The position numbers and the translations under genes are program-made. The notes under the pieces are model-generated. The model worked only from the letters and a program-made list of their open reading frames with translations, was not told the origin of the DNA and did no database searches. From the IMG/VR virus record IMGVR_UViG_3300030202_000991: a stretch of 64,000 bases of DNA; one strand, given 5' to 3'. Shown here piece after piece: positions 1 through 64,000 of this stretch. This DNA is from an uncultured virus (IMG/VR IMGVR_UViG_3300030202_000991) (lineage: Duplodnaviria; Heunggongvirae; Uroviricota; Caudoviricetes). Within the stretch, counting starts at the first letter, position 1; the number at the start of each line of letters is the position of its first letter.

Positions 1-290
1 TCTGTTACACATTTTGCCCATAACGAAATATGGGAAAGAGCGCAAGCAACTTCTCCTCTTGTCATGTAATGGTCTATGATTTTAACGCAATCCATAATCG
101 GGTTATGGTGATCCGGTGCTTGTATTTCACCGTCAATGCCATTGTAAGCATCCCAATATTTGTATTGTTGTCCTACCTGTTCACAAGAAGCTGCACAATT
201 TTTAGCCTTACACTCAGAATCCTCAAGTCCTTTGACTCGAATAATATACGCTGAATCTACTTCTAAATTGTAAGAGAAAAAAAGATTCAC
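1..290 (-). CDS. Glycosyltransferase family 25-like protein, partial (runs off window start); paralog of 61279..61977
   Basis: GTG start at 290 overlaps the TAG of the upstream gene; MNLFFSYNL N-terminus and nucleotide sequence align with 61688-61977. Confidence 0.75.
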   Translation of the reverse strand, partial: MNLFFSYNLEVDSAYIIRVKGLEDSECKAKNCAASCEQVGQQYKYWDAYNGIDGEIQAPDHHNPIMDCVKIIDHYMTRGEVACALSHISLWAKCVT

Positions 291-703
291 TATAAACCAT
301 CCACATCATCATGTGTTTCGGCAGCATTAATAACATCTATACGGGATTCATAAATTGCTTGTGCGGTGGCTACGGCTGAAGCGTCATACTGAGTTGTAGG
401 GTAGTTATCTATTTCTTTGGCTAACTCTCTTCTTACTACTATTTCAAAATCAGCGTTTGCTGAAGCAACTAAACTGCCTTTACGTTCACCAACTGTAAGC
501 TCTCTTTTGGCCCACACAATTTGTGCTGGAGTAGCCTCAAGGTCAAAAGAATGTGTTGTAAACATTTCTCGGTTAGCAACAAGGTCTGGAAAAACCTCTA
601 CTGCTTCACGCCAACCTTCTTGATTACTAGGCGGCGTGGTGTCCCAAACTTCTTTCACTTGGCCGTCTACAACTTGAATCCAATATCCTGTTTTTGTAAC
701 CAT
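290..703 (-). CDS. Hypothetical 137-aa protein (possible tail-fibre assembly chaperone); paralog of 61974..62387
   Basis: ORF with AGGAG RBS; near-identical C-terminal half (RRELAKEIDNYPTTQYDASAVATAQ) in both copies; function inferred from context only. Confidence 0.7.
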   Translation of the reverse strand: MVTKTGYWIQVVDGQVKEVWDTTPPSNQEGWREAVEVFPDLVANREMFTTHSFDLEATPAQIVWAKRELTVGERKGSLVASANADFEIVVRRELAKEIDNYPTTQYDASAVATAQAIYESRIDVINAAETHDDVDGL

Positions 704-2450
704 GTGTATCTCCTAAATTTTCTTTTACTTTTTCAAAAGGCTCATCCCAATTTCCATAAGTCGTTTGCCTAAACAAAGTAACACTGTCGTACCACTCCGA
801 CTTATTTCCCGGTTTTGCCCACAAATAATAAGGAAGAATAGGGACTAGTATCCAAGTATCTACCCCCATTGCCGCTGATAGGTGAGCTACAGAAGTACAT
901 GAGGTAATTACTAAATCACAAGTTGCAATAGCGTGTCGAGTGTCGCCCCAATGTTGAAGTGAAACTTCTTTTACCCATTCTGGTTTATGCTGCGAACCCT
1001 CGTCACGCTGTAAAGATACAAAATCTGCCTCTATATCCTTTACTGCATCAAACAACTTACTGCTTGGAAATAACCTATGCTGCTCATGTTCAAACTTTGG
1101 ATTGCCTTGCCATCTAAGCCCTATTCGTAATTTTTTATTTAGAGGAGTTAGCGGCTTAGAAATATAAGGTGACCCATCAACATCGGCATACTGTAGCTCA
1201 AGAGGTATCACGGCAGACATAGCAGGAACCCAAAAATCGTGTACGACACCACCCGCAGCTTTCGTTACAACCACGGCACTGACACCGGGAACATCTCGAA
1301 AAAGACTTGTTAACTCTGGAGAGCAAGCCACAATCACCTCGCAACCTTTATTTACAATGTAGCGCACCATTCCTGCACCGTGAATCTGATCGCCTAAACC
1401 ACCTTCAAGGTTAAGCAAGACTGTACCTTTGCTTTTTCCATCCCAAAGAGGCACTGGCGAACTGGGGTTGGGGTTACCAAATACATCTTCGTTCCTACCC
1501 CGTACAAGAAGGCGGTGTCCGTCTAAAAGTTTTCCTTTACGTAACTCATACCATCCACGATTAAAAGCCGCTCGGTCATTACGGGGTTCTTCACGACCAA
1601 GTTCGTCTCCTAATTTTGCTGCCTCATCTAAATTACCAAGCAACCCTGCCGCTAACATCATGTCTAACTTATGTATAGGAAGACGCGAACTTGTCTCACC
1701 TTGCCAAAAACGAGGTTGGACAAAATCTCTGTACCGATGTTGTAAAACATCTTGCGCGGAAGGAACAATAGCTTGTTTTAATTGTTTACGAACATCATGT
1801 AACCCTTTTATGCCCCAGACTTCTTCGTCTTTTTCGTGAAGGCCAGTAGCATCAATATTGTCCGTATCATAGGTATGGGGAGAAAGTTCTAAAAACTTTT
1901 CTATCCCTCGTAAAGTTTCTTCTGGATTACTGTTTAACTCATCATAATCCACATAATAAATATATTCTCTCTTCCAGTGATGAGCTTTTAGCAAATCTAC
2001 ATAAGATTCTTGAATATGCTTAACGTAGGGAGATTCTCGTAAAAAAGAAGAAAGTTCATTAGGTTTTGCAATGCGTACCATAGACGCTACACAATCTTCT
2101 ACATTGCGAACGGTAGCAATAATCTTAGGGGGATAACCCAAAGACATTTCCATAGTGTGTATATTTTGCGCTTTTACCCACCCTCTCTCTTTATTTAAAA
2201 TAATGTTTTTATCTGTATCCCGACATTTGACTTCGCAAAGTGCTTTGATTGCATCGCCCTTTTCTTGAGGAATCCTATCAGTACCGATCCGCGCTGGCTC
2301 ACACTCTTCCCAAGCTCTTAGCATCGCCGTCAAGATTCCTAATAAGCCAGACGTTGCGGTAGTATGTAACTCAGGATGTTGTTTTAAGAGTGCAGCAAGT
2401 ACGGTAGAACCCGACCGAGGTAGTCCTGCTAAGAAGTGGAGCTTTTTCAT
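627..2450 (-). CDS. Sulfotransferase - TPR - GT9-like glycosyltransferase fusion
   Basis: N-terminal GLPRSGST 5'-PAPS-binding loop and VRNVEDCVAS 3'-phosphate motif; TPR-like AAFNRGWYEL; GT-B/GT9-type motifs LEGGLGDQI, IGLRWQGNP, DLVITSCTSVAHLSAAMG. Confidence 0.85.
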   Translation of the reverse strand: MKKLHFLAGLPRSGSTVLAALLKQHPELHTTATSGLLGILTAMLRAWEECEPARIGTDRIPQEKGDAIKALCEVKCRDTDKNIILNKERGWVKAQNIHTMEMSLGYPPKIIATVRNVEDCVASMVRIAKPNELSSFLRESPYVKHIQESYVDLLKAHHWKREYIYYVDYDELNSNPEETLRGIEKFLELSPHTYDTDNIDATGLHEKDEEVWGIKGLHDVRKQLKQAIVPSAQDVLQHRYRDFVQPRFWQGETSSRLPIHKLDMMLAAGLLGNLDEAAKLGDELGREEPRNDRAAFNRGWYELRKGKLLDGHRLLVRGRNEDVFGNPNPSSPVPLWDGKSKGTVLLNLEGGLGDQIHGAGMVRYIVNKGCEVIVACSPELTSLFRDVPGVSAVVVTKAAGGVVHDFWVPAMSAVIPLELQYADVDGSPYISKPLTPLNKKLRIGLRWQGNPKFEHEQHRLFPSSKLFDAVKDIEADFVSLQRDEGSQHKPEWVKEVSLQHWGDTRHAIATCDLVITSCTSVAHLSAAMGVDTWILVPILPYYLWAKPGNKSEWYDSVTLFRQTTYGNWDEPFEKVKENLGDTHGYKNRILDSSCRRPSERSLGHHAA

Positions 2451-2453
2451 ACT

Positions 2454-3605
2454 TTATGCTCTACCTCCCATAGCAGTAGCACTACCGGTTGTACCTAGAT
2501 GTATAGCCGTCCAATCCGTTTGAGAGCCTATTTGTACAGGGGAAGAATACTTTACGGGGTTTTTAGTGCTTTGCCCCGCTTGACCTATCCAATTAGCTCC
2601 CCATGCCCATATAGTTCCATCGGTTTTTTTCGCAAGAGTTATACCGTTTCCGGGCCTAATGTCTTCCCAAGTGGTTAACGCACCCACTTGCTGAAAGGTG
2701 GTCTGAGTGGTGGTCGTCACATTGCGCCCAAGTTCTCCATTATTGTTTCTACCTGCCATATACAATTTACCAGCGTCAATGGCTCCTGAAGTTTGATAAC
2801 CTGCGCCACAAGCCGTCCAACCCGTACTTGAACCTACTTGGTTAGGACTATTCGTATTACCTGTACCACCATTCCCCAACTGCCCATAATTATTATTTCC
2901 CCAAGTCCATAAAGTGCCATCTGTTTTAACATGTATTTGGTGATTTTCACCGCCGCTAGCTCCTTTTAGCCAGTTGGTTAAAGAGCCAATTTGTACAGGG
3001 GATGATTTATTTGGCGTGTCTGTGCTATTACCTAAACCTCCTTGAGAAGCTATCCCCCACGTCCACAGAGTGCCATCTGTTTTGACTGCTTGAACCGCCG
3101 CGTAACCCCCTCCAGTAGTCCAAGCCCACGTTGTAAGCGACCCAATTTGCACAGGAGATGAATATTTTGAAATGTCGCCTGAGCCAGTGTTTACTCCAAC
3201 CGCTCCGTAATCATTCTCTCCCCAACCCCAAAGCGATCCATCTTTTTTAATGACGTGACAAGCAACGCCTTCTTGGTTTAGAACTCCACCCGTCCAATTA
3301 GTTAACGAACCTATTTGAATAGGCGAAGAAGCGTTAAGCCCTGTATTCCAACAACCAAATCTTCCGTCTCCGCAACTATACAGATGACCACTTGAACGAG
3401 TTCCAACAAAGTTATAAGCACCTGAAAATTGAAGCCAATCTGTTTCGGAACCTAATTGAATAGGAGAAGAGCTTTCACCCGCAGTATCGTTTAAATTTCT
3501 TGCTGATGATCCGTTATAGTTACCACCCCAAACATAAAGACTAGAAGGCGTAGCGCCTGAAGCTAACGCAAAGTTGCCCAGCATCATTAAAGTTATTCCA
3601 GACAT
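2454..3605 (-). CDS. RCC1/ATS1-like beta-propeller repeat protein (putative tail-associated receptor-binding protein)
   Basis: About 7 repeats of the type KTDGTLWTWGxNxxGQLG...SSPVQIGSLTNW; lies directly after tail-fibre-like gene. Confidence 0.85.
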   Translation of the reverse strand: MSGITLMMLGNFALASGATPSSLYVWGGNYNGSSARNLNDTAGESSSPIQLGSETDWLQFSGAYNFVGTRSSGHLYSCGDGRFGCWNTGLNASSPIQIGSLTNWTGGVLNQEGVACHVIKKDGSLWGWGENDYGAVGVNTGSGDISKYSSPVQIGSLTTWAWTTGGGYAAVQAVKTDGTLWTWGIASQGGLGNSTDTPNKSSPVQIGSLTNWLKGASGGENHQIHVKTDGTLWTWGNNNYGQLGNGGTGNTNSPNQVGSSTGWTACGAGYQTSGAIDAGKLYMAGRNNNGELGRNVTTTTQTTFQQVGALTTWEDIRPGNGITLAKKTDGTIWAWGANWIGQAGQSTKNPVKYSSPVQIGSQTDWTAIHLGTTGSATAMGGRA

Positions 3606-3617
3606 AAGTAGTTACCC

Positions 3618-4610
3618 TTATATGTTTCCAGTAATGACACACACGGTTGCGCTAATAAATAAAATAGTGGCAACCCCTCTCGTGGCTAAAGTTGCCGTAG
3701 CAATATCAGCGTCCTCACCTGCTTTGTAAGCAGTAGTGATTGTACAAGTTATGGTCACATCACCTGTGGTGTTATTAAAAATAGAAATTACATCGCCTTC
3801 TGCAAAAGTAGAGTTAGGTATTACAATCGCACCGCTAGAGCCGCATTGGACATATTTGCCAACATCCCCTACAGCAAGCGTGTAACTGCCTGTTTTTGTT
3901 CCCACCGCAGGAGCGTTTCTAAAACCAACTTCATCCGTACCGTCTGCGGTACAACTTTGAAGGTTGCCTGAAGCAGGGGTTCCTAAAGCTGGCGTAACAA
4001 GAGTTGGACTTGTAGCAAACACTAAAGCCCCTGTGCCAGTTTCATCAGTAACCGCAGAGCGCAAATTAGCACTAGAAGGTGTGCCTATCCACGTTGCTAC
4101 TCCAGTGCCGAAAGATGTAATTCCAGTGCCGCCATTTGCTACAGGCAAAGTACCAGTAATTTGACTTGCTAGATTTAGATTAAAATTAGCTAAAGCGTCT
4201 ACAACAGCAGCTCCAGCCCCTGCTCCATCTAAATAAACTATTTTAGTTTCCCCAGTGCCAATATTAATAGTAGCACCTGAACCTTGTTTAATGGTTATGG
4301 TCTGACTACCTGTAGTGGCATTTTCTATCCACATTAAACGAGATAATGTATTAGGAGCTATTGTAAGTTCTCTAGTAGCACTTAAAGTAGCACCTGAAGT
4401 AACTTTAAAATAAAGTGCTCTTGCTGGGTCTGCCGCACCGTCAGCAACAGTTGTAGTAGCGTTACCGTCTGAAGCAAAAGCTGCTTGTGTGTTGTACCCA
4501 AGCGAGTCAGCAATAAGCTCTAAATTAGTATTTGTACTAGTACCCCAAGTGCCGTCTTCATCACCCGTGGTAATTTCTTTAAGCCTTAAATTGTTTACGT
4601 AAGTAGCCAT
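3618..4610 (-). CDS. Tail fibre / virion structural protein
   Basis: Gly/Thr/Ala-rich; GTLPVANGGTG and TDETGTGALVFATSPTLVTPALGTP segments typical of phage fibre proteins; position in tail module. Confidence 0.7.
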   Translation of the reverse strand: MATYVNNLRLKEITTGDEDGTWGTSTNTNLELIADSLGYNTQAAFASDGNATTTVADGAADPARALYFKVTSGATLSATRELTIAPNTLSRLMWIENATTGSQTITIKQGSGATINIGTGETKIVYLDGAGAGAAVVDALANFNLNLASQITGTLPVANGGTGITSFGTGVATWIGTPSSANLRSAVTDETGTGALVFATSPTLVTPALGTPASGNLQSCTADGTDEVGFRNAPAVGTKTGSYTLAVGDVGKYVQCGSSGAIVIPNSTFAEGDVISIFNNTTGDVTITCTITTAYKAGEDADIATATLATRGVATILFISATVCVITGNI

Positions 4611-4619
4611 GATATATTC

Positions 4620-5387
4620 CTATGCCGCTTTGTTTATATCTACCCAGTTAGGTGTTTGTGAATCATTTATTGTTGTCCAACCACCCCTAACTACCGTTCC
4701 TATCGCACCCGTACCGCTTACACCCGTAGGCACTATTGAGCCACTAAACGTTAACCCTACAGTCCCTACCGCGCCTGTTCCTGCTACACCTGTAGCTGTT
4801 GGTATTACAGTGGCTGTACCTGTTCCTACTGCGCCTGTTCCTGCTACACCTGTTGGAACAATCAACTCTGCAAAAGAAATGACTACAGTTCCTACTGCGC
4901 CTGTTCCTGCTACACCTGCTGGGATTACTGTATCATCTCTGATAATCCCTACACTACCTACTGCGCCTGTTCCTGCTACACCTGTTGGTACAATAGCGTC
5001 TGAAAGAGCTATGCTTACAGTCCCTACCGCGCCTGTCCCTGCTACAGAGACATTTCCGTTGTCTCCCCACGCACCGTCACCCCAACCATTTTTACCCCAT
5101 ACAGCACCGAGATACACAATGTTGTTATAGGATAAACCTAATGTCCCTACCGCACCTGTCCCTGCTACACCTGTTGGAACTGCAACTCCAGTGCGATTTA
5201 TGGTAACCGTGCCTACTGCACTTGTCCCTGCTACACCTGTCGGAACAATATTTTCGTCCAGAACAAAACTTACTGTCCCTACTGCACCTGTTCCTACAAC
5301 AGATACATTTCCATTAGCACCCCAAGCACCGTCACCCCAACCGTCTTTACCCCATACAGCGCCAAGATATACAAGTTTATCTGCCAC
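4620..5387 (-). CDS. Repetitive virion structural protein
   Basis: About 9 PTGVAGTGAVGTV-like repeats plus duplicated VYLGAVWGKxGWGDGAWG. Confidence 0.65.
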   Translation of the reverse strand: MADKLVYLGAVWGKDGWGDGAWGANGNVSVVGTGAVGTVSFVLDENIVPTGVAGTSAVGTVTINRTGVAVPTGVAGTGAVGTLGLSYNNIVYLGAVWGKNGWGDGAWGDNGNVSVAGTGAVGTVSIALSDAIVPTGVAGTGAVGSVGIIRDDTVIPAGVAGTGAVGTVVISFAELIVPTGVAGTGAVGTGTATVIPTATGVAGTGAVGTVGLTFSGSIVPTGVSGTGAIGTVVRGGWTTINDSQTPNWVDINKAA

Positions 5388-5396
5388 TATTCAGCC

Positions 5397-5852
5397 TTAA
5401 GCGATACGTATAATCGCAGTAGAAGCACCCGCAGCGGGGAACTGAATGGTAAAGTCGCCAGTACTAACAGTTTGGTCGCCACTAAAACTTAACACTGCAC
5501 AAGCAGAATTAGAATTACTAGTGTTATAAATCATCGCTCCACAAGTAGTAAAAGAAGCACTTGACCAAGTAGTGTCATTAAAATCACAAACAGCCGTAGT
5601 GCTAGAAGCAACTGGAGTTACGTTAGTGAGAGTATTACCACCTGCACTATAACCAGAACCACTTGCCTCATCGCTATTCCCAGTAATATTAGTGTAATTA
5701 GTGCTTGCTGCACCGTAAGTACCCGAACCCGCTGCCTGAGATTTTAACAACGCTATTTTAAGCGTGTCAGCTCCGTTCTGAAGATCGTGTAGCCCTTTAA
5801 GTAATTCTACTTTAAAACTTGTGGGCATTGCTGTTGCTACTGTTATTGCCAT
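5397..5852 (-). CDS. Putative virion structural (tail) protein
   Basis: Ser/Thr/Gly-rich beta-type sequence (GYSAGGNTL, GDFTIQFP); in structural operon with RBS. Confidence 0.6.
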   Translation of the reverse strand: MAITVATAMPTSFKVELLKGLHDLQNGADTLKIALLKSQAAGSGTYGAASTNYTNITGNSDEASGSGYSAGGNTLTNVTPVASSTTAVCDFNDTTWSSASFTTCGAMIYNTSNSNSACAVLSFSGDQTVSTGDFTIQFPAAGASTAIIRIA

Positions 5853-5853
5853 G

Positions 5854-6141
5854 TTATATCTCCAATAGTTTTACAAGTTCCGAATGCCCAGCATCACGGA
5901 ATTGGTTTGCCAAAGTTGTGCGATCTGAACGAATAGCCTGTTTCATATATTCGATCAACACCCCACGGATTTGCTCTTTAAACGCTTCTGCCTGTTCCAC
6001 AACCAAAGGATGGCTATTGCCACCCACATAAATTATTTTATCTAACGCCTGTTCTGCTAACTCCTCTACAGTAAAACCACGCTTTGATACTGTAGTTACT
6101 TTCACAGTCCCTATTTCTACAACACTTTCAGAACTTATCAT
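5854..6141 (-). CDS. Hypothetical protein
   Basis: 95-aa ORF tightly coupled to neighbours. Confidence 0.65.
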   Translation of the reverse strand: MISSESVVEIGTVKVTTVSKRGFTVEELAEQALDKIIYVGGNSHPLVVEQAEAFKEQIRGVLIEYMKQAIRSDRTTLANQFRDAGHSELVKLLEI

Positions 6142-6767
6142 TAGATTGACTCTGCTCTAGTTTGACCACTACGGTAAGCATCTTCGCGTAGTTTTCCGTC
6201 TCCAAGATTTTTAAGTAACGCTACGGATTGTACGTACATTTTCTCATATGTAGCTATAACATCAGGCTCCCCTTTTTGAAACCTAATCGCTTCCATTAAA
6301 GCACCGTTTAATAACGCAGAATCAAATTCCGTACCTAACCATGTAGTTCCAGCAGTAACTATAGACTCTGGATAATAAGCAAAGTGTAGTTCTGCATCAA
6401 AGTTAGCATTAGGAGTTGGCCCTACTATAAAACTATTTTGATCAAACACAGCGTAATGAACTGGCACTCCTGTTGTAGCGGGGTTTGGGTATGCTTCACG
6501 CATAAAATTAGAATCTTTATCTAGCAAATAAATGTAATCACTTCCGCTAACAATCGCTAAAGAGTAAGCGTACAAAAAACCAGAAGGCATTGTTAAATAC
6601 TTATTCCCACTAGTTAAAGAACCTGTTTGGTTTTTTCGCAGTGCAGGTAAAGAAACCGTAGTGTATATTTTTTGCTCTGCCTGTTTAGTAAACATAGCAA
6701 GTTGATCATCTGTGAACGTTTGCTCACAAATGTCGTTAATATTGGCTTTAAGCTCTGTGTAATTCAC
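6141..6767 (-). CDS. Putative head-tail adaptor / tail tubular protein
   Basis: MNYTELKANI start, VGPTPNANFDAELHFAYYP and ALLNGAL motifs resemble podovirus adaptor proteins; context. Confidence 0.55.
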   Translation of the reverse strand: MNYTELKANINDICEQTFTDDQLAMFTKQAEQKIYTTVSLPALRKNQTGSLTSGNKYLTMPSGFLYAYSLAIVSGSDYIYLLDKDSNFMREAYPNPATTGVPVHYAVFDQNSFIVGPTPNANFDAELHFAYYPESIVTAGTTWLGTEFDSALLNGALMEAIRFQKGEPDVIATYEKMYVQSVALLKNLGDGKLREDAYRSGQTRAESI

Positions 6768-6940
6768 TACGCCATTGGCCCTCTTGCTTTAGTACCTTTG
6801 GTAGCCGCACCGTTACCACGGGTTTCTACACCACTTGTTTTCATATCTATAGGCTGGTTAACTTGTGTGCCGGGGCTATAGACTATAGGCTCATTTGGAA
6901 ACTCTATAACTTTAGGTGCTTTTTTACTTTCTCGTTTCAT
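6767..6940 (-). CDS. Small basic hypothetical protein (57 aa; below ORF-track cutoff)
   Basis: ATG at 6940 after GAGG; MKRESKKAPK...RGNGAATKGTKARGPMA; TAG overlaps next GTG start. Confidence 0.7.
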   Translation of the reverse strand: MKRESKKAPKVIEFPNEPIVYSPGTQVNQPIDMKTSGVETRGNGAATKGTKARGPMA

Positions 6941-6952
6941 TCTAAATACCTC

Positions 6953-7615
6953 TTAAGGTGTATTGGCTTGACCGCCCATACCACTATGAGCAGAACAATA
7001 ATAATATAAAGTAGGAGCTGGATCAGCGACTGTTATTTGTGTATATGCTCCTGCATTACCGGGAACCCCACTAGTACTGACTCCAGTGGTGTATTCTGAT
7101 CCCCCATTCCATGTACCATTAGGCGTAGTAGAGAACCGTAACGGGTGCGTACCGTTTGTACCATCTGATTGGTCAAACTTGTAAGTTAGTCCTTCTGTTA
7201 GTTCTATTGTAGGACTCACCACGCCTCCCAAATAAAATTTATTACCCGTCCCATACGAGTTTGTACCTGTTGCAACTGTTACTATAAAAGTATTCGTTAC
7301 TATTCCCGAAATAGTTACAACTCCAACTTTACCAAATCCTACCACTATAGAAGGATCAACTGGCTCTATGTGACCTCTACTTGCAGCTAATTCTGCAAAG
7401 TCAGGTCTGGGGTTTCTAATAGCTTGCGGGTCATCTACCGGAAACTCCCCTAACCTGTTCTGAGGTTGGTCAGGATTCCAACACTCAGGACACGCTTTTA
7501 TTTCAGTTACGTTCCCTCGTTGAACCAAATTTCTTAACTCTCGCAACCTGTACTGAAACCCGCATATGTCACAGATTGCAAGTGCCTGTTGTCCCGATGC
7601 AAACCTCTGCGACAT
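6953..7615 (-). CDS. Zn-finger N-terminus fused to cupredoxin-like C-terminal domain
   Basis: CDICG...CPEC; C-terminal THPLRFS...LYYYCSAHSGMGG. Confidence 0.6.
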   Translation of the reverse strand: MSQRFASGQQALAICDICGFQYRLRELRNLVQRGNVTEIKACPECWNPDQPQNRLGEFPVDDPQAIRNPRPDFAELAASRGHIEPVDPSIVVGFGKVGVVTISGIVTNTFIVTVATGTNSYGTGNKFYLGGVVSPTIELTEGLTYKFDQSDGTNGTHPLRFSTTPNGTWNGGSEYTTGVSTSGVPGNAGAYTQITVADPAPTLYYYCSAHSGMGGQANTP

Positions 7616-7622
7616 ATCTACC

Positions 7623-8327
7623 TCATACTTTATTACGTATTAATGGTACTAGGTTAATAGACGCTTTTTCTCTGTCCTCTTTCGCAGCCAAATCAAACTG
7701 ACGTTCGTACTCTGCCTGTAACATAGGCACTCTTGTAGCTAGTTCAGAGTCTTTCATAGCTACATAGTAAGCTAACCCCGCTACCAAACAAGGTAAAAAT
7801 CTAAAGTTAACATCCGCAGTTTGCACTCCACTACCCGCATCTTGAACTCTTCTCATACGGTAATACTTTAGTATATACGTAGGAGAGTCGGCAGTGCCTT
7901 TATCTGGCACAGGCCACAAGGTTGCTTTTGGGTTGTCCCGCGCTCTATCTATGTAGATTTGTATGGGGCGACCTTGACTTAGTTTATTCGGTATTGTTGC
8001 ATAAGTAGAAACGCTAATACGAGAAACAGTAAGATCAGCTTGTGTAGACACACTTCCACTTCCAGTACGAATAACATGTTCTAGTAAATCAATAGTGTCA
8101 GCGGGTAAATCATAAGTTGCAGTTCCAGCAACTAAATTAACCGTACCTTCATCTATCGTCCACATATTGATCCCACGATTTTGCCACTCAATAGTAAGCA
8201 AATTCATAGACCGCCTTGCAGTACGTAGGTCATAACCAGAACGCATTTCACGCCCAGCTCGTTCCCACGCTTCTTCAGCGATTTCAGTGAAATCCATGTT
8301 AAATGTAGCAGTACCAGAAGTAGCCAT
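7623..8327 (-). CDS. Putative head completion / head-tail connector protein
   Basis: 234 aa; GYDLRTARRSMNLL, LWPVPD, RFLPCLVAGLAYY; position after capsid module. Confidence 0.55.
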   Translation of the reverse strand: MATSGTATFNMDFTEIAEEAWERAGREMRSGYDLRTARRSMNLLTIEWQNRGINMWTIDEGTVNLVAGTATYDLPADTIDLLEHVIRTGSGSVSTQADLTVSRISVSTYATIPNKLSQGRPIQIYIDRARDNPKATLWPVPDKGTADSPTYILKYYRMRRVQDAGSGVQTADVNFRFLPCLVAGLAYYVAMKDSELATRVPMLQAEYERQFDLAAKEDREKASINLVPLIRNKV

Positions 8328-8330
8328 AAT

Positions 8331-8455
8331 TTACTTCTTCTTTTTCTTTACGTGAGCGCCTGTTTTCATTCTTTTAACGGTTACACCACCGCCGCCGCGC
8401 ATTTTCTTAGTAGTTACACCACCACCGCCACGCATTCTACGTTTTTTAACTGGGC
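8331..8455 (-). CDS. Partial alternative allele of the small basic protein at 8525..8692 (assembly bubble)
   Basis: Reads ...PVKKRRMRGGGGVTTKKMRGGGGVTVKRMKTGAHVKKKKK*; cut by N-gap 8456-8465. Confidence 0.55.
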
Positions 8456-8524
8456 NNNNNNNNNNTCTTCAGCGATTTCAGTGAAATCCATGTTAAATGT
8501 AGCAGTACCAGAAGTAGCCATAAG

Positions 8525-8692
8525 TTATCTCGTTCTTCTAACTGGGCCTTTCTTTTTAGCGCCCGGTCTACCACCGCCACTCATTTTTTTCGTAGGCATC
8601 ATACCGCCGCCGCGCATTTTCTTAGTAGTTACACCACCACCGCCACGCATTCTACGTTTTTTAACTGGGCCTTTCTTTTTAGCACCTGCCAT
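8525..8692 (-). CDS. Small Lys/Arg/Gly-rich protein (55 aa)
   Basis: ATG at 8692 preceded by GGAGG is more plausible than the ORF-track start at 8776; three MxGGG repeats. Confidence 0.7.
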   Translation of the reverse strand: MAGAKKKGPVKKRRMRGGGGVTTKKMRGGGMMPTKKMSGGGRPGAKKKGPVRRTR

Positions 8693-9251
8693 CTTGTAAC
8701 CTCCTATAAAATTCAGTACGTAATTTATACATTTCTTCTGTATCGTATTCTTGGAAACTTCTATCGTAGTACCCAAGAGGTCTTAACTTCTCGGCAGCTT
8801 TCTCTAATTTAGATAGTCGCTGCACAAATAACAAAGCATATTCAGTATCTATCTCTGGTTCAAACGCTTCGCTATCTAATAACTCTTGCTCTCCATCATC
8901 AGGATGAAAACCCATTACCCACATATCTCTATCTCTAAAAACATTATCTGCAATGGCTTTGTTAACGTTATCTACAAACTGATGAAACTCATCGTTATCC
9001 TTTATAAATTCGGTATCAGCTATAATCACTAATTCTTTTAAATCACTCCAATTATGAAGTGCCATATATAACTGCTTGTAATCTTCTTTTTCAAACTTAA
9101 AAACTATGCTTACTTTATGTTCTTGCCATGCTGCTTTTGCATAAGGACAAGCTGGTAAATTGTTAAACTCTGAATTACTTGGTTCTAGTACCTGTGCAGA
9201 CCAATCCTTAATTTCTTTGACTATTCCTGTTCTTTCTTTCCAAGTAATCAT
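8679..9251 (-). CDS. DUF1415-like protein
   Basis: LPACPYAKAA and GFHPD motifs resemble the DUF1415 family. Confidence 0.5.
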   Translation of the reverse strand: MITWKERTGIVKEIKDWSAQVLEPSNSEFNNLPACPYAKAAWQEHKVSIVFKFEKEDYKQLYMALHNWSDLKELVIIADTEFIKDNDEFHQFVDNVNKAIADNVFRDRDMWVMGFHPDDGEQELLDSEAFEPEIDTEYALLFVQRLSKLEKAAEKLRPLGYYDRSFQEYDTEEMYKLRTEFYRRLQDGRC

Positions 9252-9541
9252 TTCTTTTTCTTAGCAGGTTTCTTTCGTCTAGCGGCTTGAACTCTTCTTG
9301 GTTTACCTGCTGGTTGCCCTAACCGTTTCTTCTGGGCAATCCTTTTACTCTTTTCCGATTTCGTCATTTCTGACGATGTTTTTGGCGTTTTACTAGAAAC
9401 TTTTTTAGTGGGCCTACAATAAGGCGTACCGCGTTTTTCGCCCTTCTGTCGCCCACAAGCCTTGCCTGTTCGCACATCTTTCCAATCTTCCTTGAACCAA
9501 CGTTTTAAGGCAGCTCCCTTTTTAGTTTTACGAACAGCCAC
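9248..9541 (-). CDS. Small basic hypothetical protein
   Basis: LKRWFKEDWKD...CG...PYCRP; very Lys/Arg-rich; coupled ORF. Confidence 0.7.
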   Translation of the reverse strand: MAVRKTKKGAALKRWFKEDWKDVRTGKACGRQKGEKRGTPYCRPTKKVSSKTPKTSSEMTKSEKSKRIAQKKRLGQPAGKPRRVQAARRKKPAKKKK

Positions 9542-9723
9542 TAAGACTTATTTCCCCAGTTTTTTGCGCCTTTCTTACGACACTTAGCAATAGCTCCAGA
9601 AGCGTAAGCAGACGGAAATACTTTATACCGAGCTTTTACCTTATGGTAGCAAGCGTCTTTAGTAGAACCACCTTTTTTAAAGGTAACAGGCTTTATCCTA
9701 CCCATTCCTCTTGATCGCATCAT
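9541..9723 (-). CDS. Small basic hypothetical protein
   Basis: 60 aa; FKKGG, DACYHKVKARYKVFPSAYASGA. Confidence 0.7.
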   Translation of the reverse strand: MMRSRGMGRIKPVTFKKGGSTKDACYHKVKARYKVFPSAYASGAIAKCRKKGAKNWGNKS

Positions 9724-10010
9724 GCTCTTGTCTTCCCTCTTTGGGCTATACCATCACGAGGACACTTATGTATTTTGCCTCCTCGGTTAAATCCTTTTAT
9801 TCCACGGCCCTTTAACACATCTGCTTGGGTAACTTTTCCATCTTTGTTGAGATCGGGAAAAGTTGTACCTCCTTTGTTAAACTTTTTACCTGCATCTGCT
9901 TTCATATACTCTTTCCCTACACTTTGTGATACACCCGTTTCTTTGGCAAATTTAGGGTTGTTAGCCACTGCCGCCATGAATTTGTGTTGTGCCTTAGATT
10001 TGCTAGGCAT
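9720..10010 (-). CDS. Small basic protein with EF-hand-like loop
   Basis: Likely start MPSKSKAQ at 10010 just after the upstream stop; DLNKDGKVT loop; FNKGG and FNRGG. Confidence 0.65.
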   Translation of the reverse strand: MPSKSKAQHKFMAAVANNPKFAKETGVSQSVGKEYMKADAGKKFNKGGTTFPDLNKDGKVTQADVLKGRGIKGFNRGGKIHKCPRDGIAQRGKTRA

Positions 10011-10012
10011 TT

Positions 10013-10312
10013 TTAACACTTCCACCGTTTTCTGGCTTGACGCAGCCTAGAATTAGGGTTCTTAGCTGCTTTTGGAAACTTTTTCATCTGACCAGCAGAA
10101 CGTGCACAGAACGACTTACGCCGCTTTGCGGCCTTGCTGCCTTTCTTCACTTTACCAGTAACGGCTGTCTTGAGTTTAGAGCCGGGGTTGTCCCTACGAT
10201 ATTTAGCCACACCCTTCTTGGTCATACCTGCGCCAGATTTAGTCGGACGCTTCTGACCACCTTTAATGGTGTGGCCTTTCATAGTTCCCTTTTTGCCCGT
10301 TTGTTTAGCCAC
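10013..10312 (-). CDS. Small basic hypothetical protein
   Basis: RRKSFCARSAGQ...SRLRQARKRWKC; coupled ORF. Confidence 0.7.
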   Translation of the reverse strand: MAKQTGKKGTMKGHTIKGGQKRPTKSGAGMTKKGVAKYRRDNPGSKLKTAVTGKVKKGSKAAKRRKSFCARSAGQMKKFPKAAKNPNSRLRQARKRWKC

Positions 10313-10904
10313 AAAACACCGTTACATTAGTAATGTTGCTTAGAGTCAGTATTGTAAAGTCGCTACTACTATTACTGCGCTGAGTAAGAATACCCTCGTC
10401 AGGTATAGTTACACTGTCAGCAAACGAAGAAGAAGATGCAGGAGTATCGACCTGTAAAAGAAGAGTTCCACTGGCGCTGTTAAGATTAAACTTCAACGAC
10501 CCCGCAGAACCTGCACCTACATAATAGACACTCTTAATCCTAGTGCGACCAAAAGCCAACGAACCTGTAGTACCAATACTTACGTTACCCGCAGAAGCAC
10601 CACTAGCCACTACACTAGTTACTACCGTATAGAAATTAGTAGAAGAAGCAGTACCAGCATTAGCTCCTGTTACTACTTCAGTAGCAGCTTCACCAGTAAG
10701 ACTACCCACTTTAATCCCTGTTATGGTAAATGTAATACCACTATCGTTACCCGCAGAAGTAAACAAAAGTTTATAACCAGTACCACTAGGACTAACATCA
10801 TTAGTAAGCAACGTAACATCTCCAGCACCGCTAATACTTGCTGCTGCTTTTAACAACGTAGCACTAGTGGAGGGAGTTATGGCGAAAATATCACCTTTGG
10901 ACAT
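10305..10904 (-). CDS. Putative virion structural protein
   Basis: 199 aa Ser/Thr/Gly-rich beta-sandwich-like sequence; AGGAG RBS. Confidence 0.6.
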   Translation of the reverse strand: MSKGDIFAITPSTSATLLKAAASISGAGDVTLLTNDVSPSGTGYKLLFTSAGNDSGITFTITGIKVGSLTGEAATEVVTGANAGTASSTNFYTVVTSVVASGASAGNVSIGTTGSLAFGRTRIKSVYYVGAGSAGSLKFNLNSASGTLLLQVDTPASSSSFADSVTIPDEGILTQRSNSSSDFTILTLSNITNVTVFCG

Positions 10905-10907
10905 AAC

Positions 10908-11036
10908 TTACTCCTTAATTTCACCCCGCAATACAGCGGCTTTATACTCAGCAGTGCCGGGTATAAGGCCACCTTTTGCAGGTTTTTTAGGGGCCGCTTT
11001 CTTTTTAGCGGGTGCTTTTTTCTTAGCCGTAGCCAT
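10908..11036 (-). CDS. Histone-H1-like small basic protein (42 aa; below cutoff)
   Basis: MATAKKKAPAKKKAAPKKPAKGGLIPGTAEYKAAVLRGEIKE; AGGGG RBS; fills the gap exactly. Confidence 0.65.
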   Translation of the reverse strand: MATAKKKAPAKKKAAPKKPAKGGLIPGTAEYKAAVLRGEIKE

Positions 11037-11048
11037 AATTACCCCCTA

Positions 11049-11750
11049 TTAACGAGTTCCAGCGCCCATTAAATAATCAATAGTAGTCGCACGAGTACCT
11101 GATGCACTACCAGATATACTCATGGCTGCTATAGCCAGATTTTCGTCATCAGGGATATTTGCACTGTGCGTAGCAACAAGTTTATCGTCAATAAAAAACT
11201 CAACTTTACCAGTACCTGCTACTGCAATACCTAATTTGACGTAAGTATTATCAGCCATATCAATGCCTGAATCAGTAGAAGTTTCAGTGCCATCTTTCTC
11301 TGTTTTACACAGAATAGAAGCATCTCCATCATCTACTTGAAACACGATACGGTCTGTTGCAGTCAGCATGTTTTCTGGATTAGTAGCAAAATTAACGGTA
11401 AAACCAACACAAATGTCAGATTGATCTACATCGTTATTTTTAATACGAGTCTGAAAAAACATATTCTTGCTTGCTGCAACAGCAAATATTTCATTGCCTT
11501 GTACAGAACCACCGTCATTATCGGTAGTACCTGCGGAAGTAATCGCAAGCTCTCCACCTACAGTGTCAGCTACGATAGCTACAGTTGCACCGGAGTCTTT
11601 TACAACAGTCCAACCAGTGTCTAGCTCGTAGACAAAATCGTCTTCTAGGCAGTAGTAATCAGGGTTAATTGACATTGGCATTTCACGAAGGTCTTTGTAA
11701 CCGGACGCATAGCCGCTGTACAACACGGGGGTATTGTGATGAGTAGCCAT
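11049..11750 (-). CDS. Putative capsid decoration / lectin-fold structural protein
   Basis: 233 aa beta-rich (KVEFFIDDKLVATH); immediately downstream of the capsid gene. Confidence 0.55.
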   Translation of the reverse strand: MATHHNTPVLYSGYASGYKDLREMPMSINPDYYCLEDDFVYELDTGWTVVKDSGATVAIVADTVGGELAITSAGTTDNDGGSVQGNEIFAVAASKNMFFQTRIKNNDVDQSDICVGFTVNFATNPENMLTATDRIVFQVDDGDASILCKTEKDGTETSTDSGIDMADNTYVKLGIAVAGTGKVEFFIDDKLVATHSANIPDDENLAIAAMSISGSASGTRATTIDYLMGAGTR

Positions 11751-11812
11751 ATAGTTCTCCTGTCGTGGCTAAAGTCTGCCGCCTCCCCAATGGAGCGCAG
11801 TCAGGATAGATT
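11751..11812 (-). ncRNA. Candidate structured cis-RNA downstream of capsid gene (Mu-gpT-DE-like context)
   Basis: UCCUG/CAGGA outer pairing overlapping the SD; inner CUGC-GCUCC/GGAG-GCAG stem; located after a gpT-like MCP and its terminator. Confidence 0.45.
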
Positions 11813-11823
11813 TATAATATATC

Positions 11824-11854
11824 AAAGAAAAAGGGGCAACAAGTGCCCCTCTCT
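11824..11854 (-). terminator. Rho-independent terminator after major capsid gene
   Basis: AGGGGCAC-TTGT-TGCCCCT hairpin followed by TTTTTCTTT on - strand. Confidence 0.8.
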
Positions 11855-11863
11855 CAACTAGCT

Positions 11864-12775
11864 TTAGCTAGCTCCGGGGGAACCGAAGATACCTAATGGG
11901 TCAGATACGCCAAAGCTATAACGCTCACGGGCTTTATATCGACTGTTACCAGTATCGAAATCAGCATCCATTGAGGTTTGCATTGGTGTACGCACAAAGT
12001 GCTTAAGACCATTTGGAACGTCAGTCATCAAGAACCAAGCATTGGTGTCAGTCAGATAATGGTTAACTGTGTAACCTTCTGGGATTGAACCATTATGCCG
12101 TAGGGCATTGATGTCGTTGTCAGATGTGTTCACACGTAACTCAGTATCTAGCAAACGAGTTGCCACAAACTGAAGATCAGCAGGAACCACCAACTTACGA
12201 GGCTTGGCTGCTATTAACAAACCACGCTCGTCAGTCCAATTAGCAATCTGAATGACCGCAGCTTCCAAAGAAGTTTCGTTCAAATCAGCGCCAGTAGCTG
12301 GCTCATTAGAGTTAGTACCACCAGACACCAAAGGGTGTGCAGTAGAACAAAGCTCTACACCATCGCCATAAGTAGTTGCTGGATCGAACGCACTGTTCAA
12401 TATCGTAGCAGCCTTAACTTGCTTGGTGTAAGCCATTGCGCGTGCTAGTGCTTTGGTATACCGCGCAGACAAAGAGTCATATAGGTTGTCCTCAATAGCT
12501 TCTTCAGTTACTGAGAATCCCATAGAAATTGTCTCGTGGTTATACCGAGCAGTAAACGCTTCTTGGGCGTTATCGTAAGCAATGGCAGCGCCTTCGTTTT
12601 TAACTGGGGCAGCTCCAAAACCGGATAACTTAGTTTCTTCTTCAAAAGAACGGTCTGAGCTTTCAGTCTCGAAAATCTCAGCATGTTCTTCACCATACTT
12701 TTGATACTCCATACCAAATAAGGCATTTAAGCCCGGAAGGAGTTCTTTGAGTAGTTGTGCTCTTGAAATAGCCAT
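11864..12775 (-). CDS. Major capsid protein (Mu gpT-like family)
   Basis: MAISRAQLLKELLPGLNALFG, EEAIEDNLY, RYKARERYSFG; follows scaffold; ends in terminator. Confidence 0.85.
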   Translation of the reverse strand: MAISRAQLLKELLPGLNALFGMEYQKYGEEHAEIFETESSDRSFEEETKLSGFGAAPVKNEGAAIAYDNAQEAFTARYNHETISMGFSVTEEAIEDNLYDSLSARYTKALARAMAYTKQVKAATILNSAFDPATTYGDGVELCSTAHPLVSGGTNSNEPATGADLNETSLEAAVIQIANWTDERGLLIAAKPRKLVVPADLQFVATRLLDTELRVNTSDNDINALRHNGSIPEGYTVNHYLTDTNAWFLMTDVPNGLKHFVRTPMQTSMDADFDTGNSRYKARERYSFGVSDPLGIFGSPGAS

Positions 12776-12788
12776 GTCTCAATGCTCC

Positions 12789-13394
12789 TTAAATTCCGGT
12801 CTTGTTGGTGTATGAATGCGCGTCTGGGTTGAATTTAACCAACAAATCCGTAAACGCATCACCAACGGTGGACTCTGGGCCGTCAACAAAATCAACGATT
12901 CTGAAAGCAAAACCAGAAGTCGTAGCCGTTGTTGCATCTACCGCAGTGTTGGAATTACCTGTAACAGTGCTTCCAGTGCTAGTAGATTGAACCGCATCAA
13001 AATGAGTATTTTGACCCAAATCTGCCTGAGTAACAGAGCCAGCAGCCTGTACTTGGAAGACCACATCAGGATCATCAACAATATATGCTTTAGCGTCAGA
13101 CGCTACAGTGCCCGTAGGCCAATATTGATTGAAAGTAATCTGTCCTGTGCTTGGATCAGTGTAGGTGCAACCAACAAATACGCCAATAGTACCTGCTGGA
13201 AATGGAGTTGAGTTATCTCCATTAGTCGTCACAAGTTCGATAGTACCTCCAGCAACAATGGAAACAACTGCTCCATTGAAAATGTTAGTACCATAACCTG
13301 ACGCTATCTTTATCTGACGGGTAGAACCAGCGTAAGACTGTCCACCTATCAGATTTACGGCTTTTAAGCCGTAAGGGGTAGCAGAAGATGCCAT
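12789..13394 (-). CDS. Putative capsid-associated (cement/decoration) protein
   Basis: 201 aa; PYGL...IGVFVGCTY...AYIVDDPDVVFQVQA; directly upstream of MCP. Confidence 0.6.
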   Translation of the reverse strand: MASSATPYGLKAVNLIGGQSYAGSTRQIKIASGYGTNIFNGAVVSIVAGGTIELVTTNGDNSTPFPAGTIGVFVGCTYTDPSTGQITFNQYWPTGTVASDAKAYIVDDPDVVFQVQAAGSVTQADLGQNTHFDAVQSTSTGSTVTGNSNTAVDATTATTSGFAFRIVDFVDGPESTVGDAFTDLLVKFNPDAHSYTNKTGI

Positions 13395-13407
13395 GATAGA
13401 CTCCTAA

Positions 13408-13860
13408 TTAATCTTTACGAAAAGAGACCGTTGATTTCCTATCGTTAAATATAGGCATACGAGGGTCACTTTCGCGCATTAAGTTGTTGTCAACAGAACG
13501 CATTTGAGCAGCAGTTTGCTGCTTATAGTACTCATTACGCTCTTTAACAAGTTCTTCGGGAGCTTTGCAAAGCATTAGTCCACCTATAATAATATTATCC
13601 TTAAACCTGTCATCAGCGACAGCATCAGAAAATATCTCAGGGTGAGCATCTGTTTTTACTGGCTCCCAACCTTCACGTAATTTAGAAGAAACATTAGTAG
13701 CGTCTGAAACGCCTCTTGTGGCAATACGTATCCAACGATAGGCATACCCTTCTTCGGGCGTTGGGCTAGGCAGTGTATCGGGCCTATTCCAAGCCTGTTT
13801 ACGAGTATCCTTTTCTCTCTTTTCGCTATCTCTGGACTTCTGTAGTTTATTATCAGCCAT
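13408..13860 (-). CDS. Conserved head-module hypothetical protein
   Basis: YRWIR...KLREGWEPV...GGLMLCK; between scaffold and capsid genes. Confidence 0.7.
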   Translation of the reverse strand: MADNKLQKSRDSEKREKDTRKQAWNRPDTLPSPTPEEGYAYRWIRIATRGVSDATNVSSKLREGWEPVKTDAHPEIFSDAVADDRFKDNIIIGGLMLCKAPEELVKERNEYYKQQTAAQMRSVDNNLMRESDPRMPIFNDRKSTVSFRKD

Positions 13861-14920
13861 TTTGTTTCCTCGCTAATTCAGCAACCTCTTTGGCGTATTG
13901 TTCCAATGGAACCCCAAGTCTTTTCGCAACAGCTATTTGTGACTGCTTTAATTTCACCTTTTTAGGTGAAGTGCTCCGCGTAGCGGGTGCAACCACATTG
14001 CTTGGTTTTTGCTTGGGAGCCTCCTCTGGCTCATCTTCTATCCCTTCATCAAATTGATCGGGGAATATCTGTCGCATACGAGAATTTATCTTCTCGTAGT
14101 ATTCATCTGATTGAGGACTTACACCCTCTTTCGTCAATTTCGTATGCAGTCCTAGAGCAAACGCGGTCATTTCATCGTCAGACCCAAACCAAGAGTTATT
14201 ACTTCTCCATGCTTCGGCCTTTTCGTCTCGCTGCGGTTGTTCTGGCGCAAGTTGTTGTGATTGAACATTATTTTCAGTATTTTGTAAAGTAGTTTGGTTA
14301 TTTGCAGGTATTTCCCGCTGTTTCATACCACTAACTTTATCTAAACGTATTTGAGCAGCGTTTAGCAGTGTCTGTGCTTGTAGCACCGCATCTGGCTCTC
14401 CTGCTTCATACGCTTCTTTGTACTGTTTTTGGGCAACGGCAAGCTCAGACTCAACCTGTTTCTTAGCAGATTCAATCAAAGCATTGTGGTTTTGCGCCCC
14501 TCTAGCGTTAAGTTCTTGATTTTGTTCAATAAGTTTTTGAGCGTAAGTTATTGCTTCTTCACGTTCACGGACAGCTTGCTCTTTGGCCCTTCGCTCATCA
14601 TGGTATCCTTTACTAAAATGTTGGATACGCTTTTTAACTTTATCTGAGTAATTTTCTAACTCTGCGTTAGTAACTTCTTCAGGAGGTTCCGAAGGTGTGC
14701 GCCCTCTGTCTGCGGCAGGTGTATCATCCTCTACTTCTATTTCAACCTTATTATCTTTGGTATCTTCCTTTTTATCGGGCTTTCCTATAGTTTCACGCCC
14801 TACAGCTCCCTCTACTTCTATTGTAGTGTCTACTGCTTCTTCTTCCTTTACCTCTACTTCCTGTAGTTTTTCATCCTTTTCTGGATCAGGAAACTCATAT
14901 TCTACGTGTTGCATTGGCAT
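13853..14920 (-). CDS. Putative capsid scaffolding protein
   Basis: Acidic N-terminus, long coiled coil, C-terminal SQIAVAKRLGVPLEQYAK; between portal and MCP. Confidence 0.65.
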   Translation of the reverse strand: MPMQHVEYEFPDPEKDEKLQEVEVKEEEAVDTTIEVEGAVGRETIGKPDKKEDTKDNKVEIEVEDDTPAADRGRTPSEPPEEVTNAELENYSDKVKKRIQHFSKGYHDERRAKEQAVREREEAITYAQKLIEQNQELNARGAQNHNALIESAKKQVESELAVAQKQYKEAYEAGEPDAVLQAQTLLNAAQIRLDKVSGMKQREIPANNQTTLQNTENNVQSQQLAPEQPQRDEKAEAWRSNNSWFGSDDEMTAFALGLHTKLTKEGVSPQSDEYYEKINSRMRQIFPDQFDEGIEDEPEEAPKQKPSNVVAPATRSTSPKKVKLKQSQIAVAKRLGVPLEQYAKEVAELARKQNG

Positions 14921-14930
14921 AATTTACTCC

Positions 14931-15362
14931 TTACGCACGAGTCAGTTTACTCGGATCGTCAATTACGGCTTCAATTGAGTCATCATTCATAATGCGATAC
15001 TCAACATCACCCACTCTAAGTCTAGTACCTGTGCTTGCTCGGAATACTACGTAATCTCCTTCCTTACACCACGGGCCACTAGGGAAACGTTCTTTATCCT
15101 TATAGGCTTCATCTCCCATATCACAGACAACGCCTGTCATCTGGAGAATGTTTTCTTCCTTGATTGTTTGATTTGCTTTCGCAATACCACTATCAAACGT
15201 ATCTTCTGCGTTAGATAAGGCCACCATAACCCTATAACCAACAGGCTTGGGAACATGTTTATCTAAGACTACTTCTTTTTGTCTTTCAAATTCCTGTTCC
15301 GCTATTTTCTTCTTTCGCTTGGCTTCAATAGCCGTTGTTGCAATCGCTTCAGGCATCGTCAT
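14931..15362 (-). CDS. groES: GroES-like co-chaperonin
   Basis: PVGYRVMV, SGI, GVVCDMGDEAY, KEGDYVVF, EYRIMNDDSIEAVI match the Cpn10 pattern. Confidence 0.8.
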   Translation of the reverse strand: MTMPEAIATTAIEAKRKKKIAEQEFERQKEVVLDKHVPKPVGYRVMVALSNAEDTFDSGIAKANQTIKEENILQMTGVVCDMGDEAYKDKERFPSGPWCKEGDYVVFRASTGTRLRVGDVEYRIMNDDSIEAVIDDPSKLTRA

Positions 15363-15546
15363 CTTCCATATATGTACGCGAGAGGTCTTGTATTTCTCTG
15401 CGTGCGGTAGCTAGACCCCGGATTACTCCGCACGATTCCTTATATTCGGCGTAGTCTTGAGCACCACTACCGCTAACGAATTCTTCCTGTTGTTTCTGTA
15501 ACTCAGTTAATTTTTCTTCCAGCACGTCAAAGACGGTCGTTGCCAT
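15349..15546 (-). CDS. Small hypothetical protein
   Basis: 65 aa; DYAEYKESCGVIRGL; between portal and GroES. Confidence 0.7.
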   Translation of the reverse strand: MATTVFDVLEEKLTELQKQQEEFVSGSGAQDYAEYKESCGVIRGLATARREIQDLSRTYMEDDDA

Positions 15547-15552
15547 AAAATA

Positions 15553-17976
15553 TTACTCTTTTTTAGTTGTATCGGTTTTAGCGAGTTCAATTATAGTTTT
15601 GGCCTCATCTAAGTTCTGTTTTGCATCAGCCTGTTCTGTCATGGAAGCAATACGAGAAGCCTCAATAGCCGCAGTATTCTTAGCTTTCTGCGTATCCAGC
15701 TCTAATCTTGCTGCATCAAGCATCGTATCTGATTCGTCTTTAGCTGCTTTTCTCTGTTGTTCTTGCGCTTTAATCTGCAATTCTGCTTGTTTCATCTGGA
15801 ATACAGGGTCTTGCGCCTGTTGTTGTTGAGCCGCTTGCGCCGCTTGCTGTTGTTTTTGAGCAGTAAGCTGTGAACTTGCTGAAGCCATAGCCTGTGAAAG
15901 AAGTTTCTCTGCCTGTTCTGGCATTTCATCTCCCATAGCAGGTAGTTCTACACCGAGTTGCGCTTCCATCTGTTGTCTGTACAAGAATGCCATGTGCTCT
16001 CCAATGTGAGCTTTTATAGCACCAACAACCTGTTGCCCCGTGGGGCTTTGCTGTATAAACCCACCAATCTGTGGGTCTTGCAAGAACGCTTCATGCACAG
16101 CAATATGGGCTTCATGGTCTTGATATATAAAGGCTTTTACTGGTTTGCCCATTAGTATATCCATATTTTCAGACACTGGATCGGCAGGTTCTACATCATC
16201 TGAAGTCGGTACTAATTTGTCTGCGTTCTTTATCCCTAACACTTCAATCATTTGCCGATGTAACTGAGGCAGGTCATAAATTTGTGGACTAGCTTGTGCC
16301 ATTTGAAGCACTGTTTGATACTGCACCACACGTTGTGCCATTGTGCTGCTATTAGGATCACTAACAGGAATGACCTCTACAGTGTCGTAATCCGCACGTC
16401 TAGCACGAGGCTCTGCACGATTGGGCACATACATATATTCTTCAGGCGCATACTCAGCAATCAAAGCTCTGAGTAATTTAAACTCTTGTTTCATTGCATA
16501 ATGGACACGCGATTGAACCGCAGCCATTGGTTTTAAAGTACGTTCTAGGAGAGCTAATGTAGTCCCAACCGGAGCGTTAGCACTCATGTCCGATATGTTC
16601 ATATCAGAGATAGCGCCAAGTCTCCTACCTTCTTCTGTTATCTGTTGTAGTAAAGCAAGTAATGTTTGACTTGGCTCCTTATAAGGAAGCGTCATTAAAT
16701 TGTCTTTTATACTGCCACTTGGCACGTCTACGTCACGAAACTCTCCCGGCCCTATTGGAGTATCATCTCCTTTAACCCTTAACCCACGAGATTTTAACCC
16801 TCCGGGCAAGTTTGCCAATGTACCAGCGTCAACTAATTGACGGATAATTGAAGTTCCTGCTTTAGCGTAACCACCAATAATGTGAATTAAACCAAGGCCA
16901 TAGAAGCCAAATCCGGGTACATAAGAATAATGGACAAAATGTTGACGCTTGAGTGTCAAAGAATCGTCAGGGTTCCAGTTGCGCCTTATCGACAGTACTT
17001 CCCCTGTCCCCTGTTCGATACTAACCACGTAAGGTTTAGCTATCTGTAGAGAATCTTCATCTTCCTGATCCACACCATCAATAACAAGATCAGCATGAAT
17101 TTCTAGTATTGTGTACCGATCATCGGTATTGAGCGTATAACCACCTTCTTCGGCTTTCTTCTCTTCAATATCCGTGTGGTAATAAACAGGCTCACCGAGT
17201 TCTAACTCTCGGTAAAAGCCAGCCGCTTGCAGTTTTATCATTTCATTCTTGGTTTTACGCATTACGTGTGTAACACGTTCAGCAGTCTCTATGTTAGACG
17301 CACCATAAGGCACAATTACATCTTCCGCAGGGATGTACATAGCGACCTGTCGCCCAAGATTGGGGTCATAGTACACTTTCTTAAATGCAGACCCTGCAAG
17401 ACCAAGGCTGTAAAGTAGACGTTCGTGCTCCGGGCGATACTCCATCATCACCTCAGTAAGCTCGTAGTTCATGTCCGTTTGGACACGCGATGCAGCGTCT
17501 TCTTTTTCTTTGGTGACTTCACCAAGTATCTTGGTCTTGACAGGGCCAGCAGCGGGGAACGTTTCACTCATTGCTTCAGCTTGAAAACGAATAGCGGCTT
17601 CTGCCAACACATTACTGTAGACTCCACAGGCTTCTTCCCACGGCTCTACACGTTCTTCGTACTTAAAACCTAATACATCCAACCCTTTAACAAAGGTATC
17701 TGCCCATTCCTTACGGCTTGACGTATCTCCTTCAACATGGCCTACAAGCTCAGAGGAAATACCTATTAAGTCAGAATCTTCTAAATATTCGGCAAGATTG
17801 GCATCAAATGGCGCTCCCATAGTCTCTTCAAGACCTTCTTCAGGAACCAATGTAATTTCGACAGACCCGTCATCTAAAGTCACCATCTCAGGGTTTACAA
17901 TCCCAATTTCCATCGTGGACTCTTCTTCAACTCCTATTCCTTCAGGAGTCTGATATAAACTTTTCTCAATAGCCAT
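15553..17976 (-). CDS. Portal protein
   Basis: 807 aa directly after TerL; GSAFKKVYYD, PGFGFYGLGLIH, RQLVDAGTLANLP; Gln-rich C-terminal barrel as in P22-like portals. Confidence 0.85.
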   Translation of the reverse strand: MAIEKSLYQTPEGIGVEEESTMEIGIVNPEMVTLDDGSVEITLVPEEGLEETMGAPFDANLAEYLEDSDLIGISSELVGHVEGDTSSRKEWADTFVKGLDVLGFKYEERVEPWEEACGVYSNVLAEAAIRFQAEAMSETFPAAGPVKTKILGEVTKEKEDAASRVQTDMNYELTEVMMEYRPEHERLLYSLGLAGSAFKKVYYDPNLGRQVAMYIPAEDVIVPYGASNIETAERVTHVMRKTKNEMIKLQAAGFYRELELGEPVYYHTDIEEKKAEEGGYTLNTDDRYTILEIHADLVIDGVDQEDEDSLQIAKPYVVSIEQGTGEVLSIRRNWNPDDSLTLKRQHFVHYSYVPGFGFYGLGLIHIIGGYAKAGTSIIRQLVDAGTLANLPGGLKSRGLRVKGDDTPIGPGEFRDVDVPSGSIKDNLMTLPYKEPSQTLLALLQQITEEGRRLGAISDMNISDMSANAPVGTTLALLERTLKPMAAVQSRVHYAMKQEFKLLRALIAEYAPEEYMYVPNRAEPRARRADYDTVEVIPVSDPNSSTMAQRVVQYQTVLQMAQASPQIYDLPQLHRQMIEVLGIKNADKLVPTSDDVEPADPVSENMDILMGKPVKAFIYQDHEAHIAVHEAFLQDPQIGGFIQQSPTGQQVVGAIKAHIGEHMAFLYRQQMEAQLGVELPAMGDEMPEQAEKLLSQAMASASSQLTAQKQQQAAQAAQQQQAQDPVFQMKQAELQIKAQEQQRKAAKDESDTMLDAARLELDTQKAKNTAAIEASRIASMTEQADAKQNLDEAKTIIELAKTDTTKKE

Positions 17977-19568
17977 TAGTAGTACCCGCCTCTACGTTGC
18001 TTAAAGTATTGCACTTCATCAGGTTCATCCGTGGGTAATCGTATGAATCCACCCTGCCTAAATCGCATAAGCGCCATTACAGTTGCATCCACTAAGTCAT
18101 CATTGGACATGAACGGGAATCCCGCTACTTCTTCCACAAGTTCTTCTGCCCAACGTGTTTGGGGAACCCACGTTAACCCCGATTTGATGATGTCAGCAAC
18201 AGAGTTAAGACGCGCCATTTTATCGCCTGAACCTCTGTGAGGTGTGTATTCTTGCACAACTAAACCCATTCTGCGAAATTCTTGGTACAAAGGCGTGCCA
18301 CTACCTTTCTTTTCCACAATAAACGCATCCGGTTCCCACTCCATGTACTCTTTATAGGACAACTCTTTTAGTTCAGGAAACTCTAATCGCTGCTTGATGG
18401 AGTTCAACAGGATTATCTCGTACCTGCCTTCTTCATCATTATGGAACACACCCCATGTAGTTATCGCTGTGTAGTCAGCACGGTTATGTTTCTCGGCTGC
18501 GGCATCCAGAGACATAATCAAATACTCACACTGTGGCGGGTTCTCATCTTTCCACTCTTTCCACCACTCCCGTTTCACCAGAGCAGCTTCTTCGGCGGTA
18601 GGTTCCTGTTGGTACTGGGCGTTCCACTGGAAAAGCGGCATTGAAGCCTTGGTACGGTGAAGCGCATCAAGATTAAAGAACTCAGGCCACAAGGGTTTCT
18701 CTTTATCATTGACATCCAGTATCGCAGGAAACTCCACTATCTCGTATTTGTCCGACAGCTCATTCTGCGCCATGTCCCGTGTCACACGCCCTGTCAAATC
18801 ATCCAGATGCCACCGTGTTTGTATGATAGCCACCCGACCTCCGGGCATCAGACGAGTTCGAGCACCAAAGGTAAACCACTCATAGGCTTTATCGAACACA
18901 TCAAGATTACCGTTAATGATGTCCTGCTCGTTATGCGGGTCATCTACCAGAAGCAGGTGTGCACCACGACCTGCAAGGGCTGAACCCACACCACAGGCGA
19001 AATACTCACCCCCCTCGCTGGTGTTCCACCGTCCTGCCGACTTACTATCCACCGCCAGTTTGGTATTAGGGAATATCTCTTGGTATTGAGGCGTACCTAT
19101 GAGGTTTCTCACCTTACGTCCAAAGTCCACCGCAAGGTCTGTGGTGTGTGAGACCATCAATACCTTCTTATCGGGGTTCCTACCCAAGAACCATGCGGGG
19201 AAATAGATAGAAACCAACTGGGATTTACCGTGTCTGGGGGGCATATTGACACAAATACGGTCTTTCCCCGTGTTAGACAGGGGTTTGCCAGCATAGTCGT
19301 ACTCTCGACCTTGTTCTATCTCCATTAGAAGGTCACCCAGTATGCGATGATGCTTGCCTACCTTGTAATCAGACTGCATACGCTTGCAAAACTGGATTAA
19401 ATCACGTCTAGCCGCTTCAACACGCCGTTTTTTCTTATAATTTTCAACTACTTCGAGTAATCGTTGCGTTTCTTCGTCCGAATAGTTGTCTGCATCGGAT
19501 AAAAGGGCTTCAAGTTCGGCTTCACTGGCTATTTCTTCGGTTTGAGTAGGCTGTAACACGGCACTCAT
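17976..19568 (-). CDS. terL: Terminase large subunit
   Basis: MPPRHGKS Walker A, LLVDD Walker B, QTRWH motif, nuclease SLDAA and DDLVDA. Confidence 0.95.
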   Translation of the reverse strand: MSAVLQPTQTEEIASEAELEALLSDADNYSDEETQRLLEVVENYKKKRRVEAARRDLIQFCKRMQSDYKVGKHHRILGDLLMEIEQGREYDYAGKPLSNTGKDRICVNMPPRHGKSQLVSIYFPAWFLGRNPDKKVLMVSHTTDLAVDFGRKVRNLIGTPQYQEIFPNTKLAVDSKSAGRWNTSEGGEYFACGVGSALAGRGAHLLLVDDPHNEQDIINGNLDVFDKAYEWFTFGARTRLMPGGRVAIIQTRWHLDDLTGRVTRDMAQNELSDKYEIVEFPAILDVNDKEKPLWPEFFNLDALHRTKASMPLFQWNAQYQQEPTAEEAALVKREWWKEWKDENPPQCEYLIMSLDAAAEKHNRADYTAITTWGVFHNDEEGRYEIILLNSIKQRLEFPELKELSYKEYMEWEPDAFIVEKKGSGTPLYQEFRRMGLVVQEYTPHRGSGDKMARLNSVADIIKSGLTWVPQTRWAEELVEEVAGFPFMSNDDLVDATVMALMRFRQGGFIRLPTDEPDEVQYFKQRRGGYY

Positions 19569-19569
19569 G

Positions 19570-20058
19570 CTACTTGGCTACCTCATAGATGCCGTCTTTG
19601 TTCTCTTTTAGCTCTAATAGGCTTTCTTTTAGCTTTTGCCGTAGCTCTTGAGAGTTTTGGTGGGTTACTTTTATTTCTTTTTTGTCAGCAAACAGTCCAA
19701 CTTCGCTAATTCTGCCGATATTAACTAAAGCAGAGATACGTTCAGAGGCTTTATCGCTCTGTGTCTCCAGAATAAGGCTGTTTACTACGAAATCACGGAG
19801 CTTGGCAGGGGTGGCATTCAACGAATTACCATGTTCTTTCAGGATATTCACTGCTTGGAGCTGCGATACGGTAACTTTCCCGGCGCTATCTGGTTTGGTA
19901 GTGGCTTTTTCAACAGGAGCTGCGGGGGTGACAAGCTGTAAATCATGCGCTTCCAGCAATTCTTTGTTGCGGCAAGCGGCCTCTGCGGTTTCGCGCACTT
20001 CTGCATACTTGAGATTTACTGGCAACTCAATAGGAGTAGCCGTTTCGGAAGAATCCAT
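19570..20058 (-). CDS. Putative terminase small subunit
   Basis: 162 aa helical ORF immediately upstream of terL; first gene of the late arm. Confidence 0.55.
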   Translation of the reverse strand: MDSSETATPIELPVNLKYAEVRETAEAACRNKELLEAHDLQLVTPAAPVEKATTKPDSAGKVTVSQLQAVNILKEHGNSLNATPAKLRDFVVNSLILETQSDKASERISALVNIGRISEVGLFADKKEIKVTHQNSQELRQKLKESLLELKENKDGIYEVAK

Positions 20059-20094
20059 AGCGTTACCATCGCAGACCTAGTGTCGTAAGGTGTA

Positions 20095-20122
20095 AGTATA
20101 GGAACTTATTGAGAAAAGTAAA
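20095..20122 (-). promoter_or_regulatory. Possible sigma70-type promoter for the packaging/structural arm
   Basis: TTTACT-N16-TATACT on - strand about 37 bp upstream of the terS-like start. Confidence 0.35.
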
Positions 20123-20424
20123 GGGAGGTTAAAGGTTCCATAAGGGGGTGGTTTCTAGTTTGGCGCATTATTTTTGACTTAGGTGGGTTTTTATTTAAAG
20201 GGGGTGGGGTCTTTTGCGGGTAATTTGTGATTTGTTGGTGCGTACTATTATTACATATACGTGTATGGAACCGTTGTCGCATAGTGGGGGGCGGGGGGTG
20301 GACACCAGTTCTGGCAGAGTCCTACAGAAAAAAGGGGACGCCCTCGCGCATACGCGCACATAAAAGGAATAAACTAGAAATAACTACTTATATGTGCATA
20401 AAACTCAATTAAACTATAAATAAC

Positions 20425-20453
20425 TTGACATTACTACCAATCTATGAGACTAT
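20425..20453 (+). promoter_or_regulatory. Sigma70-type early promoter
   Basis: TTGACA-N17-GACTAT with extended TG and A-rich UP region; same TGAGACTATA as 21860 promoter. Confidence 0.6.
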
Positions 20454-20508
20454 ACAACCATCGACAGGGAGATGGAGTCGATAACTAAAATAACCAAATA
20501 GGTGATTT

Positions 20509-20769
20509 ATGACCGATAGACCCAAAACGTTTGAAGAAAAAATAGTCGCTAGAGGCTTTCCAGATACACGAGTCGCTAGTCTTAAATGGGCAGTTCAACA
20601 GCTACACAGTGCAATTTGCCACTTAGATTGTGATTACCAGAAGTTGTTTGAAAAGGAGTATGGAGGTGAATTTGGTATCTACTCGCTTCTATATGATTAC
20701 TCCGAGAGTGAATGGGGATTAAAACAGATATTCCCGCCTAGTATAGGCGACACCCATATAGACCAATAA
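20509..20769 (+). CDS. Early hypothetical protein
   Basis: 86 aa; AGGTG RBS; first gene after promoter. Confidence 0.65.
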   Translation: MTDRPKTFEEKIVARGFPDTRVASLKWAVQQLHSAICHLDCDYQKLFEKEYGGEFGIYSLLYDYSESEWGLKQIFPPSIGDTHIDQ

Positions 20770-20778
20770 CCATAACCC

Positions 20779-20794
20779 GGCACATGGATGTGCC
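20779..20794 (+). promoter_or_regulatory. CsrA/RsmA-type GGA hairpin 1
   Basis: GGCACATGGATGTGCC; matches ACANGGANGU. Confidence 0.55.
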
Positions 20795-20813
20795 ACCCAC
20801 TAAGGAATCAATT

Positions 20814-21065
20814 ATGAAATGCAATAAATGTGACAATAAAGATTGGTCTTGGATTTACAGTAATTTGAAAAATACAAACATCGTTTCATTAGAAAAAACT
20901 TGTAACGTTTGTTTGACTAACGATGGATGGTTTGAAGAGATTGATGAGTATGGTCGCTCTACCGGTATACGAGGTAATCAATTTTTAGCCATCAAGAGAG
21001 ACTATCGTGGTTCTCTCTCAGAAGAAAATTTAATTACACCCGTTATGGTATTTAAAATTTATTAA
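20814..21065 (+). CDS. Early Zn-ribbon-like hypothetical protein
   Basis: ATG at 20814 after TAAGGA; CNKC...CNVC. Confidence 0.65.
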   Translation: MKCNKCDNKDWSWIYSNLKNTNIVSLEKTCNVCLTNDGWFEEIDEYGRSTGIRGNQFLAIKRDYRGSLSEENLITPVMVFKIY

Positions 21066-21070
21066 TCAAC

Positions 21071-21113
21071 CCGGCACATGGACGTGCCACTTACTTAGGA
21101 GATAGATATGAAA
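21071..21113 (+). repeat. 43-bp direct repeat copy 1 (GGA hairpin + RBS + ATG)
   Basis: ccggcacatggacgtgccacttacttaggagatagatatgaaa identical at 21351-21393. Confidence 0.95.
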
Positions 21114-21338
21114 TTAGTTTACTGGATAGCAGTTTGCACAGACGATTCAAGCGCCTACAACATTCGGGCTAAAACTCGGAAAGAGTGTAAACGATTACTG
21201 GAGAAACATCGGTCTGGAGGAGGAGGAGCGAAATTCTCAGACAATATCAAGCGGGTCGAAGTTCACTACGCCAGCGGATTCGATTTGATTGATCAGGCTC
21301 TAGGTGAAGGTGGTATTGAGCCGGGAGATTGGGATTAA
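21108..21338 (+). CDS. Early hypothetical protein
   Basis: 76 aa; AGGAG RBS; YNIRAKTRKEC. Confidence 0.75.
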   Translation: MKLVYWIAVCTDDSSAYNIRAKTRKECKRLLEKHRSGGGGAKFSDNIKRVEVHYASGFDLIDQALGEGGIEPGDWD

Positions 21339-21350
21339 CATTTTTTACAA

Positions 21351-21393
21351 CCGGCACATGGACGTGCCACTTACTTAGGAGATAGATATGAAA
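21351..21393 (+). repeat. 43-bp direct repeat copy 2 (GGA hairpin + RBS + ATG)
   Basis: Identical to 21071-21113. Confidence 0.95.
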
Positions 21394-21639
21394 GGTATAA
21401 ACTACGATAGAAAAAAGCTAGAAGAACAGTATAAAGAGTACATGGTAGACGCAGAAAGAGTAGCCGAAAAAATGTTGAACATAGACTTCAAAGAGCGCAC
21501 AGAGAGGTTACTCAAAAGAGAAAAGGATAAGTTCAGGAGAGAACTTGAGAAAGTAAGGGAAGCGCATAACCGAGGGAGATCATCAATACTTCAGGATGAA
21601 ATGATCGCAAGGAGAAGGATGAGATTGAAAGAAGTATAG
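21388..21639 (+). CDS. Early hypothetical protein (charged, helical)
   Basis: 83 aa; AGGAG RBS. Confidence 0.7.
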   Translation: MKGINYDRKKLEEQYKEYMVDAERVAEKMLNIDFKERTERLLKREKDKFRRELEKVREAHNRGRSSILQDEMIARRRMRLKEV

Positions 21640-21649
21640 TAAATCTACA

Positions 21650-21667
21650 GAGCACAAGGATGTGCTC
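21650..21667 (+). promoter_or_regulatory. CsrA/RsmA-type GGA hairpin 4
   Basis: GAGCACAAGGATGTGCTC; contains ACAAGGAUGU. Confidence 0.55.
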
Positions 21668-21859
21668 GCCCCCCAAAAGAAACCAGTTCCCGAACTGCGT
21701 GCCGCCTAAGTCGCGCCCCCAAGATTTTTGTTCAAATTTTTTTCAGCGTGACGCAAAAAATAGACGGCGTTTCTCATTATCTAAATTAGATAGTCAAACC
21801 AGAATAGACTCAAAAATACTCAAAAAAAGTTCATTAAAATCAATCAGATACAAAATCAC

Positions 21860-21888
21860 TTGACTCTGTAACTTGTTTGTGAGACTAT
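21860..21888 (+). promoter_or_regulatory. Sigma70-type early promoter
   Basis: TTGACT-N17-GACTAT with extended TG. Confidence 0.55.
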
Positions 21889-21946
21889 AGAAACCGTTCC
21901 CAGTGACGGGAGCGATACACTTAACTTTAATCATTAGGAGACAGCT

Positions 21947-22543
21947 ATGTCTGTTATTTTAACTTTAGGAAAAAAAGCAGTACGTGCAGGTAAGAAATGG
22001 GCTGGTAGTGCATATCAGAGTTTATGTGACAAAAAAGATTTTGTCGCGGCGCTATTTGCGGATGGTATTACGCCCGATCACATCAAAAAGGGATCGCGCA
22101 CTAACGAGAATCCCCTTTATGATCACGTTTCTCAGGTATTAACGGATGGATTGCCAGAAAAGAAACGCGCACTCTTGATGCGAGATCACAAGGATTTGAC
22201 TACGCAGCGCCAGAAAGATGAACGTAACGCATTATTATCGGTACGCTCTAAATTGATGGGTAATCTTCGCGGATCGCTTGAGCGAAAATGGAAGCGGGAA
22301 GTAAAGGACGGGAATATCAAGAAGCCCAATTGGATGGAATCGGATACTCCTGAGAATCCTGATACTCCTGATACTCCTGATACTCCTGATACTCCTGATA
22401 CGGTAACGCCTAGTCAGCACATGTCTACAATAGTGGCAGCATTTATGGATAACGTAAAAACAGAAACATCTTACTTTAACGCCACCGCAGTAATAAAAAC
22501 CGGAATGGATTTCCAGAAAGAGTTAGACAAGAAACCAAAGTAG
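21947..22543 (+). CDS. Hypothetical protein with (PDT)n linker
   Basis: 198 aa; AGGAG RBS; 9-bp gatactcct tandem repeat; own promoter and terminator. Confidence 0.8.
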   Translation: MSVILTLGKKAVRAGKKWAGSAYQSLCDKKDFVAALFADGITPDHIKKGSRTNENPLYDHVSQVLTDGLPEKKRALLMRDHKDLTTQRQKDERNALLSVRSKLMGNLRGSLERKWKREVKDGNIKKPNWMESDTPENPDTPDTPDTPDTPDTVTPSQHMSTIVAAFMDNVKTETSYFNATAVIKTGMDFQKELDKKPK

Positions 22544-22559
22544 TTAGCAAGACAGTGAG

Positions 22560-22587
22560 AGGGAGGCCGAAAGGTCTCCCTTTTTTT
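22560..22587 (+). terminator. Rho-independent terminator
   Basis: GGGAGGCC-GAAA-GGTCTCCC followed by T7. Confidence 0.85.
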
Positions 22588-22671
22588 GTGCCCAAAAAGA
22601 TGCCAGTTCCCGCTCGGCGTGCTGCCTTGCCCCCCAAAGCTGTGCTGCCCCCCACAAAATTCGACCTGACG

Positions 22672-23315
22672 CATGTGACTATCTAAATTAGATAATGGGG
22701 TCTGACGCCAGTTCTCCCTCGGCTTGCCGCAAAAACCCCTAATTTTGCGTAGAAATGCATTTGTAACTTTTGTAACTTTTGTAACCTTTTTGAAACCTTG
22801 AAAAAGTTACAGCAGTCTTTTGCAGTTTGACGTGGGTTTCTTGTAGAAAGGCAAATTAATCTTGTTTGTTTTAATATATAAATTACTTAACTAAACTGTA
22901 ATGTAACTTTTGTAACTTTTTTATTTATAAATAATAGGTCTGAACTTTTTTTAACACTGTTATTTCAAACTTGTTGTCAAGAGAGTGTCTGCGCCATAAT
23001 CTCCAAACCTATTGTTTAAAAAGGTACAAAAGTTACAAAAGTTACACAGTTGTTTTATAAGGATTTTTTCACCAAAAAAAAGTTACTTTTGTAACTTTTG
23101 TAACCTTTTTATATCTCCACAACTTCTTGCCATCTTAAGACTTCACTTTCATGCTGTTTCATGCAGTTGTTTATAGCTTAATTCCACTTAAAACTTTTTT
23201 ATGTGTAACTCTTTGTTTTACTTGACATTTATTATGTTCTTTGCTATCATATATAATAATTGGAGTTGCATTGCAGCTTGTTGTATTTTGATTATCTAAT
23301 TTAGATAGTCACATG
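22672..23315. other. Putative replication origin / control region
   Basis: ORF-free, AT-rich; many TGTAACTTT units in both orientations; flanked by perfect 25-bp inverted repeat 22672-22696 / 23291-23315. Confidence 0.55.
23222..23250 (+). promoter_or_regulatory. Strong sigma70-type promoter
   Basis: TTGACA-N17-TATCAT with extended TG. Confidence 0.7.
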
Positions 23316-23327
23316 GGTTGTGTGTCG

Positions 23328-23341
23328 GCACAGGGACGTGC
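23328..23341 (+). promoter_or_regulatory. CsrA/RsmA-type GGA hairpin 5
   Basis: GCACAGGGACGTGC between two palindromic operator-like sites. Confidence 0.5.
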
Positions 23342-23395
23342 GCTTTTACTAATCGATTATCTAATTTAGATAGTCACCAACTGAGGAAAGTATCA

Positions 23396-23596
23396 ATGGA
23401 TAACTTAAGTAATGTAGTTGACGTTGACCTTCTTGATGATGGCACGCTAGACACAGTAGTACGTATCACCACTACTTGCGGCGCGGCATTGATTGAGAGA
23501 TTCGACAGCGAGACAAGGTTCGGCTTTGACGCTGACCCTGACACCTCTACTGACCTGTTCCTAGACGACATCAAGGGGCAAGCATGGGACGTGTGA
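23396..23596 (+). CDS. Small acidic hypothetical protein
   Basis: ATG at 23396 after GAGGA; DDGTLDTVV motif. Confidence 0.65.
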   Translation: MDNLSNVVDVDLLDDGTLDTVVRITTTCGAALIERFDSETRFGFDADPDTSTDLFLDDIKGQAWDV

Positions 23597-23814
23597 AGCA
23601 AGAGCTAGTAACTGAAGAAGGATGCTCAGTGTGCGGTGTGTTGTATGACCGCCGCCGAGCAGAACTGGGGTACACAACTTGTGTAACTTGTGGAGAGAAA
23701 GAAGCACGACAGCGCAAGCACACAGTAGTACCCCTTCATAAATCGAACTACATGGTTCCAGCTAACGCCGCTGAACTGCGTGGTATCAACAACAAGGGAG
23801 GATTCTTCCGGTGA
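23584..23814 (+). CDS. DksA/TraR-type C4 zinc-finger protein
   Basis: CSVCG-x5-RRAELGYTTCVTC matches the C4 finger spacing. Confidence 0.6.
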   Translation: MGRVKQELVTEEGCSVCGVLYDRRRAELGYTTCVTCGEKEARQRKHTVVPLHKSNYMVPANAAELRGINNKGGFFR

Positions 23815-23946
23815 AAAACAAAACTAAAACCGACTACCCTCGTGCCTTAAACCCACAAGTGGAAAAAATGCGGGGTTCAACAGGCAGTCATGTAGTCCTG
23901 TATTTTGTACACAGATTGGGTGATTGCCTAGAGAGGAGGGTTCTCA

Positions 23947-24402
23947 ATGATTGTTCTACTAATTAGATACGACACTTATTCTGATCGTGACCATGAGGGT
24001 CAAGAAATATTTACCAGAGAGTGGGCGGTATTGGATAAGGGATTCTGGGACACTGATGATGATGAACTTGTAGTAGATAGGTACGACCAAGACAAGTTTG
24101 ACTTTGACGGCCCACGAGATGCAGCAAAAGAATTTGTGAAACGTCACTACCCTGACATGCGTGTACTTCATGTCGGACGCTTGCCTGACTCTCGACATTC
24201 CATAGCGACACTAGAACCAGACGATCCTGATCCGGTTCGGGATTCTATTGGAATGAGTGATGCTGCCCTTAAGAAACTCAGCAAAGAACAGCTCATGTAT
24301 CTAGTAAAGCATGAGCATGATCATGGGAGAGTGGCGCGTAAACTAGCGCAGGATTGGGAAGATTTGTATTGCAGCACAATGCAAAAGATGCAGCATGAAT
24401 AG
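23947..24402 (+). CDS. Hypothetical protein
   Basis: 151 aa; GAGGAGG RBS. Confidence 0.7.
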   Translation: MIVLLIRYDTYSDRDHEGQEIFTREWAVLDKGFWDTDDDELVVDRYDQDKFDFDGPRDAAKEFVKRHYPDMRVLHVGRLPDSRHSIATLEPDDPDPVRDSIGMSDAALKKLSKEQLMYLVKHEHDHGRVARKLAQDWEDLYCSTMQKMQHE

Positions 24403-24412
24403 TACCAATAAC

Positions 24413-24441
24413 TTGATATAACTAAACCAAACTGTAATAAT
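24413..24441 (+). promoter_or_regulatory. Possible sigma70-type promoter
   Basis: TTGATA-N17-AATAAT with extended TG upstream of 24472. Confidence 0.4.
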
Positions 24442-24471
24442 CCATAATCTAATTAATTACTTGAGGAGACT

Positions 24472-25398
24472 ATGATGGATAATGACAATGTAAATGAGAC
24501 ACTGAGTCCTATGGAGCGGTTATCCGCTTGTGCTAGGCTTGTGTCTGTGGAGGTGCATATACCTTCTTTTCGCAGGAAAGACAAACGTGCGGCGGCAGAG
24601 TATTCCAAGGCGCGGGGTGCGAAAGAAGGTCGCCATGACATACACAAAGTACTTGTGAACAGTCCACACCTGAAAGCGATTGTTTCACTCGGCAATGACG
24701 CGAGAACTATTATTCGCAATAGCTGCCCCCCTTACTCTCAAGGACGCTTCCTGTGCCCTAATGAGAAAATCCTTGATATATACAATGGTGTGCTAGATGT
24801 ATTCACCGAGATGGAACGACACAAGGATGCCTTTCTAAAAGACTACCCTGCACAGATGGCCGCCGCGCAACTGGAACTAGGCGCAGACTATCACGAGCAT
24901 GAGTATCCCACTGTGGAGGACTTGCGTGCCTATAAGTTGTCATGGGATTTCCACCGAGACCCCGTACCCATCGAAGCCGATTTTCGTGGGGAGCTAGAAG
25001 CGGATACCCTGCAAGAGCTGCAAGATACTTACACAGAGAAAGCTAATATGCGTATGAAACGTACGCTTGAGACGGTGATGGAGGCACTCGTGGAGAAGAT
25101 AGGCAGGGTTTCTGACCAACTAACTGACCGTGAGGTCAATGAGGATTTGAAGCGGCAACCTAGAACGAAGTGCAAATCCTTTCATGGAACCTTGATAACC
25201 AATGTGCTGAACCTAGTCGATCAGCTAGATATATGTAACGTCCACAATGACGTGGAGATTTCAAATTTACAATCTAATCTCAGAAACTTGTTGTCCTCAG
25301 TTAACACTGAGCAGTTGAAAGCATCGGATACCTTGCGTGCTGATACTAAAGAACAAGTGGACGCGATACTTAAGAAACTACCAACTTTAAACTTCTAA
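24472..25398 (+). CDS. DUF3150-like protein
   Basis: 308 aa; FRRKDK, FLKDYP, EYPTVEDLR; sits before AAA+/vWA pair as usual for this family. Confidence 0.5.
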   Translation: MMDNDNVNETLSPMERLSACARLVSVEVHIPSFRRKDKRAAAEYSKARGAKEGRHDIHKVLVNSPHLKAIVSLGNDARTIIRNSCPPYSQGRFLCPNEKILDIYNGVLDVFTEMERHKDAFLKDYPAQMAAAQLELGADYHEHEYPTVEDLRAYKLSWDFHRDPVPIEADFRGELEADTLQELQDTYTEKANMRMKRTLETVMEALVEKIGRVSDQLTDREVNEDLKRQPRTKCKSFHGTLITNVLNLVDQLDICNVHNDVEISNLQSNLRNLLSSVNTEQLKASDTLRADTKEQVDAILKKLPTLNF

Positions 25399-25420
25399 CT
25401 AACTAACTAAGGAACCTTTT

Positions 25421-26614
25421 ATGAGTATTAATAAAAATACACTATTTGATTTTGCTGTGCCTATGACGCAACTAGTAGACGACATTGCGGATATAGGACA
25501 CAAGTGGACTATCATCATGCAGGGCGGCATGGGATGGGGTAAGACTGAATCCCTGAACTTGCTCAAGCAAAAACCTGCACTGAAAGACCATGTGTTTATC
25601 TACATTGATGGCACTACCAAGTCCGATTCCGGTGACTTCTATATGATCAAGTATTCAGATACCGGAGAGACGTTTACTACAGTACCTCATGAAGAACTTG
25701 GTATGCATCTGGAGCAACTGGGTAAGGATGTTGTTATCTTCTTTGATGAGATCGGTAAGATGCCGCGCTCTGCTTTCAATGCCATATTGCGTGTCCTGTA
25801 TGAGCGTAAGACTGCCAATGGATTGAAACTGTCGGACAAGTCCATTGTGTATGCGGCAACTAACATGGCAGCGGAAGGTCTGGGTGATGTGTTGCAAGCA
25901 CACAGTCGGAATCGCTGTCGTATTGCTACTGTCTCTGTCCCTACCAAAATGGAATGGTTGCAGTGGGCGATCCCTAATGCCATACACGAGTTTGTTATTG
26001 GCTACGCTAACGACAATAGCTTCATATTCAAATCATTCTTGGAGCATAACCTTGACCATCAAGGTAACTCTGAGCATCCTGAAATCTACGATCCCCGCAC
26101 CCCTGAACCCCCTGTTGCTTTCGTCACTGGCCGTTCGATGGCGCACGCTTCCGATTACTTCTATCTATATGACGAGCGTATCGCTAATGCGGTCAGTGGG
26201 GGGCACTTCTCTAATGATGTTGAGAAGAGTCTGAAACATAACCTCAAGTGCCAATTGGCAGGTGTAGTTGGGCCGAAAGCAGCGACTGACATGTTGACTT
26301 ACTTCTCTCTCCAGAAGGACTTGCCCACAGAGGAAGATATCATCAACACACCCATGACGGCCAAGATACCCAATGGTGGTGCAGCTCGTGCGTTATTGAT
26401 GGCGAAGTCTCTCAAGAACATGAGAAAAGAATTGGCCGCGCCGTGGATGAAATACCTCATGCGAGAAAGTGCGGGTGAGTTCACTAAGGTAGACCAAGCG
26501 GTGTTTGGTATGGGTGCTAACGTGAAAGGCTATCATGGCACTAAGGTGCTAGCACGCAATGAGCAGTATCAGAAGTGGGCAGAGCAGAATGTCATATTGT
26601 TTGGTAAGGCATAA
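25421..26614 (+). CDS. MoxR-like AAA+ ATPase
   Basis: Walker A GGMGWGKT, Walker B IFFDE, AATN sensor, SRNR Arg-finger region. Confidence 0.85.
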   Translation: MSINKNTLFDFAVPMTQLVDDIADIGHKWTIIMQGGMGWGKTESLNLLKQKPALKDHVFIYIDGTTKSDSGDFYMIKYSDTGETFTTVPHEELGMHLEQLGKDVVIFFDEIGKMPRSAFNAILRVLYERKTANGLKLSDKSIVYAATNMAAEGLGDVLQAHSRNRCRIATVSVPTKMEWLQWAIPNAIHEFVIGYANDNSFIFKSFLEHNLDHQGNSEHPEIYDPRTPEPPVAFVTGRSMAHASDYFYLYDERIANAVSGGHFSNDVEKSLKHNLKCQLAGVVGPKAATDMLTYFSLQKDLPTEEDIINTPMTAKIPNGGAARALLMAKSLKNMRKELAAPWMKYLMRESAGEFTKVDQAVFGMGANVKGYHGTKVLARNEQYQKWAEQNVILFGKA

Positions 26615-26625
26615 GGAGACTAACG

Positions 26626-27837
26626 ATGTTTGCATTAGCAGAGATAACACAAGAAGATCGGTTATACCGAGGACTGTGCCAAGTACTTGAGGACGATAGG
26701 TATTGTTGTCTTGCAGGAACAGCACAACTGGGGGAGTTTAAAATCGTTGATGATTTCCCCACAGCATACACCGATGGACGTAACGTTTACTTTGGCAGGG
26801 AGTTCATAACAAAACTTACCGATGCCGAAATTCGTGGGGTGATTGTTCATGAATTGGCGCACATATTCAGACGGCACATGCTCTCTCTTATGTGGATGTG
26901 GGAGAAAGACTCACAACTGTCCAATGTAGTTTGGGACATGGTGATCAACATCCAGATCACAGAAGAGAATGCACACGACAAGTTTGCTGTGTTGCCTGAA
27001 CCGCACATCTATGACGCCAAGTACAAGGGCAAGACAGAAGTACAGGTGTGGGAAGATATGTACAAGGAAGGACAAGGAGGTCAGGGGGGTAAGGAAGGTG
27101 ACGGTGAAGGTTCCGGTGGCTTTGATGAACATGGTGTCGAGAAGTTTAGAGAACTGACCGAGCAAGAACAGAAGGACTTGGATGATGAAACTACCGAGGC
27201 GATACGTCAGGGTCTACTTGCTGCCGAGAAGTCTGGCAAACCCAAGAACCAGAACATCGCTGATCTAGTTGCTGTGAAGATACCGTGGGATTCCATCTTG
27301 CAAGAGTGGATGGTGACAACGTTCGGTGTTGGAGAAGATGCCACGTTCCGCAAACCTAACAAGCGGTACTTGCACATGGACATCATTCGTCCCACTGCAA
27401 TACAGGACAGTCTTAAGGATGTACTAGTTGCGATTGACACTTCAGGTAGTTGTTGCAACGCGAAGGTATTATCGAAGTTCCTATCTATTGTCCGTAACAT
27501 CTTGGAGACAGTATCAGTGAACAAGGTACACCTTTTGTTCTGGGACACTGAGATCCGTAGATATGAAGTCTATGGTCAAGGACACGCACCTATATCAGAA
27601 CTAGTTAACACAACTATGCAGCAAGGTGCGGAGGGCGGAGGCGGTACATCACCCAACTGTATCCCTCTTTACATGGAGCAACACAACATCAAACCCGAAG
27701 GTGCAATTGTGTTAACCGATGGTTACATCTGGGGTGGATGGGGTGATGGGCTTTGGGACTGTCCTGTGTTGTGGGGCATCCTGAACAATCCCAATGCAGT
27801 TCCTACTAACAACAAAAAAGTTGATGTAACTATTTGA
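26626..27837 (+). CDS. Metallopeptidase-vWA protein (DUF2201-like)
   Basis: TAYTDG, HELAH (HExxH), MIDAS DTSGS, GGGGT, LTDG. Confidence 0.85.
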   Translation: MFALAEITQEDRLYRGLCQVLEDDRYCCLAGTAQLGEFKIVDDFPTAYTDGRNVYFGREFITKLTDAEIRGVIVHELAHIFRRHMLSLMWMWEKDSQLSNVVWDMVINIQITEENAHDKFAVLPEPHIYDAKYKGKTEVQVWEDMYKEGQGGQGGKEGDGEGSGGFDEHGVEKFRELTEQEQKDLDDETTEAIRQGLLAAEKSGKPKNQNIADLVAVKIPWDSILQEWMVTTFGVGEDATFRKPNKRYLHMDIIRPTAIQDSLKDVLVAIDTSGSCCNAKVLSKFLSIVRNILETVSVNKVHLLFWDTEIRRYEVYGQGHAPISELVNTTMQQGAEGGGGTSPNCIPLYMEQHNIKPEGAIVLTDGYIWGGWGDGLWDCPVLWGILNNPNAVPTNNKKVDVTI

Positions 27838-27845
27838 GGAGAACG

Positions 27846-29048
27846 ATGATGAATGAATTGGATTTACGTTATCAACTGAACTCTGTGCAAGAGCAAGCAC
27901 TCAAGTATGACACGCATCATACCTTGGGGTACTTCAATCCTGATAACAACAGAATATGGAAGTTGTTTCAGGAAGAGGGACTTCAGTTGCTCAGAGCTAA
28001 CATGGGTAGAGATGATGGCATTGCCGATCTTTACTATGCACTCAAGGACAAGTTACCTAATCATGTTATTGAACCTACGTGCTTGGTATCCAACGACCAC
28101 AAACAAAGTAAGTATGTAACGATAGATGATTGGAGTGGTGGGTTTACTGAGCTGTGCATAAGACACAAGGATGCGCCCTTTTACAATGCTATTGTGGGTA
28201 CTAGTTTTGTAGAGAATGATCTGGGTACACCCACTTTGAGGTACTACGTGGCTTCCCCTTTTATCCGTAAGGAAAGAGCACTTCCAGAATGCCCTAGCCC
28301 CTATCATCTGTTTGAGAGACGTTCAACTCAGACTAATGATATGAACAAAGCAATCAAGCTAGTCATGGGGCTTCCTCATATCACCTTCATACACATGCAG
28401 AAGGTGCTCTTCCACCGAAATGATTTAGCAGGTTATGCACAGAAGATGTTGGAACGTGACTTGGGTGATTACATAGAGTTGGCGCGTCAGTTTATATTCG
28501 ACTTGAGGCATGATACCACACTCAGTGACTATGAAGGGTTAAAGGGCAAGGCTTATACTGTAGAGAAAGCACTGCCGTTCGTAAACTCTTTGGCCCGGAT
28601 TATTAGTGGTGATTCTTCAGAACAACTTGTAGAAACAGTACATGCGAAGGACAAAGCAATAGAGTACCTTGCACGAGCCAAAACTTTACAAGAAGATTAC
28701 GAAGAGACAGCTAACTTACAGCCAGTGTACGTCATGCAGATGACGGAGCAGAGTCCTGTGTATTGTTTTATGGCAGCCTTTGAAACTGCGCGTCACACCT
28801 TTGGGTACAACACACACGTTCCTAGCAAACTGAAAGCTTTCACTAGTCCTTATGAAATGCCCCATAGCGTGAAGGGTAAGATAGCAGCAGTGGAGATCAA
28901 CGGAGAACAACTAACGGACATATCAGATAGATGGGAATACTTGTCCGGTGTGGGAGCTAAAGTAGGAGAACACGCCCACGAAGTATCCTTGTTCTGTGTT
29001 GCTTTAGACAAGGGAGAAATTGAGGAGCTATTTAGTGAGACAAACTGA
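27846..29048 (+). CDS. Hypothetical protein
   Basis: About 400 aa; ATG at 27846 after GAGGAG. Confidence 0.75.
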   Translation: MMNELDLRYQLNSVQEQALKYDTHHTLGYFNPDNNRIWKLFQEEGLQLLRANMGRDDGIADLYYALKDKLPNHVIEPTCLVSNDHKQSKYVTIDDWSGGFTELCIRHKDAPFYNAIVGTSFVENDLGTPTLRYYVASPFIRKERALPECPSPYHLFERRSTQTNDMNKAIKLVMGLPHITFIHMQKVLFHRNDLAGYAQKMLERDLGDYIELARQFIFDLRHDTTLSDYEGLKGKAYTVEKALPFVNSLARIISGDSSEQLVETVHAKDKAIEYLARAKTLQEDYEETANLQPVYVMQMTEQSPVYCFMAAFETARHTFGYNTHVPSKLKAFTSPYEMPHSVKGKIAAVEINGEQLTDISDRWEYLSGVGAKVGEHAHEVSLFCVALDKGEIEELFSETN

Positions 29049-29325
29049 TCTATTTAAAATAGAGGTATTGGTGTGTAGAGATAACAGCTTAAGCGATAAA
29101 GTTGTTGTAGAGAAAGTGGGGCGTGACACTACACGATGGGACTATCTTACTAAGCACTGTGTATTGCCAGTGGAAGAACTCCCTAAGTGGTTACAAAGAA
29201 AACTAGCGGTCTTGTTTTTAAAGAGTTACACCCCACCTACTGAAGACATTCCTCATGTTGGTAAGAGGATGAGCCGCACTGAATTTTGGGTATGCGTAGG
29301 AGGAAGCGATGGCAATGACCCCTGA
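29020..29325 (+). CDS. Hypothetical protein
   Basis: 101-aa ORF; EELPKWLQRKLAVL resembles the C-terminus of the preceding protein; start uncertain. Confidence 0.6.
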   Translation: MRSYLVRQTDLFKIEVLVCRDNSLSDKVVVEKVGRDTTRWDYLTKHCVLPVEELPKWLQRKLAVLFLKSYTPPTEDIPHVGKRMSRTEFWVCVGGSDGNDP

Positions 29326-29659
29326 GAAGAAAGTTAAACAAAGAGTTGTGAACATATTAAAAAACATGGACGAAGAAGTGTACTATTTCTTTCCCGCAAC
29401 AGGTGGATATGGGAGGTCAGGTGTCCCCGATATTGTTGTTTGTTTTGATGGTATGTTTTACGGAATAGAATGTAAGGCAGGTAAGAACAAACCAACTGCA
29501 CTACAACAACGTGAGCTAGAGAACATTAACGGTGCGGGTGGTGTAGCGTGGGTCGTCAATGAAGATAACGTGGAGTCTGTAGAAGAAGTACTGAGAACAA
29601 GAGAACATGATGGGCCGCGCAGACAGTCGTGGCAACAACTTATATTAGATTTGGAATAG
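29309..29659 (+). CDS. VRR-NUC nuclease (putative Holliday junction resolvase)
   Basis: TPEKKVK, GVPD, IECKAG, TALQ; PD-(D/E)XK. Confidence 0.85.
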   Translation: MAMTPEKKVKQRVVNILKNMDEEVYYFFPATGGYGRSGVPDIVVCFDGMFYGIECKAGKNKPTALQQRELENINGAGGVAWVVNEDNVESVEEVLRTREHDGPRRQSWQQLILDLE

Positions 29660-29669
29660 TAAGTTTGTT

Positions 29670-29918
29670 GGTAAGGGGGATAAGGTTTTTAGTCGATTTT
29701 TCCCTTTCCCCCCGATCCCAGAGGGCGGTGGGTCGTTCATGAAAAACACCCTCAGTGTATATTCCGATGTTTGGGCTTTTACTCCTTGATTTTGTGGGTA
29801 TGAGTCATCCTCATCTTGGAAGTATGCACCGGAGAAACCACGCTACGGTTAGTCGTGGTCTGTGTAAACTATTTGCTCCGATTAGGTGGAGTAAGTGTCA
29901 CCTACAGACCACGCACTT
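29670..29918 (+). ncRNA. Candidate structured RNA / leader
   Basis: About 280-bp intergenic gap with several stems including perfect CGTGGTCTGT/ACAGACCACG. Confidence 0.35.
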
Positions 29919-29938
29919 TAATAATTATTAGGAGAACG

Positions 29939-30307
29939 ATGATGAAACTATATACCACTGGACAAGGGCATTGGGCAGGTACGCAAGCCGATGCTCGTAA
30001 GACAAAGAAACGAGCAGGTATGGATTGTGCATTACACGAAGTGCCGACAGCTAAACCTGAACTGTTAGATTTCCTCAACAAACATAAAGTGTCCGTAACT
30101 AGTCTGGAAGGCAGCGTTAAGGTTAACTCTGTCAAACAAGTTGTTGACGTAGCACACGAAGAACACGAACAGGTTCCAGTAGCAAGTGTCCCAGATAAAG
30201 AAGAGTTCATTGGTAAGACCACCATGTTAGTAGGTAACGGCATGGCTAAAAAGATTCATGTTTATTTCTATGCCGAAAACATAGGGGGTATAACTGATGA
30301 ACTTTAA
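29939..30307 (+). CDS. Hypothetical protein
   Basis: ATG at 29939 after AGGAG; WAGTQADARK, EVPTAKPELLDFLN. Confidence 0.75.
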   Translation: MMKLYTTGQGHWAGTQADARKTKKRAGMDCALHEVPTAKPELLDFLNKHKVSVTSLEGSVKVNSVKQVVDVAHEEHEQVPVASVPDKEEFIGKTTMLVGNGMAKKIHVYFYAENIGGITDEL

Positions 30308-31802
30308 CTATGAAAAGTTTGTAAAAACAATAAATGAGATATTGAAGGGCGAGTACTTAGTCCAAGGAATACATAATACTGATACAGGCGACTTAAGTAT
30401 TAATGATGAGGCAATGCGTAACTTGGTACGACTAAGCCCAGAAGAACCTGTGGAACTAGGAGAGTTACGTTCACAAATTATCCACAATTGGCAACGTCCT
30501 ATAAGGCGACACAATGGATACGTTATGGACATAGCTGATAAAGGACTTAGAAAATGGGTTACAAAAGCGAAAGTAGCAGACGCTAAAAAACTTGCATCCC
30601 CTTCAACAGTGCATTACAAAATCAAAAATGAAGCTCTGGATATAATTATTCCTACTATGCGTAGGAACTCACGAAGGGTATTTACTAATAACTTTTTTAA
30701 TTCGCATCCTCCACACAAGGCTATGTTTGTCGAATGGGACAACGCTTATCTTCTCAGCAAGTTAGGTAAAGTGAAGGGTGAGTTTGAACCTCGCATACAA
30801 GGAGTTTGGATACAGGAAGCTAGTAGAATAGTTGACGGTAACAAGACTGAACACAGAGAGAAGAAAAGAGAAACCGTCATGGGTTATACTTACGATTGGT
30901 TTGGGCAACTCAAGCATGGAATACCGCACAAGGAAGGTTGGGGAACAGCATGGGAAGATAACTACGCCAAAAATAACTCCCATATCTACGAAACTTATCA
31001 GGAAGGTATGAACCTTTTCAATCTTGCTTTCCACGAGCAAACTTACACACATGAGCATATTCCTACTAACCCCGATTACCCAGATAGAGAATTTTGGTGT
31101 GCCTATATGTTTGCGCCATTTATGCACCACTTTAGTCATATCGCCAGTATCCCCGAAAGGTTTTCATTTGCACAAACTACTGGAGATATAATGTTAGCCG
31201 CTTCATCCGGTATGCCAAACTTAGAAGTTGGAGACCCATATTCAAAGGCGCTATCTCCAGATGAAATTACCATGCTTTCAAATTTAGCTTATGTTGATCA
31301 AGACACCGCTTCCGGTGGAGTGATACAAAGACCTTTAGAAAATTTCTCAGCTACCACAGGTTTTTCACACGAGTATACTCAAAATCACCCTGTAATAAGC
31401 CAATGTGCGATTGGTTGGTTCACTACGTTAACTAATATTATTTCTTTGATTAATCAACCGTGGGCAGTAATAGAGGAAGAAGGTACTACAGCAAGAGGCA
31501 CTAAGTCTGTAGCTGAGAACATTAACAAGGGACAACAGTTTAAAGTGATTACGCTTAACGTGCCGCAAGACAAAGCAATCAAACTGTTCAACAAGACGAA
31601 GGTACGCACGCGCAAATTTGGTACGGCAGAACATACAGTGCGAGGGCATTACCGTACCTACAAGAAGACCGGAGAGACTGTATGGATTGGAGAGCACGCA
31701 AGAGGAGATGCTAAATATGGTACAGTACATAAAGATTATGAAGTTGTTAAACGCGAAGGATTGCTTAAGCCAGTAATAACTACGAAGGAGGATAAGAAAT
31801 GA
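30297..31802 (+). CDS. Hypothetical protein with C-terminal HxVRGHxR motif
   Basis: 501 aa; EHTVRGHYR...VWIGEHARGD. Confidence 0.75.
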   Translation: MNFNYEKFVKTINEILKGEYLVQGIHNTDTGDLSINDEAMRNLVRLSPEEPVELGELRSQIIHNWQRPIRRHNGYVMDIADKGLRKWVTKAKVADAKKLASPSTVHYKIKNEALDIIIPTMRRNSRRVFTNNFFNSHPPHKAMFVEWDNAYLLSKLGKVKGEFEPRIQGVWIQEASRIVDGNKTEHREKKRETVMGYTYDWFGQLKHGIPHKEGWGTAWEDNYAKNNSHIYETYQEGMNLFNLAFHEQTYTHEHIPTNPDYPDREFWCAYMFAPFMHHFSHIASIPERFSFAQTTGDIMLAASSGMPNLEVGDPYSKALSPDEITMLSNLAYVDQDTASGGVIQRPLENFSATTGFSHEYTQNHPVISQCAIGWFTTLTNIISLINQPWAVIEEEGTTARGTKSVAENINKGQQFKVITLNVPQDKAIKLFNKTKVRTRKFGTAEHTVRGHYRTYKKTGETVWIGEHARGDAKYGTVHKDYEVVKREGLLKPVITTKEDKK

Positions 31803-31945
31803 ATCGAGACCCAGTAATGGTTGATCTTGATAGGTACTTAGACAGACAAGACCCTGAGTTCGTAGAGCAATGGGAGATTGATGAAGAGATTGCAGAGCGT
31901 GCAGCAGATGAAGCGTGTTCTACTTTTAAAGGAGAAAGCAAATGA
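31799..31945 (+). CDS. Small acidic protein (48 aa; below cutoff)
   Basis: GGAGG RBS; ATGA overlaps at both ends; MNRDPVMVDLDRYLD... Confidence 0.6.
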   Translation: MNRDPVMVDLDRYLDRQDPEFVEQWEIDEEIAERAADEACSTFKGESK

Positions 31946-32199
31946 CGCAAAATCGAAAGATGTGGGATATGGAATCGTTTAATAAAAACATTGAAGCAGT
32001 GAGTGATGACTGCGAGAAATTAATACAGAAGCATTTAGACGCAGGGGCAAATCCATTAGCGGTTTGCGGTGGGTTGATGGCTAATGTGTCTGAGTTGTTT
32101 AGGCTAGGGGCGTTTGGGCGAGAAGAGTTTGACGCTATGGTGGCAAGTGCATGGGAAAACTTTGGTGATCCAGATAATGATTCGCAGGTACTACACTAA
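31942..32199 (+). CDS. Hypothetical protein
   Basis: 85 aa; AGGAG RBS. Confidence 0.7.
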   Translation: MTQNRKMWDMESFNKNIEAVSDDCEKLIQKHLDAGANPLAVCGGLMANVSELFRLGAFGREEFDAMVASAWENFGDPDNDSQVLH

Positions 32200-32330
32200 T
32201 GGAAATTACTATAAAACTTGATGATCATGACACGAACCCTAAACACATTGAGCACTTTCTTAGTTTGCTTGAGAGAGTGATTGTTATATTAGAGGAGGAA
32301 CAAGTGGAGGACAAAAAAGGAGATGGATGA
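32199..32330 (+). CDS. Small hypothetical protein (43 aa; below cutoff)
   Basis: TAATG coupling; MEITIKLDDHD... Confidence 0.5.
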   Translation: MEITIKLDDHDTNPKHIEHFLSLLERVIVILEEEQVEDKKGDG

Positions 32331-32508
32331 CCTGAGTACTAATGTTTGTCCTCAATGCCACGCTATCTCTGAGCAAGTACTTAACATGGAAATACGACAG
32401 CGCGTTGGCTGGTACTGTTTAAAATGCCATTACTTTGAGAAAGCGATACTACGAGAAACAGTCATATATAAAGAAGGAGAAAACGATGTTGATAAAAAAA
32501 GTGAGTGA
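32323..32508 (+). CDS. Zn-ribbon small protein
   Basis: CPQC...GWYCLKC. Confidence 0.65.
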   Translation: MDDLSTNVCPQCHAISEQVLNMEIRQRVGWYCLKCHYFEKAILRETVIYKEGENDVDKKSE

Positions 32509-32686
32509 AGATTTTTGGCGATTGGAACTTGGGTCGGGGGATAGTAAATTAATTTGGTACGGCCCCTCTCGTACAGAAGTAAGGAACAAGTTTAACAAGT
32601 GGGCGCGGGATAAAGAGATGGAGAAGATCACTACTCACCGTTGTACACCCACAAGAGTTGCTAATCATCTTGCACATTTAGAATAG
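32486..32686 (+). CDS. Hypothetical protein
   Basis: ATG at 32486 after AGGAG. Confidence 0.6.
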   Translation: MLIKKVSEDFWRLELGSGDSKLIWYGPSRTEVRNKFNKWARDKEMEKITTHRCTPTRVANHLAHLE

Positions 32687-32695
32687 GAGAGGAAC

Positions 32696-33118
32696 ATGTT
32701 GTATGAATATAGCTGCACTATTCGATCTATTACTGACGGTGATGGACTACGTGTCGACATTGATTTGGGTTTCGGCGTTACTCTGCGCGGTGACAGTGGC
32801 AGGGGGGTTAACATTCGTTTGTTTGGAGTTGACGCACCGGAATCTCGTACACGAAATAAACAGGAGAAAGCACATGGTCTTCTTGCAAAGAAGTTCGTCC
32901 AAGAACATTGCAAAGTCGGGGAGACATACATCCTCCGAACGAAAGAGAAAGGAAAATTTGGAAGATGGTTGGGCGAGATTAAAACGCGAAAGGGACTTAT
33001 TACAAAACTACTTATCAAAAACAAACTCGCCGTTGCCTATCATGGGCAGAATAAAAAAGAAATTAAAGCAGCTCATGAAGCGAATCGGCAGGAGCTAATT
33101 AAGATGGGGCTTTTGTAG
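32696..33118 (+). CDS. Staphylococcal-nuclease (SNase/thermonuclease)-like protein
   Basis: DGDG, IRLFGVDAPESR, GKFGRWLG. Confidence 0.85.
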   Translation: MLYEYSCTIRSITDGDGLRVDIDLGFGVTLRGDSGRGVNIRLFGVDAPESRTRNKQEKAHGLLAKKFVQEHCKVGETYILRTKEKGKFGRWLGEIKTRKGLITKLLIKNKLAVAYHGQNKKEIKAAHEANRQELIKMGLL

Positions 33119-34995
33119 TGGATATAATAACGATAGATTTTGAAACTTATTACAGTAAGGCTTTTGGCTTTAAGAAACTTACCACTGAACAGTACGTGCG
33201 TAGCTCTGACTTTGAAGTCATTGGCGTTGCTGTAAAAGTTAATAACGGAAAGACTGATTGGCTCAGTGGTAACTATGAAGATTTGAAAACTTATTTAGGA
33301 GATAACTATGATTGGGGAAACGCTGCTGTTCTGGCTCATAACACTCTGTTCGATGGTGCTATTTTGCATTGGCTTTTTGGCATACGTTGTAAGCTCTATT
33401 TTGACACGCTTAGTATGGCTCGTGCACTTCATGGTGTCGACACCTCTGCATCTCTTAAATCATTGTCTGAAATGTATGGTATCGGACAGAAGGGAGACGA
33501 AGTTATCAAAGCCGAAGGAAAAAGAAGAAGCGACTTCAACGAACAAGAACTAGCAGAGTATGGTGACTACTGTATCAATGACGTGGAACTTACGCATAAA
33601 TTGTTTTCTATATTTATGAACAAACGCATGTTCCCGAAGATGGAACTTAAGGTGATAGATATGACCCTACGTATGTTTATCGAACCTCAATTAGTGTTAG
33701 ACGTGGGTAAGCTAGACCAGCACTTGGACAATCTTAAAGCACAGAAAGAACAACTTCTTACAGAGAGTGGAGTAGAACGAGAAAACCTGATGTCTAACAA
33801 TAAGTTTGCTGAACTATTAGAAGAGGTTGGAGTTACCCCACCAATGAAAGTAAGTCCTAGAACTGGGAAAGAAACTTATGCGTTTGCGAAAACAGACGAA
33901 GAGTTTAAAGCCCTACAAGAACATGAGGACATAAGAGTACAAACGCTGGTAACAGCAAGGCTTGGTTTAAAGAGCACTTTAGAGGAAACAAGAACAGAAA
34001 GGTTCTTAGATATATCCACTCGTGGTAAACAACTACCTGTACCTATCCGCTACTATGCAGCGCACACTGGAAGATGGGGTGGCTCTGACAAAGTAAACTT
34101 ACAAAACCTCCCCTCTCGTGGGCCTAACGCTAAGATACTTAAATCATCTATGTGCGCTCCAGAAGGTCACACAATTATCCAAGCCGATTCTGCTCAGATA
34201 GAGGCTAGGGTTCTCGCATGGTTAGCAGAACAAAACAATCTGGTACAAGCTTTTGAACGTGACGAAGATGTTTACAAGAAGATGGCAAGCACCATATACA
34301 ATATTCCTGTAGAGGATGTTTCAGCCGACCAACGTTTTATTGGTAAGACTACGATACTCGGAGCAGGGTATGGCATGGGCGCAGTACGCTTTCGGGATCA
34401 GCTCAAAACTTTAGGTGTAGAAGTTGGTGAGGAAGAATGTCGCAGGATTATAAAGGTATATCGGGATACCAATAGTAAGATCACAGGGTTGTGGCGAAAT
34501 GCAGGGGATGCACTAACTGGGATGCACCGCGACCAGAGATACGCTTTAGGTAGAGCTAATGTGTTAAAGATAATACCCAGAGATAATGCAATCCAGTTAC
34601 CGTCAGGTCTAAATATGTACTACAACAATTTGAAGATAGAGCATGATGACGAAGGACGACCACAGTTTATGTATAAGACAAGGCAAGGTTACATTAAAAT
34701 TTACGGCGGTAAGGTAATAGAAAATGTATGTCAGGCTATTGCGCGTTGTGTAATGGCAGAGCAAATGTTGGAGATACAAAAGAAATACAAGGTGTTGCTA
34801 ACAGTACATGATTCCGTGGTATGCTGTGTATCTGACGAACAAGTTGAAGAGGCTTGTAACTACATTAATTCCTGTATGGCTTTTGTACCCGAATGGGCAC
34901 TTGGCCTTCCCGTCCGTGGGGATGTGGAAACTGGGAAGAACTATGGGGACTGTATTGAATGGACACCAAACCTGCATGGTCTTTCAGCAGCTTAA
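33118..34995 (+). CDS. polA: Family A DNA polymerase with 3'-5' exonuclease
   Basis: ExoI DFET, ExoII HNTLFD, TGRWGG, NLQN, motif A DSAQIEAR, motif B KTTILGAGYG, motif C VHDS. Confidence 0.95.
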   Translation: MDIITIDFETYYSKAFGFKKLTTEQYVRSSDFEVIGVAVKVNNGKTDWLSGNYEDLKTYLGDNYDWGNAAVLAHNTLFDGAILHWLFGIRCKLYFDTLSMARALHGVDTSASLKSLSEMYGIGQKGDEVIKAEGKRRSDFNEQELAEYGDYCINDVELTHKLFSIFMNKRMFPKMELKVIDMTLRMFIEPQLVLDVGKLDQHLDNLKAQKEQLLTESGVERENLMSNNKFAELLEEVGVTPPMKVSPRTGKETYAFAKTDEEFKALQEHEDIRVQTLVTARLGLKSTLEETRTERFLDISTRGKQLPVPIRYYAAHTGRWGGSDKVNLQNLPSRGPNAKILKSSMCAPEGHTIIQADSAQIEARVLAWLAEQNNLVQAFERDEDVYKKMASTIYNIPVEDVSADQRFIGKTTILGAGYGMGAVRFRDQLKTLGVEVGEEECRRIIKVYRDTNSKITGLWRNAGDALTGMHRDQRYALGRANVLKIIPRDNAIQLPSGLNMYYNNLKIEHDDEGRPQFMYKTRQGYIKIYGGKVIENVCQAIARCVMAEQMLEIQKKYKVLLTVHDSVVCCVSDEQVEEACNYINSCMAFVPEWALGLPVRGDVETGKNYGDCIEWTPNLHGLSAA

Positions 34996-35636
34996 AATCT
35001 TTTGAGCAATGCCCGAAGAAATACCATCACTTAAAAGTTTTAAAGGACTATAAAGAATCTCAGTCGGAAGCAATGTCTTATGGTAATGAATTCCATAAAG
35101 CAGCAGAAGATTACGTCAGTAAAGTTGTACCTGAACTTGACCCTAGATTTTCTTACGCGCAATCTATGTTGGATAAGTTATCAGCAATGGATGGAGAAAA
35201 GTTATGTGAGTACAGAATGGGCATAACTTCTAACTTAGAACCTTGTGAGTTTTTTGCTAAAGATGTGTGGTACAGAGGTGTAGCTGATTTAATAATCCTT
35301 GATAAAGAAAATAAAGTAGCACGAGTATTCGACTACAAGACAAGTAAGTCCACAAGGTACGCTGATAAAGGGCAATTGGAACTCATGGCTTTGTGCGTTT
35401 TTAGACACTTCCCTGAGATAGAAGTTGTCAAGTCAGGGTTGCTATTTACAGTATGTAATAAGTTAATTAAAGAAACATACACAAGAGAAGACCAAACTAA
35501 ATTGTGGCGTAAGTGGTTGATTAGTTATGGAACATTAGAAAAAACTTTTGAAAATGATGTATGGAATCCAAGACCTACTGGATTATGTAAGGCTCATTGT
35601 GTCATACTAGAATGTCCACACAACGGGAGACGTTAA
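34959..35636 (+). CDS. PD-(D/E)XK exonuclease (RecB/Cas4-like)
   Basis: WSFSSL, CP, GNEFH, GVADL, DYKT, QL, C-terminal Cys cluster. Confidence 0.85.
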   Translation: MDTKPAWSFSSLKSFEQCPKKYHHLKVLKDYKESQSEAMSYGNEFHKAAEDYVSKVVPELDPRFSYAQSMLDKLSAMDGEKLCEYRMGITSNLEPCEFFAKDVWYRGVADLIILDKENKVARVFDYKTSKSTRYADKGQLELMALCVFRHFPEIEVVKSGLLFTVCNKLIKETYTREDQTKLWRKWLISYGTLEKTFENDVWNPRPTGLCKAHCVILECPHNGRR

Positions 35637-35638
35637 CT

Positions 35639-35932
35639 ATGCCGTATACGAAAAAGAAACGTCCTTATAAAAAAGAATATCAACAACAGAAAGCACGAGG
35701 TGAACATGCTAATCGCATGGAGCGGCAACGTGCTAGACGTAAGATAGACAAGACAGGTGCGGATAAAAACAAAAACGGTAAAGCCGACAAACGTGAAGGT
35801 AAAGATGTTAGTCACAAGAAGGCTTTAAGTAAGGGTGGCACTAACAAAGACGGCGTTAAGATAGAAAGCAAAAGTAAGAATCGGTCTCGAAATTATAAAA
35901 AGAAAAAGACCGCGAAGAAAAAATCTAAATAA
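35639..35932 (+). CDS. Basic HNH-endonuclease-like protein (possibly degenerate)
   Basis: ATG at 35639; DVSHKKALSKGGTN...SKNRSRN. Confidence 0.5.
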   Translation: MPYTKKKRPYKKEYQQQKARGEHANRMERQRARRKIDKTGADKNKNGKADKREGKDVSHKKALSKGGTNKDGVKIESKSKNRSRNYKKKKTAKKKSK

Positions 35933-35947
35933 CATCTCGGAGTAACG

Positions 35948-37489
35948 ATGCAAGTAGTTGAGAACAGGGGGCTACGCCTGAAGGTGCGTGACCCTCAAAG
36001 AATTACGACCGCCATACCAACTAGTAAATCATTAGGTAACAACGAAGTATTGGTGCGGTGGGGCGTAGACGAAGCTCGTGTCCTCCGTAACCTAAACATA
36101 AAAGATGTACCGTCTCCCATACTGGGCAAGTATAAATGGACAGGGCATCTAAAACCTTTTGACCACCAAAAGACCACAAGTTCTTTCCTTACTATGAACC
36201 CTCGTGCTTTTTGTTTTAACGAACAGGGCACTGGGAAAACTGCCTCTGCAATATGGGCAGCAGACTTCTTAATGAAAGAACAAGTAATCAAGAAAGTACT
36301 TATTATATGTCCCCTATCTATAATGGATTCGGCTTGGCGTGCTGACCTGTTTAAGTTTGCTATGCACCGTACAGTAGACATAGCGCATGGCCCTAAAGAC
36401 AAACGCCGTAAGATAATAATGGGTGACGCAGAGTTTATGATAATAAACTACGATGGTGTAGAGATTGTAGAAGAACATATCAAGATGGCCGATTACGATT
36501 TGATTATCGTAGATGAAGCTACCCATTACAAAAATGCACAGTCCAAGCGATGGAAAACACTTAACAGAATAATGAAACCAGAGACATGGGTATGGATGAT
36601 GACAGGTACGCCAGCAGCACAATCGCCATTAGATGCGTTTGGTTTAGCTAAAATGTTAAACCCTTTGGCAGTGCCACGTTCTTTTAGTGCGTTTCGTGAG
36701 ATGGTTATGCACAAAGTAACTCAGTTTAAATGGGTTCCAAAAGCCACCGCAATACCCACAGTACACGCAGTTTTGCAACCCGCCATCAGGTACACCAAAG
36801 AACAATGTTTAGATTTGCCTGAACTTACATACGTTAAACGAGAAGTAGCTCTTACGGCACAACAGAAAAAATATTACAAAGCTATTCGTTCTCACATGCT
36901 AACGATGGCAGCAGGGGAACAAGTTACAGCAACAAACGCAGCCGTTACCATGAACAAGCTGTTACAAATATCTTGCGGCGCAGTCTATGCCGACAGTGGC
37001 GAGACGGTAGAGTTTGATATAAAGAACCGATACAAAGTATTGAAGGAAGCTATTGATGAGTCTAGTCAAAAGGTGTTGATCTTTGTCCCGTTCAAACATG
37101 TCATTGATATACTCTCTGAGAAACTTCTTGCTGACAAAATAACTAATGGCATTATCCGGGGAGACGTTAGCGTTTCTAAGCGCACGGAGCTGTTCCGTAA
37201 TTTCCAAACTACAGACAACCCCAGAGTATTGATAATTCAACCCCAAGCCGCAGCGCATGGTGTCACCCTAACCGCAGCTAATACTGTTGTTTGGTGGGGG
37301 CCAGTGGCCTCATTAGAGACGTATGCACAGGCTAATGCACGAGTACATCGGTCAGGACAGCATCATCCTTGTACTGTGGTGCAGCTACAGGGAGCACCAG
37401 TAGAGAAGAGAGTATACAAACTACTTGACGAAAGAATAGATGTGCATACAAAAATAATAGATTTATACAATGAACTACTTGAAATATAA
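35948..37489 (+). CDS. SNF2-family helicase
   Basis: EQGTGKT, IVDEA, MTGTP, GVTLTAA, QANARVHRSGQ. Confidence 0.92.
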   Translation: MQVVENRGLRLKVRDPQRITTAIPTSKSLGNNEVLVRWGVDEARVLRNLNIKDVPSPILGKYKWTGHLKPFDHQKTTSSFLTMNPRAFCFNEQGTGKTASAIWAADFLMKEQVIKKVLIICPLSIMDSAWRADLFKFAMHRTVDIAHGPKDKRRKIIMGDAEFMIINYDGVEIVEEHIKMADYDLIIVDEATHYKNAQSKRWKTLNRIMKPETWVWMMTGTPAAQSPLDAFGLAKMLNPLAVPRSFSAFREMVMHKVTQFKWVPKATAIPTVHAVLQPAIRYTKEQCLDLPELTYVKREVALTAQQKKYYKAIRSHMLTMAAGEQVTATNAAVTMNKLLQISCGAVYADSGETVEFDIKNRYKVLKEAIDESSQKVLIFVPFKHVIDILSEKLLADKITNGIIRGDVSVSKRTELFRNFQTTDNPRVLIIQPQAAAHGVTLTAANTVVWWGPVASLETYAQANARVHRSGQHHPCTVVQLQGAPVEKRVYKLLDERIDVHTKIIDLYNELLEI

Positions 37490-37507
37490 AAACAATGCCC
37501 ATATAAT
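37479..37507 (+). promoter_or_regulatory. Sigma70-type promoter for replication genes
   Basis: TTGAAA-N17-TATAAT. Confidence 0.65.
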
Positions 37508-37545
37508 CACTTTGCTTAACCAAAATATAATAAAGAGGACGATGT

Positions 37546-37983
37546 ATGGCAAAGCAAAGTAATGAGGAACCGCACGCTATGACCCAAGCTGAAGAAGTTG
37601 GATTGGAACGTTTGGTCGAAGCGTGTATCAAAATTCGTGATAAAAAAGCGGAGATTACTAACGAACTTAACGGCAAGTTAGAAACTCTGGATACCAAACT
37701 CAAGGCGTTTAAGGCAGCTTTAGATGAGCACTGTCAGAAGACAGGCGCTAAGTCTATGTCTTTTGAGTGCGGTAGTTTTTATCGTTCAGTCAAAACAAAG
37801 TATTGGACTTCTGATTGGGAGAGCATGGGTAAGTTTATCGTAGAGAACGAAGCTACTGATTTACTTGAGAGGCGTATCCATCAGGGTAATATGAAATCCT
37901 TTTTGGAGGAAAACCCTGAGAAATTACCACCAAACCTAAACGCCGAATCGGAATACACAATTACTGTTCGGAGGAAGAAATAA
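37546..37983 (+). CDS. Conserved phage replication-module hypothetical protein
   Basis: 145 aa; coiled coil then YWTSDWES...LLERRI. Confidence 0.7.
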   Translation: MAKQSNEEPHAMTQAEEVGLERLVEACIKIRDKKAEITNELNGKLETLDTKLKAFKAALDEHCQKTGAKSMSFECGSFYRSVKTKYWTSDWESMGKFIVENEATDLLERRIHQGNMKSFLEENPEKLPPNLNAESEYTITVRRKK

Positions 37984-38244
37984 ATGCAAGAAGCGTCATA
38001 CGTAACTTTAGATGAACTTGCCGCACATGTAGGTGTCAAAATATCTACAGTGCGTCAATGGGTGAAAAGAGGTTACATTCCACGTAACACTTACATCAAA
38101 GCAGGTAGCACTTATCGTTTCTGTTTAAAAGATGTTGAGGCATCTTTGCGTGACGAAGGTACAGAGGAGGATGTGTCTACTGAAGATACAACTCCTGTTT
38201 CGGAACTCTCTGAAATGGTTAGAGAAATAAATGAGGATTTATAA
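37984..38244 (+). CDS. Excisionase/MerR-type HTH DNA-binding protein
   Basis: TLDELAAHVGVKISTVRQWVKRG...YRF. Confidence 0.8.
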   Translation: MQEASYVTLDELAAHVGVKISTVRQWVKRGYIPRNTYIKAGSTYRFCLKDVEASLRDEGTEEDVSTEDTTPVSELSEMVREINEDL

Positions 38245-38253
38245 GGCAGTCTA

Positions 38254-39057
38254 ATGACAGATACAAATAACTTAGACGACATGCCTGATAGCTATAAAGA
38301 CTTATTGTCTCAACTAGATGGAGAAACAAAACCTACACAAGACGATACTCCAAAAACGAACAAACTATCTGTTCGTGATAAAGTGTTTCGTAAGATTGTG
38401 GATGGTGTAGAAGTTGCCCAACTAACACAGCAGGAACTAGATGTAGTTATTGTGAAGACAGGAGCTATATCTCGTTTGTTTTACAAGGGCGAATACCGTA
38501 GTGGTGTTGGTAGCCAACCTACATGTTGGAGTGCAGATGTACGCACTGGCACTCCCTGTCCTGATGTGCCCGAAGGGAATCGTCAGAACCCCACTTGTTT
38601 TGATTGCACACAAAACATAAAGGGTAGCGGGGGTCAAAGTTCAAGGGCATGTAAATATCGGCAACGTATTGCAGTGATGTTGGTTGATTCTGATGGACGG
38701 ATAACTCTCCAAGATGTTTATCAATTAGACTTATCTGGTGTAAGTGTGTTTGGGCGCGATCAGAAGCGTATGTCTATGCAGGGATACGCTAACTACTTGA
38801 ACACACATCAATGTCCTTTAGCATCTGTAATAACAAATATAAGTTTTGATAACACTACACATTTACCGAAACTTATATTTGCACCAAAACGTGCGTTAGA
38901 AAAAGAAGAACTGTCTTTAGTTGCGTATCTACAAAAAGATGCAAATACTAAGGCGCTTGTTGAATTGAACATAAAACCTCATAAAGAACTACATCAGGAT
39001 GTCGATAACGTTTTTGGCGTAGTGACAGGAGAAGGAGTTTACAAAACTGGTAATTGA
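38254..39057 (+). CDS. Hypothetical protein (possible ssDNA-binding/annealing, Cys-rich)
   Basis: PTCWSAD, CFDC, GSG...RACK; located in replication module. Confidence 0.55.
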   Translation: MTDTNNLDDMPDSYKDLLSQLDGETKPTQDDTPKTNKLSVRDKVFRKIVDGVEVAQLTQQELDVVIVKTGAISRLFYKGEYRSGVGSQPTCWSADVRTGTPCPDVPEGNRQNPTCFDCTQNIKGSGGQSSRACKYRQRIAVMLVDSDGRITLQDVYQLDLSGVSVFGRDQKRMSMQGYANYLNTHQCPLASVITNISFDNTTHLPKLIFAPKRALEKEELSLVAYLQKDANTKALVELNIKPHKELHQDVDNVFGVVTGEGVYKTGN

Positions 39058-39100
39058 TAAAACGCGAAAATATTTTTTAACCTTTAACGAGAGCGAAATT

Positions 39101-39820
39101 ATGGAAAGACAAACTTACATGATTAACAATGTGGAAGCTCTTTATCCACGATTAGATAAACCGTATCGCTACGATCAGAGTGCCAACCAAGGGAAAGGCA
39201 GTAGTGTCCCATGTGAGGCAGGAGCGAAAGGTGCTGACTACCACGTTAAATTTAAGATGGATACTTCTCAAGCTAAAGAGTTGGGAGCTGCCATGCTTAA
39301 AGCGTATAACGAAGCGAAAGAAGATAATTGGCCGAAGTTTAAAGTGCCTTTTGAGAAAGTAGATGGTGACACTGTGGCTTTTATTGGCAAGGCAAAACTA
39401 CCTGCTATGTTTAGTGACACACCTACCGATCCTCCTAAACATTATGACTCAGAAAATACAAAGCTAGAGGATGGGTTCCAGTTGACAACGGGTAGTACTG
39501 TCAACTTGTATGTAGAACTAGTCCCCTACAACTATCAAGGTAGTGGGGTGTCGTTACGTTTACGTGGAGTACAAGTTATTAAGTTTAAAGAATTTGTTCC
39601 TCCTTCTCCGTTTTCAGCGCAAGAAGGTTTTACGAAAAACGATGCAGCTCCGAAAGATGATATTGACTCTATCTTTGATACCGCAGAAAAACCACAAGCT
39701 AAAGAACCTGTGGAGGAACCTGTGGAAGAACCTAAAGTTAGAACAAAGAAGAAAGCAGAGCCATCTTCCGAAGACGATCTATCAAAACTTCTTGACGAAT
39801 TAGATGATTTTGATGGGTAA
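39101..39820 (+). CDS. Single-stranded DNA-binding protein (gp2.5-like)
   Basis: GVSLRLRGVQVI OB-fold strand; long acidic C-terminal tail. Confidence 0.7.
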   Translation: MERQTYMINNVEALYPRLDKPYRYDQSANQGKGSSVPCEAGAKGADYHVKFKMDTSQAKELGAAMLKAYNEAKEDNWPKFKVPFEKVDGDTVAFIGKAKLPAMFSDTPTDPPKHYDSENTKLEDGFQLTTGSTVNLYVELVPYNYQGSGVSLRLRGVQVIKFKEFVPPSPFSAQEGFTKNDAAPKDDIDSIFDTAEKPQAKEPVEEPVEEPKVRTKKKAEPSSEDDLSKLLDELDDFDG

Positions 39821-39832
39821 CAATAACCATAC

Positions 39833-39854
39833 GGAGCGTCTGCATGGGCGCTCC
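39833..39854 (+). other. Intergenic hairpin
   Basis: GGAGCGTC-TGCATG-GGCGCTCC between SSB and primase; no U-tract. Confidence 0.45.
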
Positions 39855-39877
39855 ATCTCTACGATGTGTACTTTAAT

Positions 39878-42697
39878 ATGGATACTGAACAGTTTTTAAA
39901 GACTGTTCTGGGTGATGAGGGTTTTTACTGCACAGTTTGTATCAAAGAAAACAAACAGGTTACACAAGAATTTAAAGAATCAATAGAAGATGTTGTACAG
40001 AGTGTTAAACAAATAGATGCAGCGGGTAATGAAGCATACTTTGCAGTTAGTACGTTTAAAGAAAAACAACGGAAAGCTGAATACGCCGAACAATTAAAGA
40101 CTTTATTTCTTGATATAGATTGTGGTGAAGGTAAAGACTACGCAACTCGGAACGAAGGGTTAGACGCACTTAAAGCATTTTATAAACGTTATAAACTTCC
40201 TCCTACACTTATAGTTAATTCTGGGAGGGGTTGGCACGTCTATTGGGTATTGGATAAACCTTGTAGTCGTGACGAATGGATTACGGTAGCCGAACAATTA
40301 AAAAACGCTTGCAGTGATTTTGGGCTTAAGGCAGACACCGCAGTTACGGCAGACGCTGCCAGAATATTACGCCCGATAGGGACGCACAACTACAAGGGCA
40401 ACGTACCGTTACCTGTTGAGAAATATAGCAGCAGTGATTACATAACATCTTTACAGGAGTTTAAAGACAAACTTCCTGATAGCTTGATGCCAGTTCTCCC
40501 ACAAAGAGAATACTCCGAAGAGGACAAGCGCGACATGGAGCTTGCTTCTGGAGGTGGGGAACGTTACTCATATTCGTTAGCTGACATTTTAAACAAAAGT
40601 GTCACAGGCAAAGGATGTCAACAGATTCATCGGGCAGTTGAGAAACCAAACGAAATTAGCTACAACCAATGGATTGATGTTCTTTCTGTGGTTAAAGAGT
40701 GTGAAGAAGGCCCGAAAGCAATACATGTCATTTCTAATAAATACGATAAGTACAGCAAATCAGAAACCGAATCTGTAGCCGCAGGGCTGAAGTGGGCGCA
40801 CCACTGTACTACTTTCGAGCAGAATAACCCTGACGGTTGTGCAGACTGTGTGCATAGGGACAACCCTAAGATAAGAAGTCCGAAAGATTTAGGACGCAGA
40901 CTACTTAAAAAGGTACAGGAAGATACCGAGACACAAGTAATAGAGAAGGAAGACCCAAAACAACCTACCCTACCAAAATACCCTTACCCTTACTTTCCTC
41001 TTAGGGATGGAGGCATTGGGGTAATGGAAACGGATAAAGAAGGTAATCAGTTTGAAAAGCCGATATGTGACACAGACTTTTATATCGTAAAAAGATTGCG
41101 CGATAAGATTGTTGGGCCAGCTTATATTTTTAGGCATCACACAAAGCAAGAGGGGATTAGAGAGTTTATGATCCCTGCTCAAAAACTTATCAGCACAGAA
41201 TCTTTTAAGATACAAATGAGCAAGAACGACATATTTACATTAGCTCCTATGGATTTGATGCACTACGTAGCTGCTTGGATAACTCAAGTCAAAGATGTTA
41301 ATGGGCTTCCAGAGATACAGGTAGCAGACCAATTTGGTTGGACGGATAACAACAAGTCTTTTATTTTAGGGGACAGAGAAATTTATGAAAATTCCATAGA
41401 GCCTAACTACCCAAGTTCTGTAACGGAAGATTACTTCATGCACTTTGAAAAGAAAGGGAGTTTGGAAGAATGGAAAAAGATACCAAAGTTTTTTGATAGG
41501 GCTGGGTTTGAACCTCATCAGTATATGTTTGGGCTTTCGTTTGCAGCACCACTTATGGTTTTTGCGCCTAAGATAGCAGGAAGTATATTCCATCTAAAAA
41601 GCGCCGAGTCTGGTTTTGGTAAGTCTACTGGACAATTTGCAGGGGCTTCTGTGTGGGGCGACCCTACTTTAGTAGTGCAGAAAGGTGATGACACTATAGC
41701 TTCTATATGGAAGGTAACAGAAACTTATAAAAATATTATTATTTACTGTGACGAACTATCTAATAAAGGAGGCAAAGAGCTAAGTGGTTTTGCTTACGAT
41801 GTGAGTGGTGGTAAGCAGCGTAACAGGCTAAGAGGTTCTAGTGAAATAAACAAAGAACGCTACCGGGGAAATCCTTGGAGGACTCTTGTAGGAACTAGTG
41901 GTAATACTAGTATATTAGAAACAATATCCGCAGAGTTTAGAGAAAGCCCAAAAGGAGAGACTCAACGAGTACTTGAAGCAGAGACAATGGTTAAGCTCAA
42001 AGAAGATAGTGCCACTACAAGAGAAGGTATTGAGCTTAACATGTTGTTAGAAAACAACTATGGACATGCAGGTGAAAAGTACATCCAGTATGTAGTAAAG
42101 AATAAGGATGTAATAGAGAAGATATTGTTACAGAAAATAGAACATCTTATAAAACAAACAGAGCTGTCTGCCCAGAATAGATTTTGGTTGTGGCAAGCCG
42201 CAGGGGTACTTACAGGCTTATTAATTGCAGGTAGGCTAGGGTTGCACAGTTTGAACATAGATAACTTGCAGGATTGGATTTGCAAGCAACTACGCCATGC
42301 TCGTGATGAGACGGTGAAGATGACAGTAGATATTCACGATACGATAGCGGCTTACTTGGCCGACAACAATCGCAGCATACTTAGAATAAAAAGCACCGAT
42401 AGAGAAGTGTATGATCCAGAAACGGAGACCTTAATTAGTCCCGAACAATTACCTATGTACAAGTTTGTAGGGCGACATGAGTTCGACACTAACACTGTGT
42501 ACTTGTTACCTGCGCCGTTCAAGAAATGGTGTTTGCTCCGAAAGATAGACTACGGCTCTACACGTAGGGCGATTATGGAGCAGATGAATGGTACAGCTTT
42601 GAAGTTTAGGCTAGGAACTAACACTAACTTGAAACTTCCAATAACACACGTACTTAAACTATCTTGGTCTGAAGAAGTTACTGAGAGTATAACGTAA
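39878..42697 (+). CDS. Primase-helicase (RepB/AEP-like primase + DUF927 + P-loop)
   Basis: FLDID, NSGRGWHVYW, ARILRP primase motifs; QFGW; GFGKST Walker A; YCDE Walker B. Confidence 0.85.
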   Translation: MDTEQFLKTVLGDEGFYCTVCIKENKQVTQEFKESIEDVVQSVKQIDAAGNEAYFAVSTFKEKQRKAEYAEQLKTLFLDIDCGEGKDYATRNEGLDALKAFYKRYKLPPTLIVNSGRGWHVYWVLDKPCSRDEWITVAEQLKNACSDFGLKADTAVTADAARILRPIGTHNYKGNVPLPVEKYSSSDYITSLQEFKDKLPDSLMPVLPQREYSEEDKRDMELASGGGERYSYSLADILNKSVTGKGCQQIHRAVEKPNEISYNQWIDVLSVVKECEEGPKAIHVISNKYDKYSKSETESVAAGLKWAHHCTTFEQNNPDGCADCVHRDNPKIRSPKDLGRRLLKKVQEDTETQVIEKEDPKQPTLPKYPYPYFPLRDGGIGVMETDKEGNQFEKPICDTDFYIVKRLRDKIVGPAYIFRHHTKQEGIREFMIPAQKLISTESFKIQMSKNDIFTLAPMDLMHYVAAWITQVKDVNGLPEIQVADQFGWTDNNKSFILGDREIYENSIEPNYPSSVTEDYFMHFEKKGSLEEWKKIPKFFDRAGFEPHQYMFGLSFAAPLMVFAPKIAGSIFHLKSAESGFGKSTGQFAGASVWGDPTLVVQKGDDTIASIWKVTETYKNIIIYCDELSNKGGKELSGFAYDVSGGKQRNRLRGSSEINKERYRGNPWRTLVGTSGNTSILETISAEFRESPKGETQRVLEAETMVKLKEDSATTREGIELNMLLENNYGHAGEKYIQYVVKNKDVIEKILLQKIEHLIKQTELSAQNRFWLWQAAGVLTGLLIAGRLGLHSLNIDNLQDWICKQLRHARDETVKMTVDIHDTIAAYLADNNRSILRIKSTDREVYDPETETLISPEQLPMYKFVGRHEFDTNTVYLLPAPFKKWCLLRKIDYGSTRRAIMEQMNGTALKFRLGTNTNLKLPITHVLKLSWSEEVTESIT

Positions 42698-42823
42698 GCT
42701 GAAAGTCTCCCAAGTAAGTCTCCCTTGCTAAGACAGTCAATGATTATGCGGGTAGTGCAGGTAGTGCAGGTGTGGCAAGTTTGTGGTACAGTGCGCCTAC
42801 ATCGTTCTCGTAGAGAGACACTT

Positions 42824-42849
42824 TGCCCTCCATGTGAGGGCATTTTTTT
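42824..42849 (+). terminator. Rho-independent terminator at convergence of the two arms
   Basis: TGCCCTC-CATGT-GAGGGCA followed by T-run. Confidence 0.75.
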
Positions 42850-45800
42850 ATCCTACATAAAAGTCGTCTTCGCCTAGTTCTTGTAGTCGCCTACGCACCA
42901 CAGCGTTCAAACGTTGTCGGTTCACCGTTATACCCCCTAGTCTGCGTGCTATCTGAGAGGTTATGCGGTGTTGTCTTAACGACCTGCTCTTCGTAGACCC
43001 TGTAATCCTTACTTCAGGGTTTCTTGCGTTGAACTCCATGATATCCCTATCCGCGTCAAGCACTCCTGTAAAGTCCCCTTCACGGAAAGCCATGTAACGT
43101 TGACGTAACAACTTAGTTCTTTTCTCACTAATGTTCCTGTCTATACGTTTATCTCGTGCGTTTATTTCTAGCTGTTTCGTGTAGTCAGCAGGGGCAAACC
43201 CAAGGAATTGCCCAAGAATAGAACGTGCTGATAGGTCTTCTGTAATTGGGTCACCTCGTAGAGTACGTGCACCCTCAGTAGCATAGCGGATGCTTTTTAG
43301 TGGCCCTGAGAAACCTGCGGGTAACATTCCTTCCAACCCACGTCTGTATTCACCTTCGTCCATTAAACCTTTACTACGTGAAATACGTTGCCCTATACCG
43401 TAAAGTGGGCCACCTGCCATTTCTAAAACGTAACTAAGACCATCATCTATCTCATTATTAGGCAATGACCTAAATATTAAATTAGTCATACCAATACGAG
43501 GCGCAAAATCTACGTCAAAAATTTCATTGAGTATGCCTGAATAGGCAGTTTCACCAATGTTAGCGGCTACAATGCTGTCAAAATCATCATCTTGGTCGTC
43601 TAAGAAGAATAAGTTAGCTACACCAGCAAACACACCATAAAGAGGTAACCCTTGTGCTCCTGCCAATAAACCAGACATACCGAACAATCCAGCAATTTGT
43701 TTTTTAGCGTCTTTTTGTTCTTGTTCTGAAAAGTTGCCCATTCGTATAGCTTGTTTAGCCATCTTCATTTGCAGATAAGCCATAGATATACCGAACCGCT
43801 TATACATGAGAAGTATGCTACTAATATCACCTTGAGCTATTTGAGGAGCTGTTTCTATTAGCGCACCACTGTTAGTATGTTCAACGTCAAGCATTACCTC
43901 GTTTACAAAATTACTACCTAATGCGTGTACTTTTTCCAAATAGGCTTCGTATTTACGAATCTGCTCTTTAGTAGCACCTTTTTTTGGAGGTTTTCTTACA
44001 GTTTCTAGTTTGCTATCTGCTTTAGCTTTATCCAACGCTAGTTTGTACGCAGCCATCGCTGTAATTTGTCTGTTAAATCTTTCCCCTTGATGGAACATAA
44101 ATCCAGAGATTCCATTTACAGCCGTTATAGTTCGGTCAAACTTCCCACCCGTTGGATTATCTATATCTAGCATGTCTCCAACAGTAGACGCATTAGCTGC
44201 TCCTCTGTCAACAAGTTCTCTTATTAGAGGCTTAAGTTCTGCATATTCTTCCGGTAAGTTTTCAAGATCAAGGTTGGCGAGGCTAGGCCCATCAATCTCA
44301 TATAAGTCATCTCTGGTTAACCCTCGCTTCTTTAACTCTGCATCTAAATTTGCGTCTTCAAGCCCTTCAAGGTTTTCAAGCCCTGCTACTCTGCGTTTAA
44401 CGCCAGTACCAGAGTATAATTTCATAGCTTCCATCATAGCTGCCATCGTGTTACGCATCCCATAGCGTCCTGCTAAATAAGGCAACACTACAATGGGTAA
44501 GATGAAAGAGTTAACTACGGCAGAAGAAACGTTAAAACCTAGTGTCATCAAGAACCCAAGTGATTTAAGTCGTCTACTGTTGGTGCTTATCTTGGGGTTT
44601 TTAACAAAGTCTGCGTATTCTGTTCCTTTCTGCACTAATTGTTCAGCGTAATCCAGTTCGCCCTGACTACCAGTAACCTGTGCTCTTAGATTGTTTAAGT
44701 TAGTTTTAACTTGGTCAAGAGGAGCGTCAAACTTTAAATTGTCTACTTGCCCCATAAAAGCTGGCATACGTTGACGGAACACATCGATAGCGTCTCTTTC
44801 TGCCCCACGGACATCTTTTCTAGTCCTAAAAGCGCGATGCAAAGAACGCTCTGGCATTGCGTCAATAAGAGCGTCTTGTACAATACTATCTAAGGCATCA
44901 CCCGCGCTCATTACTTGTTTGTACTTAGCTTCTGCGGCTGCAAGTTCTTCAGGTGTGGGTTCTCTGTTTTCTTCTTTAGCTGCGGCCAATTCTTTTTGTC
45001 TGGCTCTTTTTGCGGCTTGTTCTTTCTTCGCTCTTACATCCGCAAGTAGTCCTTGTGCCCATCGAATGTCTACAGAAGAACGTTCTGATGCGTCAACTTG
45101 AGGGCGGTCTAACATTGTACCTTCCAAAGCAGTTCTAAATTCTGCTTCCTGTATCTGTTCAGGAGTGGCATTAGGATTAGTTTTTAATAGTGCTTCCCGT
45201 CCTCTTTTTCTAGCTTCAACAATAGTACCTGCTTCACTTGTAAGTAGTTCTTCTCTCAGTCTTGTATCTTGTAAGATAGCTTGTTCGTACCGTTGCCTGT
45301 CTCGTTGAGAATCAAAAGCAGTTTTATATGGTTCAGGTCGTCCTGTAATTGGATCAAGACCCATGTGGGTGTACCAAAAATCACCTTTTCTAAACAACGG
45401 AAAATAAGGTTCTATAAGCTCTTTGTTTAAAAGTTCCAATAGAATTTTATCTTTGTACGATTGTTTTGCTTGTGCCGCTTCTTCAGAATCGGTTGGAACT
45501 CCATCAATACGTGCTACCAAGGCTTTACGTAAATCTTCGTAAGCGTCCGAATAGGCATCTCGTAGCTCTACGTACACCTCTCTTGCTTTTGGATCAAGCC
45601 TATTCCAGTACTCCATTATATTGTTGTAGTCTTTTTCTGCTTCTTCGCTAGGGTTTATCTTACCGAACTTTGACCGTTCTTCTTTTGATAACTTGTCATT
45701 CTCAGCTTGTTCCTTCTCAAAAGCCGCATCTCTTTTTTCCGCAGTTGGAAAGTGGTAAGTGTTCCTGTTACCGTCTTTATCTACCACAGTGTAACGATAC

Positions 45801-48800
45801 CCTGTGTAGTACTCTTTAGCGTTCTTTCTGGAAGGGTCTATTCTAAGTAAAGTACTTTCTTCTACTATAAAGTTAAAAAGTTTGCGTTGATTTGGGCCTA
45901 ACTTATTAAGTATCTTTTCGAACCGCCTTGCCTTGTCTTTAGTTAACAGCAGATACTTTTGCCTAGAACCATTCTTTTGCTGAATAATTTTAAACAGCTC
46001 ATCCAAACCTCTGCCTAAATCTCTTATACCTTCGTTGTTACTTTGTTTTGCAAAGTCAGCTATGGAATTGAGAGGCAATAACTTAAAAAAGAACCCACGA
46101 GCGTCATTAGTTGCTTGCGGCGCATACGCATTAAATATAGAAGCCGCATCTTGTGGAACCTCACCGCCATATCCGTCAAATAGGTCATCCAAAAACGCAT
46201 CTTCTTTACCTGCCGTTACCGCTAGGTTCATAGCAGGAGCGTTACGGTATTGAGGAGCAGGAGAGATCATGTCCCCTACTATCTTATCTACCTCACTCAT
46301 TGCTGAGTTCAATTTCTTTGTAGGAAGACGGCGTAATACGCGAATTACGTTAGCCACTATATTCTTAAATCGCTCCAATACCCCTAACTTATCTCCGTTG
46401 GTGTCCATAGAAGCTAGTTTGGCTTGGAACTCTGGGTTGGAAAAAGCCTCGGCAACAAATTCATCAAGGTTAGTAGTACCGTAAGCGTCTTCTAATCTGT
46501 CTTTAACGCTATCAAAGAGTCTCTGTAACTGTTTAGTAGTTGACCTGCTTTTGTTAGCAATTACGTGTGAAGTAACAGCGTGCAAGGATTCGTGCAACAG
46601 AGCGTGGTTAGTAGGGGGTATGCTTTCGTTCAGAATAATAGTATTAGTTCTAGGATCGAACATACCTGCCAACAAACGCCCTTTCCCATCCATCAAGTTT
46701 GGTTGGAATGTAACCTTAGTGCCACTTTCTGCAATGGCTTTGTTGATGGCTCTAGCAACTTTTCGTACATCTTTATCTTGATTATTACCAAGTAGTTCCA
46801 GAGCTTCTGCCAGTTTCCCTTCTCGTAGTAGCTGGGTAACTTCTGGGTCTAAAACAGCCGCTGCTCCCACTAGTTTCTTCATTGGGAGAGGCATACCCAA
46901 GTCACTTCGCATACTGTTCTGCATAGCCTCTAAATTTTTTCTGGTGCTTTCAGAAGCGTTTTGTTGAATCCACGCTATTTTAGCTCTCGCGTCTGCTTTT
47001 TGTTGGGCAGTTCCATCAATGGAATTATAAGCAAGAGCCGAGAGAAAACTCTCCATATCGTCTCCAGTTTCTATTTCCTCAAACTCTGCCCGGAATTTTT
47101 CTTCGTCTAATTCTTTGTCAACTTGTTGTTGAGCTACGCTTTCTTCTGTTGCGTTACGAGTATCGCCAGTTGCCTGTGGTTCTGACTCGACAGTAGTGGC
47201 TTCTTCTTTAGCTGCTTGTGCCTCTTCGTCTGTAGCGTTCTTAACGTTTTCTCTTCGATTAGGTCGTAGGATTCCTCCACGAGGGCCAAGCATTTCTATT
47301 TGCTCTTGTCTTTGCTCTTCTAGTTTTTCAAGTATGCGTTGTTGTTCTGCAATTTCTTGATCTAAACGATTGCTTTCCGCTTGTGCTTGAGCAGCAGGGT
47401 CAGCAGGTTCTACTTGTGGTATCTCTAATTGCGCTTGTCCCTCTACTGGACGGCCAGTACGATCTTGTTCTTGTTGCACTTCTCGTAAAGCTGCACCTAA
47501 CGCAGGTTCTACGGAAGAATCTTGTCCTGCTTCCATTGTTGCCGCCAACGCTTGTAAGTCTTCTGCACGTTCTTGTTCGCGTTGTGTAAAAGCTGCTTCC
47601 TGTTGTTCCTGAATAACATCCTGTTCAATACCTTCTCCTATGGTCATTTGTCCCGGCGCTTCTTTACGGGCAATCTGATCCATTTCAGAAGCCATCGCAC
47701 CTGCTTCTTGTTCTGCGCTCTCTTTTGCGGCTAACGTTTCTGCTCTCGTTAGTATGGGCATGTTAAGTAAACCCAATACTTTATTTCGACTATCTCTGTA
47801 ACGAGATTTTACTGTAGGGTTATTTGCATAATTAACGATGGTTTCTACAGCAGTACGAGCATCCTGTGGGTCAGCCAAATCGAGTGCAGGAAGTTCTTTC
47901 TTTAACTTAGTGCTTGTAATACCTAAACCTTCTAAGTCTTCTTTAGTTATAGCTGTTTTCTCTTCAGCCATAATCTCCGTAAATAACTCGCGTTGTGCAC
48001 CCTCACTCCTTAATTTTTCTTCATTGGCAATCGCTTCTTCAAATGCGGCTGCGAACCTTTCAGGGTACGCCCTACCTTGTGGGTCAACTAATATAGCCGA
48101 ACCATCTCCAGTAGGTGGTGGGGGTAAACGATATGTTCCTTGAGGTAAAGCAGGGGGAGGAACGGGAGGAACGGGAGGAAGAACTTCTCCTTCCAATATG
48201 GGTTCTGGGACAGGCACGAGATCAGTCCCAGTTGTAGCGGGTTCTGTAGCTACTTCTGCCTCACGGCCACTTAATTCTTCCCGTAACCTTCGCGCTCGTG
48301 ATCGACTACCTAAAGCACCAATCGGGCCAAGTGTACCGCCGACAGTAACAGCAAGGTAAGCTGCTTCGCCGTATTCAGAAAGAGCTTCAGGAGATAATAC
48401 GTCTAGGCCAGCTTGTGCTCTTTCCAAAACTTGTTGGGCTACTTCTGTAGGCAGCTCTGCACCCGCACCTCTAGCAATGCCTCGCCCTATAGTTTTAGCT
48501 GTACCTAAGTCTGCCTCCCGCACTAGTTTTTCCGCAGCTTCTCGTAGCTGAGTGGAGCTTAACTTTGTAACATCTCCTTGTACCAACTTGTTTACAAGAC
48601 CTTTACCTAAGATAAAGTATTGTCCCGCTAACTCTGGTATTGATTGTAAGGCGGCTGTACCAACAGCTTTTCCTAGCTCTACATCTACCGGACGGCCTTC
48701 GTCTATATCGGCTTGAGCCTGACGTTCAAGATTGTACCCAGTAAATTGAGGTATAAGAGCAGCAAGACCGCCAACACCTGCGCCTATTCCAGCACCTATA

Positions 48801-49288
48801 GCTGTGCCTATACCGGGAAAAAAAGAGCCTATTCCAGCTCCAGCTACAGCGCCCATTTTAGCAGCAGCAACTGTGCTAAGTATTTGTGCTCCTTGCCCTG
48901 CAACGGCTTGTGGAATCTGGCCTAGCGCAGTCCCTACAGTGGGTAGTATTCCTTCAGCATCTAGTACTTTCTGTAAAGTTGGGCCTTCACCGTAGCGTTG
49001 CGCTATGTCTTCGCTACGCTCTAACCCTGCAAGTGCGGCTGCTTCGTCATCCCCAAAAGTTGCTTCGCCAGCAGTGCGTATAGCCGAAAAAAGAGATTCT
49101 CCACCCCGCATGAGTTGCCCACCAAAAGTGCTTTCTGGAGGGGGAGGGGGTAGCGTAACGTCAATGCCTTGGCGTAATCTGAAGTAAGCATCCCTTGCTA
49201 ATGCTGGGCCTTGTTCGTCAGGAGTACCTTTAGGTACATAAAAGTCAAACTTTTCCCCTGAAGGTGCTGTTCCTGTAGCGATAGGCAT
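42848..49288 (-). CDS. Large internal virion / polyvalent protein with zincin-like metallopeptidase motif
   Basis: 2146 aa; GMFDP...HESLH...EFVAE; Gly/Ala-rich hydrophobic N-terminal segments; last gene of internal-protein cluster. Confidence 0.7.
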   Translation of the reverse strand: MPIATGTAPSGEKFDFYVPKGTPDEQGPALARDAYFRLRQGIDVTLPPPPPESTFGGQLMRGGESLFSAIRTAGEATFGDDEAAALAGLERSEDIAQRYGEGPTLQKVLDAEGILPTVGTALGQIPQAVAGQGAQILSTVAAAKMGAVAGAGIGSFFPGIGTAIGAGIGAGVGGLAALIPQFTGYNLERQAQADIDEGRPVDVELGKAVGTAALQSIPELAGQYFILGKGLVNKLVQGDVTKLSSTQLREAAEKLVREADLGTAKTIGRGIARGAGAELPTEVAQQVLERAQAGLDVLSPEALSEYGEAAYLAVTVGGTLGPIGALGSRSRARRLREELSGREAEVATEPATTGTDLVPVPEPILEGEVLPPVPPVPPPALPQGTYRLPPPPTGDGSAILVDPQGRAYPERFAAAFEEAIANEEKLRSEGAQRELFTEIMAEEKTAITKEDLEGLGITSTKLKKELPALDLADPQDARTAVETIVNYANNPTVKSRYRDSRNKVLGLLNMPILTRAETLAAKESAEQEAGAMASEMDQIARKEAPGQMTIGEGIEQDVIQEQQEAAFTQREQERAEDLQALAATMEAGQDSSVEPALGAALREVQQEQDRTGRPVEGQAQLEIPQVEPADPAAQAQAESNRLDQEIAEQQRILEKLEEQRQEQIEMLGPRGGILRPNRRENVKNATDEEAQAAKEEATTVESEPQATGDTRNATEESVAQQQVDKELDEEKFRAEFEEIETGDDMESFLSALAYNSIDGTAQQKADARAKIAWIQQNASESTRKNLEAMQNSMRSDLGMPLPMKKLVGAAAVLDPEVTQLLREGKLAEALELLGNNQDKDVRKVARAINKAIAESGTKVTFQPNLMDGKGRLLAGMFDPRTNTIILNESIPPTNHALLHESLHAVTSHVIANKSRSTTKQLQRLFDSVKDRLEDAYGTTNLDEFVAEAFSNPEFQAKLASMDTNGDKLGVLERFKNIVANVIRVLRRLPTKKLNSAMSEVDKIVGDMISPAPQYRNAPAMNLAVTAGKEDAFLDDLFDGYGGEVPQDAASIFNAYAPQATNDARGFFFKLLPLNSIADFAKQSNNEGIRDLGRGLDELFKIIQQKNGSRQKYLLLTKDKARRFEKILNKLGPNQRKLFNFIVEESTLLRIDPSRKNAKEYYTGYRYTVVDKDGNRNTYHFPTAEKRDAAFEKEQAENDKLSKEERSKFGKINPSEEAEKDYNNIMEYWNRLDPKAREVYVELRDAYSDAYEDLRKALVARIDGVPTDSEEAAQAKQSYKDKILLELLNKELIEPYFPLFRKGDFWYTHMGLDPITGRPEPYKTAFDSQRDRQRYEQAILQDTRLREELLTSEAGTIVEARKRGREALLKTNPNATPEQIQEAEFRTALEGTMLDRPQVDASERSSVDIRWAQGLLADVRAKKEQAAKRARQKELAAAKEENREPTPEELAAAEAKYKQVMSAGDALDSIVQDALIDAMPERSLHRAFRTRKDVRGAERDAIDVFRQRMPAFMGQVDNLKFDAPLDQVKTNLNNLRAQVTGSQGELDYAEQLVQKGTEYADFVKNPKISTNSRRLKSLGFLMTLGFNVSSAVVNSFILPIVVLPYLAGRYGMRNTMAAMMEAMKLYSGTGVKRRVAGLENLEGLEDANLDAELKKRGLTRDDLYEIDGPSLANLDLENLPEEYAELKPLIRELVDRGAANASTVGDMLDIDNPTGGKFDRTITAVNGISGFMFHQGERFNRQITAMAAYKLALDKAKADSKLETVRKPPKKGATKEQIRKYEAYLEKVHALGSNFVNEVMLDVEHTNSGALIETAPQIAQGDISSILLMYKRFGISMAYLQMKMAKQAIRMGNFSEQEQKDAKKQIAGLFGMSGLLAGAQGLPLYGVFAGVANLFFLDDQDDDFDSIVAANIGETAYSGILNEIFDVDFAPRIGMTNLIFRSLPNNEIDDGLSYVLEMAGGPLYGIGQRISRSKGLMDEGEYRRGLEGMLPAGFSGPLKSIRYATEGARTLRGDPITEDLSARSILGQFLGFAPADYTKQLEINARDKRIDRNISEKRTKLLRQRYMAFREGDFTGVLDADRDIMEFNARNPEVRITGSTKSRSLRQHRITSQIARRLGGITVNRQRLNAVVRRRLQELGEDDFYVG

Positions 49289-49300
49289 AGATAACTTCCT

Positions 49301-51526
49301 TTACTCAGACGGAGCTGTATACCCAAAAGTGCCAGTAGATACTCCCAACCCGCTTCTTCTATATGCGTTCATATAATCATCAAGATACTTTTCTTTAAGG
49401 GCAGCAGTCTCAGCAGCTAATTGCGCTCCTTCAAATTCTTGTTGTAAGCGCATAAATTGTGAATTAAATAATTGGTCATCTTCTAGGTCGGACAAAAAAG
49501 TTCTAGCCGCGTCTTGTTCAGCTCCTGCATACTGTTCTCTCAATTTTTGATCCGCTTCAAAAAACATTTTTCGTTCATCTTGGCGTAGATTAGCTAGTGC
49601 TGCACGATAGTCTAGTTCTGAACCGTAACGTGATGCGGATATACGTCCTAGCACGTCTGTCTCTTGTACATCTAACTGACGTTGGCGTAAGTCCTCTGCG
49701 GCTAAACTTCTATCACCTCCAGCCAGTGCACCTGCTGCGCTTGTTTGACCAGCTCCTCCACGTAAGAAAGCTCGTAGGCGATTCATGTCAGCGTTTTCTT
49801 CTACCTTGTCAAGAAGTCCAGCCAAACCACGCCGTGCAGCAACAGGTTCTTCCTGCTTTCCTGCATCAGTCACGCCTTTCATACGGAACTCCTCAGACTC
49901 TTCTTGAGGCTTCCCTAAATCTTTTACCATACTCGCTACATTAAAAGCGTCAGGCATAGCCCCATCAGCTTTCTTTTCTGTACTTCTTTCCTGTCCTGTT
50001 AGTTCTTGTCCTGCTAAAACTGCTCGGTCTGATAGACTTAACCCCGGTATGTCTTCTTTAATATCTGCCATTCGTTCTTCATACTCTCGCATGGTTTCAG
50101 CAATTTCTTCTCCACTACGTGCAATACTAGGATTAGGTACTCTATAACCTGCTTCGTTTATTATATATTCTGGGCCTTTGGGCAACAGTGATCTTAAATC
50201 TTCTAATAAAGAAAGAGGTTTAGGTCTGTCTCGCCCTGTTCTTTCTCGGTAAGCCGCATCTATATCAGATTCCACCAAACTCCCTTCAGGGCCAGCAAAC
50301 TTAGGGATATTAGCCGCAGGGTCGGCAGCATCAATCATGCCCCGATTGTCAGCCATCATCTTAATGTAGTTGAGTGCTCTACGGGCCTCGTCTTCTTTGG
50401 CTTTTGCTTGCATCTCACCAATCATTTGCAAATACTTTATAGCACCGCTTTCGCTGCCTTCTGATTCATTAACCGCCTTACGCACGTCAGGAAACATCTG
50501 ACTAAATTGTTCTGCACGGCTAGGTACGTACATGGTTTCTGGAGGTGTAGTGGGTTCATCTATAGCCCTAGCCAGAGCCATAATTCCTTCGCCCCCGCCC
50601 ATCTCTGTATCCTCTCCTCTCCCTACATTTCGTAGGTTAGGGTCTGCATAACCAGAATCTAGGCCGTATTGACTCATTGTTTCCGAGACTTCTTCTTTAC
50701 TAAGCGGTTGCACTTTATCTCGCTGTAGTAAACCCATTAGTCCTCTAGGTATTGCGGCTAACAACTTACCAAAATTACTTCGTTCTCCTTCAGGTGTGAA
50801 TGGAGTTCTAGTAGCTAAAGTCAACAAATCACTGAGTGTTTCTCCAATCCCGCCACCTGCTCTAAGTGCAACAACACCACCGCCCTGAAAACCATCCATA
50901 CCTTTCATGCTGGATTCAGAAGCCATTTTCTGGTGTGCTTTTGTCCTAATGTCATCTTCAAAAGTTTGTTGCTCTGCCGTAAACCTAGCTTCTACGTCTT
51001 GTTTTTCTTCGGCTGTAGGTGCATTAGCTAGACTAGCTTCGTAGTCTCTATACGTTTTAATATAGTTATCTATATCTTTAGCCTCTGCATCTTGAGAAGC
51101 AGCACTGGGTTGTCCTTGGGGTATAGGTCTGTCACCCAGTATTGGAGCGCCTTTCTTAAATCCAATAATCCCACCGTCAGACATACGCATATTTGGTGCG
51201 GGTTGGCTTGGTATACCCATAGCCTGTCGTTGCATGGCCTGTTGATCGCGTGCTGCTTTTTGAGCAACTCCGGGCATGATGGCACTTATAGTATCGTTCC
51301 GAGCAGAAGTAGCATTTTGTTGATTCAACCGTTGTAATTCGGTCTGGTTGGAACCACTGAACATAGCCTTTATTGCGTTATTAGCTTCCGCATTCTGGTT
51401 GGCAAGAAGTTGTGCAGAGATTAGGTCTAAGACTGATTGTGACTTCCCGTAACGTTGCATTGCAGCTTGTGGGTTACCGTTAGCTGCATCTATCCGCGTT
51501 TGTATTTCTTGGTCTATACCAGCCAT
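49301..51526 (-). CDS. Putative internal virion (ejection) protein
   Basis: 741 aa, low-complexity helical; MSDGGIIGF, FQGGGVVAL motifs; context. Confidence 0.6.
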   Translation of the reverse strand: MAGIDQEIQTRIDAANGNPQAAMQRYGKSQSVLDLISAQLLANQNAEANNAIKAMFSGSNQTELQRLNQQNATSARNDTISAIMPGVAQKAARDQQAMQRQAMGIPSQPAPNMRMSDGGIIGFKKGAPILGDRPIPQGQPSAASQDAEAKDIDNYIKTYRDYEASLANAPTAEEKQDVEARFTAEQQTFEDDIRTKAHQKMASESSMKGMDGFQGGGVVALRAGGGIGETLSDLLTLATRTPFTPEGERSNFGKLLAAIPRGLMGLLQRDKVQPLSKEEVSETMSQYGLDSGYADPNLRNVGRGEDTEMGGGEGIMALARAIDEPTTPPETMYVPSRAEQFSQMFPDVRKAVNESEGSESGAIKYLQMIGEMQAKAKEDEARRALNYIKMMADNRGMIDAADPAANIPKFAGPEGSLVESDIDAAYRERTGRDRPKPLSLLEDLRSLLPKGPEYIINEAGYRVPNPSIARSGEEIAETMREYEERMADIKEDIPGLSLSDRAVLAGQELTGQERSTEKKADGAMPDAFNVASMVKDLGKPQEESEEFRMKGVTDAGKQEEPVAARRGLAGLLDKVEENADMNRLRAFLRGGAGQTSAAGALAGGDRSLAAEDLRQRQLDVQETDVLGRISASRYGSELDYRAALANLRQDERKMFFEADQKLREQYAGAEQDAARTFLSDLEDDQLFNSQFMRLQQEFEGAQLAAETAALKEKYLDDYMNAYRRSGLGVSTGTFGYTAPSE

Positions 51527-51528
51527 TA

Positions 51529-52347
51529 TTACTCTCCAAATAAACCTAAAGTATCCAAGAACCCTAAAATACCACCCGAACCGCCCATAAAATTAGAAAG
51601 ACCGGAAGGTTCAGCGTATTGATATTCCTGAGTACTGATAGGAAGTCCCTGCAATAGAGATTGCATGTACTGTACTTGTTTGTATGGGTAGTCGCGCTCT
51701 TGTTCAAATTGACGTAAATCAGCAGTAATTCCTGCCTGTTCAATGTCTCTTTGTTGTGCCCCTCCCCTACCCATTGCGTCTAAAGCAGTTAATCCGTAAT
51801 TACGTTCTTTATCAAACATATCAGTCGCTTTATCATAAGCTGTTGCGTAACCTTGCGCTGTTATGTCTCCGATTCTATCTAGGGCGCGATTCTGTAAACC
51901 TGCTTCAGCTACAGCCTGTCGTCCACCTCCATACCCCCCTGCTTTAGCGTATTGGCTTTGCAGGTTCTGTTGTGCTTTTGCTGTTTCTTCCCCTACACGT
52001 CTTATTGTCGGATTAAGCGCAGCTTCAATGTAAGGGTTCATGTACTGAGAAACAGGACTTGCAGAGCTTGCAGCCGCTCCCGGCAAAGGTACACCACTTG
52101 CCGCATCTTGTGCGGTTGGGATAGTAGGTGCTTGTCCTGTAAAAGAACCTGTCATGGTAGCGGAAGGAACGGCCAGCCCTGCTAACCCTTGAAACATTTG
52201 GTTTTGCAAGGAAGAAGGGCCAGCCGTGAGTGGGCCTTGGTATGCGGTGTAAGGCATATCGGCTAATGCCGCGCCTTTCCCTAACATCTCTGACACATAA
52301 GGGCCAGCGTATGGGGATAAAGAAGATGATCTACCTAATAAGCTCAT
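51529..52347 (-). CDS. Putative internal virion / DNA transfer protein
   Basis: QYMNPY, AGGYGGGRQAV, Gln/Gly-rich as in podovirus pilot proteins. Confidence 0.6.
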   Translation of the reverse strand: MSLLGRSSSLSPYAGPYVSEMLGKGAALADMPYTAYQGPLTAGPSSLQNQMFQGLAGLAVPSATMTGSFTGQAPTIPTAQDAASGVPLPGAAASSASPVSQYMNPYIEAALNPTIRRVGEETAKAQQNLQSQYAKAGGYGGGRQAVAEAGLQNRALDRIGDITAQGYATAYDKATDMFDKERNYGLTALDAMGRGGAQQRDIEQAGITADLRQFEQERDYPYKQVQYMQSLLQGLPISTQEYQYAEPSGLSNFMGGSGGILGFLDTLGLFGE

Positions 52348-52357
52348 TATAAGTTCC

Positions 52358-55036
52358 TCAAGCAGGAAGTTTTTGCATAGGGTCTATTTCCGTACCTTGT
52401 TTGGTAGTTCCAGTACGGGATTCTCTTACCCTATCCATCATTGAATACAGTTGTTTTGCTCCAGCATCTGAGTTGCCATTACCTAAATGACTAACAACAT
52501 CAGCAGGAACTACAAATTCTCCATCACTTAATGCGGCTGGTTGTGTTCCATCTATGTTAGCGGGTACGAGATCAGCCATACCGTCTGTAGGCCCACCTAA
52601 ATAATAACTATCTAAAGCTCCACCTTGAGCTAATGTACGAGTAAGGTCTTTGAAACCACGAGAATTAGTATTGAAATTGTCCCGAATCTGATCTGCCGTA
52701 ATACCTTCAAACTTAGGATCATTACTGTAATAAGCCGCGACTTCTTCAGGTGTGGTTCTACCTGCATCAAGTAAACGTACTATTAATTCTTCTTCTGTAA
52801 GCCCTTCTTGACCCATATAGTTTACAACGTCAGGAGGAGTAAACCCTCTGTTCCTTAACAAGTCTTCCGCAACATCTAATGTTCCAACATCGAATTTACC
52901 TGCTACCTGTGGAATATTTGCTTCTCCACTTTTTATTGCATCTACAACTGTGCCTATGTTATCTGATGAAGGTGTTGCCCCTGCCATTAAAAGATCATAG
53001 GCGCTAAGTGCAGGTGTAGCAGCAGGTGCAGGTGTAGCAGCAGGTGCAGGTGTAGCAGCAGGTGTAGGTGTAGTAGCAGGTGTAGGTGTAGCAGCAGCCG
53101 CTTCAGTAGTATCTATACCTCCACTTATTGCCCCTAATAATGCGTCTCCCGCTGCTTGTTGATCTGCTACTCGTTTTGCTTCAGCCGCTTCAGCGGTTCG
53201 CATTTGAGCACCACCTAAAAAGCTAGGCGCAGTAATAGATTCATTTGTATCGGGATCAGTATAAGTTTCTTGCCCTTGTGTAAAAGTAACGGGGTTAAAG
53301 TAAGACCTGCCCATACTTCCGGGTCTACGTGATGTGCCATCAGGGTTGACAGTGCTAAACGCATTGTCTCTTAAACCACGATTAGCAGTGTAATCAGGGA
53401 TACCACCTGTGTATCCTTGGCTTCCGCTAGTATCTCCACCACCACTAGCAAGACCAAATAAACCACCCAATGCGCCACCAACAAGTCCTGATAGCTTTGG
53501 GTTATCTATAATTTTGTCAAAGATGTTAAATCCGGTGCTGCTTGAACTAGTATTTCCAATTACATTGTCTATGTCTTGATCGCTTCCCGGCAAAACTTGA
53601 CTACCTGAAGCTCCGCTAAATTTTTTCACTTTCCCACCATTTGCGTAAATATAGTTTCTAAGGTCTTCCTCGTCTTCATCTTCGTCTTCTATAAAAGGTT
53701 GGGCTAAACTTCCTGCCATATCGTAGAAATATGGTATCTCAACTACATCTCCGGGGCCACCAGAAACAGTACGTGCTCCACTACCTGTAGGCATTCCACC
53801 GCCTCCACCACCGCCACCCCCAGCAGCGGGAGTAGAAGTAGAACTTACTTCTTCTCCAGTTTTAACAACTGGGGTCTTTTTCTCTTTAAAAGGGTCATCT
53901 ATAGGGGTAAGTCCTAATTTAGCAACTTCCGGTTCAGGTATACCAACTCCGCCTAGTTTTGGTGCTTCCGGTTCAGGTATACCAACTCCACCTGTCTTTA
54001 CAACAGAAGCCGCACTATCCGTGTCACTTGTAGGTGTTGTACTTGCACCGCCCGTTGGGTCTGTAGTTTTTACTCCACTACTGCTACCACTATCACTTGT
54101 CGGCTCTAATACTCCTGTGGTGTCTAGCGTGACTTTATCTTTGGTCTGGGTATCATCAGCAACATTTAACGCACCTGCTACCGTTTGAGCTGCACCTCCT
54201 AGACCCCCTGCTGCCTCTACCGCAGCTCTGGGTAAATCTAGTAACCCTATATCTCCGTCCATCAAGTCGCCCAAAACAGACCCCGCTGCACCTATTGGGC
54301 CGCCTAGTACTACAGGATTTCCACTAGAAGTTGTTCCTAAAGGAGTTGTTGGGACTTTCCCATCTTCCCCAAAAATATAAGTAGCGCCCGGAGCAAGGGG
54401 GTTAAAAGCTATGGAGGTATCTCCTAAAAGCTCATCTGCATCGTAACCAAAAAGACTTGTGTAAGCATCCAATGCTTTAAGTGCGCCTGTCCCGTATTTG
54501 TCTACTAATGCGTCAGCAGCACTTCCAAGTGCTCCACCTACTGTTGACCCCATGACTCCTGATATACCACGGGAAGTATCCACACTTTTTTCGTTTCCAA
54601 AACTATCAGTAACTGTAGCTGCTTCAATTTGTTCTCTACTTACATCTAAATCTACCAAGGCTTGTTTTGCTTTTTCTATGTCAGCAAATTGTTTTGCTGT
54701 TGTAGGTTGCGGCCCTAATACTAAGTTTGCGTATGTTTGTGCAGCGTTTATTTGAGCTTGTTCAGTTATGGCAGGTGCAGAACCTCCTATACTAGACATA
54801 CCGCCCATAGACCCCATAGACCCTAAATCTACTAACCCTGCATCAACCAACGCATCCAGTGCGTCTCTGTTGGCATTTAAATCTATACCTAGATTTCCTT
54901 TTGAAGGCGTGCTTATTACAGAAGGTACATCGGCATACTTAGCGGGAACACCCGTACCAGCATAAGGAGCATCATCAGACCCAATATAGCTTCTGTCTCG
55001 AATAGCTCCTAGTAGTCTATCTAGCCCGTAATCCAT
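52358..55036 (-). CDS. Putative internal virion protein with tape-measure-type C-terminal domain
   Basis: 892 aa; mostly low complexity; C-terminal GPTDGMADLVPA...LSDGEFVVPADVV. Confidence 0.6.
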   Translation of the reverse strand: MDYGLDRLLGAIRDRSYIGSDDAPYAGTGVPAKYADVPSVISTPSKGNLGIDLNANRDALDALVDAGLVDLGSMGSMGGMSSIGGSAPAITEQAQINAAQTYANLVLGPQPTTAKQFADIEKAKQALVDLDVSREQIEAATVTDSFGNEKSVDTSRGISGVMGSTVGGALGSAADALVDKYGTGALKALDAYTSLFGYDADELLGDTSIAFNPLAPGATYIFGEDGKVPTTPLGTTSSGNPVVLGGPIGAAGSVLGDLMDGDIGLLDLPRAAVEAAGGLGGAAQTVAGALNVADDTQTKDKVTLDTTGVLEPTSDSGSSSGVKTTDPTGGASTTPTSDTDSAASVVKTGGVGIPEPEAPKLGGVGIPEPEVAKLGLTPIDDPFKEKKTPVVKTGEEVSSTSTPAAGGGGGGGGGMPTGSGARTVSGGPGDVVEIPYFYDMAGSLAQPFIEDEDEDEEDLRNYIYANGGKVKKFSGASGSQVLPGSDQDIDNVIGNTSSSSTGFNIFDKIIDNPKLSGLVGGALGGLFGLASGGGDTSGSQGYTGGIPDYTANRGLRDNAFSTVNPDGTSRRPGSMGRSYFNPVTFTQGQETYTDPDTNESITAPSFLGGAQMRTAEAAEAKRVADQQAAGDALLGAISGGIDTTEAAAATPTPATTPTPAATPAPAATPAPAATPALSAYDLLMAGATPSSDNIGTVVDAIKSGEANIPQVAGKFDVGTLDVAEDLLRNRGFTPPDVVNYMGQEGLTEEELIVRLLDAGRTTPEEVAAYYSNDPKFEGITADQIRDNFNTNSRGFKDLTRTLAQGGALDSYYLGGPTDGMADLVPANIDGTQPAALSDGEFVVPADVVSHLGNGNSDAGAKQLYSMMDRVRESRTGTTKQGTEIDPMQKLPA
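53009..53098. repeat. 18-bp tandem repeat encoding (PAATPA/PATTPT)n
   Basis: gcaggtgtagcagcaggt-type units, about 5 copies. Confidence 0.85.
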
Positions 55037-55042
55037 AGCTAC

Positions 55043-55681
55043 CTACGGTAAAGTTTCTGGGAGTGCTGAAATTAAAAACGCACTCACAATCGCTGATGGC
55101 ACTACAGGTCTTGGGCTTGAAGCGGCCTGATGGTTAAGGCTTACGTCTGTATCACTAGTTGCCCACATAATCTCTATGTATTGCCCTGCTTGCACATCAA
55201 TCGTAAAGTTATAGTTAATTGCGTCTATACTACCTGACCCAGACAACACATGCTGTTTGGCAGTATTAGTAACATCCGTACCACTTCTTTTTACCCAAAC
55301 GTCAACTGTCTTGGCAGCGGCTGAACTACTGGTTAACTGAGCCGACACTTCAAAGTTGTAAACCCCTGAATGAGTTGGGGTTATTCGGGTATTAGACGCT
55401 ACGCTCATGGCTTCGCCAAGATACGTGTTTTCAAACTGTATGGCATATGCAGTGCCCGTAGACCCTGCATTTTGATCGACTGTGGAGAAGAACTTACCAT
55501 TCGGGGTGCTAATGAAACGACCCCCGTAATCTCCAGACAATAAGTTTACAGTATTTGTTAGGCCATTGAAAAACAAACGTAATATGTTGTTTAAGTCATC
55601 TAGGTAAGTACTTAGAGAGGTTTCTCTTGGAGCAACGGGAAGAGCTGGGTTAGTAACCTGATTTATAAGGTCGTTAGCCAC
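55043..55681 (-). CDS. Putative tail structural protein
   Basis: LNNILRLFFN helix followed by C1q/TNF-like beta domain (GVYNFEVSAQL, YIEIMW). Confidence 0.55.
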   Translation of the reverse strand: MANDLINQVTNPALPVAPRETSLSTYLDDLNNILRLFFNGLTNTVNLLSGDYGGRFISTPNGKFFSTVDQNAGSTGTAYAIQFENTYLGEAMSVASNTRITPTHSGVYNFEVSAQLTSSSAAAKTVDVWVKRSGTDVTNTAKQHVLSGSGSIDAINYNFTIDVQAGQYIEIMWATSDTDVSLNHQAASSPRPVVPSAIVSAFLISALPETLP

Positions 55682-57570
55682 TAGCCCCTCCTACCATCAG
55701 GACGCATCTCTAAACGTGGTATGCCTAGCTTCCAAGTAACTCCAGCCGCTGTGGACTCTAGCTTAAAAGACATTTGCCTACCCCGTACCCGTGTATCTAC
55801 TATGCCAGTAAAAGCCTCAATAGGTGTCGTAGCTGTACGAGTAACAGTAGCGTTATCACTACCTCCTACTGAAGCAGGGCTATAGTAGCCAGACCCAGAA
55901 TCTTTTAACGGTAATAAAGTAACAACAGCACTAGGAGAACCTGTGGTAGAACCTTCAAAGGTCAAATCAGGTAACATCTTGTTTATTAACATAAATCTGT
56001 CACCGTCATCCAAATCAAACTGGGAAGAGGTGATACTGGCTGTTATGGCTGCTGGAGTGCCTGTTTCGTTATCATCCACACCTTTCTCTTGATTGATTAA
56101 TTTACCATCGAACGTAGCGGCTATTGGAAAGTCCCGTAAGTCAGAGTCTATCCACGCTGAACGTGACAACGTGCCGTAATACCAGATGTTTTCTACGTAG
56201 TTATACACAACATAACGGTCATTACGAGTCACCCCAGAGGAACAGTAAAACCACCATATTTCATCAAACTCTTCGTTTGACCCACATATAATTTGCTCTG
56301 CCTGTTCACTGTTAAAATCGTCAAATACATAGCTGCGTACCGAACAAGGCAGTGTTTTAACTGTACCATCGTAGTAATAGAACTTACTTGTGCCCATCCA
56401 ATAGGCAATATTATTAGAGTAAACGGCTGCATTAGGGCTGGCTATGGTAATGTTAGACCCCAATAGGGTTGCACCCCACACCACAGGCGCACCTAGATAT
56501 TGTAATCCATACATAGCCGAGTCAGTCCATACCAATATTTCTTGACGTGCTTGTACAGCCTGAATGATTTCCGTACCTTCGGAAAGACTGAGACTTCCCG
56601 CTTGATTAGTAGCGGTAGGGTTCCAATCAGCAATATCTTCTTGGTCAGACCACCGTAAAAGCATAGGGTCTAAAGTAGAACTACCTACGGCATTTACACC
56701 AAAACAAAAAGCAAACCTGAATACATCTGATACAAAAGCAATATTAGCCACAGTAGGCACTTGTGCTGCACCACCTAAAGAACTTACTAACACTCCTCTT
56801 GTAGTAACGCCACTACCTGCGTCCCAGTAATACAAAGCGCCGTTTCTATGGACAAAAAACAAGTCTTCCCCAAAGTTAGCCTGACTCCAAAGACGCATTC
56901 CAGCAAGAGTAGTGCCGCCTGTACCCCATGTGCCTGAACTCCATGTACCTGCACCCCACCCAGTAAACGGAACTTCTATTTCGTTTCCGGTATTAATTTG
57001 ATAAGTACCTACAGTACTAGACCCTCCATTACCTGAGTCTCCCGCAGAAGCAGTAACTGTACTGCCAGAGGTGTCTTTGGCTTCTACGGTGTAAGAGTTA
57101 TCATTTACTTTAGTTGCTATCTGGTACTCTTGGTTTAGAACAGCAGCCGTAATATTTCCACCCAAAGAAACAGCACCGCTAAAAGTAACAAAATCGTTAA
57201 CAACCGCTCCATGTGCAGTGTCCGTAACAGTAATAGTGGCATCGCCGTTTACAGCCGCAAAAGTAACATCTCCCGCTGCTGTAGTTAACCTAATAGGAGT
57301 AATGTCGTTATAAGCCCCGCCTCTTTCAATGTAGTACTTAAGGTTAGTACCTACAGAAACAAGATTCTGAAGACTTAAAGTAGCCCAGTTATGTAAAGAG
57401 CGTGCTACTCCTAGATAAGTATTAGCAGACAGTCGTTCCCAACCACCTATCTTTTGAGGCAACCCCCTTCTAAACCGCACCTTTTCAGTTTCGTACCAAG
57501 AACCTTCAGCCGCATAACGGGTGTTTTCTCGGTCTACTCCTGCTTTAAACTGTACTTTTTTGTAAGGCAT
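55681..57570 (-). CDS. Putative tail nozzle / DNA stabilization protein
   Basis: 629 aa beta-propeller-like; LRWSDQED, EIWWFY, YVVYNY, MRPDGRR C-terminus. Confidence 0.6.
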   Translation of the reverse strand: MPYKKVQFKAGVDRENTRYAAEGSWYETEKVRFRRGLPQKIGGWERLSANTYLGVARSLHNWATLSLQNLVSVGTNLKYYIERGGAYNDITPIRLTTAAGDVTFAAVNGDATITVTDTAHGAVVNDFVTFSGAVSLGGNITAAVLNQEYQIATKVNDNSYTVEAKDTSGSTVTASAGDSGNGGSSTVGTYQINTGNEIEVPFTGWGAGTWSSGTWGTGGTTLAGMRLWSQANFGEDLFFVHRNGALYYWDAGSGVTTRGVLVSSLGGAAQVPTVANIAFVSDVFRFAFCFGVNAVGSSTLDPMLLRWSDQEDIADWNPTATNQAGSLSLSEGTEIIQAVQARQEILVWTDSAMYGLQYLGAPVVWGATLLGSNITIASPNAAVYSNNIAYWMGTSKFYYYDGTVKTLPCSVRSYVFDDFNSEQAEQIICGSNEEFDEIWWFYCSSGVTRNDRYVVYNYVENIWYYGTLSRSAWIDSDLRDFPIAATFDGKLINQEKGVDDNETGTPAAITASITSSQFDLDDGDRFMLINKMLPDLTFEGSTTGSPSAVVTLLPLKDSGSGYYSPASVGGSDNATVTRTATTPIEAFTGIVDTRVRGRQMSFKLESTAAGVTWKLGIPRLEMRPDGRRG

Positions 57571-58004
57571 TACTCTACATACTCGCCTGTTTTAATTAAG
57601 TCGGTAAGCTCTAATGCTCTACCACCCACTTGTTTAGCCCAACGTGAGTCTAAGAACTCAGTAGCCGCTTCTGCGTATTCTTCCCGTTCCATCGCAGATA
57701 AAGCACGTTTAAAACCTCGTAAACGAGTTGCACCAAGATTAAAGCTAATGTCAATCATAGCATCTCTACGTACATCATCTAGCTTGTTAAACCACGGATA
57801 CTCTTTTGCTAACTCCTTGATAACACGTTCAATATCGTTTTCAAGCAAGTATTCTACTTCATCTTCTGACAGACCCATGCCGCCGCGTTGGTCAATGTTT
57901 CGCCCTACCCCTACAGTAATCTTTCCTTCAGAACACTCGTAAGCATGGGTTTCTACACCTTCATGGCGCTTTAACATGGCAATTAACTTTTCCATTTTAC
58001 TCAC
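57570..58004 (-). CDS. Endolysin, GH24/T4-like lysozyme
   Basis: HEG, TVGVGRNI, DISFNLG, DSRWAKQV. Confidence 0.9.
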   Translation of the reverse strand: MSKMEKLIAMLKRHEGVETHAYECSEGKITVGVGRNIDQRGGMGLSEDEVEYLLENDIERVIKELAKEYPWFNKLDDVRRDAMIDISFNLGATRLRGFKRALSAMEREEYAEAATEFLDSRWAKQVGGRALELTDLIKTGEYVE

Positions 58005-58468
58005 TTCGTACTAGACCCAGAGAACCAAAATGCCGCCATAGTCCCCAGAATACCGCTTAATTGACCTAGCACCAGTGAGATAATAGTCTCATCATTCTGG
58101 TCATGGGGCATTATTGTTACGGTTAAGACATACGCTCCGTACAGCAGTAACGCCAGTATTCCAAACACTTTAGGAGTCCAGTCGTTCTTAAAAGTTTCTC
58201 TAGCGTGTTGTCTGTCTTCTAACTCGGACTTAAAAGATTCCAAGTCAATTTCCATTTCTTTAATACGGTCTTTAAACTCGGTATCTGCTTCCTTCAACAG
58301 CACTGCTTTCTCAGGCTCTCGCTCAATAATGTCTTCTATTTCATTAGCTGTAGCGTCTGGCACACCAAGTTTCTGTGCAGCCATTTTAACTGCCATACCT
58401 GCCATAGGCCCACCTGCTGCACTAGCTATAGTAGGGGCAAGAGACTTAAGTAATCCACCTAGTTTCAT
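58001..58468 (-). CDS. Putative holin-like membrane protein
   Basis: Two C-terminal TM helices, FWFSGSS end; adjacent to endolysin. Confidence 0.55.
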   Translation of the reverse strand: MKLGGLLKSLAPTIASAAGGPMAGMAVKMAAQKLGVPDATANEIEDIIEREPEKAVLLKEADTEFKDRIKEMEIDLESFKSELEDRQHARETFKNDWTPKVFGILALLLYGAYVLTVTIMPHDQNDETIISLVLGQLSGILGTMAAFWFSGSSTK

Positions 58469-58510
58469 ATAACATCAACCATAGTTTAATCAACGCTTCA
58501 GCGTTGTTAA

Positions 58511-58720
58511 TTACTTTCCCGTAGAGTCTTCCTCCACGATCTCGTCAATCGTATCGCATACGTCTGGTATGGCTATGCCAGTAGTCACCTCAGTAGTGAC
58601 GCGCCCTACAGCCCGTATGCCTTTGTATATCCCAGAGCAGTACAGTTCTTTGTTGGCTATCATCTCCTCAGAGACTGTACAACCAGCCATTAGTACACAC
58701 AACGCAACAATTCTAACCAT
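58511..58720 (-). CDS. Small lipoprotein (spanin-like)
   Basis: ATG at 58720 after GAGG; signal peptide with LMAGC lipobox. Confidence 0.55.
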   Translation of the reverse strand: MVRIVALCVLMAGCTVSEEMIANKELYCSGIYKGIRAVGRVTTEVTTGIAIPDVCDTIDEIVEEDSTGK

Positions 58721-59462
58721 CTTTAACCTCATTAATAAGTGTTTTTAATTCTTTTACTTCTTCTTCACTAAGTTTAAGTTCTTCGTTTTGATTATCTAAA
58801 AACCCCTCTAACCGTTCTTTATAGCCTCCCATAAAGTGGTCAGTAATCCGGTCTTTTAACCCACCTCTGTCTTTATCCCGTAAATCTTTTGTAGGATCAA
58901 TAAAGTCTTGCCCACTATTGGCAAAGTACAGCATAGTCTGTGACTTAGAAGGGCCATAGCAAATGCGGGGTATACGCGCCACCATGTCAGAACCAGCCAC
59001 GCAGGAAATTTGTTTATCTAACGTCATAGGGCGTTTAAATCCCTTGAAGAACGTATTCGGCTTACCAAAGGTAATAAGATTGAGGTTAGGGTGTTTCTTC
59101 CACAACTTAGCCGCTGTTAGCTCTGCTAACGCACCACCAAGACTATGCCCACAGACTAGTGTACGTTTCTTCATATCTAGGTGTTTTTTAATCTTACGCC
59201 ACACTGAAGCATGGGCAGCTACAAACCCGCCGTGGCACAACCTACCTGCGTAAGGTACGGGTACTACCATTGCATCGGTTAGCCAATCTTGGCCTTGTTG
59301 TGTACCCCTGAATGCAATCACATCTATCGTCTTACGTTTAGCTATATATACAGTAGTAGAGGTTAGTCGGCTTTCTATCTTGATGGACTTTTTGTTCTCA
59401 TCATCGTACGCCTTCATACTCCACGAGCAAGCCATATTAAGTAGTACAGGGTCTAGTTTCAT
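58713..59462 (-). CDS. Class 3 lipase (alpha/beta hydrolase)
   Basis: IAFRGT, HGGF, GHSLGGALA nucleophile elbow, TFGKP, DMVARIP, DH. Confidence 0.9.
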   Translation of the reverse strand: MKLDPVLLNMACSWSMKAYDDENKKSIKIESRLTSTTVYIAKRKTIDVIAFRGTQQGQDWLTDAMVVPVPYAGRLCHGGFVAAHASVWRKIKKHLDMKKRTLVCGHSLGGALAELTAAKLWKKHPNLNLITFGKPNTFFKGFKRPMTLDKQISCVAGSDMVARIPRICYGPSKSQTMLYFANSGQDFIDPTKDLRDKDRGGLKDRITDHFMGGYKERLEGFLDNQNEELKLSEEEVKELKTLINEVKDG

Positions 59463-59959
59463 TACTCAGCACCTAATCCAAATATTAAAAATACTACTCC
59501 AAAAATTACTATGACTGTTCCTATCACCCACCCAAACATTACCGCTAAGTCGTGTATTAAAGCGTCTTCCTGTTTGGTTGCTGCCGCTTTCGCTTTCTTC
59601 TTAACTGCTCTTTTCTTCTCAATCTTAGCGGCCTCTGCTTTGATCTTAACCCAACGGTGGGTTTGTCCTTTACGTGAGTAATGGTCACGTATTTTGTTCA
59701 TCATCTTTTCAATGCGCTCTTCCTGCTGGTCAATAGTAATGGCTTCCTCTAAAGCACTTCCTATCATTATGTCGTCATCACCAGCCAAACGTGCCCTTGT
59801 AATATGCTCCTCAACTTTTTTCTTAGCAGTAAAGAAACGGCCCACTTCACCAGCCATATCCTCCACTTCTTTCTTTTTAGCAATCGCACCCTGAACCATG
59901 ACAAATGCGCTGTCCAAGGCTTTAATCGCTATCATCGCTTCCCCAATCATTTGTACCAC
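59462..59959 (-). CDS. Coiled-coil protein with C-terminal TM helix
   Basis: 165 aa; hydrophobic C-terminus. Confidence 0.65.
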   Translation of the reverse strand: MVQMIGEAMIAIKALDSAFVMVQGAIAKKKEVEDMAGEVGRFFTAKKKVEEHITRARLAGDDDIMIGSALEEAITIDQQEERIEKMMNKIRDHYSRKGQTHRWVKIKAEAAKIEKKRAVKKKAKAAATKQEDALIHDLAVMFGWVIGTVIVIFGVVFLIFGLGAE

Positions 59960-60141
59960 CTCGACTCGTTATCTGCGTTAATATGGCGGCAATGTGCCGA
60001 AATGTCGGGTGCTTCGGGTTGGTTATTTAACCTTTGGGCAAAATACAGGCAACGGTCTATGTCTTTAAAACACAGAGCTTCCTCGCAAGTCTGCGATACT
60101 GTTTGCCCACCTATAGAAACCATCAGGATAAATAACACCAT
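59947..60141 (-). CDS. Small secreted/membrane Cys-containing protein
   Basis: Hydrophobic N-terminus; FKDIDRCLYFAQRL. Confidence 0.55.
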   Translation of the reverse strand: MVLFILMVSIGGQTVSQTCEEALCFKDIDRCLYFAQRLNNQPEAPDISAHCRHINADNESRWYK

Positions 60142-60150
60142 GACTCATAC

Positions 60151-60861
60151 TTACCAATCGCCTGTCCAATGTTTTAAGCCGAACTCTTTGTAAAGTTTAC
60201 GTTTTTCTGTTTCCCAATCTAACTTCAGCGCACCATTTTTATAGATAACAGTATCATATGGCGGGTCTTCATCGTAAACCTTTATAAATCCGCTAGTACT
60301 GGCTTGTTGCTTAATTCTTTCAAAAACCTCTACCTCGGGGTCTGGATCAATCATTTCTCCACAAAGTGTTTGCGTAACAGCGTGCATATAAGTTTGTGGC
60401 CCTAAAAAATAAATATTATCGTGTCCTTCTATTAACCTTTGCACGTACAAAGAAGCCGCATAGTTATACGTTGGGTTTTCAGGTGCTGTCATCATAAAAT
60501 CATGTGAGAAATCATAGTCTCTACATATAGGTAAAACCCACTTATCCCCTTCTTCTAACAAGCTATCAAAGCTAGTATTACAAAAACGATCTATATCCAT
60601 ATAAACACCACCTTCGATAAACAGTTTGACTAAACGCCAAAGGTCTGTTTTCTGGACTATGTGTTTATCTTGGATCAATTCATAATGCTGTGGTTCTAAT
60701 TGCTCTTTTAAGTAAGCGTCTACTTCTGCATCATCATAAATAGTAACTTCCCAATTTGGGTTTAGCTCAATAACTCTTTTGACTCCCTCCACCACTAAGG
60801 GATTTGTACTTTCAAGAATACTTTTGTCTTTCCACGACATATGTACTGTTTTAGGAATCAT
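60151..60861 (-). CDS. Glycosyltransferase family 32 (OCH1-like, DXD)
   Basis: MIPKTVHMSW, DLWRL, GGVYMDID, GP. Confidence 0.85.
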   Translation of the reverse strand: MIPKTVHMSWKDKSILESTNPLVVEGVKRVIELNPNWEVTIYDDAEVDAYLKEQLEPQHYELIQDKHIVQKTDLWRLVKLFIEGGVYMDIDRFCNTSFDSLLEEGDKWVLPICRDYDFSHDFMMTAPENPTYNYAASLYVQRLIEGHDNIYFLGPQTYMHAVTQTLCGEMIDPDPEVEVFERIKQQASTSGFIKVYDEDPPYDTVIYKNGALKLDWETEKRKLYKEFGLKHWTGDW

Positions 60862-61282
60862 TAGCTTTTAAATTTTTTCCTATATGCAAAAGTAGTTCAT
60901 GTTCTACTTTAGCTAAAGTATCTATATTAGTAACACGCATATCATACTGCGAAGGACGTTCAAACATTTTGTTAGTATCTGTGTATTCAGAAATTTGCAC
61001 CGTGTCCATCCAAACCACCAAATCAGCGTTTAGTTTTTTACGCCATGCGTCTATAGGGCAAATGAAATCTAAAAAAACTAACCCTTTTTTATAATTAGCC
61101 GCTTCTTTCATCCGGTTAAACTGTCTAAACCTTCCCTCCATAGAAAAGTCCCAATCGTGCAAAGCCGCCCTAACTTCATCGGCGTTAATGTGACAACCTC
61201 CATGCTTTGCTACAAGTGACTTAGCCAACGTTGTTTTTCCGCTGTTGGGTAAACCAGTAAGTAACACCACACACTTTTTCAT
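60851..61282 (-). CDS. cysC: Adenylyl-sulfate (APS) kinase-like P-loop kinase
   Basis: LTGLPNSGKTTLA, NADEVR, DFSMEGR, FICP, FERP; shorter than cellular CysC. Confidence 0.65.
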   Translation of the reverse strand: MKKCVVLLTGLPNSGKTTLAKSLVAKHGGCHINADEVRAALHDWDFSMEGRFRQFNRMKEAANYKKGLVFLDFICPIDAWRKKLNADLVVWMDTVQISEYTDTNKMFERPSQYDMRVTNIDTLAKVEHELLLHIGKNLKANDS

Positions 61283-61977
61283 ATTTTCAAATCATCGTTG
61301 CGGGTAGTGCTTCGGCCTTCTAGTGGCCTCCCTTTAATGGTCGTATCTAATTTATCGCCATCCCATTTGTTGTAGGCATAAACACCCATTTGATGGATAG
61401 GAAATAAATCAGCTCTTAATAAAATGTCTAACGGCCCTGTAAGCCCGTATTTAATAACGTAAGCCAACATACTTTTAGCTACCGCAGGATCAATAGCGTA
61501 GGCATGAGCGCGACAAATAAAATGATAATTTGGGCCTTCGCTTGCATGAGGAGGAGTTGGTAACACATCCCATCCCTGTTGTACTTGTTCATGGCTTCCT
61601 AAATAACAAATAGAATTATAAACAGCGTGTTTGGTATAGGGCTTCACCATTATGCTGTCATGCTCCAAGACCACCAAAGGCTTATCTTCTGTTACACATT
61701 TTGCCCATAACGAAATATGGGAAAGAGCGCAAGCAACTTCTCCTCTTGTCATGTAATGGTCTATAATTTTAACGCAATCCATAATCGGGTTATGGTGATC
61801 CGGTGCTTGTATTTCCCCTTCAATTCCGTTGTAAGCGTCCCAATACTCATACTGTTGCCCTATCTGCTCACAAGAAGCTGCACAATCTTTGGCCTTACGC
61901 TCAGAGTCTTCAAGTCCTTTGACCCGAATAATATACGCTGAGTCAATTTTTAAATTGTAGGAGAAAAAAAGATTCAC
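61279..61977 (-). CDS. Glycosyltransferase family 25-like protein
   Basis: AYII, WDAY, GEVACALSHISLW, VVLEHD, AHAYAI, PLD. Confidence 0.8.
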   Translation of the reverse strand: MNLFFSYNLKIDSAYIIRVKGLEDSERKAKDCAASCEQIGQQYEYWDAYNGIEGEIQAPDHHNPIMDCVKIIDHYMTRGEVACALSHISLWAKCVTEDKPLVVLEHDSIMVKPYTKHAVYNSICYLGSHEQVQQGWDVLPTPPHASEGPNYHFICRAHAYAIDPAVAKSMLAYVIKYGLTGPLDILLRADLFPIHQMGVYAYNKWDGDKLDTTIKGRPLEGRSTTRNDDLKI

Positions 61978-62387
61978 TCTAAACCATCCACATCATCATG
62001 TGTTTCAGTAGCATTAATGGCATCTATACGAGCTTCATACGTTGTTTGCGCGGTGGCTACAGCAGAAGCGTCGTACTGAGTTGTAGGGTAGTTATCTATT
62101 TCTTTGGCTAACTCTCTTCTTACTACGGCATCAAAATCAGCATTTGCTGAAGCAACTAAGCCTTCTTTGCGCTCACTTACCGTATAGTCTCTCTTGCCCC
62201 ACACAATTTGTGCTGGAGTAGTATCTAGGTTAAAAGTATGCGTAGTAAGTTGTTCCCGATTAGGGGTAATATCTGGCAAAACTTCTACTGCTTCACGCCA
62301 GCCTTTTTCATTATTTGGCGCAGTGTCCCAAACTTCCTTCACTTCCCCGTCGATAACTTGAATCCAAAAACCCGTATTCGTCGGCAT
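61974..62387 (-). CDS. Hypothetical 137-aa protein; paralog of 290..703
   Basis: AGGAGG RBS; same length and similar sequence. Confidence 0.7.
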   Translation of the reverse strand: MPTNTGFWIQVIDGEVKEVWDTAPNNEKGWREAVEVLPDITPNREQLTTHTFNLDTTPAQIVWGKRDYTVSERKEGLVASANADFDAVVRRELAKEIDNYPTTQYDASAVATAQTTYEARIDAINATETHDDVDGLE

Positions 62388-64000
62388 TGTAACCTCCTAA
62401 ATTGTTCAGTTGTTTGTGTATTTGTGTAAAAGGCTTGTCCCAATCACCATAAGCTACTTGCCTAAATAATTTTACATTGTTATACCACTCGGTAGTTTCC
62501 CCTGATTTTGCCCAAAGGTAGTATGGAAGAACAGGAATTATTATCCAAGTGTCTATTCCCATTGCCGCTGATAGGTGAGCTACAGAAGTACATGAAGTAA
62601 TTACTAAATCACAGGTTGCAATGGCGTGTCGAGTGTCGCCCCAATGTTGAAGTGGAACTTCCTTTACCCATTCTGGTTTATGCTGCGAACCCTCGTCACG
62701 CTGTAAAGATATAAAATCTGCCTCTATATCCTTTACTGCATCAAACAACTTACTGCTCGGAAATAATCTGTGCTGTTCATGTTCAAACTCAGGATTGCCT
62801 TGCCATCTAAGTCCTATTCGTAATTTTTTATTCACAGAAGTTAAAGGTTTAGAAATATAAGGTGATCCGTCAATATCAGCATACTGCAACCCAAGGGGTA
62901 TTACAGCAGACATAGCAGGAACCCAAAAATCGTGTACGACACCACCCGCAGCTTCGGTTACAACCACGGCACTAACGCCCGAAATGTCTCGAAAAAGACT
63001 TGTTAACTCTGGAGAACAAGCCACAACCACATCGCAACCTTTTTTTACAATGTAGCGCACCATTCCTGCACCGTGGATCTGATCTCCTAAACCACCCTCA
63101 AGGTTAAGCAAGACTGTACCTTTGCTTTTTCCATCCCAAAGAGGCACTGGCGAACCGGGATTAAGGTTACCAAAAACTTTTTCAATTCGCCCTCGCATAA
63201 GAAGTTTATGCCCTTCTAAAAGATCCCCTCTTCGTAATTCATACCAACCGCGATTAAAAGCCGCTCGGTCATTACGGGGTTCTTCACGACCAAGTTCGTC
63301 CCCTATTTCTGCTGCTTCGTCTAAATTACCAAGCAACCCTGCTGCCAACATTCTGTCTAATTTATGTAAGGAAAGACGTGAATTTGTCTCACCTTGCCAA
63401 AAACGAGGTTGGACAAAATCTCTGTATAGATGCTGTAAAACATCTTGTGCTGGGGGAACAATAGCTTGTTTTAATTGTTTACGAACATCATGTAACCCTT
63501 TAATTCCCCAAACCTCCTCATCTTTTTCGTGAAGGCCAGTAGCATCAATATTGTCCGTATCGTAGGTATGGGGAGAAAGTTCTAAAAACTGTTCTACTTC
63601 CCGCAATATTTTTACAGGGTTTTTGTTTAACTGTTCATATTCTACATAGTGAATATGTTCTTTCATCCAATGATGGGCTTTTAATAAATCCACATAAGAT
63701 CGTTTGATGTGTTCAACATAAGGCGATTCACGTAAAAAAAGAGCGGTTTCACTAGGCTTTGCAATACGCACCATCGAAGCCACACAATCTTCCACATTAC
63801 GAACGGTAGCAATAATCTTAGGGGGGTAACCTAAAGATGTTTTCATTGTAGAAATGTTTTTGGGTTTTACCCAACTTCTATTTTTATCTAAAACAACCTT
63901 TTCTTTTACAGATTTATATTTAGCGCCACACACGGCTTTAATTACATCGTGGACTTCTTGTTTAAAAGTAGCTTGAATATTGGCTTTTTCAGAAGAATCC
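62311..64000 (-). CDS. Sulfotransferase - TPR - GT9-like fusion, partial (start beyond window end); paralog of 627..2450
   Basis: Frame stays open from 63933 to 64000; same motifs as copy 1. Confidence 0.85.
   Translation of the reverse strand, partial: DSSEKANIQATFKQEVHDVIKAVCGAKYKSVKEKVVLDKNRSWVKPKNISTMKTSLGYPPKIIATVRNVEDCVASMVRIAKPSETALFLRESPYVEHIKRSYVDLLKAHHWMKEHIHYVEYEQLNKNPVKILREVEQFLELSPHTYDTDNIDATGLHEKDEEVWGIKGLHDVRKQLKQAIVPPAQDVLQHLYRDFVQPRFWQGETNSRLSLHKLDRMLAAGLLGNLDEAAEIGDELGREEPRNDRAAFNRGWYELRRGDLLEGHKLLMRGRIEKVFGNLNPGSPVPLWDGKSKGTVLLNLEGGLGDQIHGAGMVRYIVKKGCDVVVACSPELTSLFRDISGVSAVVVTEAAGGVVHDFWVPAMSAVIPLGLQYADIDGSPYISKPLTSVNKKLRIGLRWQGNPEFEHEQHRLFPSSKLFDAVKDIEADFISLQRDEGSQHKPEWVKEVPLQHWGDTRHAIATCDLVITSCTSVAHLSAAMGIDTWIIIPVLPYYLWAKSGETTEWYNNVKLFRQVAYGDWDKPFTQIHKQLNNLGGYNADEYGFLDSSYRRGSEGSLGHCAK

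Follow-up and report, generated by a model that had tools for sequence, protein, structure and literature searches.

Hairpins with a putative CsrA/RsmA site between early genes of an uncultured phage and in unrelated phages

Five short hairpins with the core CANGGANG lie on the + strand, between small genes, in a stretch of viral DNA of 64 kb (the window, meaning the whole stretch analysed). The stem covaries around an invariant loop, the same hairpin stands at a similar distance ahead of an SD in many unrelated viral contigs, and repeated copies serve as joints at which genes are gained and lost. It appears somewhat probable that the five elements are RNA hairpins with an optimal site for host CsrA/RsmA, which would gate the translation of early genes and perhaps titrate CsrA. 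CsrA as the binding protein, and the direction of regulation, we infer from the sequence.

Placement and sequence of the five hairpins

The motif GCACANGGAYGTGC occurs on the + strand at 20780, 21074, 21354, 21652 and 23328 and has no match on the - strand of the 64-kb window, and 100 dinucleotide-preserving shuffles of the window gave a mean of 0.00 matches. An earlier, sequence-only reading had placed five hairpins here, described them as intergenic and on the transcribed strand, and called for a count of the motif by strand. All five sequences were found on the + strand, each between ORFs of the + strand gene block, and the count (5 vs 0, with 0.00 expected) agrees with that description. 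With up to two mismatches the window holds nine matches (1.61 expected); of the additional four, one is hp1 read in antisense and the other three lie elsewhere. When hairpins were sought by shape (hexaloop xxGGAx, stem of at least 4 Watson-Crick pairs), hp1-hp5 were the only ones on the + strand of the 64 kb; the five on the - strand have other stems, and in none of them does the loop begin with A.

All five copies contain ACA-N-GGA-Y-GU, which can be read as A-CANGGAYG-U. The hexaloop is AUGGAU or AUGGAC in hp1-3, and AAGGAU and AGGGAC are those of hp4 and hp5. The sequence-only reading had described a loop base that varies around a fixed GGA, together with a covarying stem; the first holds in all five copies, whereas covariation within the window amounts to one compensated pair, G-C to A-U in hp4. 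Three hairpins had also been noted ahead of an SD, and these are hp1, hp2 and hp3, which start 7-14 nt past the upstream stop codon and have 18 nt between the loop GGA and the GGA of the SD. The corresponding distance is 51 nt in hp5, located in a 5'UTR, and hp4 stands at the end of the first operon without a downstream SD (Table 1).

The predicted folds place GGA clearly in the hairpin loop for hp1-4 and leave the SD unpaired. The hp5 hairpin is less certain because in its minimum-energy fold the 5' arm pairs with an upstream UGUGUG run instead. Folds of 71 nt around the hairpins have energies of -9.5 to -13.8 kcal/mol and z-scores of -0.3 to -2.2. In a PHROGs scan of nine genes between 20509 and 24402, none received a family. 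The ORF downstream of hp5 has a relative in contig G021 (L086/L291), where it is preceded by a GGCAC.AAGGAC.GTGCC hairpin. Elsewhere in the window, a 2146-aa protein matches LPD39 and DarB-like families. The putative promoter of the first operon has a look-alike at 21861, and the consensus scan called neither.

Table 1. Hairpins, repeated units, neighbouring ORFs and promoter-like sites in the window
Feature	Coordinates	Strand	Context	Basis
hp1 GGCACATGGATGTGCC; 6 bp, loop UGGA	20779..20794	+	9 nt after stop of ORF 20509-20769; loop GGA 20786, SD GGA 20804, ATG 20814	sequence; predicted fold
hp2 GGCACATGGACGTGCC; 5 bp, hexaloop AUGGAC	21073..21088	+	7 nt after stop 21063-21065; loop GGA 21080, SD GGA 21098, ATG 21108	sequence; predicted fold
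hp3, same sequence and predicted fold as hp2	21353..21368	+	14 nt after stop 21336-21338; ATG 21388
hp4 GAGCACAAGGATGTGCTC; 7 bp, loop AGGA	21650..21667	+	starts 10 nt after stop 21637-21639 of the first operon's last ORF	predicted fold; position from sequence
hp5 GCACAGGGACGTGC; 4-bp stem	23328..23341	+	5'UTR, flanked by two copies of palindrome ATCTAATTTAGATAGTCA; 3' of promoter-like site 23222-23250; loop GGA 23334, SD GGA 23385, ATG 23396	sequence
46-nt unit (hairpin, spacer, SD, ATG), copy 1	21068..21113	+	identical to copy 2
46-nt unit, copy 2	21348..21393	+	identical to copy 1
First small ORF of early operon, 86 aa	20509..20769	+	without family
ORF 3' of hp1, 83 aa, Cys-rich	20814..21065	+	without family
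ORF 3' of hp2, 76 aa	21108..21338	+	without family
ORF 3' of hp3, 83 aa	21388..21639	+	without family
ORF 3' of hp5, 66 aa	23396..23596	+	without family
Putative sigma-70-like promoter, TTGACA ... TGAGACTATAC	20425..20455	+	first operon	by eye
Promoter-like site, TTGACA-17-TATCAT with TG	23222..23250	+	11/12 matches

Conservation, recombination and spread

The hairpin is under selection as a structure. In an alignment (A1) of 26 hairpin units, 23 of them distinct, from the window and nine loci of related or motif-bearing contigs, 98.3% of the cells are paired compared with 83.9% in shuffles, and none of 500 shuffles reaches 98.3%. Four of the five pairs show changes on both sides that compensate each other, and the covariation score is 0.378 vs 0.089, with slid controls at or below 0.120. 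The columns without any variation read CA.GGA.G (C, A, G, G, A and G), which equals the Rsm/CsrA core CANGGANG. Related and motif-bearing contigs contain the stems GGCAC, AGCAC, GACAC, GGCGC, GGGCC and GCCAC, a sample biased by the parts of the motif that were fixed in the searches, so that unbiased stems come only from neighbours of the seed hits. GGA is followed by C or T in all intercistronic units that were found without fixing this base. An invariant loop and closing pair on a variable stem indicates that a sequence-specific reader exists.

The repeated 46-nt units are also joints at which gene cassettes recombine. In the relative L004, hp1 is joined to hp3, and ORFs 20814..21065 and 21108..21338 are missing. 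Contigs of all four runs compared skip from 21070 to 21351, and with this ORF 21108..21338, with 43 shared letters at the joint; ORF 20814..21065 is also missing from a contig of run X9. Repetition of the unit would thus provide a site for homologous recombination through which small gene cassettes may be gained and lost. The promoter scan found no promoter-like site in or at the 46-nt unit.

The sequence-only reading had proposed a search in related phages, which recovered the hairpin from related contigs and from unrelated phages as well. The complete unit (hairpin, about 9 nt, GGAG and ATG) has at least 26 unrelated contexts in viral contigs. The core followed by an SD and ATG gave 80 unique hits, of which 32 are fully intercistronic; these represent 26 contexts without a 50-nt flank in common. 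Two or more extra outer pairs are present in 24/32 of the intercistronic hits compared with 8/40 hits spanned by an open frame. The distance from GGA to GGA is 16-21 nt, the range that the search pattern allowed, with peaks at 16 and 18. When the stem was fixed and four loop bases were left free ahead of an SD and ATG, 25 unique hits were obtained in viral contigs; the loop is NGGA in 15 of them (4 of the 256 possible loops), and each of the other ten loops occurs once. Among 75 clusters with the 16-mer, an SD and a start follow downstream in 38 in the sense direction and in 6 in the antisense direction. The other motif-bearing contigs mostly have 1-3 copies each. The carriers include a 258-kb jumbo phage, a temperate E. 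coli phage and 40-60-kb marine phages, and no gene common to these lineages was found within 2.5 kb of the hairpins.

A DNA search of the region, and of positions 1-25000, against GenBank phages gave no match. Among BLAST matches of the 46-nt unit to GenBank phages, that in Aeromonas phage 13AC503A is a different hairpin (CCCGGCACATGGCCGGG), and the Vibrio matches lie inside genes on the other strand.

The exact hairpin is also carried by three phages with known hosts, drawn from a collection in which a few host groups predominate. All three copies in Pseudomonas phage PaBG are intercistronic and on the sense strand. A single copy is present in Dickeya phage JA11/JA33, and the two copies in E. 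coli phage TL-2011b stand directly 3' of the bro and ant stops and without a downstream SD. The Bro/Ant module of TL-2011b is present in 423 of 5426 complete E. coli genomes; phiV10, listed under the E. coli match, lacks the hairpin at the place where TL-2011b has it. Dickeya has a CsrA-family protein, and the E. coli control genome was positive for the CsrA family. P. aeruginosa is described as having RsmA and RsmN (PMC8545117). Among 15 bacterial genomes with the hairpin, SD and ATG, CsrA was over the cut-off in nine, a count to be read without a base rate for CsrA, and no CsrA hit was over it in six, which include two possibly incomplete MAGs. In these two (Nitrosomonadales and Verrucomicrobiota) the unit looks real.

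By terminase (45-49% aa), the nearest phages with named hosts are the Pelagibacter phages HTVC023P and HTVC027P, DSL-LC04, 023Pt_psg01 and Synechococcus phage MinM2. The core is not enriched in these five phages, each having 0-3 hits at one mismatch, like the reversed control; two core hits in MinM2 were inspected and lack complementary flanks. The element therefore does not characterise this phage group as a whole and offers no pointer to the host. Likewise, no tRNA genes that could suggest a host were found in the window, and viral clusters alone came up for the GT25 protein in an Atlas look-up.

Candidate readers of the hairpin

The SELEX consensus for CsrA is given as RUACARGGAUGU, with ACA and GGA 100% conserved and GGA in a hairpin loop (PMC4347634), and the optimal RsmE/RsmA site as A/U-CANGGANG-U/A (PMC6849547); these two papers draw here on Schubert 2007 and Dubey 2005. 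All five copies in the window fit the latter, and ACA and GGA of the SELEX consensus are invariant in all five. A CsrA dimer is described as spanning 10-63 nt between two sites, the glgC leader being an example (PMC7652899), and a second GGA, in the SD, lies inside this range in hp1-3 (18 nt) and hp5 (51 nt) but not in hp4. Every prediction that the CsrA/RsmA reading makes at the level of sequence was thus borne out. In other phages the hairpin is not confined to early genes: the PaBG copies sit between adhesin-like genes.

On this CsrA/RsmA reading, hp1-hp5 would stand on early messages of a lytic marine phage, each presenting a hexaloop A-N-G-G-A-Y closed by a C-G pair. At hp1-3, a CsrA dimer would bind the hairpin on one face and the SD GGA 18 nt downstream on its second face, as in glgC, and the translation of each small early gene would be set by the amount of free host CsrA. 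hp4, at the operon end, and hp5, in a 5'UTR with 51 nt to the SD, would be further high-affinity sites, and an abundant early transcript could soak up CsrA simultaneously. The hairpin and SD together would form a portable module, recurring in many unrelated phages. Since hp4 and the TL-2011b copies lack a downstream SD, one mechanism does not cover all copies, and the 1-3 copies in most other contigs, few for a sponge, weaken the reading as a sponge. CsrA itself would come from the host. No hit to the CsrA family was found in the 81 ORFs of the window, which may not be a whole genome (E<=0.01), or in its 26 small ORFs (E<=10), and PF02599 was over the cut-off in 0/50 motif-bearing contigs, of which 16 have a completeness of 90% or more. 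These searches thus gave no sign of a phage-borne Csr module, with a csrA gene alongside its sites.

Because the CsrA site resembles an SD (PMC4347634), pairing of the loop with 16S rRNA is possible on sequence. The hairpin could then be a pseudo-SD: its loop GGA would pair with 16S rRNA at the 3' end and retain a 30S subunit (standby), or a ribosome that has just finished translation 7-14 nt upstream, so that re-initiation on the next cistron increases and CsrA is not involved. The placement between a stop codon and the next SD, and the predicted folds with an unpaired SD, are in keeping with such a role. However, where GGAG would have its final G, the intercistronic units have C or T; the A that invariably opens the loop and the invariant closing C-G pair are features of CsrA/RsmE recognition rather than of anti-SD pairing, and no cistron for re-initiation follows hp4 or the TL-2011b copies. 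We consider a pseudo-SD rather unlikely. The base before GGA is more often a purine (A 37 and G 24 vs T 23 and C 10, in a pattern-biased set), which fits either reading. The invariant loop and closing pair on a variable stem would also suit a different sequence-specific reader, such as a phage RNA-binding regulator or nuclease, or a host factor, that shares the A-N-GGA-Y preference, and most early genes of the window, being without family, could hide such a protein. This is unlikely: no gene is common to the lineages within 2.5 kb of the hairpins, and carriers as diverse as those listed above make a common phage protein improbable. We know of no other factor that reads exactly CANGGANG.

A processing or stability hairpin that shields the upstream 3' end or the downstream 5' end, independently of any protein, would explain why the hairpins lie where cistrons meet and where operons or genes end (hp4; bro and ant of TL-2011b), positions typical of stabilisers. 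It is nevertheless a very unlikely explanation, as a 5-bp stem is weak, with 71-nt folds in the energy range given above, and a generic stabiliser needs neither the invariant CA.GGA.G nor NGGA in 15/25 loops. Gain and loss of cassettes exactly at the repeated unit (L004; four of four runs, with the 43-letter joint) would be expected of an element that works as DNA only, be it a recombination hotspot, a cassette boundary, a hairpin promoter or an operator, with no role in RNA. The bias for the sense strand (5/5 in the window and 38 vs 6 clusters) and the fixed distance to the SD speak against this, the compensatory stem changes and asymmetric invariant loop point to a transcribed element with a single-stranded reader, and no phage RNA polymerase was found among the ORFs of the window. 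A DNA-only element is thus highly improbable, and recombination, which needs repetition only, is better seen as a by-product. Several known elements were also considered and rejected. A lambda-type nut/boxB site has a different loop, and there are five copies here. N4 hairpin promoters are read by a matching phage-encoded single-subunit virion RNA polymerase; no RNA polymerase family was found among the 81 ORFs, and the carriers are diverse, including a temperate E. coli phage. The stem is far too short for an RNase III site. An intrinsic terminator does not apply to hp1-4, which have no T run following, and the hits of the terminator scan are on the antisense strand at hp1 and in a different stem at hp5.

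Meaning and comparison with known systems

CsrA/RsmA is a major post-transcriptional regulator of bacteria whose part in phage infection is almost unexplored, and a full-text literature search turned up no account of phage messages in which CsrA-type sites are systematically placed. The presence of the same hairpin before genes of many unrelated phages suggests that phages commonly wire their messages into CsrA control. If the hairpins bind CsrA, phages would read the nutrition and growth of the host at the level of translation and could disturb the system by titration. A wider proposal, which we put forward tentatively as possible rather than probable, is that a portable, recombinogenic hairpin-SD cassette has spread through unrelated phages without csrA (marine podovirus-like phages, jumbo Pseudomonas and Dickeya phages and E. 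coli prophages), tying chosen genes to the Csr/Rsm state, with early operons titrating CsrA. Were this true, Csr would have a general part in phage infection, both as sensor and as target. The module would also account for the exchange of small early genes among phages, and the hairpin might mark CsrA-bearing hosts of uncultured phages. The presence of the hairpin in PaBG, JA11 and the Bro/Ant module of E. coli makes these ideas testable in standard systems.

The closest parallel is the glgC leader of E. coli, with a high-affinity hairpin and an SD site (Baker 2002 and Mercante 2009, reviewed in PMC7652899). In both, a GGA hairpin stands just 5' of an SD that itself contains another GGA, near enough for a CsrA dimer to bridge (18 nt here). 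Unlike glgC, the site here is a predicted one on polycistronic phage messages, where a near-identical, portable 46-nt unit precedes successive cistrons. The hairpin resembles the RsmE/RsmA optimum in having GGA in a hexaloop closed by C-G, with CA.GGA.G invariant, and differs from the RsmE optimum in the outer A-U pair, lost in some relatives (GGCGC, GGGCC), and in the C or T after GGA. The sponge RNAs CsrB/CsrC/RsmX/Y/Z/V (Rfam clan CL00106) also bear several GGA hairpins on one abundant transcript. In contrast, the RNA here is coding, with four sites on the first operon and one on the next, and the first-operon hairpins are separated by ORFs of 76-83 aa rather than densely packed in non-coding sequence. 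An Rfam scan of 20000-24000 (E<=10) returned nothing near a gathering score; hp3 weakly matches an RsmV hairpin (11.6 bits, E 4.4; gathering score 100). hp1-3 share AYGGAY loops with TwoAYGGAY (RF01731), but the hairpins here are single and 280-300 nt apart, with loops AAGGAU and AGGGAC in hp4/hp5, and RF01731 had no match in 20000-24000 at E<=10.

In T4-type phages, PeSL (promoter-early stem-loop) cassettes, attributed to Arbiol et al. in 2010, are repeated regulatory stem-loops that reportedly bound small early genes and mediate their recombinational shuffling. The unit here likewise lies at the borders of variable early genes and is used as a recombination joint; unlike PeSL, it consists of a hairpin and SD without a promoter, and its loop matches the site of a host RNA-binding protein. 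Links between mobile elements and the Csr system are described in CsrA control of the ColE7 lysis gene cel (PMC2896534), in the binding of CsrA to the prophage sRNA PasD2 and the plasmid mobA 3'UTR in pathogenic E. coli (bioRxiv 10.64898/2026.08.12.744399), and in csrA homologues on some phages, whose role is described as only starting to be tested (PMC7366521, PMC11879866). A link to the same system is predicted here, yet those cases concern single genes, sRNAs or a phage csrA, whereas here many phages without csrA carry a cis site at cistron junctions.

Hairpins at the Start of the Plus-Strand Block

The window is phage DNA, with genes for a large terminase, a portal, a capsid protein, and SU10-type adaptors, together with a family A DNA polymerase, a DUF927 primase-helicase, and a lysozyme. 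Genes lie on the minus strand at 1–20.1 kb and 42.8–64 kb and on the plus strand at 20.1–42.7 kb. The stretch was found in marine and seawater metagenome runs, with no RNA run among those listed, and the closest named phages by terminase (45%–49% identity) are the Pelagibacter phages HTVC027P and HTVC023P, 023Pt_psg01, DSL-LC04, and cyanophages. A polyvalent protein similar in size to the one encoded in the window is reported near a csrA homologue in the E. coli phage PTXU04 (PMC11879866).

Five hairpins with GGA in the loop (hp1–hp5) occupy the beginning of the plus-strand block, amid small ORFs without any family. The sequence-only reading had described them as intergenic hairpins on the transcribed strand that fit the consensus of CsrA/RsmA, a bacterial RNA-binding regulator, and this was confirmed in full for all five. 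The motif GCACANGGAYGTGC has five matches in the window (20780, 21074, 21354, 21652, and 23328), with an expected count of 0.00 in 100 shuffles; counted by strand over the 64 kb, every copy is on the plus strand. Three hairpins had also been placed ahead of a Shine-Dalgarno (SD) sequence. These are hp1, hp2, and hp3, and in each the distance from the loop GGA to the GGA of the next SD is exactly 18 nt. In the predicted folds, stems are 5–7 bp long, the loop displays GGA, and the SDs remain free of pairing; for hp5, an alternative fold competes. A scan of the plus strand of the 64 kb for further hexaloop xxGGAx hairpins with a stem of at least four pairs found none beyond hp1–hp5, and none in the late genes.

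Positions of the hairpins, neighboring repeats, and other features of the window
Feature	Position	Strand	Context
hp1	20779–20794	+	Starts 9 nt past stop of upstream ORF; ATG at 20814
hp2	21073–21088	+	Starts 7 nt past stop of upstream ORF; ATG at 21108
hp3	21353–21368	+	Starts 14 nt past stop of upstream ORF; ATG at 21388
hp4	21650–21667	+	10 nt past stop of the operon's last ORF; no SD downstream
hp5	23328–23341	+	In 5'UTR, below promoter-like site, 51 nt from SD; flanked by copies of the 18-bp palindrome
Promoter-like site	23222–23250		Strong, 11/12 matches; upstream of hp5
18-bp near-palindrome ATCTAAWTTAGATAGTCA	21779–21796, 22681–22698, 23294–23311, 23359–23376		Four copies
37-nt repeat CCCCAAAAGAAACCAGTTCCCG..GCGTGC.GCC	21671–21707, 22591–22627		First copy after hp4, second after terminator-like hairpin that follows ORF 21947–22543; weaker look-alikes near 20305 and 22705
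Tandem 9-nt repeats	22343–22405		Five repeats in ORF 21947–22543, encoding PDTPDTPDT...
Iteron stretch	22754–23119		AT-rich, gene-free, between two early operons; inverted copies around 23023–23045
Polyvalent protein	42848–49288	−	2146 aa; LPD39 domain and DarB-like antirestriction C-terminal part
Glycan-modifying cluster	627–2450, 60151–63933	−	Two sulfotransferases, APS-kinase-like P-loop protein, DXD glycosyltransferase, family 25 glycosyltransferase
RCC1-repeat protein	2454–3605
Class 3 lipase	58713–59462
Cpn10 (GroES-like) co-chaperonin	14931–15362	−	Amid head genes

Other repeats surround the hairpins. The 9-nt iteron GTAACTTTT is present at least eight times, grouped in twos and threes and in both orientations, in a stretch that could serve as an origin of replication or as an array of sites for a regulator; weak miRNA-type Rfam matches proved to be the inverted iteron repeat there. 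The near-palindrome, two copies of which bracket hp5 downstream of the promoter-like site, resembles an operator to which a DNA-binding protein of the phage would bind. Each copy of the 37-nt repeat lies ahead of the next promoter region. The tandem array belongs to a 198-aa early protein without a family and is probably variable in length, as judged from the pile-up and loose ends of contigs there in the metagenome run X11.

The 46-nt unit of hairpin, spacer, SD, and ATG is identical in hp2 and hp3. In the related contig L004, the hp1 unit is joined directly to the hp3 gene and both intervening ORFs are absent. Contigs from four of four marine runs skip from 21070 to 21351, with 43 letters common at the joint, and one marine run also skips from 20771 to 21065. 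The joint in L004 and these skips indicate that the repeated unit is a site of loss and gain of small early genes. It resembles the PeSL cassettes of T4-type phages but differs from them in having no promoter inside. A relative of the gene at 21108–21338 was seen in another context on short contigs in runs X5, X6, and X11, several times deeper than the phage backbone (174 versus 25 in X5) and with a different palindrome downstream replacing the GGA hairpin. This cassette circulates also in other, more abundant genomes.

Conservation and Spread of the Hairpin

A search of related phages, which the earlier reading had proposed, found the hairpin in related viral contigs with a covarying stem and a constant core. 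The relatives are G001/L003 (99.9% identical), L004 (about 90%), and L292, and more distantly L289, L290, and L291, which have in common with the window either the terminase, at about 70% DNA identity, or the gene after hp5. Beside the hairpins selected by pattern, related contigs have unselected ones at equivalent places, with the stems GACAC/GTGTC, GGCGC/GCGCC, and, three times, GGGCC/GGCCC; GCCAC/GTGGC occurs three times in another lineage. The loop of the unselected hairpins is A-N-GGA-Y in all, followed in most by 6–10 nt, GGAG, and ATG.

Twenty-six intergenic hairpin units were aligned. Four rows, all judged by eye to lie within genes, had been left out beforehand: three with an identical TGACC.AGGGAC.GGTCG in a stretch conserved across three contigs, and a G-U-rich candidate (L293:6557). 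Paired cells amounted to 98.3% in this alignment, against 83.9% after shuffling, and none of 500 shuffles was as high. Both-sided changes were present at four of the five stem pairs, and the covariation score was 0.378, compared with 0.089 for shuffled alignments and at most 0.120 with the partners slid. The invariant columns were C, A, G, G, A, and G, which spell CA.GGA.G.

The exact 16-mer GGCACANGGACGTGCC occurs at least 119 times in viral contigs, in at least 75 clusters by flank; among the clusters listed, an SD and start codon follow in 38 in the sense and 6 in the antisense orientation. In intercistronic cases the hairpin mostly lies 8–20 nt past the upstream stop and about 20 nt ahead of the ATG, and the adjoining genes are unrelated from lineage to lineage. 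Copy number is between one and three in most carriers. When viral contigs were scanned with the stem fixed, the four loop bases free, and SD and ATG required, 25 unique matches were obtained; 15 had an NGGA loop, which represents 4 of 256 possible loops, and each of the other 10 loops occurred once. A second scan, in which the core CACANGGACGTG was fixed and the outer stem free with SD and ATG again required, gave 80 unique matches. Forty of these have an open frame running through them and probably reflect chance or coding sequence, many coming from one conserved coding family. The full architecture (upstream stop, hairpin, SD, and downstream ORF) was present in 32, representing 26 contexts without 50 nt of common flank. 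Two or more extra outer pairs were found in 24 of these 32 and in 8 of the 40 frame-spanned matches, and the extra pairs varied (GG/CC, GC/GC, AG/CT, TC/GA, CA/TG, TTG/CAA, and others). The GGA-to-GGA distance in the wider set has its maxima at 16 and 18 nt; the pattern admitted 16–21 nt.

Across bacterial genomes totaling 596 billion bases, the hairpin-SD-ATG pattern had only 15 matches; the pattern with free loop bases gave 22 NGGA-loop loci in the viral collection, which is believed to be much smaller. In an Opitutaceae MAG (L127, about 1500–1585), GGGCACAGGGACGTGCC occurs once on each strand, the two copies facing each other across about 50 nt and preceding divergently oriented genes. Another Opitutaceae MAG (L124) has a similar unit, and CsrA is present in both genomes.

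Candidate Readers of the Hairpin

No CsrA-family protein was detected in the window (81 ORFs, E up to 0.01; 26 small ORFs, E up to 10) or in any of 50 motif-bearing contigs, 16 of them at least 90% complete. It is therefore unlikely that phages so diverse all encode the same reader, and the most economical assumption is a conserved factor of the host. Three carriers could be named. One is Dickeya phage JA11/JA33 (G016), and Dickeya has the CsrA family. Pseudomonas phage PaBG (G011), whose host is P. aeruginosa PAO1, has three copies, 9–10 nt past the stops of gp218, gp216, and gp215 and ahead of the next same-strand gene; RsmA and RsmN are described in P. aeruginosa (PMC8545117). In E. coli, which was positive for the CsrA family among the control genomes, a prophage group matching phage TL-2011b has the hairpin directly after the Bro-N and Ant stop codons. 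The two genes have a common 3' end in TL-2011b (L298, 2880–2905 and 4030–4055), with GGCACAGGGATGTGCC or its 4-bp form 8 nt past the stop, and the Bro-N module is present in 423 of 5426 complete E. coli genomes. CsrA was over the cut-off in 9 of the 15 bacterial genomes with the hairpin-SD-ATG unit, a count that has no base rate for CsrA; since several of the 15 are also probably chance matches in G+C-rich DNA, it is only suggestive.

The explanation held most likely, with a modest leaning toward it from sequence comparison, is that the host's CsrA/RsmA-type protein binds hp1–hp5. CsrA on a hairpin would bridge to the SD of the next cistron and gate its translation, and hp1–hp3, together with hp4 and hp5, may equip the early transcripts with high-affinity sites able to titrate CsrA. 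Several points count against such a role. Other phages carry fewer copies than would be expected of a sponge, the element is absent from the closest named relatives by terminase, and 6 of the 15 unit-bearing bacterial genomes have no CsrA match. Copies without a downstream SD would also need a second mode of action. CsrA is also able to protect RNAs, and it is reported to change Rho access (PMC4052769).

Alternatively, the loop could display a pseudo-SD for ribosome standby or re-initiation. This is unlikely, as the base after GGA is always C or T where an SD would have G, and the loop A and closing C-G pair are invariant, which favors CsrA-type recognition over pairing with rRNA. Recognition by another sequence-specific reader, of phage or host origin, is slightly less probable still. 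The invariant loop counts against a generic stabilizer, and a protein-independent hairpin acting in stability or processing is improbable. Least probable is a purely DNA-level element, against which the strand bias and the constant distance to the SD count.

Comparison with Known CsrA Sites

CsrA sites as such are well known. CsrA controls a colicin lysis gene (PMC2896534), and prophage and plasmid RNAs are among those it is reported to bind (bioRxiv 10.64898/2026.08.12.744399). About 1% of phages are reported to carry a csrA gene (PMC7366521), and the fitness effect of one phage-borne csrA has been put to an initial test (PMC11879866). A full-text literature search did not find described an optimal CsrA hairpin placed systematically at the cistron junctions of csrA-less phages. 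The finding is of high interest because the arrangement occurs widely and lends itself to direct tests in PaBG/PAO1 and E. coli.

No Rfam family covers the element; the nearest signal, and the only one of its kind, is that hp3 weakly matches a single RsmV hairpin. In the SELEX consensus of CsrA, RUACARGGAUGU, ACA and GGA are 100% conserved and GGA is preferentially in a hairpin loop (PMC4347634); all five window hairpins read A-CANGGAYG-U. The Rsm motif is given as CANGGANG, with A/U-CANGGANG-U/A as the RsmE optimum (cited in PMC6849547), and its core is exactly the invariant columns of the hairpin family. A CsrA dimer is described as bridging two sites 10–63 nt apart, with the optimum printed as ">18 nt"; at glgC, CsrA is tethered by a high-affinity hairpin lying immediately 5' of the SD and, from there, goes on to cover the SD (PMC7652899). 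The 18-nt geometry of hp1–hp3 matches this bridging arrangement of the glgC leader.
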